Source: Thermoplasmatota archaeon (GTDB lineage Archaea > Thermoplasmatota > Penumbrarchaeia > Penumbrarchaeales > Penumbrarchaeaceae). Taken from it: a stretch of DNA of 20,883 bases. A model generated the notes under the pieces. The model did no database searches, was not told the origin of the DNA, and was given only the letters and a program-made list of their open reading frames with translations. Location: contig CBDDUX010000087.1 in the NCBI GenBank assembly GCA_965234725.1, positions 1 through 20,883 of the forward strand, written 5' to 3'. Positions 1 to 20,883 of this stretch are shown here, piece by piece. The translations under genes were made by a program, and so were the position numbers. Numbering within the stretch: the stretch's first letter is position 1; each line of letters opens with the position of its first letter.

Positions 1-13
1 CTATTGATCTAAA

Positions 14-53
14 GAGCCGTTAGGCTCGAGCATTCCGTAGGAATGCTTTTTTT
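14..53 (+). terminator. Tandem hairpins followed by a T-tract (terminator-like)
   Basis: GAGCC-GTTA-GGCTC (14-27) is directly followed by AGCATTCC-GTA-GGAATGCT (29-47), which runs into a 7-T run (47-53). The upstream gene lies outside the window. Confidence 0.55.
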
Positions 54-160
54 GGCCAACAGATCTTCTTAAGTCATCTCCTTTGTTCTTTTATCATTTG
101 AAGGGAAATGATTAACCCCTTGAGGCCTATTATTGGTATCTTATATCAAGGGGAATCTCA

Positions 161-1336
161 ATGGAAGGTAGGAAGGCCATCCTTTCAATGTGTATATTGA
201 TGACGCTTCTATCCGTGATGTGGATCCCAGAACTGGTCAGGGGAAACGCTCCACAATCCATGGACCTCGTTTATGATTTCGAGGATCAGGTCCTGTCAGT
301 TACCATCACGCATTCCATTGGGACCTCTTCTCATTACGTTCAAACAGTGATAGTCTACAGAAATGATGTAGCGGTTATCGAAGAGACCTATACCTCTCAA
401 CCCGATCCCAGGACCTTTACCTACGAATATGAAGTGACAGCTGTTGATGGTGATATCCTTCGGGTCTATGCTGATTGCAGCCTGGGAGGGGATATTGAAA
501 ATGAGATCACAGTAGTGGGGCCAAGGGAATACATGACCCTATCGGTCAATCCGGAACCTCTCCAGGTGGAGGTGGATGAAGAGGTGGATATGACTGTCAA
601 CATCTACAGGGAGAATGATATGACCCCGCTGGATGGTGTGTTCATTGATCCAAGTGCTGACCTTGGTTATATCGGAGATGTTTCAGACCTTGGTCTTGGT
701 GGATATGGTTTCACATATATCGGTCCTAATCTGGATGCGGAAGATATAGAGGTGATCAACCTAACCTGCACCAAGAATGGCTACCATCCACTTTACTATG
801 AGCTATCCTTCAATATCGTGATGGCATCGGATGATTCAAAGAATATTGTCGTATCCATCAAACCCATATTCTACAATATAGATGAGGGAGCAAAGAAGAC
901 CATTGAAGTTGAAGTGAAAGCCGGAGGAAGCTTCCTGGATGTGAATGACATAGATGTAGATTATTCAAAGGGCAAACTTACAAAGAGCAGAGAGGGGGCG
1001 GGAAAATACACCCTTGTATATACCGCGAACCAGGTCGAAACGTCAACAACAGCATATATCACCGTGATAGCCACCATGACCGGTTATGTGGAGGGGAGCA
1101 GACAGGTCCAGTTCCAGATAAATGATATAGGGAATGGTGGGTCAACAGAAACGAATTCCGGCGGGGGACTTGATTACAACACAATATTCATTGTTGGGAT
1201 AATCGCCTTGATCATCATCTTAGTCGTTGTAATTGTAATGATTTTCAGAAAGAGGAACAAACCGGAAGAGGTCCTGGTGGTGGAAGCGGAAGAAGTGGTC
1301 GACCAGTACGGGGAACCTCCATTGGAAGGAGCATAA
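161..1336 (+). CDS. Secreted, C-terminally membrane-anchored surface protein: N-terminal desulfoferrodoxin/SOR-like Ig-fold domain plus two Ig-like domains
   Basis: 391-aa ORF with purine-rich RBS (AAGGGG). Signal peptide MEGRKAILSM...VRG; H51-x6-H58...C106 in a beta-rich domain; acidic beta-rich middle; Gly/Ser linker; TM helix IFIVGIIALIIILVVVIVMIF followed by RKRNK. Confidence 0.75.
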   Translation: MEGRKAILSMCILMTLLSVMWIPELVRGNAPQSMDLVYDFEDQVLSVTITHSIGTSSHYVQTVIVYRNDVAVIEETYTSQPDPRTFTYEYEVTAVDGDILRVYADCSLGGDIENEITVVGPREYMTLSVNPEPLQVEVDEEVDMTVNIYRENDMTPLDGVFIDPSADLGYIGDVSDLGLGGYGFTYIGPNLDAEDIEVINLTCTKNGYHPLYYELSFNIVMASDDSKNIVVSIKPIFYNIDEGAKKTIEVEVKAGGSFLDVNDIDVDYSKGKLTKSREGAGKYTLVYTANQVETSTTAYITVIATMTGYVEGSRQVQFQINDIGNGGSTETNSGGGLDYNTIFIVGIIALIIILVVVIVMIFRKRNKPEEVLVVEAEEVVDQYGEPPLEGA

Positions 1337-1342
1337 TTGTAC

Positions 1343-1357
1343 AAAACCATTATAAGT
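1343..1357 (+). promoter_or_regulatory. Archaeal BRE/TATA promoter of the large beta-helix surface protein gene
   Basis: AAAACCA-TTATAAGT in the intergenic gap; its position argues against the TTG start at 1366 and for ATG 1402/1405. Confidence 0.5.
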
Positions 1358-1401
1358 AAAGGGAATTGATACGAAATCATAAGGTCTTGGGAGCCCCTTT
1401 G

Positions 1402-4400
1402 ATGATGAAAACGTTACTGATCACGGCAGTCCTTATCCTGATCGATCTGCTTCCGGTGATCCCCATGGATGCTGAAGTCAACGGACTCCAGATCAACAGC
1501 ACTCACGATCCGATATCCATCGACGGGGATGAGGACCTCGTCCAGACCGCTTTCGATGAGGGCTGGAAGGGGACCGGAACACCGCAGGATCCTTTCGTTA
1601 TCGAGGACCTTGAAATAGACGGGGATTCTGATTACACCTGCATAGAACTTCTAAATACGAGTTACAGCGTCCAAATTAGGAACTGCACAGTCACCAATGT
1701 CGATGAATCAGATTATGATTGGGATAAAGCAGGTATCCACCTTTATAACACTACAGATATTCGAATTCTCAATATTACATCATCTGAATGTGTTTTTGGT
1801 GTCCTGGTTCAGGATTCATCAAATATCATGGTCGAGGATTCCCGGATCAAATCGAGCTATATGGCCATATATTCAATTCGATCTGAAAACATTACGGTTG
1901 CAGGTTCGAATCTTACAAATTGCGATTTTGGTTTCTATGCAGGAGAATCCAATCATGTCCTGATTATGAACTGCAACATTTCGATAATGGAAAGGGGGAT
2001 AAATATTAAAAATGGTATAAATATGACCATTTTGAAAAATAACATCTCGATATGCCAATATGGAGTAACCTATGAGGTGAATAGCATAGGATACGATCTT
2101 GTAATTGAGAATAATCATTTTAATAACATCTTTTTTGATGGGATCGTTCTATTTAGTACCAATAAGGCGAAGATAATAAAAAATTATTTTGAAAATATTA
2201 CTTTGAGATCAGTACTATCTTTTTGGATTAATTACAACTTATTCATAGTTGACAATATTATGATAAATCAAGGACAAAAGGGAATTGAAGTCCGTGACGG
2301 GAATATCAACGGAGCACGGGGGATCGCCTCATATATACATAATAACACAATTATTGGTTCTTTAATTGGTATTTATGTACTCCGCAATGTTGAGATAAGG
2401 GGTAACAATATTACCGGTTCCGTCAAAGGTATCGTAAGTGAGTCGGGAACTTTAGGTTACAATAACCTCATTATAAGCAATACTGTCACAAATTGTGAGG
2501 AAGTTGGAATTCAAGTTGGTTATGATGTAATCGTTGAAGAGAATGAGATAATGAATTGCAATGAGGGAATGAGATTATACGGCAGCAATACCACTGCAAG
2601 GTACAACCTTATCCACAACTGCACCTTGAACGGAACAACGATCACGGGAGATGATATCCATCTTGAAGAGAACGTCATCTACGGGTGCGGGATGAATGGC
2701 ATCTATCTAAGTGGATCGGGAAATGTCGATCTTACCAGAGATTACATCTATGAGAACACCGGCAACGGGATCACCTCCATCAACAGCGGCCCTACAATAT
2801 ACATTGGAACACAGATCCACAATAACGGCGGAGTCGGATTGAGCACCCTGGACAATTATACACTGACATTGAGGAACGTCTCCGCTTCTCAAAACAACAT
2901 GGTGAACCTCAACCTAAGATGCAGGGACGACATCTCTGCCACCGGACTGGAATTGTATTCCACAGAGACCGGTGCCTTCGTAATGTCTCCAGAGAACGTG
3001 GAGATTTCAGATTCCGATTTCTTCGATCTGGAAACGGGGATCAATATCTATCAGTTCGGATCCATGAAAATGGATCACAACTCATTCGATGGATGCGGGA
3101 TCTACCTATCTGGACCGGAAGGTCCCTCTGGGATGGACCTTTCAGGAATGGACCTGGGAACCACGAACCGGGTCAACGGAAGGAAACTCTATCTCATTGA
3201 TGACAGCTATGATGAAATAAAGCTCCCCGCTGATTCGGGACAGTTGATAATCTACAACTCAAACCTCCACTTCGCTGATAACCTGGACCTTTCCGATGCG
3301 ACCATCGGACTTATTATGATCGGATCTCAGAACATTAGGGTAGGAAATACCTCACTGGATGACAACATTGCCGGGATCCTTGCTTTTGATTGCGAATCCA
3401 TCGATATCGTTGGTTCATCCTTCAGGAATGACATCTCAGGAATTGAATTCCGGAATGTTACGACATCATCCATCGAAGGCAACGGATTCCTGAGGTGCAG
3501 AGGAAAAGCCGTATTTCTCGAAGATGACAGCAGGGAATGCTCCATCAGGGAGAATCTGTTCTTCGGTTCCATCGGAACCACCTCATATGCCATCGAATCT
3601 TTTGCGGGTGAAACGGATGTCTACGGCAACCATTTCATATACAACAGAGGATCGGGTGATGAATACGCCACTTATCTCACTCAAGTGATCGATCCATTAA
3701 GTAAAGTTAAATGGTCCTTCAACGGAAAAGGAAACTACTGGAGGGACCATCACAAACCTGATCTTGAGAATGATGGGATCGTGGACTCGCCATATTTCAT
3801 AGAACCATCCTATCTTACAAATGATCCTTATCCCTTGGCCAGATCTTACCTGTTCGACCCACCGGTCCTTGACCTGTCGATACTGATAGATCCTCCAAGG
3901 GCGATCCTCAATTGGCAGGAACCGGACCTGGGTAAGTTCGTCAAGGTCCTGAACTACACGATTTACAGGAGGGAGTTCTCAGGAGAACCTGAGATCATCG
4001 CCATCCTTCCTACTGATCAGACCTCATATATGGACCTGAATGTTTCCTACGGGAGGGATTATAGTTATTCCATCTCTGTTCTGAACGATCTTTTCGAGGG
4101 GGACCGATCGAGAGAGATAATGACCGATTTTCAGGTGGAACTTCCTGTCCTTGAGATAATTGATCCCTGGGAAGGGAATGTTACTGGTGAAGATAACATG
4201 CAGGTCGAATGGTCTGTTGACAATCTTTCAAGGGTGGACCATTTCGAGGTCAGAATAGACCTGATGGAATGGAAGAATGTCGGACATGCTTTCACATACC
4301 GTTTCATCAATCTCTCAGAGGGGACACATATAGTCAAGATCAAAGCGGTTGCTGTGACCGGAGGGGATGTTATTCAGCAGATCACATTCATGGTGGATAT

Positions 4401-5838
4401 GGGTAAACCTTCCATCACCATAATAACACCAGAGGATGGATCGGTCCTTGCTGCCAATATCACAAAAGCCAGCTGGACGGCAACGGATGACCTTTCCGAC
4501 ATTCAGAATTACCTTGTCTCCCTGGATGATGACGAGGCCTTCAGTATAAGCGGAGCAAGTTTCATTATGCTGATAAATCTCAGTGATGGGTACCATACGT
4601 TGACAATTACTGCATTTGACAAAGGAGGAAATTCCGACACTGATGAGATCGTCTTCAGGGTGGACACCTTCAAACCCGCAATAGAGATTACAGGACCCCA
4701 AGAAGGACTGTTGACCCGATCAAGAGACATCAAGGTAACTTGGAATGCCTACGATATCGGGAGCGGGCTCGAACTGTTCAGTATTAAACTTGACGATCAG
4801 GACTGGTTCGATATAAGCCCGGAAAGAACTGAAAGATCATTCTGGCAGCTGGATGACGGAAGGCATGATGTTAAGGTCCTGGCAAGGGACCTTGCTGGGA
4901 ATACCAACACAACCAATGTCAGCTTCACCATTGATGCGACAACCCCTGAACTTTTTATAAACTCCCCTATTGATGGAAGCCACATCTCTCAGGCTCCGGT
5001 ATCCGTTCAATGGAGCGTATCGGATGCTGTTTCCGGGGTAGATCGTGTGGAATTCAAGGATAACAGTTCCGAATGGGAGAAGGTCCCAGCTAACCATATT
5101 GCCCTCCCTGGATTGGAAGAAGGTACATACACGGTATGGATCAGGGCCTTCGACAAGGTGGGCAATGTCGTTGAAGCATCAACGACATTCACTGTGGACA
5201 GGACCCCTCCGGTTGTCCTTGGATACGGCCCTACCGGCAGTAATGAACCTCTTGACGAACCAGTATTCGTATCCTTCTCAGAGAGAATGAACAAGGGAAC
5301 CCTTAGGATCACAGTGGAAGGTGTCACCGGCAAAATCATCTGGCAGGGGGAGAGGGCTGTTTTTGAACCTGCTGGCAAACTTGACCCTGGAATAACCTAC
5401 AATGTGACCGTGACCGGTTCTGACCTGGCCGGAAATACTCTCGAAATGCTTGAATGGTCCTTCACCACCACGGTATTGGGAAAAGTGCGAGGGAGAGTTG
5501 TGGACAAGAATGGTAACTCCCTCGGTGAAGCCAGGATCACCATCGGGGGTGAAGGGTCCGATTCCAGGCCGGATGGAGGATTCTTCATAGAGCTGGTGAA
5601 CGGGACATACAAGATGAGGATAAGCAAGGATGGTTATCGATCCATGACCATCTCGGTTGACATCTCAGCAGGTGAGATCAACGACCTGGGAGAGGTGGTC
5701 CTGAAGGATGAGAAGGATGAAGGTCTGAACTTATTAGCGGTTATCATGGTACCTCTTGCACTGATCCTTATGGTCCTTCTGGTCCTGATCATTGGAAACT
5801 TCCTGAAAGCGGGAAGAAAGCTGGATGAGGAAGAATGA
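1402..5838 (+). CDS. Large surface protein: right-handed parallel beta-helix (NosD/CASH-like) repeats, FN3 domain, tandem Ig-like domains, carboxypeptidase-regulatory-like domain, C-terminal TM anchor
   Basis: ORF track gives 1366..5838; ATG at 1402/1405 follows GGAG and opens a signal peptide (MKTLLITAVLILI). HDPISIDGD..GWKGTGTPQDPFVIE cap motif, many I/V-x-x-N-x-I repeats, GNYWRD..D.ENDGIVDSPY end cap, LNW..P....YTIYRR FN3 motif, GRVVDKNGNSL.EARITI, TM LLAVIMVPLALILMVLLVLII. Confidence 0.85.
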   Translation: MMKTLLITAVLILIDLLPVIPMDAEVNGLQINSTHDPISIDGDEDLVQTAFDEGWKGTGTPQDPFVIEDLEIDGDSDYTCIELLNTSYSVQIRNCTVTNVDESDYDWDKAGIHLYNTTDIRILNITSSECVFGVLVQDSSNIMVEDSRIKSSYMAIYSIRSENITVAGSNLTNCDFGFYAGESNHVLIMNCNISIMERGINIKNGINMTILKNNISICQYGVTYEVNSIGYDLVIENNHFNNIFFDGIVLFSTNKAKIIKNYFENITLRSVLSFWINYNLFIVDNIMINQGQKGIEVRDGNINGARGIASYIHNNTIIGSLIGIYVLRNVEIRGNNITGSVKGIVSESGTLGYNNLIISNTVTNCEEVGIQVGYDVIVEENEIMNCNEGMRLYGSNTTARYNLIHNCTLNGTTITGDDIHLEENVIYGCGMNGIYLSGSGNVDLTRDYIYENTGNGITSINSGPTIYIGTQIHNNGGVGLSTLDNYTLTLRNVSASQNNMVNLNLRCRDDISATGLELYSTETGAFVMSPENVEISDSDFFDLETGINIYQFGSMKMDHNSFDGCGIYLSGPEGPSGMDLSGMDLGTTNRVNGRKLYLIDDSYDEIKLPADSGQLIIYNSNLHFADNLDLSDATIGLIMIGSQNIRVGNTSLDDNIAGILAFDCESIDIVGSSFRNDISGIEFRNVTTSSIEGNGFLRCRGKAVFLEDDSRECSIRENLFFGSIGTTSYAIESFAGETDVYGNHFIYNRGSGDEYATYLTQVIDPLSKVKWSFNGKGNYWRDHHKPDLENDGIVDSPYFIEPSYLTNDPYPLARSYLFDPPVLDLSILIDPPRAILNWQEPDLGKFVKVLNYTIYRREFSGEPEIIAILPTDQTSYMDLNVSYGRDYSYSISVLNDLFEGDRSREIMTDFQVELPVLEIIDPWEGNVTGEDNMQVEWSVDNLSRVDHFEVRIDLMEWKNVGHAFTYRFINLSEGTHIVKIKAVAVTGGDVIQQITFMVDMGKPSITIITPEDGSVLAANITKASWTATDDLSDIQNYLVSLDDDEAFSISGASFIMLINLSDGYHTLTITAFDKGGNSDTDEIVFRVDTFKPAIEITGPQEGLLTRSRDIKVTWNAYDIGSGLELFSIKLDDQDWFDISPERTERSFWQLDDGRHDVKVLARDLAGNTNTTNVSFTIDATTPELFINSPIDGSHISQAPVSVQWSVSDAVSGVDRVEFKDNSSEWEKVPANHIALPGLEEGTYTVWIRAFDKVGNVVEASTTFTVDRTPPVVLGYGPTGSNEPLDEPVFVSFSERMNKGTLRITVEGVTGKIIWQGERAVFEPAGKLDPGITYNVTVTGSDLAGNTLEMLEWSFTTTVLGKVRGRVVDKNGNSLGEARITIGGEGSDSRPDGGFFIELVNGTYKMRISKDGYRSMTISVDISAGEINDLGEVVLKDEKDEGLNLLAVIMVPLALILMVLLVLIIGNFLKAGRKLDEEE
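4144..5199 (+). repeat. Four tandem ~89-aa Ig-like (Big-type) protein repeats
   Basis: Recurring pattern P.(L/I).I..P.(E/D)G......V.W...D..S......D...W........L.(E/D)G.H.V.I.A.D..GN......F.(V/I)D in the translation; DNA-level identity is low. Confidence 0.75.
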
Positions 5839-5842
5839 CCCC

Positions 5843-8575
5843 TCATTCCTCCCAATCCATCTCGTCATTTCTCCTTCTGATGAAAAGGAGGACAACAATG
5901 AACAGGATTATCAGGATCACAGCTGCTATGGCTACCACAACGATCCACATAGGGGAACCATTTTCGTCCTCTTTTTCAGGTTCTTGATCCTCTTTCACAG
6001 GTTCCTCGATCTCGAAGGTCAACGATAGTTCGATCCAACCGGGTCTCTCCTCTTCAGTGGATGAGATGTTCAACAATACCGAATGATTACCTTGTTCAAG
6101 AGAGGAGATCGAAAATTCCATCCCAATATATTCCACCCCATCCACTTGCCAGATGAAGGAAAGGTTCCTATCATCATCCGCCACAGCCTTGAAGAGGACG
6201 GTTCCGTTGGATGGGTAACTACTTCCCTGAGCGGGAGAAACAATACTTGCACCCATAGGTGCCACCGGTTCGATCGGTTCAGGTCCTTGATCTTCTGGCA
6301 ATGTAACATTGACAGTCCATTTGAAAAAATGGACTTCCGATCCTGACCCAAGAACGAGATCCACATCAAAGACCTCTCCACCTTCCAATCCAAGTTCTGA
6401 AGGATCAAGCAAGATCGAGGTTTCATTCGTTATGGTGAGGTTTAGAAAATTCCATTCTGAAAGGATAATGGTCCCATCCGGATCAAATGCATCATATCCG
6501 ATATCCAATGTTCCATTATATTGTAAGGTCGTATTACCCGAAAGCGGATCTAGTGAGACCTCGATTGGTCTGTCCACATCTTCTATTATTACCGTCCAGT
6601 TCCTCATAAGATCGAACGAGTGATCCCTTCCGTCATAGACAATAACCGAAATATTCAATGGGGAATCCTCCGAGGAGTTTGCACCCAAATATTCCGTATG
6701 AAGGTGGATATATCTGAATGCTTCAAAACTGGTATTCCCCACCATCCAAAAATATCTCAGATCGTCACCGTCTGGCTCAGATATGTTCAAGATGAATTCA
6801 ACGGTCATATTCTCCAAGACAGAAATCAGGGTCCCTTCGGGTGCATAGGACTCGATGACATGAGGGCGGTTCACGTCTGTAACATTGATCCGGCATTCAA
6901 TTTCGGTCATATTGTCCGCTGGATAAGTCTGATTGTCAGCGAGTTCATACCTAAGGATATAGGGATATGGTCTGTATGAATTGTTTTGATCATACGTGGT
7001 CAAAAAATCGTAATCCTTGCTGTTCGAAACAACTTCTCCATCGAGATACCACTGACCGAGAAGCTCCTCTCCACCTCTGGATGCTACAACTGAAAAATGG
7101 ATCGTATCCCCCTCCTCGATGTTGAGAGGTCCAGGTTCATGAGAGAGGTTCCAGAGGATCGAAGGTCTTGGTAACACAGTGAAATTGGTCTGAATTCTAT
7201 TGTTCGTTTCATTGATCTCAGTTACCTGGCCGTATATGTCAATGGTCAGACTCAGATTGTAGAAATTTGGAGAAATGAAGGTATCGTTCAGGTAAAGAAC
7301 AATAAAAGATCTGGCAGGAACTGATAGACCATAGGATGTCACTAACTCGTATCGATCAGGTGGAATAAGTTCCAGCATCATGGAAAAGTTCTGGACATCA
7401 AAGTTCGAGGGATTATGGATCCTCATCCCGATCCTGACCATGTCATCAACCGTCCCATTTCCATCCTGTTCTACCCAGAGATCACCCTCTTCCACAACCA
7501 GTTCCTGTGCTTTGGTCGTAACAGTGATCACTCCGATCCCTTCTCCTGTGTTGATCACAACAAGCACTCCCAGAGAAGCGTGATCGATAAGTGTCGGTGT
7601 ATCATCTGCATCCAATGGGGCTTTTAAAACAACGTCAAAATCCTTGTCCCCTCCAACGAGAACAGTGGTCTTGGCAATGTTACCGTCCAGAAAGAAGACA
7701 CTCACAAGACAATTGGAGATGGAAACCTCCCCGTGGACAGTGAAATCCTCGGTTACCCAGACCTGTTGTTCGGTCACTATCTCAAGGTCAACCTGAACAG
7801 AGGTCCTATGGTGTTTGAAAACAGAAAGTTCAAGTGGAATATCCAGGGTGGATCCTCCCACATCCAGGGTATAGCTTCTCAATATGGAATTGCCTACGGA
7901 TCCATTGTAGAAGAGGGTCTCTTCTCCGTTTACCAAAATAGGAAAGATATCGAAGGTACCCGCATCCACAATCATTGATCTTTTCGTCCCCAGAGAGCAA
8001 TCCTGAACGATAGGGACAAGATCTCCCGATCCACCGAATGGAAGCCTTGCGGAAGTATTGACATCCCAGGTATCTCCGGGTACAAGTGGGAAATCGTATT
8101 CTTCAAGTGGAGGCACGTATTCGTATCCAATGGTATAATCGCCATTGATGAAAGATACTGTACCGGAAACCGTTGCATTCAATACGGACCTGTATACTGC
8201 AAGGTCCTGTGCTCTATGCCAGAGATAACCGGTGATGTCTATATCGATCTCAATATCTCCGAGGATCGTCGACTCCTTCCCTGAAATGTGACCTGATAGA
8301 TTCGTGATATAAACCGGATCGCCATTCGAGAGCAGGTCCAGAGTGAAGAGGAAAACGCTCATGTTGATCCAACCGGAGAGTCCCACACTGACGATCCCAG
8401 CATCGTACTCGAACTGAGTGGTATAGTTCCAGAAATCATCCGGACCCCATACAGGGACATCCTCCCATCCCTCCGGGTCGAACGGTGGGTCCTCCAAGGG
8501 GGAGATCGATCCCTGGGCCATTGAGGATGCAGCTAGTAGGAGTGATAGAATTATTATCTTTAACGAGGATCTCAT
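5843..8575 (-). CDS. Secreted multi-domain surface protein (N-terminal beta-sheet domain, CARDB-like domain, PKD/cadherin-like Ig domains, C-terminal TM anchor)
   Basis: ORF track gives 5843..8656; a better start is ATG at 8575, preceded by GGTGGAG and giving signal peptide MRSSLKIIILSLLLAASSMA. CARDB-type EINETNN motif, EPDGDDLRYFW and FDPDG motifs, TM WIVVVAIAAVILIILFIVVLLFI then RRR and an acidic tail. Confidence 0.8.
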   Translation of the reverse strand: MRSSLKIIILSLLLAASSMAQGSISPLEDPPFDPEGWEDVPVWGPDDFWNYTTQFEYDAGIVSVGLSGWINMSVFLFTLDLLSNGDPVYITNLSGHISGKESTILGDIEIDIDITGYLWHRAQDLAVYRSVLNATVSGTVSFINGDYTIGYEYVPPLEEYDFPLVPGDTWDVNTSARLPFGGSGDLVPIVQDCSLGTKRSMIVDAGTFDIFPILVNGEETLFYNGSVGNSILRSYTLDVGGSTLDIPLELSVFKHHRTSVQVDLEIVTEQQVWVTEDFTVHGEVSISNCLVSVFFLDGNIAKTTVLVGGDKDFDVVLKAPLDADDTPTLIDHASLGVLVVINTGEGIGVITVTTKAQELVVEEGDLWVEQDGNGTVDDMVRIGMRIHNPSNFDVQNFSMMLELIPPDRYELVTSYGLSVPARSFIVLYLNDTFISPNFYNLSLTIDIYGQVTEINETNNRIQTNFTVLPRPSILWNLSHEPGPLNIEEGDTIHFSVVASRGGEELLGQWYLDGEVVSNSKDYDFLTTYDQNNSYRPYPYILRYELADNQTYPADNMTEIECRINVTDVNRPHVIESYAPEGTLISVLENMTVEFILNISEPDGDDLRYFWMVGNTSFEAFRYIHLHTEYLGANSSEDSPLNISVIVYDGRDHSFDLMRNWTVIIEDVDRPIEVSLDPLSGNTTLQYNGTLDIGYDAFDPDGTIILSEWNFLNLTITNETSILLDPSELGLEGGEVFDVDLVLGSGSEVHFFKWTVNVTLPEDQGPEPIEPVAPMGASIVSPAQGSSYPSNGTVLFKAVADDDRNLSFIWQVDGVEYIGMEFSISSLEQGNHSVLLNISSTEEERPGWIELSLTFEIEEPVKEDQEPEKEDENGSPMWIVVVAIAAVILIILFIVVLLFIRRRNDEMDWEE

Positions 8576-8588
8576 GTATACTCCACCT

Positions 8589-9587
8589 TCAGGGCTTTGG
8601 TGGTCTAATAATCTGCGGGGCTTTATCCTTTTTCGATCTCTGAGCGATCCAAACACCTATCAACAATCCCAATCCGGCCAAAAGTTGGACGATACCCAGT
8701 CTTTCTCCGAGTAGGACATATCCAAGTATCACAGAGAAGATCGGAAGCAAGAACACATAGAAAATGAGCCTGGATAGGTCACCGGTGCTCAGGACTCTGT
8801 ACCATATTATTGCTGCTACAGCATATACGCAAACTGAGATATAGAACAGGGCCAGGAAACTTTCAAAGGACATTGAAAATGCTCTGATCGGGTCCTCCAC
8901 CCCCGCTATCCAGACGATCATCAGAACAGGTAAAGTGAACAATGCTCCAAGGAAAGCGTTCATTCCTAGGAGGGCAACCGGATCGGCCTTTCGGTTCAGG
9001 GCCATTTTTAGAAGGATGCCGGATATTGAATATGAAAAGGCAGTCAGTAGATTGAGGACTCCCCCTATGACCTGATCGGAACCTAGCTCTATCCCGTTCC
9101 CGGAATAGGTAGTGAGGATTATCGTACAAGGTATTGATATCAGCAGACCTATAAATATCCAGACTCCGATCTTATCTTTCAAGAAGATCCACGCCAGAAA
9201 AATCGTGAAGACCGGACCAACTCCTTGTATAAGAGAAGCCAATGATGATTTTGTAGATGGGTCCATCATCATCATTCCCACGTTCTGCAGGATATTGGGA
9301 AGTGCGGTTCCGAAGAAAGCTGTTCCCACGACGATCAGAAGGTATCTCCTTTTCTTCATTCTGACAAAGAGCCACCATTCTTTTCTCAGAAGGACTCTTC
9401 TCTTAAGGACCAGTCCCAAGAAAAGGTACATTGACATCATGAAAACAGCAGCGATCGCAGACCTCAGGAAACCCAGGGTCACAGGAGGTATATCCTTTAA
9501 AGCAAGAACAATGGCCCAAAAAGCCGTACCGAATACCATCATGGAGAAAATGGCAAGGATCGTGGACCTATCGTTCCTTTCGATCAT
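8589..9587 (-). CDS. EamA/DMT superfamily transporter
   Basis: 332 aa with about 10 hydrophobic segments in two repeats; motifs PPVTLGFLR, GPVFTIFLAWIFLKDK and LPIFSVILGYVLLGERL are typical of EamA. Confidence 0.9.
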   Translation of the reverse strand: MIERNDRSTILAIFSMMVFGTAFWAIVLALKDIPPVTLGFLRSAIAAVFMMSMYLFLGLVLKRRVLLRKEWWLFVRMKKRRYLLIVVGTAFFGTALPNILQNVGMMMMDPSTKSSLASLIQGVGPVFTIFLAWIFLKDKIGVWIFIGLLISIPCTIILTTYSGNGIELGSDQVIGGVLNLLTAFSYSISGILLKMALNRKADPVALLGMNAFLGALFTLPVLMIVWIAGVEDPIRAFSMSFESFLALFYISVCVYAVAAIIWYRVLSTGDLSRLIFYVFLLPIFSVILGYVLLGERLGIVQLLAGLGLLIGVWIAQRSKKDKAPQIIRPPKP

Positions 9588-9604
9588 CCATACTCCAACT
9601 TGAT

Positions 9605-9815
9605 CATGTATTAAAATGAAGACCGACGAACCTTCTTTCCACCCACCGAAAGGGTTTAATCGATAACCTTTCCTTTTTACACTGACCCGGGAGGGGAAAA
9701 GCTGAGAACCATATCACAGATAGGAATGGGAGTCCCAGGTCTCGATATTATTTCAAGAGGTTTATTTATTGCAGACAGGAATACCCCGAAAATAACCCGG
9801 GAGAAGGTGTGAACG
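9605..9815. promoter_or_regulatory. Divergent promoter region between the EamA gene and the ABC operon
   Basis: Minus-strand TTTTAATA (~9609-9616) upstream of EamA; plus-strand GAAAGGG-TTTAAT (9648-9660) and AAGAGG-TTTATTTA (9755-9768); RBS AGGTGTGA before ATG 9817. Confidence 0.5.
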
Positions 9816-9816
9816 A

Positions 9817-10485
9817 ATGAGGTCGTCCTCACTTCGAAAACTATCTGTCAAGACGACAAATAATGAGAGAAAGGTCCGTTTCGGTCCTGTATCTTATGTC
9901 TTCAAGGAGGTTTGGAGGAACAGGTCCAGGACCCTGATGTCCATCTCCTCAATAGCGGCTCTCTCATTCCTATTTGTCCTTTTCATGTCAATGGAAAGCG
10001 GTTTCGAGGATTTTTTTGAAGATGATACAGGAGTACCTTCAGAGGACCAGAAAGACCTTTTCGAGGTCAAGGGAGTGATGGAACAGTGGATCTATCTGAT
10101 AACAGGTCTCTGCATGGTCCTTATGGTCCTTGTGGTCGCAAATACCGGCGTGATTACAGTTATCGAAAGGAAACAGGAACTTGCAAGTTTGAGGGCCATG
10201 GGGATCCCATCACTTAAAGTGGGACTGCTGGTCGGCGGATCTCTGGCTTTGATCCTTTATGGTGGGATTTTCTCCGGGACCATACTTGGCCTTGTTTCGA
10301 TCCCTTTGCTTGATAGGGTCAATATCACACTTGCAGCTGATGGTATAGGGTTTCCATTTGCATTCGAGTGGAGGACCATTTTCTATATTATCACAATAGG
10401 GACCGTGTCAGGTGCAGTAGGTTCCTCAATGCCTCTTTTCCTCATGTTAAGAAGCTCTCCTTTGGAGGTGCTAAGGGATGGTTGA
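9817..10485 (+). CDS. FtsX-like (MacB/LolE-type) ABC permease with very short extracytoplasmic loop
   Basis: N-terminal amphipathic VWRNRSRTLMS, four TM segments, coupling motif VIERKQELASLRAMG, C-terminal SSPLEVLRDG. Confidence 0.85.
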   Translation: MRSSSLRKLSVKTTNNERKVRFGPVSYVFKEVWRNRSRTLMSISSIAALSFLFVLFMSMESGFEDFFEDDTGVPSEDQKDLFEVKGVMEQWIYLITGLCMVLMVLVVANTGVITVIERKQELASLRAMGIPSLKVGLLVGGSLALILYGGIFSGTILGLVSIPLLDRVNITLAADGIGFPFAFEWRTIFYIITIGTVSGAVGSSMPLFLMLRSSPLEVLRDG

Positions 10486-11200
10486 TGGTGAGTTCATCTC
10501 GGTCCGCAATGCTGTCAAGGAATACAGGATGGGAAGTTCCATAGTAAGAGCCCTCGATGGAATGGACCTTGAAATAAATGAAGGTGAGATGGTGGCCATC
10601 ATGGGACCGTCCGGAGCTGGAAAGACCACCCTTCTGAACATCATAGGTGGTCTCGATAGTCCGGACAGCGGAAAGGTCCTCATCAAAAACATGGAGATAT
10701 CATCTCTCGGTGAAGGACAGAGGGCCCATTTCAGGAAGAACAATGTAGGTTTCATTTTTCAGTTCTTCAACCTTATCCCTTCTCTTACAGCTCTGGAGAA
10801 CGTGCTGGTTCCGGTCATGTTCGATCGTGACCCCCCTTACAAAAGGGCGTTATCACTCCTTGAAAGAGTGGGACTCAAGGATAGGATGGACCATGTTCCC
10901 GGGAAGCTTTCAGGTGGAGAGAGGCAGAGAGTTGCGATAGCCAGAGCATTGATAAATGACCCCATATTGATACTTGCTGACGAACCTACTGGAAACATCG
11001 ATTCCGAGACAGCAAGGGAGATAGTTGGACTCTTCAAAGAATTGAACGAGGAAGGTAAGACACTCCTCCTTGCAACTCACGACCGACTTGTGGCTGGAAG
11101 GGCCAGGAGCATGGTCCGTGTCAGGGATGGAAGAATAGTCAAGGGCAAGGCCGACCCCAGGTCAGGTGTTGTACATCTGACAAAAGGAGGAGGCATATAA
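10478..11200 (+). CDS. ABC transporter ATP-binding protein, LolD/MacB-like
   Basis: Walker A GPSGAGKTT, Q-loop GFIFQFFNL, signature LSGGERQRVAIARAL, Walker B ILADEPTGN, H-loop THD; overlaps the upstream stop by 8 nt. Confidence 0.95.
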   Translation: MVDGEFISVRNAVKEYRMGSSIVRALDGMDLEINEGEMVAIMGPSGAGKTTLLNIIGGLDSPDSGKVLIKNMEISSLGEGQRAHFRKNNVGFIFQFFNLIPSLTALENVLVPVMFDRDPPYKRALSLLERVGLKDRMDHVPGKLSGGERQRVAIARALINDPILILADEPTGNIDSETAREIVGLFKELNEEGKTLLLATHDRLVAGRARSMVRVRDGRIVKGKADPRSGVVHLTKGGGI

Positions 11201-11872
11201 TTGGATAGAAATACCTTCAATGCTGCCACTTACTCCATGTCCCATCTTGTGAAGGAGAGGGCCAGATCCCTGACAACGATCGTCACGATATCTCTAACTG
11301 TGGCTTTCCTACTCCTGACATCATCCTTACTGTTCGGTGTGATCTCTGAGATCCAGACAGATGAGAAGGCGGGTATCTTGCAGGGGCGTATCCCGGGATC
11401 ATTGGACATGTTCGAACAATTCCGGATAACCGGGGAGTTGTCAGAGAAGGCCAGGAACTCTTTGGTCAACTATCTCCTTATCACCTCGCTTATCGTGTTC
11501 ATTGTTGCCTTTTTTATAATGTACAATACAATGGCAATATCCGTCAGGGAAAGAAGGAAGGAGATCGGTATCTTGAGAGCGGTGGGATTCTCTACAAGCG
11601 AGGTGCTCAAGCTCTTTTTAGTGGAGGGTGGTATAATTGGTTTGATATCATGGATATCTGCCCTTTTCCTTGGCACGCCCCTCATAGTGAACCTTGCGGC
11701 ATACCTGATCGAGAGAGGTGATAGGGGATTGTTCTTCGTCCAGCCGGTGATCCCCATCCAGCTTGTATTGCTTTCTCTTATTGCGACACTGGCCCTTTCT
11801 GTTGGCTCCACATATATTGCAACGATAGGACCCGTAAGGTCCTCACCTGTGGCAATGATGAGGATCGGTTGA
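11201..11872 (+). CDS. Second FtsX-like (MacB/LolE-type) ABC permease with short extracytoplasmic loop
   Basis: TTG start after AGGAGGAGG; motif SVRERRKEIGILRAVGFS..EV..LFLVEG, four TM segments, C-terminal SSPVAMMR. Confidence 0.88.
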   Translation: MDRNTFNAATYSMSHLVKERARSLTTIVTISLTVAFLLLTSSLLFGVISEIQTDEKAGILQGRIPGSLDMFEQFRITGELSEKARNSLVNYLLITSLIVFIVAFFIMYNTMAISVRERRKEIGILRAVGFSTSEVLKLFLVEGGIIGLISWISALFLGTPLIVNLAAYLIERGDRGLFFVQPVIPIQLVLLSLIATLALSVGSTYIATIGPVRSSPVAMMRIG

Positions 11873-11957
11873 AAGAAGACCATGCAAATGTAGTGTCCTT
11901 CGAAATATAACGCTCCAAAGAGATCTGATGGACAATATTTCCATGATTTTGACCTCC

Positions 11958-11971
11958 CTATAATTATATAG
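11958..11971 (+). promoter_or_regulatory. TATA box, probably for a leaderless transcript of the translin/SepRS-like operon
   Basis: TTATATAG starts at 11964, 28 nt before ATG 11992; no SD-like sequence lies in front of that ATG. Confidence 0.5.
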
Positions 11972-11991
11972 CCGCTCACACTTCCATCGTC

Positions 11992-12582
11992 ATGACATTA
12001 CCAGGGCAGATCAGGTCATATATATCAGAGGACCTGGATCGGGAGGAGGAGGAAAGAGAGCGTGCCTATGGAAGGTCCAGGTCACTTATCAAAGCCTGCA
12101 GGGACATGATCTCGAGGATGGTCCAGGGGGAGATGGGAGATCCACAAGTCCTGCTGGATTCATATGATGATCTATTGACCGATCCTACCAATAGGATGGG
12201 TTTCGTGGAAGATTCTCTGACCGAGCTTTCTGAGGCTATTCTTTTACATAGGTCGATAATAATGGATGGTCTTCCAAAACCCGATGAGATCGGATTGACC
12301 GCCCGGGCCTATGCTTTAGGTGCCTGTGATGCAGTTGGAGAGCTGAGACGGATCGCTCTGAACAGACTAATTAAAGGGGATATAGAGGGTGCTGTCTTCA
12401 TGTATGATCGTATGAAGGACCTGTTCTCATTGGTCGACGGTCTAACATATCCATCTGGTATGATACAACTTAAACGCAAACAGGACTCTGCCCGGTCAGC
12501 CATAGACAGGACGCAGGGAGAACTCACTATCGTCCTTGCAGGAAGAAGGGCGACTGATATCGGAGATGAGAGAGATGGATGA
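11992..12582 (+). CDS. Archaeal translin/TRAX (C3PO) family RNA-binding endonuclease
   Basis: 196 aa, all-helical; EEERERAY..SR, ELSEA, YALGACDAVGELRR and LKRKQD.AR match translin-family motifs; the acidic catalytic set (E-x2-E and D-x3-E) is retained. Confidence 0.88.
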   Translation: MTLPGQIRSYISEDLDREEEERERAYGRSRSLIKACRDMISRMVQGEMGDPQVLLDSYDDLLTDPTNRMGFVEDSLTELSEAILLHRSIIMDGLPKPDEIGLTARAYALGACDAVGELRRIALNRLIKGDIEGAVFMYDRMKDLFSLVDGLTYPSGMIQLKRKQDSARSAIDRTQGELTIVLAGRRATDIGDERDG

Positions 12583-14140
12583 GAAAGAAGATGGTTTGAA
12601 GGGATCTCTGAATGAGAAGAAGGGAGAGGATGTCATAAATTACTTCTCTGGAGTTGGGCACCCTCATCCGATATCGCAGGGTGTCAACGAAATGAGGGGA
12701 CTTCTTCTGGGATCCGGATTTAACGAGATCCAAACTTCATACTTCGTGGAGAGAGGTGAGCTGAAGAACCTTACGGGTAATCTTTACCCGGTATTCCGGG
12801 ACTCGATATATCATCTGGCCTGGATAAGGCCTGAGCCCCTCGCCCCCACAATGGATGTGGAAAGAAAATTGAGGGATAGGTTTCCCAATATTGATATGGC
12901 CAACCTATGGAATATCCTTGATGGTCTGGATGAGGACACAAGTGGGGAGGAGATACTCTTTTCCATCCAGGAAGAACTGGATCTATCCGTCATGGAAACA
13001 GTCGAGCTCATGAACATCGTTCCAGGTCTTTCCAGGGGGGAGCCTAGAACCAGTGATATGACGCTTAGATCCTTCATGCCGACATCCTGGTTGTCCACCC
13101 TTGAAGCCACATATCATGAGGATAAAATGCCTCTCAGGTTATTCACTACGGCCACAGCGTTTCGAAGGGAACCTACGCCCGATTCCACCCATATAGAGAC
13201 CTATAATATCCTTTCACTTGCCATTGCCGATACTGATCTGACCCTTGACAAAGGACTTGCGGTTCTAAGGAGACTCATTGAGCGCCTTGACCTTTCTGAT
13301 ATTACATTCAAGGGTAAAAGTTACAGTTTCCCTTTCTTCGAAAAGGAATCTGAGCTCGAGATATTTGGAGGGGACCTTGAGCTTGGAACGTGTGGCATGG
13401 TAGCAAAGGAGATAAGGGAAAGCAGGGGAGTAAATGTACCTGTTTTCATTGCTGATCTGGGAATCGAGAGACTTCTGATGTTCAGGCATGGATATCCTGA
13501 TATCAGGGAACTTCTCTATCCACAGTTCTATGCAGCCTGGGACCTCACTGATGAGGAGATCGGAGATGCTATAAGATATGTCAGGAGACCTCAGACAGAT
13601 TTCGGTAAAGAGATCGCCCAGGCAATACACTCGATCTACAAGGATTCCCCTGACTGTCAGGACCTGTCAAAGAAGACAGCCTGGAAAGGTATCCTTGTAA
13701 GTTCAGACTATGGCAAATTCCTTGTAAGTACCGAACGGGCAAAGGAATTGAAGATCGAGGGAACTCCGGCCGAGGTGATACTCAAGGAGGCCAGAGAGGG
13801 AATGGGCCTTTGTGGTCCGGGAGCCTTCAATCAAATTCTGGTCCATGAAGGGAATATTCTGGGAGTTCCACCTTCAATGGTTAAATCCATGGAAGAAAAA
13901 GGAGCATTCAATACCAATAAGACATTCGTCAAAGCCTTCTCCAGATTTGCAGCCTGGAAGGTAGAGAGATCGCTGGATCGAGGTCATACTCTGAGAAAGG
14001 TGGATAAGATCAGGGATCTGGAGGGTATAAACCTCAAACTCACTTCCAAGGCCCTCTACTACATGCTCAGCCATAATAAGAAGGTGGATGTCCAGGGGCC
14101 GGTATTCCTGAAGTTCTCATTCAAGGTCAAAGATGAATGA
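12575..14140 (+). CDS. sepS: O-phosphoseryl-tRNA synthetase (SepRS) homologue, strongly diverged at the amino-acid pocket
   Basis: Likely start ATG 12575 after GGAGATGA (track start 12536). SepRS landmarks in order: G.PHP..., TLRS.M...W, P.RLF....FRRE...D..H..TY (motif 2), PV....LGIERL.M...GY.DIR.L.YPQFY (motif 3), LCGP...N.I.V..GNILG.PP, INLK and K.DV.GPVFL. Family call is secure; canonical Sep activity is doubtful (see findings). Confidence 0.85.
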   Translation: MDEKEDGLKGSLNEKKGEDVINYFSGVGHPHPISQGVNEMRGLLLGSGFNEIQTSYFVERGELKNLTGNLYPVFRDSIYHLAWIRPEPLAPTMDVERKLRDRFPNIDMANLWNILDGLDEDTSGEEILFSIQEELDLSVMETVELMNIVPGLSRGEPRTSDMTLRSFMPTSWLSTLEATYHEDKMPLRLFTTATAFRREPTPDSTHIETYNILSLAIADTDLTLDKGLAVLRRLIERLDLSDITFKGKSYSFPFFEKESELEIFGGDLELGTCGMVAKEIRESRGVNVPVFIADLGIERLLMFRHGYPDIRELLYPQFYAAWDLTDEEIGDAIRYVRRPQTDFGKEIAQAIHSIYKDSPDCQDLSKKTAWKGILVSSDYGKFLVSTERAKELKIEGTPAEVILKEAREGMGLCGPGAFNQILVHEGNILGVPPSMVKSMEEKGAFNTNKTFVKAFSRFAAWKVERSLDRGHTLRKVDKIRDLEGINLKLTSKALYYMLSHNKKVDVQGPVFLKFSFKVKDE

Positions 14141-15939
14141 AAGATTTCTTTCACCATTCTCCCCGGCCACTCCTTATATCCAACAGCAGGGAATGGTTCA
14201 ATGTGATGTCTAGAAGATCTCTTTTTGGGGAAAAGGAGTGGAGGTACAGGAAGGAGAACCTCGAGATCGGTGGACGACTTTCGAAGGGGCTTGATTGCGG
14301 TTCACTTACTGGGAGACTGCTTGCAGCAAGGGGTTTCTTAGGTGTTGAAGATGCTTATGCTTTCCTGCATCCTGCATTGAGGGGACTGCATGATCCTTTC
14401 CTGTTGAATGGGATGGAAAGGACCGTTGAACGGATAGGGAGGGCAATAACAGGTAAGGAGAGGGTCCTGGTCCATGGGGATTATGATGCAGATGGGATCA
14501 CATCCACGGCTCTTCTTGTAAAAGCTCTCTCATCTTCTATGGGCAGGGATCGTGTTTCCCACTATCTCCCATCTAGGTATGGTGAGGGTTACGGTGTATC
14601 CATGGAAAGGTTGGATACCGCTCAGAAAGAGGGTATTGATCTGGTCATCACCGTGGACTGCGGAATAAAAGCATTGGAGGCCGCCGACAAGGCCAGAGAT
14701 ATTGGGATCGACCTGATATTGACGGACCATCACGAACCGGGAGAAGAACTTCCCCGGGCCTTTTCGATCATAGATCCCAAGATCAAGGATTCAGGTTATC
14801 CATTCAGAGATCTGGCAGGGGTTGGAGTTTCATTCAAACTGGCACTTGCCCTGCAGCAGAGAGAGCTCCTTCTAATGGATGCAAGAGACCTTTTGGGACT
14901 CGTAGCCTTTGGGACAGTTGCAGATCTGGTACCTTTGCTCGGTGAGAATAGGATACTTGTGAAGCATGGTCTGGATATCCTAAGGGATACCAGAAGTCCA
15001 GGTATGTTATCTTTGATGACGGAATCCGGTATTGATCTTGCAAAGGGTATCAGTGCATCTGATATTGCCTTCAAGCTTGGTCCAAGGGTCAATTCTGCAG
15101 GTAGGATGGGGGATCCTGCCATGGCCCTGGAGTTGCTGCTAACCGATGACAGAGTGGATGCTGACCTTTTCGCCAGGGAGTTGAACAATTTGAACTTCAA
15201 GCGAAAGGCGGTTGGATCGAAACTTGTGCAAGAGATCGGCAGGGCCATGGGGGAGATCGGGACGGATGAGGATCCATTCATTGTTGTTTCTGGAGAGGGC
15301 TGGAATCCTGGCGTCCTTGGTATATCCGCCAACAGGATAATGGATAGTCTGGCCAGACCCGTTGCCGTTCTTTCAATTCAGGAGGGGATAGCAAGAGGTT
15401 CGGTGAGGGCACCTGAAGGTTTCGATCTACTGAAGGCTCTCGATTCTGTTAGGGACCTGTTCATTGAATATGGAGGGCATGAGAGAGCTGCCGGTGTCAC
15501 ATTGTCATCCGAACTCCTGAATGAATTGAGGTCCAGATTGGTCGATCATACCCGAGTTTCATATCCAGATCTCAGTTTCATTCCATCACTGTTGATAGAT
15601 ATGTCGCTTAACATCGATGAAATGGACTTGAACGAGTTGAAGGACCTGGAAAAACTTGAACCATTCGGAACAGGCAATCCGACTCCATTGGTATCCATCA
15701 GAGATATCATGGTCGGAGGAGAGAGAAGGACGGTAGGTGATGGTAAGCATCTGAGAATGACCATTGAGGATGGAAGCAGCAAGGTCCAGTGCATATATTT
15801 TAACGGCGGACAACTTCTTGACCAACTTCACACAGGGATGATCATTTCTGTGGTTGGAGAACCTTCTGTCCATCGGTGGGGGGGAAAGGAATCGGTCCAA
15901 CTGAGACTTGTCGATATCAAGAGCGAAGAACACTGCTGA
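14137..15939 (+). CDS. recJ: Single-stranded-DNA-specific exonuclease RecJ, bacterial type
   Basis: DPFLLNGM, HGDYDADG, EGYG, ITVDCG, TDHH, LAGVGVSFKL, GTVADLVPLLGENR, GPRVNSAGR, RGSVR, GGHERAAG, LEPFGTGNP and a C-terminal OB-fold region (KHLRM...QLRLVDI). ATGA overlap with the upstream gene; alternative start ATG 14206. Confidence 0.95.
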   Translation: MKDFFHHSPRPLLISNSREWFNVMSRRSLFGEKEWRYRKENLEIGGRLSKGLDCGSLTGRLLAARGFLGVEDAYAFLHPALRGLHDPFLLNGMERTVERIGRAITGKERVLVHGDYDADGITSTALLVKALSSSMGRDRVSHYLPSRYGEGYGVSMERLDTAQKEGIDLVITVDCGIKALEAADKARDIGIDLILTDHHEPGEELPRAFSIIDPKIKDSGYPFRDLAGVGVSFKLALALQQRELLLMDARDLLGLVAFGTVADLVPLLGENRILVKHGLDILRDTRSPGMLSLMTESGIDLAKGISASDIAFKLGPRVNSAGRMGDPAMALELLLTDDRVDADLFARELNNLNFKRKAVGSKLVQEIGRAMGEIGTDEDPFIVVSGEGWNPGVLGISANRIMDSLARPVAVLSIQEGIARGSVRAPEGFDLLKALDSVRDLFIEYGGHERAAGVTLSSELLNELRSRLVDHTRVSYPDLSFIPSLLIDMSLNIDEMDLNELKDLEKLEPFGTGNPTPLVSIRDIMVGGERRTVGDGKHLRMTIEDGSSKVQCIYFNGGQLLDQLHTGMIISVVGEPSVHRWGGKESVQLRLVDIKSEEHC

Positions 15940-15999
15940 TGAACATTGTTATATCCCTTCCCACTTATCATGATATGGCAATTTCTGCCGGTGGTTCAA

Positions 16000-16596
16000 A
16001 TGAAGCTCATCAAGGTCCTTGGTTTTGACCTGGACGGAACCCTTGTTAAGATGAAGCTGGATTTCAAGATGATCAGGAAGGACCTCGGGATCCCGGATGG
16101 AGATACGTTGGGATATATCTCCTCACTTCCAGAGCAGGAAGCAAAAAGACTTTTCAACATGTTGAAGGAGAAAGAGATGGAAGCAGCTGACCTTGCCGAA
16201 CCAGCGGAAGGAGCCAGGGAACTTATTGATTACTGCATTGAGAAGAACATCAAAGTTGTTGTGATCACACGCAACTCTGAAGAGGCAACAAAGAAAACAC
16301 TTGAGAACCTCGATCTAAATGTTGATATGGTCATATCCAGGGACCATGCTACCCCGAAGCCATCTCCAGAGGCCATAAACATAGTCCTAAATCAATTCGG
16401 GATCGAACCTAAGGAGATGGCCTACGTTGGAGACTACCTTTATGATATCCAGGCCGGAAATGCAGCCGGTGTCAAGACGATCCTTCTCTCCGGCCAGGAA
16501 AGGGCCGGTGAGTGGGCATCATATGCAAATTACGTTGCTGAGGACCTTTATGAGGTCCTTGATATATTGAGAGAAGGGAAGACCATCGGGGGTTGA
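16000..16596 (+). CDS. HAD-superfamily hydrolase (phosphoglycolate-phosphatase-like, subfamily IA)
   Basis: Likely start ATG 16000 after GGTGG (track start 15946). Motif I FDLDGTL, II ITRN, III KPSP, IV VGDYLYDIQAG. Confidence 0.9.
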   Translation: MKLIKVLGFDLDGTLVKMKLDFKMIRKDLGIPDGDTLGYISSLPEQEAKRLFNMLKEKEMEAADLAEPAEGARELIDYCIEKNIKVVVITRNSEEATKKTLENLDLNVDMVISRDHATPKPSPEAINIVLNQFGIEPKEMAYVGDYLYDIQAGNAAGVKTILLSGQERAGEWASYANYVAEDLYEVLDILREGKTIGG

Positions 16597-16599
16597 CCT

Positions 16600-17355
16600 T
16601 TGGAAGAGTTGGAGGTAGGGAAGGCAGGGGTTTTGAGCCTTGTACTTGTGGATGCCGAAATTGAGCTCGTACCCCCTGAGTTCTGGTCCCATCCCGCAGT
16701 TGTGGAAAATGCCAAGAAAAGGAAGAAGAAGCCCTCCTTGGTGCTACTGGATACAAACCTGCATCACTCGCTTTTTAGGGACCATGTTGAAAGGAACAGG
16801 AGGGGAAGACCGGATATAGTCCATCAGTTCCTTCTGATAGGGTTGGAATCGATCCTCAACATCGAAGGTGGACTCAAGTTATACATTCACACCAGGAACG
16901 ATGAACTGATAACCATCTCTCCCAAAACAAGACTTCCCAAGAACTACAATCGATATTACGGCCTCTTCGAGGAGCTCTTCAGATCAGGTTCTGTTCCACC
17001 TGGAAATGATCCATTGATAACCATGAAGCCTGGAATGGACCTTAAAGAAGTTCTGGAAGAGGTCTTCAGGTCGGGTCCCCAGGGAATGAAAAGGACTGTC
17101 GTTACACTTGATTCCGGAGGAACAAGATCGAATGCTTACGACAAGATAGGATCATTGGGAGAAGGACCATTCCATCTGATCTGCCTGATAGGTGGATTTC
17201 CATCCGGTGGTTTCAAGTCTAAACCTCATAAGTATTCCGATGTCACCCTCTCCCTTCATAGTAATGAACTGAAGGCCTGGGCAGTTGAGATGGAATTGAT
17301 ATCCGCCTTCTACAACGTCAAGTTCAGAGGAATCCGTACTTCTGAAGAAGCATGA
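16600..17355 (+). CDS. nep1: Nep1/EMG1 16S rRNA pseudouridine N1-methyltransferase (SPOUT fold)
   Basis: AEIELVP, LLDTNLHH, RGRPDIVH..LL..LESILN..G.L..YIHT, RLPKNYNRYYGLFEELF, IGGFPSGGF. Start could instead be TTG 16633. Confidence 0.93.
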   Translation: MEELEVGKAGVLSLVLVDAEIELVPPEFWSHPAVVENAKKRKKKPSLVLLDTNLHHSLFRDHVERNRRGRPDIVHQFLLIGLESILNIEGGLKLYIHTRNDELITISPKTRLPKNYNRYYGLFEELFRSGSVPPGNDPLITMKPGMDLKEVLEEVFRSGPQGMKRTVVTLDSGGTRSNAYDKIGSLGEGPFHLICLIGGFPSGGFKSKPHKYSDVTLSLHSNELKAWAVEMELISAFYNVKFRGIRTSEEA

Positions 17356-18226
17356 GGTCCTCTGTGGAGATCTTGTCCCCCTTCTTGAACTTCTCATATA
17401 TCTTCTCGGCTTCTACCTTACCTGTTGCAGGGCTTGGTGCCTGGGGTGCGGACTGTGCCTTTCCAGGTTTCTTCTCCTGACTCCTTCTCCTCTGTTTCAA
17501 TGCATAAAGGATCTTGTCCATATCATGGACCAGATGTATCATCTCGATGTGGTGCTTATGTTCCTCATCTGCCTTTACCTTGGAGGCAACGAAGCTTTCC
17601 TGTGCTGAATCCGCTTCCTTCCTTATCCTGTCGGACTGGGAGAACCTGTCTATCATCTGGTCATGTTCTTTTTGGGCCAGGTCTGCATAGTTATTGACCT
17701 GATGGTGTGCATCGTCCATGTTGGTCTTTGCATCCCTGACCTTGGTGATCAGCTCTTTCATCTCTCCGGTTGCTTCCATCAACTTCTCTTTTTTCCGAAC
17801 CTGATGTTTCAATGAACCTATCTTTTCGACAAGTCCCCTTTCCTTGTCTGCTTCAAGGACAGAGGTCTGCTGTTTGAACTCTAGTCCCTTGAGCTCCTTC
17901 TTCAACTTTGAAAGCGAAACCTCATCATGTGTTGACAATCTGGATTTCCTCTGCTTGTCAAGTTCAGCTTTAAGAGCATTATAATCCCTGGTCAGGACGT
18001 CCCTCACGGACTTCTGCTCCCTGACCTTGCTATTGAGCTCATCACGCTTCTCCTTGAACTTATTAGCTTCCTGGAGAAGCTTTTTTACTTGTGCGTTCAG
18101 CTGATCTCTGGTTTCGGCGAACCTTTTTGTCTCCTGGTTCAGCCTGTCCCTCTTCTTTCTGTGAGCTTCAGCTTCTAAGTTGACCTTATTCCTTTTATCC
18201 TCAAGTTCATCAAGATACTCCGGCAT
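17324..18226 (-). CDS. Conserved archaeal long coiled-coil protein (COG1340-like)
   Basis: Likely start ATG 18226 (track start 18238). Repeated KRD.LN/RD.LN heptads, LEFKQQTSVL..DKE, RKEAD..., C-terminal AEKIYEKFKKGDKISTEDLMLLQK signature. Confidence 0.85.
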   Translation of the reverse strand: MPEYLDELEDKRNKVNLEAEAHRKKRDRLNQETKRFAETRDQLNAQVKKLLQEANKFKEKRDELNSKVREQKSVRDVLTRDYNALKAELDKQRKSRLSTHDEVSLSKLKKELKGLEFKQQTSVLEADKERGLVEKIGSLKHQVRKKEKLMEATGEMKELITKVRDAKTNMDDAHHQVNNYADLAQKEHDQMIDRFSQSDRIRKEADSAQESFVASKVKADEEHKHHIEMIHLVHDMDKILYALKQRRRSQEKKPGKAQSAPQAPSPATGKVEAEKIYEKFKKGDKISTEDLMLLQKYGFL

Positions 18227-18266
18227 TGGACATCCCACGTTCGCAGTTTATGGCACACTGATGGAA

Positions 18267-18366
18267 AGCCTCCCGGATGACCGGGGGCGGGAGGCTATAC
18301 AGGGGCTTCCTTTTTAAAATTTCCCCCAGGACCAGTTATTTTAAGGCGGAATCAAGTATTTAATCC
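18267..18366. promoter_or_regulatory. Divergent promoter region with a GC-rich inverted repeat
   Basis: Minus-strand GGGAAA-TTTTAAAA (18312-18325); plus-strand AT-rich boxes near 18336-18346 and 18357-18364; perfect inverted repeat AGCCTCCCG (18267-18275) / CGGGAGGCT (18288-18296). Confidence 0.5.
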
Positions 18367-18400
18367 AGGTCCACGTTCAACCAGACCAGAGGTGTGAGTA

Positions 18401-19039
18401 TTGGAGACCCTGGAGATAGTGCTCCTTTCAGCTATTGGTCTTCTTGCAGGTTCCCTCTTCATATGGGCCCTTGCAAGCTCCATGATAATTATTCAAGAGT
18501 ATGAGATAGGTGTATATCTTCGTCTGGGCCGGTTCGTCAAGAACCTTGGTCCAGGCCTACATCTTGTGGCTCCCTTCATCTCCAAGGTATACAGAGCTGA
18601 TAAAAGGCTCCAGACATTGGACCTGGGCAGGCAGGAGATCATGACATCCGATCTATCCCCCACTGTAATTGAGGCGATCGTTCAATACAATATCGATAGA
18701 CCGGATCTTTCACTTCTTAAGGTAGATAAATACAAGACGAATCTAAGCCACATAGCACAGACCACTATCCGCAAGCTTGCTCTGGCATATGATCTGGAAT
18801 CCCTGATCAGGGATCAAGACAGATTGAACAAAGATTTCATGAAGAAGATGATGGAGGAGAGCACACCCTTCGGTCTCACTGTGATCAGGACCGAGATTAG
18901 GGAGATAGATCCTGTGGGGCCTGTCAAAGCCGCAATCGAGGACCGGATGGCCGCAGTGAAGGAGAGAGAGGCTATGATCCTCAGGGCTGACGGAAAGAAG
19001 AGGGCCCTTCAACTGGAGTTAGAGGGAAAAAGATCCTGA
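18401..19039 (+). CDS. SPFH (stomatin/prohibitin/band 7) domain membrane protein
   Basis: TTG after GAGGTGTGA; N-terminal TM, then QEYEIGVYLRLGRF...LGPGLHLVAPFI, DKRLQTLD...QEIMTSD, AQTTIR, GLTVIRTEIREIDP and KEREAMILRADG. Confidence 0.92.
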   Translation: METLEIVLLSAIGLLAGSLFIWALASSMIIIQEYEIGVYLRLGRFVKNLGPGLHLVAPFISKVYRADKRLQTLDLGRQEIMTSDLSPTVIEAIVQYNIDRPDLSLLKVDKYKTNLSHIAQTTIRKLALAYDLESLIRDQDRLNKDFMKKMMEESTPFGLTVIRTEIREIDPVGPVKAAIEDRMAAVKEREAMILRADGKKRALQLELEGKRS

Positions 19040-19155
19040 AAAAGTCGTCAAGACCCCCATTTGGAGAATGTAACCCATCTGAATATGGATAATCCCCTTG
19101 TTTAAATACCAGATAATGGGAATTTAATAATAGTGGTAATGTTGTTTCAATCGAG

Positions 19156-20184
19156 ATGGGGAAACGTATCAGCCTTACAGTTGATGAAAGGGTTATTCTT
19201 CACCTTTACGAGTTCATACCTTATGAGGAAGATTTCGAGGCTCCTGGTGACATCACACAGGCCGGTATCGCAAAAGGTATTGGGATCGAGAGAAAGCATG
19301 TTCCCAGAGCGGTAAAAAAACTGATCACGGAGAATCTTGTGGAGACCCGTATATCCCACGTAAAAAGCGGAAGGCAGAGGAAGAAAGTATACTATCTTAC
19401 CTTCGAGGGTAAGGCCCTTGCAAGACGGATCTGGGAATCCCTTGCCAAGAAAATGGTGATTATCAGGGATGAGGATGGAAAAGAAAAGGAGACCTCCTTC
19501 TCGGAGCTGTGTTTCACCTTTCAGGTTGGTAAGACACCCATCCAGCTCCTGATGGAGTTAAAGGATGGAAACTATTACCTTCCAAATGAGGCTCCGGACC
19601 ATCCCGAGAGAATTGAGAGGAAGGAGAAGAAGAAGTCACCTGAAGTTCACGGTGCAAAGGATATCTATAAGAAAGCCCTAAAAAAAGCCTGGGAGGATTC
19701 GATCCTTACAAAGGATGAATCCGCATTATTAAAGGAACTCCGTGATTCACTAGGAATAAGCGAAGAAGAGCACAGAATGCTCCAAGAGGAGATCCTTGGA
19801 GGCAGTGCGGCGATGTCAGAACCTCTGAACAAGATGGAGGTCTACAAGAAGATCCTGGAAGTGGCCATGAGGGATGGAACGATAACTGAGGATGAGCAGG
19901 ATATCCTAGACGAACTGGAGAGGTCCCTTGGAATGGATAGGGAGACCATAACCCAGCTTAAGATGGAGATGAAGCTTATGGAGGGGGAGGGAATTATGAC
20001 AAGGGAGAAGAAACATAACAATTTCAAGGATATCTACTCCTCTGTTATAAGGGAATCAATGAAGGATGGAAGGATATCACGCGATGAACAGAATATCATT
20101 ATACTCCTGAAGAAACTCATGGAGATCGAGGATCAGGAGCATCTCAAGATTTTCGAGAGTATCAATGAGGATAGTGAACGATAG
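19156..20184 (+). CDS. Winged-HTH (MarR-like) protein with three C-terminal TerB-like helical repeats
   Basis: ITQAGIAKGIGIERKHVPRAVKKL...LVE......RKKVYYLTFEG is a wHTH; three copies of Y...L.....DG.IT.DE...L..L...LG follow; TATA TTTAATAA at 19123-19130. Confidence 0.8.
   Translation: MGKRISLTVDERVILHLYEFIPYEEDFEAPGDITQAGIAKGIGIERKHVPRAVKKLITENLVETRISHVKSGRQRKKVYYLTFEGKALARRIWESLAKKMVIIRDEDGKEKETSFSELCFTFQVGKTPIQLLMELKDGNYYLPNEAPDHPERIERKEKKKSPEVHGAKDIYKKALKKAWEDSILTKDESALLKELRDSLGISEEEHRMLQEEILGGSAAMSEPLNKMEVYKKILEVAMRDGTITEDEQDILDELERSLGMDRETITQLKMEMKLMEGEGIMTREKKHNNFKDIYSSVIRESMKDGRISRDEQNIIILLKKLMEIEDQEHLKIFESINEDSER
19660..20165 (+). repeat. Three ~55-65-aa TerB-like protein repeats
   Basis: DIYKKALKKAWEDSILTKDESALLKELRDSLGISEEEH / EVYKKILEVAMRDGTITEDEQDILDELERSLGMDRET / DIYSSVIRESMKDGRISRDEQNIIILLKKLMEIEDQEH. 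Confidence 0.8.
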
Positions 20185-20241
20185 ATTCAAATCCCAATGC
20201 CGGGATTATGACAAAGGTCCGAGTCCCTAGGGGGAAAGAAG

Positions 20242-20523
20242 ATGCTAGAAGAATCAAGCCATATGGAGAGCCTTGAAGTATTCACTCCGTGGGGTGTGAG
20301 CATAGGAATGACCGCCAGTGTGGAGATAGACTCAGAGAATTGTGAGATCGCAAATATATTCCTCGAAGAGACCAATAGTAAGCTGGTGGAAGAAGGCGCC
20401 AGCATACTGATACCCTATAGATGGGTACAGGCAGTGGGGGATATCATTATTCTGAGATATTTCCCTGAGGAACTACCCATCAGGTCAATGGAGGACCTTG
20501 GGCTTGATGAGTACAGGTACTGA
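20242..20523 (+). CDS. PRC-barrel domain protein
   Basis: 93 aa; EVFT..G..IG....VEID and IPYRWVQAVGDIIIL are typical of archaeal stand-alone PRC-barrel proteins. Confidence 0.85.
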   Translation: MLEESSHMESLEVFTPWGVSIGMTASVEIDSENCEIANIFLEETNSKLVEEGASILIPYRWVQAVGDIIILRYFPEELPIRSMEDLGLDEYRY

Positions 20524-20531
20524 GTGATATA

Positions 20532-20759
20532 ATGGCAGCCAGAAAGGATTCCGTAGAAAGGACCTGCGAGGTCAAGGGATGCTCGAACAAGGCCGAGAGG
20601 TCAGTTAGTATCAAGAAGATAGCAAAGGCCGGTCTTTCCATCGAGGGAAAAGCTGGCAATGCACATATTTGCAAGGAACATTACAGGGATTACAAGAAAG
20701 CCACAAAAGAGGACCGTAAGCTCGAGAGGCTTGGTTGGGGAAATCCTGGAGCGCCGTAA
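20532..20759 (+). CDS. Small conserved archaeal putative zinc-binding protein
   Basis: 75 aa, basic; C-x4-C (CEVKGC)...AERS and C-x2-H (ICKEHY..YKK..K.DR.LERL); RBS-like GAGTGA overlapping the upstream stop. Confidence 0.75.
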   Translation: MAARKDSVERTCEVKGCSNKAERSVSIKKIAKAGLSIEGKAGNAHICKEHYRDYKKATKEDRKLERLGWGNPGAP

Positions 20760-20770
20760 AGATAATATCC

Positions 20771-20783
20771 AAGGATTTTATCC
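20771..20783 (+). promoter_or_regulatory. BRE/TATA promoter of the tRNA gene
   Basis: AAGGA-TTTTATC; the T-run starts at 20776, 29 nt before the mature tRNA 5' end. Confidence 0.45.
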
Positions 20784-20804
20784 CCAACTTAACCCAATAA
20801 TAAC

Positions 20805-20882
20805 GGGCATGTAGTCTAGCTTGGTCAAGGCGACAGCCTCCTAAGCTGTAGGTCTCCGGTTCGAATCCGGTCATGCCCGCCA
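20805..20882 (+). tRNA. tRNA-Arg (anticodon CCT), intronless, CCA encoded
   Basis: Acceptor GGGCATG/CATGCCC, D arm GTCT/AGGC, anticodon stem ACAGC/GCTGT with loop CT-CCT-AA (anticodon 20840-20842), T loop TTCGAAT, discriminator G, CCA at 20880-20882. Confidence 0.97.
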
Positions 20883-20883
20883 T

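Follow-up and report, generated by a model that had tools for sequence, protein, structure and literature searches.

What does a protein with the complete architecture of O-phosphoseryl-tRNA synthetase (SepRS) do once its amino-acid pocket has been rebuilt? The question is raised by a gene at 12575..14140 on the forward strand of a 20,883-nucleotide stretch of DNA from a Thermoplasmatota archaeon, referred to below as the window. The gene encodes 521 amino acids from an ATG at 12575; there is also an in-frame TTG at 12536, and for the choice of start we note that the alignments of orthologues open at the residue encoded by 12575. The SepRS-like family to which it belongs is conserved and under selection, and appears to be catalytically competent. 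The reading that we prefer, and to which we give about an even chance, is that it is a class II tRNA ligase with the pocket remade for an unphosphorylated substrate, produced jointly with a TRAX-like RNase.

With regard to novelty, SepRS-like proteins from Thermoplasmata were described by Mukai, Amikura, Fu, Soll and Crnkovic (Front Genet 2022, PMC8762117, section 3.3.1). That section reports Ile/Leu-X-Asp in place of Asn-X-Gly, a TRAX gene upstream and a recJ gene downstream, in Guaymas and Zodletone lineages, and judges the pocket unable to take O-phosphoserine (Sep). The window gene has the Ile-X-Asp, the TRAX gene upstream, the recJ gene downstream and a Thermoplasmata host, and the related loci in our set include Guaymas-type (ex4484_6) and Zodletone (Zod_Metabat) genomes. 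There is no substantial difference, the match being by motif, neighbours and host and not by accession; the text of the supplement of that paper has neither accessions for these lineages nor any mention of CysRS. The gene adds one more member to the family described in that section in 2022. The motif, the TRAX and recJ genes on either side and the two possible functions had all been published there, so the family is not new and the earlier note's proposal of a new activity loses its claim to priority. Synthetases and cysteine go unmentioned in a paper from 2025 on the diversity of Thermoplasmatota (PMC12220078), and in the literature searched no substrate has been assigned to the SepRS-like family. 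What is added here is that the pocket states are derived, that the columns which are conserved in both families but differ between them number 20 and all lie within residues 79-307, details of the anticodon-binding domain, the position of the family in trees and the overlap with the TRAX gene. The window thus offers no new kind of object but comparative detail that narrows the hypotheses, by way of catalytic residues and a tRNA domain that are retained, a pocket that is derived and an acidic residue that has been introduced.

The protein matches the NCBIfam sepS model (TIGR00470) from end to end, its residues 40-531 covering positions 43-532 of the 533 in the model, and its score of 201.1 bits lies below the curated cut-off of 380.65. 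By phmmer it aligns with residues 42-530 of the A. fulgidus enzyme (2du3) at E 1e-45, and the full-length SepRS order of N-terminal extension, catalytic domain, insertion domain and C-terminal anticodon-binding domain is present. Identity to canonical SepRS is about 27%, with 55 columns conserved identically, and the best structural neighbour of the Atlas model of an orthologue (P0007) is a SepRS cluster, at a TM of 0.73 over 480 residues. The catalytic core is recognised by Pfam tRNA-synt_2d at 98 bits, and scores for other families are far under their cut-offs: 75 bits against 350 for PheRS alpha, 31.4 against 178.15 for PylRS and 33.6 against 300 for SrmL, a PheS-related mystery ligase.

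Column counts below compare 32 SepRS-like rows with 26 canonical SepRS rows and 32 PheRS alpha rows. The class II motif 2, FRRE (13160..13171, forward strand), is intact, its R210, R211 and E212 being present in 32/32 SepRS-like rows and conserved also in canonical SepRS. In the stretch PVFIADLGIERL (13439..13474, forward strand) the Asn-X-Gly of SepRS has become Ile-Ala-Asp and is followed by an intact motif 3 (G-I-E-R), with E311 and R312 likewise in all 32 rows. The earlier note's description of a full-length SepRS with its ATP motifs in place is therefore sound. The family nevertheless lacks several residues for which conservation in canonical SepRS is 100%, among them the Arg of LDR and another Arg, 9 residues further on.

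The pocket was compared with A. fulgidus SepRS, in which the earlier note names H186, T188, S231, S233 and N325 as holding the phosphate of O-phosphoserine; a count along the PDB chain agrees with this numbering and adds G327. In the phmmer alignment with 2du3, RSHMTTGW pairs with RSFMPTSW (13067..13090), YFSASC with YNILSL (13202..13219) and PVMNLGLG with PVFIADLG (13439-13462), all on the forward strand, and these motifs, FRRE and LGIERL (13457-13474) were all found where that note had put them. In the first, which replaces the RSHMT..W of SepRS, position 180 is F in 31 SepRS-like rows and Y in one, compared with H in 26/26 canonical rows, and position 182 is P in 32/32, compared with T in 26/26. 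The second replaces ..SAS.., with I, V or L at position 225 in all 32 rows and the second Ser retained at position 227 (A. fulgidus S233), which is S in every row of both families. In the third, position 305 is I in 26 rows, L in 5 and V in 1, where 25/26 canonical rows have N, and position 307 is D in 31 rows and E in 1, where G is found in 25/26 SepRS and 32/32 PheRS rows.

These substitutions do not all carry the same weight. The replacements of His, Thr, Asn and Gly stand as the earlier note had them, but the change of S231 to Ile weighs little, since that column is Ser in only 9/26 canonical rows. The His and Thr, which had been read as holding the phosphate, are indeed replaced here but are not phosphate-specific ligands, as they are also found in PheRS alpha (H in 28/32 rows, T in 32/32), and as the His, Thr and Gly are all treated as invariant in that family their loss is derived. 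A relic intermediate between PheRS and SepRS was considered and rejected on the pattern of the 20 diagnostic columns, in 7 of which SepRS agrees with PheRS while the SepRS-like proteins differ, the reverse being seen in only one; the pocket is therefore derived.

The wall of the pocket has changed as well. The strand FPFF (13328..13339, forward strand) aligns with F248-P249-F250-T251 of E. coli PheS and with S-K-Y-Y of SepRS, an F-P-[YF]-F wall is common to the SepRS-like family, and three Tyr hydroxyls of canonical SepRS are lost. I305 and F268 align with A294 and T251 of PheS, the two residues that set pocket depth, and D307 takes the position of a glycine common to PheRS and SepRS (PMC3275996). 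That the pocket is probably unable to bind phosphoserine, as the earlier note proposed, is in line with the published judgement (PMC8762117). The residues at 305, 268 and 307 are bulkier where PheRS makes room for substrate, so that the pocket could also be closed and nothing charged.

The gene is under strong constraint. A homologue search gave 32 matches, of which 31 are orthologues at 45-95% identity and the remaining one is a canonical SepRS at 27% and 179 bits. Against the nearest relative (L001) dN/dS is 0.046 at a dS of 0.66, compared with 0.125 for the TRAX gene and 0.150 for recJ, and conservation reaches 90% or more in 148 of the 521 columns. Since the replacements are fixed in the orthologues and dN/dS is this low, the gene has been re-specialised and is not decaying, in agreement with the earlier note, which had asked whether orthologues share the F/P/I/I/D pattern under purifying selection. 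In trees 20 canonical SepRS rows form a clade with 97/99 support and the SepRS-like clade lies outside it and does not arise from within; SepRS and this family are thus relatives with a deep split, and the term paralogue used earlier is not supported. Forcing the SepRS-like proteins beside the methanogen-type rows was rejected by an AU test (p-AU 7e-12, for a group chosen post hoc from the tree). A sister grouping with a lineage that has His-Leu-Glu at the Ile-X-Asp site had an SH-aLRT of 90 in one tree and 90/65 in another, and is not relied on as the support is not robust.

In the mechanism that we prefer, the SepRS-like enzyme would form an acyl-adenylate from ATP and then acylate a tRNA at its 3' end. 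Its substrate would not be phosphoserine but, more probably, a small molecule that is uncharged or cationic, for which the sequence alignment suggests the new Asp (D307) as a possible polar anchor. The tRNA partner may be a Cys (GCA) tRNA or one derived from it, and the protein would be made together with the TRAX-like RNase, their genes overlapping. As to the hetero-tetramer, HisZ and PheRS-beta analogies of the earlier note, a dead subunit would not be expected to keep its motif 2 and 3 residues together with an anticodon-binding domain under constraint, and there is no PheRS beta-subunit partner in the window. The altered anticodon strand with its adjacent insert (described below), the lost canonical residues and the lack of a candidate tRNA gene nearby all count against this reading. 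The sole tRNA gene within the window is a tRNA-Arg(CCT) at 20805-20882, 6.7 kb from the SepRS-like gene, an Rfam scan of the window gave nothing beyond it, and there is no SepCysS-like protein among the 16 window ORFs scanned; the earlier statement that the window holds neither SepCysS nor tRNA-Cys is thus borne out.

The surroundings of the gene bear on the first alternative. A TRAX/translin-like gene (11992..12582, forward strand; 196 aa) opens the unit, and its product matches Pfam Translin at 34 bits, with AfTRAX (3zc1) as the top PDB match at E 2e-12. Its stop overlaps the SepRS-like start by 8 nt, a 4- or 8-nt ATG overlap is found in 15/22 related loci, and the two genes are, as judged from the overlapping frames, translationally coupled. 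A bacterial-type recJ follows (14137..15939, forward strand; 600 aa), its start overlapping the SepRS-like stop by 4 nt; it scores 526 bits against a cut-off of 396.9 for TIGR00644 and matches PDB 8y30 at E 2.9e-96. There is a TATA-like stretch, TATAATTATATA, at 11960-11971, the promoter scan as a whole, with 8 promoter-like sites where 7.0 would be expected, being no better than chance, and no terminator was found on the forward strand between 11700 and 17500. TRAX is upstream in 22/22 related loci and recJ downstream in all 21 that reach that far. All 22 loci are from Thermoplasmatota, Thermoplasmata or Thermoplasmatales MAGs, the nearest protein being 95% identical, and the entire 20 kb is kept in order across the lineage, so the adjacency of recJ may mean nothing.

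It could be that the SepRS-like protein binds tRNA but no longer aminoacylates it, and that its partner in the processing, repair or quality control of tRNA or other RNA is the TRAX-like RNase, with RecJ perhaps also involved. The coupled TRAX-like gene speaks for this: E78, E81, D113 and E117 are invariant in 23/23 orthologues, with the spacing of the catalytic Glu82, Glu85, Asp117 and Glu121 of NeC3PO, so that the RNase is predicted to be catalytically intact, and in Neurospora C3PO is reported to degrade pre-tRNA fragments (both from PMC5100593). The overlapping recJ, and bulky replacements that could close the amino-acid site, would also suit it. However the invariance of the ATP residues is unexpected for a dead catalytic domain, and a TRAX gene also precedes many true SepRS genes of clade I (PMC5424206), so that it is no marker of a new function. 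Nor do SepRS-like and TRAX proteins show excess co-evolution, the mirror-tree correlation being r 0.70 compared with 0.92-0.95 for unrelated neighbours, and co-evolution with TRAX was dropped as evidence. A search with the TRAX alignment for longer, fused proteins found nothing, which is weak evidence, and a Pfam scan found a Translin domain in 0/11 odd or long SepRS homologues. With all this in mind we think a non-charging role rather unlikely. In the same Pfam scan 4 of the 11 homologues had a tRNA-Thr_ED domain. A role in a defence system was also considered and dropped, PADLOC giving no match for TRAX, SepRS-like, RecJ or the HAD protein.

A second alternative turns on the C-terminal part of the protein. 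EpmA/PoxA, AsnA and the amino acid:carrier-protein ligases are aaRS-like ligases with acceptors other than tRNA, and an ATP-dependent ligase of this sort would account for catalytic residues that are retained while amino-acid specificity has changed. It would also account for the alteration of the strand that reads the anticodon. Position 420, acidic in 24/26 canonical rows, is R, K, G, V or S, and so basic or neutral, in 29/32 SepRS-like rows, and a clade-specific insert of 20 residues, SDYGKFLVSTERAKELKIEG (13703..13762, forward strand), lies just ahead of the strand bearing E418; the insert is seen as a gap of 20 columns in the canonical row of the orthologue alignment, and in the pairwise alignment the offset to A. 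fulgidus SepRS drops from 20 to 0 across it. The PDB sequences 2du3 and 2du5, which we take to be anticodon-variant complexes, differ by E418N/E420N. E418 itself is invariant in the SepRS-like family. Against a ligase of this sort, a whole SepRS-type anticodon-binding domain is present (13676..14137, forward strand, the start being approximate; aligned to A. fulgidus SepRS 407-530), and where canonical SepRS shows C-terminal conservation of 80% or more, which is in 13 columns, the same or a similar residue is found in 12. Mean conservation is 0.70 in this domain and 0.72 in the catalytic core, that is, it is constrained like the core; as far as is known, paralogues with acceptors other than tRNA either never had such a domain or no longer have it. 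No gene for a carrier protein or target is evident among the neighbours, and we consider an acceptor other than tRNA distinctly improbable.

To return to a tRNA ligase with a remade pocket, one form of it would be a natural extra synthetase-tRNA pair, charging either Cys or a new Cys precursor directly on a Cys-type tRNA in archaea that lack SepCysS, or a non-standard amino acid on a dedicated tRNA, and for this we see only a slight chance. Since position 420 has gone from acidic to basic or neutral, a dedicated tRNA might have a different middle anticodon base. A non-standard amino acid on a dedicated tRNA would, if confirmed, mean either that the genetic code of the lineage has been expanded or altered, or that it has a new biosynthetic route dependent on tRNA.

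That the protein is still a phosphoserine-tRNA ligase, with Sep bound in a different way, we regard as very unlikely. The SepRS architecture, the Ser at 227 in 32/32 rows and the TRAX gene upstream, as in clade I SepRS genes (PMC5424206), are what such an enzyme would have, but none of the His, Thr, Asn and Gly that are invariant or nearly so in the 26 canonical rows has been retained, the acidic residue in the pocket would repel phosphate, the three Tyr hydroxyls are gone and the score is far under the sepS cut-off, while the part of Mukai et al. (PMC8762117) on these proteins reports no SepCysS in Thermoplasmata. A decaying gene or pseudogene can be discounted almost entirely, as nothing but the low family score favours it and, besides the constraint described above, an intact ORF is seen both here and in 21/22 related loci, the 22nd ending at a contig edge.

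In comparison with known systems, the window protein has in common with canonical SepRS (A. fulgidus 2DU3, M. jannaschii 2DU7 and M. maripaludis 2ODR; TIGR00470) its length, domain order, motifs 2 and 3 and the core of the anticodon-binding domain, and differs in the replaced pocket His, Thr, Asn and Gly, the 20-residue insert and a residue 420 that is not acidic. PheRS alpha, also class IIc, has strands similar to the F-P-[YF] and G-x-C/G-G-M of the SepRS-like proteins, which at positions 265, 266 and 284 carry the PheRS and not the SepRS residue. However the window protein lacks the Q and E of FHQIEG as well as the H and T of RTHTT and has F, P, I and S at these four sites, the Ala, Thr and invariant Gly of PheRS alpha are Ile, Phe and Asp, and the window protein has its own anticodon-binding domain. 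The SepRS-like proteins of the His-Leu-Glu type (P0036, P0183 and P0184) also have Pro for Thr, a hydrophobic side chain where A. fulgidus has S231, the L-S and G-T-C-G, and an acidic residue instead of the Gly, but are only 33-36% identical, with His where the window protein has Ile and a different E418 strand. PylRS, likewise of class IIc, is a precedent for a hydrophobic pocket that takes a non-canonical amino acid to a dedicated tRNA; it does not read the anticodon (PMC9499178), whereas the window protein keeps an anticodon domain of the SepRS type. Natural synthetase families with a changed amino-acid specificity are rare, and the earlier cases, SepRS and PylRS, each revealed a new route into the genetic code and have since served as tools to expand it.

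The SepRS-like gene runs on the forward strand from a TTG at 12536 or an ATG at 12575 to 14140. In the orthologues the start corresponds to the ATG at 12575, which has a GGAG 9 nt 5' of it, and this gives a protein of 521 residues. The five forward-strand motifs that the earlier note names, RSFMPTSW (13067-13090), the motif 2 FRRE (13160-13171), YNILSL (13202-13219), PVFIADLG (13439-13462) and LGIERL (13457-13474), are all present in the translation. The protein has a class IIc catalytic core (Pfam tRNA-synt_2d, 98 bits) with a below-threshold match to SepRS_C, and matches the NCBIfam sepS model TIGR00470 from end to end, at 201 bits and far under the cut-off of 380.65; the models for PheRS alpha, PylRS and SrmL score much lower than sepS. 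The top matches among solved structures are the SepRS proteins of A. fulgidus, M. jannaschii and M. maripaludis (E 1e-45 to 2e-42). In the structure-search alignment A. fulgidus H186, T188, S231, S233, N325 and G327 pair with F, P, I, S, I and D of the window protein, which confirms the substitutions in the phosphoserine pocket put forward in that note.

Among 5.8 billion proteins searched there were 32 matches, 31 of them orthologues (45-95% identity, 517-1127 bits) and the remaining one a canonical SepRS (27% identity, 179 bits). Columns were counted over 32 SepRS-like, 26 canonical SepRS and 32 PheRS alpha rows, the last two sets being chosen by eye after the motif table was seen, with odd or degenerate forms excluded; the fragment P0029 (374 residues) was also excluded. 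Position 180 is Phe in 31 SepRS-like rows and Tyr in one, and is His in all 26 canonical and 28 of the 32 PheRS alpha rows. Position 182 is Pro in every SepRS-like row and Thr in every row of the other two sets. Position 225 is Ile, Val or Leu in all 32 SepRS-like rows, Ser in only 9 of 26 canonical rows and Gln throughout PheRS alpha, and position 227 is Ser in all SepRS-like and canonical rows and Glu or Asp in PheRS alpha. Position 305 is Ile (26), Leu (5) or Val (1) in the SepRS-like set, Asn in 25 canonical rows and Ala in all PheRS alpha rows; position 307 is Asp (31) or Glu (1), with Gly in 25 canonical and all PheRS alpha rows. Against the nearest relative, locus L001 (95% identical), the SepRS-like gene has a dN/dS of 0.046 at dS 0.66, a stronger constraint than on the TRAX-like gene (0.125) or recJ (0.150); values from more distant pairs were saturated. 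The suggestion of re-specialisation and not decay is borne out: the substitutions are fixed, the gene is under purifying selection, and this is a conserved family and not a decaying copy.

Several odd SepRS relatives were also seen: P0038 and P0041 read Tyr-Ile-Asn and are extended by a long stretch at the N terminus, P0040 reads Leu-Val-Asp and its motif 2 is degenerate (FHHE), no motif 2 is left in P0042 and P0043, and P0055 is Asn-Met-Asp but otherwise canonical.

The pocket can be read through PheRS. Residues F265-P266-F267-F268 of the window protein align on E. coli PheS F248-P249-F250-T251, and F304-I305-A306-D307 on F293-A294-F295-G296. In PheRS the depth of the pocket is set by A294 and T251 (A314 and V261 in T. 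thermophilus) and its floor consists of invariant glycines (PMC3275996). These positions are occupied by Ile, Phe and Asp in the window protein, and we infer that its cavity is smaller and hydrophobic and holds a single buried acidic group, so that it would repel a phosphate. That the pocket is a relic can be ruled out, as the His, Thr and Gly common to PheRS and SepRS are altered in the SepRS-like family, and at 7 of 20 diagnostic columns the SepRS-like state departs from one that SepRS and PheRS share, with the reverse at only 1; the pocket is thus derived. In a second, small lineage of three clusters (P0036, P0183, P0184), the His-Leu-Glu lineage, with His where the window protein has Ile305, Thr is likewise replaced by Pro, position 225 is hydrophobic and the Gly has given way to an acidic residue.

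In an IQ-TREE tree of 42 rows rooted on PheRS alpha, the 20 canonical SepRS rows form a clade (97/99) with the SepRS-like clade (100/100) outside it, and the grouping of the latter with the His-Leu-Glu lineage is weak (90/65). Forcing the SepRS-like clade beside the methanogen and Archaeoglobus-type rows, a group named after the tree was seen, cost 102.7 log-likelihood units (p-AU 7e-12). An apparent depth of this kind could also arise if the family evolved faster once its function had changed.

Between the SepRS-like and canonical SepRS sets 55 columns are identically conserved and 20 are conserved but different, all 20 lying within residues 79-307, and the motif 2 and motif 3 residues are kept in 32 of 32 SepRS-like rows. 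Constraint on the C-terminal domain matches that on the catalytic core: of its 13 columns with at least 80% conservation in canonical SepRS, 12 carry an identical or similar residue in the SepRS-like rows, and mean top-residue frequency is 0.70 as against 0.72 in the core, the domain boundaries being approximate. The PDB sequences 2du3 and 2du5, which we take to be anticodon-variant complexes, differ at E418N and E420N. E418 is invariant in the SepRS-like family. At position 420, 24 of 26 canonical rows have an acidic residue, and 29 of 32 SepRS-like rows have R, K, G, V or S, the five commonest residues there. A clade-specific insert of 20 residues (13703-13762) stands just before the anticodon-reading strand; it and the residue at position 420 are two changes at this strand.

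A scan of species-representative genomes gave 22 related loci, all in Thermoplasmatota MAGs, and the genes of the entire 20 kb stand in the same order in each of them, up to the end of its contig, with proteins only 35-95% identical. The order is FtsX, ABC, FtsX, TRAX, SepRS-like, RecJ, HAD, Nep1, DUF7121 (opposite strand), SPFH, an HTH protein, a small ORF and tRNA-Arg(CCT), with which it ends; this tRNA gene is seen at 20805-20882 of the window and at 11 of the 22 loci. The exporter of MacB/LolCDE type (9817-11872) is split into permease, ATPase and permease of 222, 240 and 223 aa, both FtsX-domain permeases being short. Two very large probable surface proteins precede it, one of 1490 aa (1366-5838, forward strand) that contains beta-helix/NosD repeats and numerous Ig-like domains, and one of 937 aa (5843-8656, reverse strand) that contains a PKD domain and, at its C terminus, a weak GGIII-like membrane anchor. 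The 342-aa protein at 19156-20184 has an N-terminal MarR-like winged helix, weak ENT/TerB-like matches and a weak PADLOC match to candidate system PDC-S48 (37 bits). Conserved ORFs of 391 aa (161-1336) and 93 aa (20242-20523), with relatives in 3 and 11 of the 22 loci, gave no family match at the thresholds used.

RecJ (14137-15939, forward strand) is of bacterial type, though in an archaeal genome (TIGR00644, 526 bits; PDB 8y30, E 2.9e-96); it shares its first 4 nt with the end of the SepRS-like gene, and it is present in all 21 loci reaching past that gene. As all the genes are collinear, the position of recJ next to the SepRS-like gene counts for little as evidence that the two are functionally linked. 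The TRAX/translin-like gene (11992-12582, forward strand; best solved relative A. fulgidus TRAX) occurs at all 22 loci. Its stop is overlapped 8 nt by the SepRS-like ATG; an ATG with a 4- or 8-nt overlap is found in 15 loci and candidate starts within 17 nt in the other 7, all starts being inferred. TRAX is also upstream of clade I SepRS genes in other archaea (PMC5424206), and E78, E81, D113 and E117 are kept in 23 of 23 sequences, with the spacing of the N. equitans C3PO catalytic tetrad (PMC5100593). The overlap, its recurrence across loci, the pairing elsewhere and the kept catalytic acids make this link stronger than that to recJ, and the two genes are translationally coupled. A TATA-like element lies 21-32 nt 5' of the TRAX start, and the terminator scan gave no terminator-like site on the forward strand from the TRAX region through Nep1. 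In the literature consulted we found no function for the archaeal TRAX that adjoins SepRS.

The main rival reading, in which the SepRS-like protein would charge nothing and would act together with the TRAX-like RNase, has this link on its side and the kept motif 2 and motif 3 residues against it. Our best account, to which we give about an even chance, is that the protein is active as an ATP-dependent ligase and loads a tRNA of Cys type, or one derived from it, with a substrate that is not phosphoserine.

With regard to earlier descriptions, the family is already known. The earlier note correctly read a real gene, but its novelty does not stand. In the section of Mukai et al. 2022 on these proteins (PMC8762117), SepRS-like genes are reported in two Thermoplasmata lineages, in an operon with a TRAX homologue first and, in the Guaymas Basin and Zodletone lineages, recJ after, and with the Sep-pocket residues altered. 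In the full-text literature the term "SepRS-like" was found only in that paper and Mukai 2017, and there was no functional follow-up on SepRS homologues among the matches listed from 2022 onward. The finding rediscovers this published family: where the proteins of that section have Ile/Leu-X-Asp the window protein has Ile-Ala-Asp, its gene has TRAX upstream and recJ downstream, and its relatives include MAGs titled ex4484_6 and Zod_Metabat.

Follow-up and report, generated by a model that had tools for sequence, protein, structure and literature searches.

A Phe-Pro-aromatic loop at PheRS columns in a SepRS-like synthetase homologue of Thermoplasmatota, and its probable role in a remodelled pocket

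What does a protein with the scaffold of SepRS do with a loop that resembles the phenylalanine-binding loop of PheRS? The question is raised by a gene in a stretch of 20,883 nucleotides of Thermoplasmatota DNA, which we call the window. The first-pass annotation of this gene pointed to an FPF loop and a GxCGMV strand inside a SepRS scaffold, and offered two explanations, which were convergence towards an aromatic or hydrophobic substrate and retention of a state from near the split of SepRS and PheRS. The 28-residue segment that it quoted is exact, as its interval (Table 1) translates to S262-V289. It seems rather probable to us that this segment is part of the remodelled pocket of a class IIc synthetase derived from SepRS, orthologous to the SepRS-like proteins of Thermoplasmata that are already published. 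In this report we set out the scaffold and genomic setting of the protein, its loop and pocket, the origin of the Phe-Pro pair, and the function that fits best.

Table 1. Coordinates of the three genes and of the segments discussed; residues are those of the SepRS-like protein
Feature	Position	Strand	Remark
TRAX (translin-family) homologue, first gene	11992..12582	+	Pfam Translin 3.1e-08
SepRS-like class IIc synthetase homologue	12536..14140	+	534 codons as listed, from TTG 12536
R178-T183, R-S-F-M-P-T	13067..13084	+	Counterpart of SepRS R-S-H-M-T-T and PheRS R-T-H-T-T; His to Phe180, Thr to Pro182
Motif 2, F-R-R-E (R210, R211, E212)	13160..13171	+	ATP/adenylate site; invariant in 32/32
Y223-S227	13202..13216	+	Y223 on the PheRS adenine-stacking Phe column; I225 for SepRS Ser231 or PheRS Gln; S227 = SepRS Ser233
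Aromatic loop and strand segment, S262-V289	13319..13402	+	Aromatic loop Y263, F265, P266, F267, F268; strand E273-F277; minimal hairpin; strand E282-V289
F304-R312	13445..13471	+	Ile305-Ala306-Asp307 for SepRS Asn-x-Gly, then motif 3 G-I-E-R
SepRS-type anticodon-binding domain, C-terminal	13661..14137	+	About residues 376-534; aligns end to end with the SepRS domain
RecJ, bacterial-type, third gene	14137..15939	+	TIGR00644 526.1 bits, cut-off 396.9; Pfam DHH, DHHA1, RecJ_OB

Scaffold, family and operon

Residues are counted here from the listed TTG. The likely true start is the ATG at 12575, which gives a protein of 521 amino acids and is also the start of P0002, a relative with 95% identity. 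The closest relative, at 95% identity, comes from a contig whose title names an uncultured Thermoplasmatales MAG (L001). The family was studied through alignment A1, which holds the SepRS-like protein and 31 relatives at 45-95% identity (32 sequences). Six of the 31 relatives carry the JGI label "O-phosphoseryl-tRNA synthetase".

The SepRS-like protein keeps the whole SepRS architecture, including the N-terminal part, the catalytic core, the insertion and the anticodon-binding domain, and the SepRS scaffold first proposed is correct over the full length. The sepS model TIGR00470 spans residues 40-531 and profile positions 43-532 of 533, with a score of 201.1 bits, below its curated equivalog cut-off of 380.65. 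The best PDB sequence match is 2du3_A (1e-45) and the top eight PDB sequences are all SepRS; Foldseek returns 2du3_A at 1.2e-34, with all of its top ten chains being SepRS. Profile comparison by hhalign joins the family to 27 canonical SepRS over 481 columns (E 1.8e-89), and to PheRS-alpha over residues 193-329 (probability 99.2%, E 9.1e-20). The models of other enzymes score below their curated cut-offs, with 71.8 bits against 237.45 (TIGR00468) and 74.9 against 350 (NF003210) for PheRS alpha, 31.4 against 178.15 for PylRS (TIGR02367), and 33.6 against 300 for SrmL (NF051887).

Across the anticodon-binding domain the AF2 pLDDT is mostly 84-94, and the Pfam model SepRS_C scores 22.8 bits, which misses its cut-off of 26.9. 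Confidence falls below 50 at residues 166-179 and 209-222, R178 and motif 2 among them. The title of PDB entry 2du5 presents E418/E420 as SepRS specificity residues. Among the 32 family members E418 is invariant, whereas position 420, which holds the other specificity residue, varies, and position 432 is Asn in 28 and Asp in four.

The gene sits between those of a TRAX homologue and a RecJ, and the three overlap in series. The end of the TRAX gene (TGA 12580-12582) overlaps the likely start of the SepRS-like gene, whose stop overlaps the ATG of recJ (ATGA). A profile of 23 orthologues of the TRAX homologue matches the A. fulgidus TRAX 3zc1_A at 3.2e-22. The arrangement recurs, with the TRAX homologue directly upstream in 22/22 related loci and RecJ downstream in 21/22, the remaining locus (L019) ending inside the SepRS-like gene. 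The available part of PMC5424206, together with PMC8762117, presents the TRAX-SepRS gene pair as a putative ancestral operon. A complex prediction that paired the TRAX homologue (alignment A4) with residues 14-534 of the SepRS-like protein (alignment A1) returned no verdict, with a score of 0.00 and a mark of 0.32. The SepRS-like locus was found in 22 of the 185,579 species genomes scanned, and all 22 are Thermoplasmatota MAGs. Within about 10 kb on each side of each locus, the sole tRNA gene is tRNA-Arg(CCT). It was considered as a lead to the cognate tRNA and rejected, as it lies about 6.7 kb downstream in 11/22 loci and belongs to a generally syntenic block.

The aromatic loop and the remainder of the pocket

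The loop is conserved throughout the family. The patterns K-x-Y-x-[FY]-P-[FY]-[FY] and E-[LI]-G-T-[CF]-G are each found in 32/32 sequences of A1, and K261, Y263, P266, E273, E275, E282, G284, T285 and G287 are invariant. Position 265 is Phe in 30 sequences and Tyr in two, 266 is always Pro, and 267 is Tyr in 20 and Phe in 12. The AF2 model has strands at 274-278 and 281-289, with 261-273 as the loop. Additionally, an MAFFT alignment of 80 sequences has aromatic-Pro-aromatic at columns 265-267 in 13/13 SepRS-like proteins and 22/23 PheRS-alpha, and in 0/27 canonical SepRS, 0/7 other non-canonical and 0/10 degenerate homologues, the last three groups having been assigned after inspection of the alignment. 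By hhalign, F265-P266-F267 falls column for column on the PheRS F-P-[Y/F], with a per-column confidence of 8-9. In PheRS this F-P-[F/Y] loop sandwiches the phenyl ring via Phe258 and Phe260 (T. thermophilus numbering), according to the available parts of PMC7387524 and PMC8555319. As judged from these alignments, the Phe-Pro-aromatic of the SepRS-like protein occupies the columns of the ring-stacking Phe-Pro of PheRS.

The likeness to PheRS is narrow, and the early description of the segment stands in part. Among 11 core columns that discriminate SepRS from PheRS, PheRS-like states are present in two, F265 and P266. The Phe-Pro-aromatic triplet lies on the ring-sandwich columns as first proposed, but the aromatic residues at 267/268 are equally the SepRS state (Tyr-Tyr). 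Glu269 and Gly284 also match PheRS. The loop length, first taken as a SepRS character, does not discriminate, with seven residues between F265 and E273 in all 70 sequences of four groups; the lead-in before the loop alone differs, being about two residues longer than in PheRS and the same as in SepRS. The GxCGMV strand had been called PheRS-like after a bacterial motif. Compared with the archaeal/eukaryal-type PheRS sampled here (G-G-A-G-I-F), it matches G284 and the universal G287 only, and Gly at 284 is also present in 6/27 canonical SepRS. SepRS has most of this strand in common with the family, so that little of it separates SepRS from PheRS. The hairpin between the strands has four residues in the SepRS-like protein, versus at least eight in 25/27 SepRS.

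The remainder of the pocket has changed as well. In the available part of PMC7387524, the ligands of Sep in SepRS are His, Met (backbone), Thr, Ser, Ser and Asn, which map via the 2du3 alignment to F180, M181, P182, I225, S227 and I305. Thus, H186, T188, S231 and N325 of the A. fulgidus enzyme become F180, P182, I225 and I305, and S233 is kept as S227, so that 4/5 of the side-chain ligands are swapped for apolar residues and 1/5 is kept. The swaps are family-wide. Column 180 is Phe in 31 members and Tyr in one (n=32), versus His in 27/27 canonical SepRS and 21/23 PheRS, and column 182 is Pro in 32/32, versus Thr in 26/27 and 23/23. Column 305 is Ile in 27 members, Leu in four and Val in one, versus Asn in 26/27 canonical SepRS and Ala in 23/23 PheRS. 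Column 307 is Asp in 31 and Glu in one, versus Gly in 26/27 SepRS and 23/23 PheRS. Two pocket tyrosines are replaced by residues with no hydroxyl, Tyr by Phe268 and Tyr309 by Val/Ile289.

Seen from the side of PheRS, the small residues of the ring pocket are absent, with Phe268 for Thr/Val and Ile305 for Ala, and the equivalent of QxE is I-L-S, in which Ile225 and Ser227 replace Gln and Glu. The first-pass annotation was right that the RTHT(S/T) and QxE ligands are missing, their equivalents being R-S-F-M-P-T and I-L-S, and that Ile and Asp (Ile305 and Asp307) stand at the Ala and Gly columns of PheRS. Its idea of a hydrophobic substrate also fits the change of the pocket from polar to apolar, since such a re-lining suits a hydrophobic side chain other than that of Sep. 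Where SepRS and PheRS agree, the family differs at 7/46 conserved core columns, three of them in the pocket (F180, P182 and D307). Read from these columns, the His-to-Phe, Thr-to-Pro and Gly-to-Asp changes mark the SepRS-like pocket as a whole as derived.

The ATP site has been left as it was. The class II catalytic residues R210, R211, E212, E282, T285, G309, E311 and R312 are invariant in 32/32, and position 223 is Tyr in 31 and Phe in one. To judge by this conservation, the ATP- and Mg-binding residues of class II enzymes are kept in the SepRS-like protein. The gene is under strong purifying selection, with a dN/dS of 0.047 over 521 codons against L001; comparisons with L002-L004 gave no estimate because dS was saturated.

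Origin of the Phe-Pro pair

Two histories can be written for the loop. The first is retention, in which the SepRS-like lineage branched away before the phosphate pocket of canonical SepRS arose, and Phe-Pro, together with Glu269 and Gly284, was left over from a PheRS-like ancestor. The second is a return to the PheRS state within a SepRS that was repurposed. The careful maximum-likelihood tree was built on the catalytic core and rooted with 18 PheRS-alpha, five of the 23 PheRS sequences being left out. The trees also exclude P0034, which nearly duplicates P0030, as well as PylRS, SepRS-family matches of less than 450 aa, and the 10 degenerate homologues (P0081, P0082, P0092, P0094, P0095, P0099, P0100, P0103, P0114 and P0118).

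In the rooted tree, canonical SepRS is monophyletic (98/93), and so in 97% of 200 bootstrap trees. The SepRS-like proteins and P0036 form the first branch (98/76) and the remaining sequences group at 96/73, with a bootstrap that is unsettled (correlation 0.911); the quick tree has the same first branch at 76 SH-aLRT. The full-length family tree places canonical SepRS on one side of a branch with SH-aLRT 99. In the AU test, a clade of SepRS-like proteins and Archaeoglobus/methanogen-type SepRS is rejected (p = 0.0001; the group was named after the tree was seen). At face value, this placement outside canonical SepRS favours retention over convergence, and on a basal topology retention needs fewer changes than a regain of Phe-Pro. 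The putative ancestral TRAX-SepRS operon is compatible with an early split as well.

However, non-canonical sequences with long end branches (0.8-1.6) form a ladder at the base of the tree, which is the classic look of long-branch attraction, and the AU test does not reject a single clade of all non-canonical lineages (p-AU 0.745). None of the seven other non-canonical lineages has Phe-Pro, and the PheRS-like states are too few and the pocket too derived, at columns where PheRS and SepRS agree, to sit easily with an ancestral pocket. Additionally, the family occurs in Thermoplasmatota only, and an ancient origin of the paralogue would imply its loss from every other group. We therefore consider retention possible but doubtful. 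Our preferred history, and the least certain part of our reading, is that the remodelling of the pocket is derived, with a SepRS repurposed in this archaeal group and Phe-Pro being a convergent return to the PheRS state.

Probable function and comparison with known systems

From the residues that are kept and those that are changed, the protein most likely uses ATP to charge a tRNA with an amino acid that is not phosphorylated and is largely apolar. The enzyme would still form an acyl-adenylate and pass the acyl group to a tRNA that its anticodon-binding domain, still present, would hold. Its substrate would be neither phosphoserine nor phenylalanine bound in the manner of PheRS; the latter would be excluded because the room that PheRS has next to its Thr/Val, Ala and Gly is taken up by Phe268, Ile305 and Asp307. 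The best candidate seems to be an amino acid whose side chain is largely apolar and similar in size to that of Sep. The Phe-Pro-aromatic loop may serve as an apolar lid or wall of the pocket, facing the substrate as homology suggests, and Asp307 could perhaps take over the binding of the ammonium group, which is a guess. An alpha-amino acid is not assured as the substrate, because all the usual alpha-amino ligands of PheRS are absent.

A broader proposal can be attached to this function, and we regard it as speculative and rather unlikely. The SepRS-like enzyme would be a natural extra specificity, which places a non-phosphorylated, apolar and possibly non-canonical amino acid on a tRNA read by the modified anticodon-binding domain. 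The outcome would be a new tRNA-dependent biosynthetic route or a lineage-specific recoding in these archaea, and TRAX and RecJ would deal with the RNA partner.

The same missing alpha-amino ligands could instead mean that the protein is a degenerate SepRS that activates no acid and only binds tRNA or another RNA in partnership with TRAX and RecJ, the loop filling an unused pocket. The operon partners are indeed nucleases or RNA-binding proteins, and other SepRS homologues are clearly degenerate, having lost motif 2 or 3 arginines (P0040, for example). In this family, however, the motif 2/3 arginines, the Glu and Thr of the Mg strand and the aromatic that stacks on adenine vary little or not at all (n=32), the pocket has invariant residues that are unexpected in an unused cavity, and the dN/dS is low, which together make such a loss of activity very unlikely. 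Charging of phenylalanine, or of a close aromatic analogue, in the manner of PheRS is less probable again and can hardly be sustained. Phe265 and Phe/Tyr267 do lie on two ring-sandwich columns of PheRS, but the other two ring contacts are unmet (Phe268 for Thr/Val, Ile305 for Ala), Asp307 replaces Gly, the His/Thr/Gln/Glu ligands are Phe/Pro/Ile/Ser, the PheS models reach 72-75 bits versus 237-350, and the tRNA-binding domain is of SepRS type; the first-pass annotation had likewise not expected simple charging of Phe. A very divergent true SepRS making Sep-tRNA(Cys) is the most improbable reading of all, as the JGI label, the full-length architecture and the kept Ser227 and Glu418 are outweighed by a sepS score far below its cut-off, the loss of 4/5 Sep side-chain ligands and of Asn-x-Gly, and an Asp where the phosphate would lie.

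To our knowledge, SepRS and PylRS are the only synthetases that evolved to use a non-canonical amino acid, and genetic-code expansion relies heavily on the two. The charging enzyme that we favour would be a natural descendant of SepRS in which the ATP site and the tRNA-binding domain are intact and the pocket is completely re-lined and apolar. It could offer a ready-made new specificity, whether as a new orthogonal pair or as part of a new tRNA-dependent pathway. The residue map, which sorts the sites into SepRS-like, PheRS-like and unique ones (the Phe-Pro lid, Ile305 and Asp307), narrows the substrates and mutations to try, and the locus is also relevant to changes of amino-acid specificity in subclass IIc.

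The nearest known system is the family itself, described as SepRS-like proteins of Thermoplasmata by Mukai et al. (2022, Front Genet 12:794509; PMC8762117, section 3.3.1). The family has thus been in print since 2022, together with its operon and the changes in its Sep pocket, which include the gene order TRAX - SepRS-like - recJ, four altered Sep-recognition residues, and Ile/Leu-X-Asp (or Tyr-Ile-Asn or His-Leu-Glu) in place of the SepRS Asn-X-Gly. Our protein shares the TRAX/recJ order, the Ile/Leu-X-Asp, the Sep-site changes and a Thermoplasmatota host, and a named relative, P0007, is from "Thermoplasmatales archaeon ex4484_6". It is an orthologue of the published proteins, and nothing contradicts its membership. 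The words "hydrophobic", "aromatic", "phenylalanine" and "FPF" do not occur in the main text of PMC8762117. What we add to that text is that a Phe-Pro-aromatic loop is conserved at the columns of PheRS, that the pocket sites are counted as SepRS-like, PheRS-like or unique, that the ATP site is invariant, that the three genes are translationally coupled, and that 22 species-level genomes carry the locus.

Canonical SepRS (A. fulgidus 2DU3, M. jannaschii 2DU7 and M. maripaludis 2ODR) shares the full-length domain order at 23-29% identity, as well as W185, K261, the aromatics at 267/268, S227, F304, E418 and N432. In the available part of PMC5424206, SepRS clade I has a TRAX neighbour in common with the SepRS-like gene, and the most diverged SepRS(-like) genes are not paired with SepCysS. 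The differences from canonical SepRS are the phosphate-binding His, Thr, Ser and Asn, which are Phe, Pro, Ile and Ile in the SepRS-like protein, Asp for Gly327, and the shorter hairpin. PheRS alpha of the archaeal/eukaryal type has the class IIc core in common, with Phe-Pro-[Phe/Tyr] at the Phe258/Phe260 columns, Glu269 and Gly284. It differs in its RTHT and QxE ligands, in the Thr/Val, Ala and Gly that the bulky Phe268, Ile305 and Asp307 replace, and in its N-terminal region, and it relies on a beta subunit where the SepRS-like protein has a SepRS anticodon-binding domain. The catalytic domain of PylRS shares the class IIc core (Foldseek E of about 4e-11), whereas its tRNA-binding domains are of another kind and TIGR02367 scores far below cut-off. 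The pocket of PylRS is deep and largely apolar, with weak recognition of the alpha-amine.

The SepRS-like gene and its setting

Residues of the SepRS-like protein are numbered from position 12536, although the TTG there probably lies some 13 codons too far upstream. In P0002, a relative with 95% identity, translation begins 13 codons further in, at the codon matching ATG 12575. With this likely start, the SepRS-like gene begins before the TRAX gene upstream of it has ended (TGA, 12580-12582); the SepRS-like TGA in turn overlaps the recJ ATG at 14137 (ATGA, 14137-14140). The overlapping stop and start codons (12566-12582; 14137-14140) point to co-translation of TRAX, the SepRS-like gene and recJ.

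Features of the window
Feature	Position	Strand	Basis or remark
391-aa ORF	161-1336	+	no Pfam match at E ≤ 0.001
Large predicted surface protein, 1490 aa	1366-5838	+	right-handed beta-helix/NosD repeats; several Ig-like, PKD and CarboxypepD_reg domains
Second large predicted surface protein, 937 aa	5843-8656	-	PKD domain
TRAX homologue, translin-family	11992..12582		upstream of SepRS-like gene; Pfam; orthologue profile matches A. fulgidus TRAX 3.2e-22
SepRS-like ORF, 534 codons	12536..14140	+	ORF finder; start TTG
Loop and second strand, residues S262-V289	13319..13402	+	translation of SepRS-like ORF
Anticodon-domain residues 418-420	13787-13795		within SepRS-like ORF
RecJ, bacterial type	14137-15939		downstream of SepRS-like gene; TIGR00644 526 bits vs 396.9; RecJ_OB domain

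The protein carries a SepRS scaffold, as first described. The NCBIfam SepRS model spans it end to end, though its 201 bits stay below the cut-off of 380.65, and the PheS, PylS and SrmL models fall far under their cut-offs. Pfam recognizes the class IIc core (tRNA-synt_2d, 6e-28), SepRS_C below threshold, and nothing else. Eight SepRS rank best among solved structures by sequence (2du3_A 1e-45, residues 39 to 531), followed by PheRS over the core only (4e-10). Compared profile to profile, the family matches 27 canonical SepRS at E 1.8e-89 (481 columns) and 21 PheRS-alpha at E 9.1e-20 (134 columns). The AlphaFold2 model, built from the family alignment, has a mean pLDDT of 74 and a pTM of 0.51, being mostly 84-94 in the C-terminal domain and <50 for residues 166-179 and 209-222; its ten best Foldseek matches are SepRS chains (1.2e-34), then PheRS (~1e-12 to 1e-11) and PylRS (~4e-11).

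When 5.8 billion proteins were searched through a word index and 7,999 candidates scored, 31 relatives emerged at 45-95% identity, the next match (P0033) falling to 27%; every named relative belongs to a Thermoplasmatota/Thermoplasmatales MAG. Across these 32 proteins K261, Y263, P266, E273, E275, E282, G284, T285 and G287 are invariant, and both K-x-Y-x-[FY]-P-[FY]-[FY] and E-[LI]-G-T-[CF]-G occur in every one. Compared with its counterpart at the related locus L001, the gene shows a dN/dS of 0.047 over 521 codons, reflecting strong purifying selection (more distant loci are saturated). The FPF-type loop and second strand noticed in the first-pass annotation are therefore real and not a chance of one sequence.

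The protein belongs to the family of Mukai et al. 2022 (PMC8762117), fitting it on every count: TRAX, recJ, and Ile305-Ala306-Asp307 in place of Asn-X-Gly. Among 22 loci, taken from contigs of one genome per species and without exception from Thermoplasmatota MAGs, TRAX lies upstream in 22 and RecJ downstream in 21, L019 ending inside the SepRS-like gene. Linkage alone is weak evidence, because the whole block (ABC-FtsX-TRAX-SepRS-like-RecJ-HAD-Nep1-DUF7121-Band7) is syntenic. Over about 12 kb (window 8589-20883), synteny extends to as many as 22 species-level Thermoplasmatota MAGs, with SepRS-like identity down to 46%, in the order EamA, ABC ATPase, FtsX, TRAX, SepRS-like, RecJ, HAD, Nep1, DUF7121, Band7, a 342-aa HTH/coiled protein and tRNA-Arg(CCT). 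The archaeal RecJ/GAN type was rejected for the window RecJ (49.5 bits, cut-off 360), though the host is archaeal. For the TRAX homologue, the best NCBIfam models are the PRK14562 series, below cut-off and titled 'haloacid dehalogenase superfamily protein'; against the translin/TRAX identity given by Pfam and the solved A. fulgidus TRAX structure, this title looks like a library naming mismatch.

Loop, strand and pocket

Sequences from an exhaustive representative search were aligned as 13 family members, 7 other non-canonical SepRS homologues, 27 canonical SepRS, 10 degenerate homologues and 23 archaeal/eukaryal-type PheRS-alpha, the SepRS groups being assigned after the alignment was viewed.

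Residues at the loop columns
Column	Family (of 32)	Canonical SepRS (of 27)	PheRS-alpha (of 23)
265	Phe 30, Tyr 2	Ser 20	Phe 18, Tyr 4
266	Pro 32	Lys 13, never Pro	Pro 23
267	Tyr 20, Phe 12 (aromatic)	Tyr 26	Tyr 17, Phe 6
268	Phe 29, Tyr 3	Tyr 27	Thr 23

The PheRS likeness first ascribed to this region was partly right and overstated in extent. Eleven columns of the core (172-333) are discriminating, by the criterion that family and PheRS each reach 70% conservation or more while SepRS rarely has the PheRS residue; the family equals PheRS at only two, F265 and P266, so that the Phe-Pro pair stands and the likeness is narrow. Of the columns conserved in each of the three groups, 15 have different residues in SepRS and PheRS; the family shares the SepRS residue at 8 of them, the PheRS residue at 2 (F265, G284) and neither at 5. 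The second strand, read earlier as PheRS-like, is of the common class IIc kind: the Glu and the second Gly are universal and Met288 is also frequent in SepRS, leaving Gly284 as the sole residue leaning to PheRS. The 'SepRS loop length' proves uninformative, since 7 residues separate columns 265 and 273 in 70/70 sequences of family, non-canonical SepRS, canonical SepRS and PheRS.

A passage of PMC7387524 lists the Sep ligands of SepRS as His, Met (backbone), Thr, Ser, Ser and Asn, a spacing that fits H186, M187, T188, S231, S233 and N325 of 2du3. By alignment these map to F180, M181, P182, I225, S227 and I305, making four of the five side-chain ligands apolar in the family, with each replacement fixed. 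SepRS Tyr309 becomes Val/Ile289, and Gly327 becomes Asp307 (Asp in 31, Glu in 1 of 32). SepRS and PheRS agree at seven conserved columns where the family differs, three of them in the pocket (Phe180 for His, Pro182 for Thr, Asp307 for Gly). However Phe-Pro arose, the pocket is hence a derived structure rather than an ancestral one.

The ATP site is intact, R210, R211 and E212 of motif 2, E282 and T285, and G309, E311 and R312 of motif 3 being invariant, with Y223 at the adenine-stacking column. All family members keep Glu418 in the anticodon-binding domain; at residue 420, acidic in 24/27 canonical SepRS, they have R, K, G, S, V, A or I. The title of PDB 2du5, an E418N/E420N mutant bound to opal-suppressor tRNA, suggests that these residues read the anticodon. 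Binding of tRNA was probably kept, and the variable residue 420 hints that anticodon readout changed.

Origin of the Phe-Pro pair

We prefer, at roughly even chances, a derived Phe-Pro that is convergent with PheRS. Retention from an ancestor seems less likely, even though the trees, at face value, favour a family outside canonical SepRS and hence retention. In a maximum-likelihood tree (164 core columns, 64 rows, LG+C20+F+G4 PMSF, rooted with 18 PheRS), canonical SepRS (98/93) and the family (100/97) form clades, and the first branch joins the family with P0036 (His-Leu-Glu type; 98/76). In the full-length family tree a branch with SH-aLRT 99 separates canonical SepRS from the rest, and an AU test rejects the family joined to Archaeoglobus/methanogen-type SepRS, a group picked after seeing the tree (p = 0.0001). 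The core phylogeny thus reads as basal rather than nested, but its base is a long-branch ladder: the remaining non-canonical lineages fall below canonical SepRS, the bootstrap was still unsettled at 0.911, every lineage on the ladder is long-branched and taxonomically narrow, and one clade of all non-canonical lineages is not rejected (p-AU 0.745). Against retention, moreover, Phe-Pro occurs in 0/7 other non-canonical lineages and the family is found in Thermoplasmatota only.

Among these homologues, P0036, the nearest lineage to the family, has the loop Pro-Pro-Tyr-Tyr; P0038 and P0041 are Tyr-Ile-Asn proteins of 630-682 aa, ~100-150 aa longer than the window protein; and P0040 has Leu-Val-Asp, with the motif 2 and motif 3 arginines lost. 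An acidic or amide residue (D, E, N) recurs at column 307 among P0036 and P0038-P0043.

Predicted activity and comparison with PheRS

This orphan family is already described. Section 3.3.1 of PMC8762117 proposes that its members attach another amino acid or perform another tRNA-dependent reaction, reading the gene as a repurposed ancestral TRAX-SepRS operon. The main text of that paper, figures and supplements aside, where an alignment may display the loop, does not contain 'hydrophobic', 'aromatic', 'phenylalanine' or 'FPF'; a full-text literature search on SepRS-like proteins and Thermoplasmatota SepRS met the name SepRS-like in just two papers and found no functional study of the family, and the one review mentioning SepRS and Thermoplasmatota does not discuss these proteins. 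What is added here is a precise pocket map, which serves the choice of substrates to test.

The family combines a SepRS fold, an intact adenylation site and a retained tRNA-binding domain with a re-lined apolar pocket holding one fixed Asp and an aromatic loop, its putative lid, with Phe-Pro at the PheRS columns. Such an enzyme is predicted to activate a non-phosphorylated amino acid with a mainly apolar side chain, which would then be esterified to tRNA. Asp307 may hold an ammonium group, belonging either to a distal amine or to the alpha-amine, which has lost its usual ligands.

Compared with PheRS, the lead-in before the loop is SepRS-like and ~2 residues longer, and the inter-strand hairpin, of 4 residues, is shorter than in 25/27 SepRS and 23/23 PheRS. 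The PheRS ring contacts are given in a passage of PMC7387524 as Phe, Phe/Tyr (stacking), Thr/Val and Ala, and part of PMC8555319 names Phe258 and Phe260 in T. thermophilus. Set beside the column counts, the family therefore has the stacking pair without the small pair, replaced by Phe268 and Ile305. With wall and floor of the pocket filled, Phe is unlikely to bind in the PheRS pose; plain Phe charging is, as first argued, not expected.
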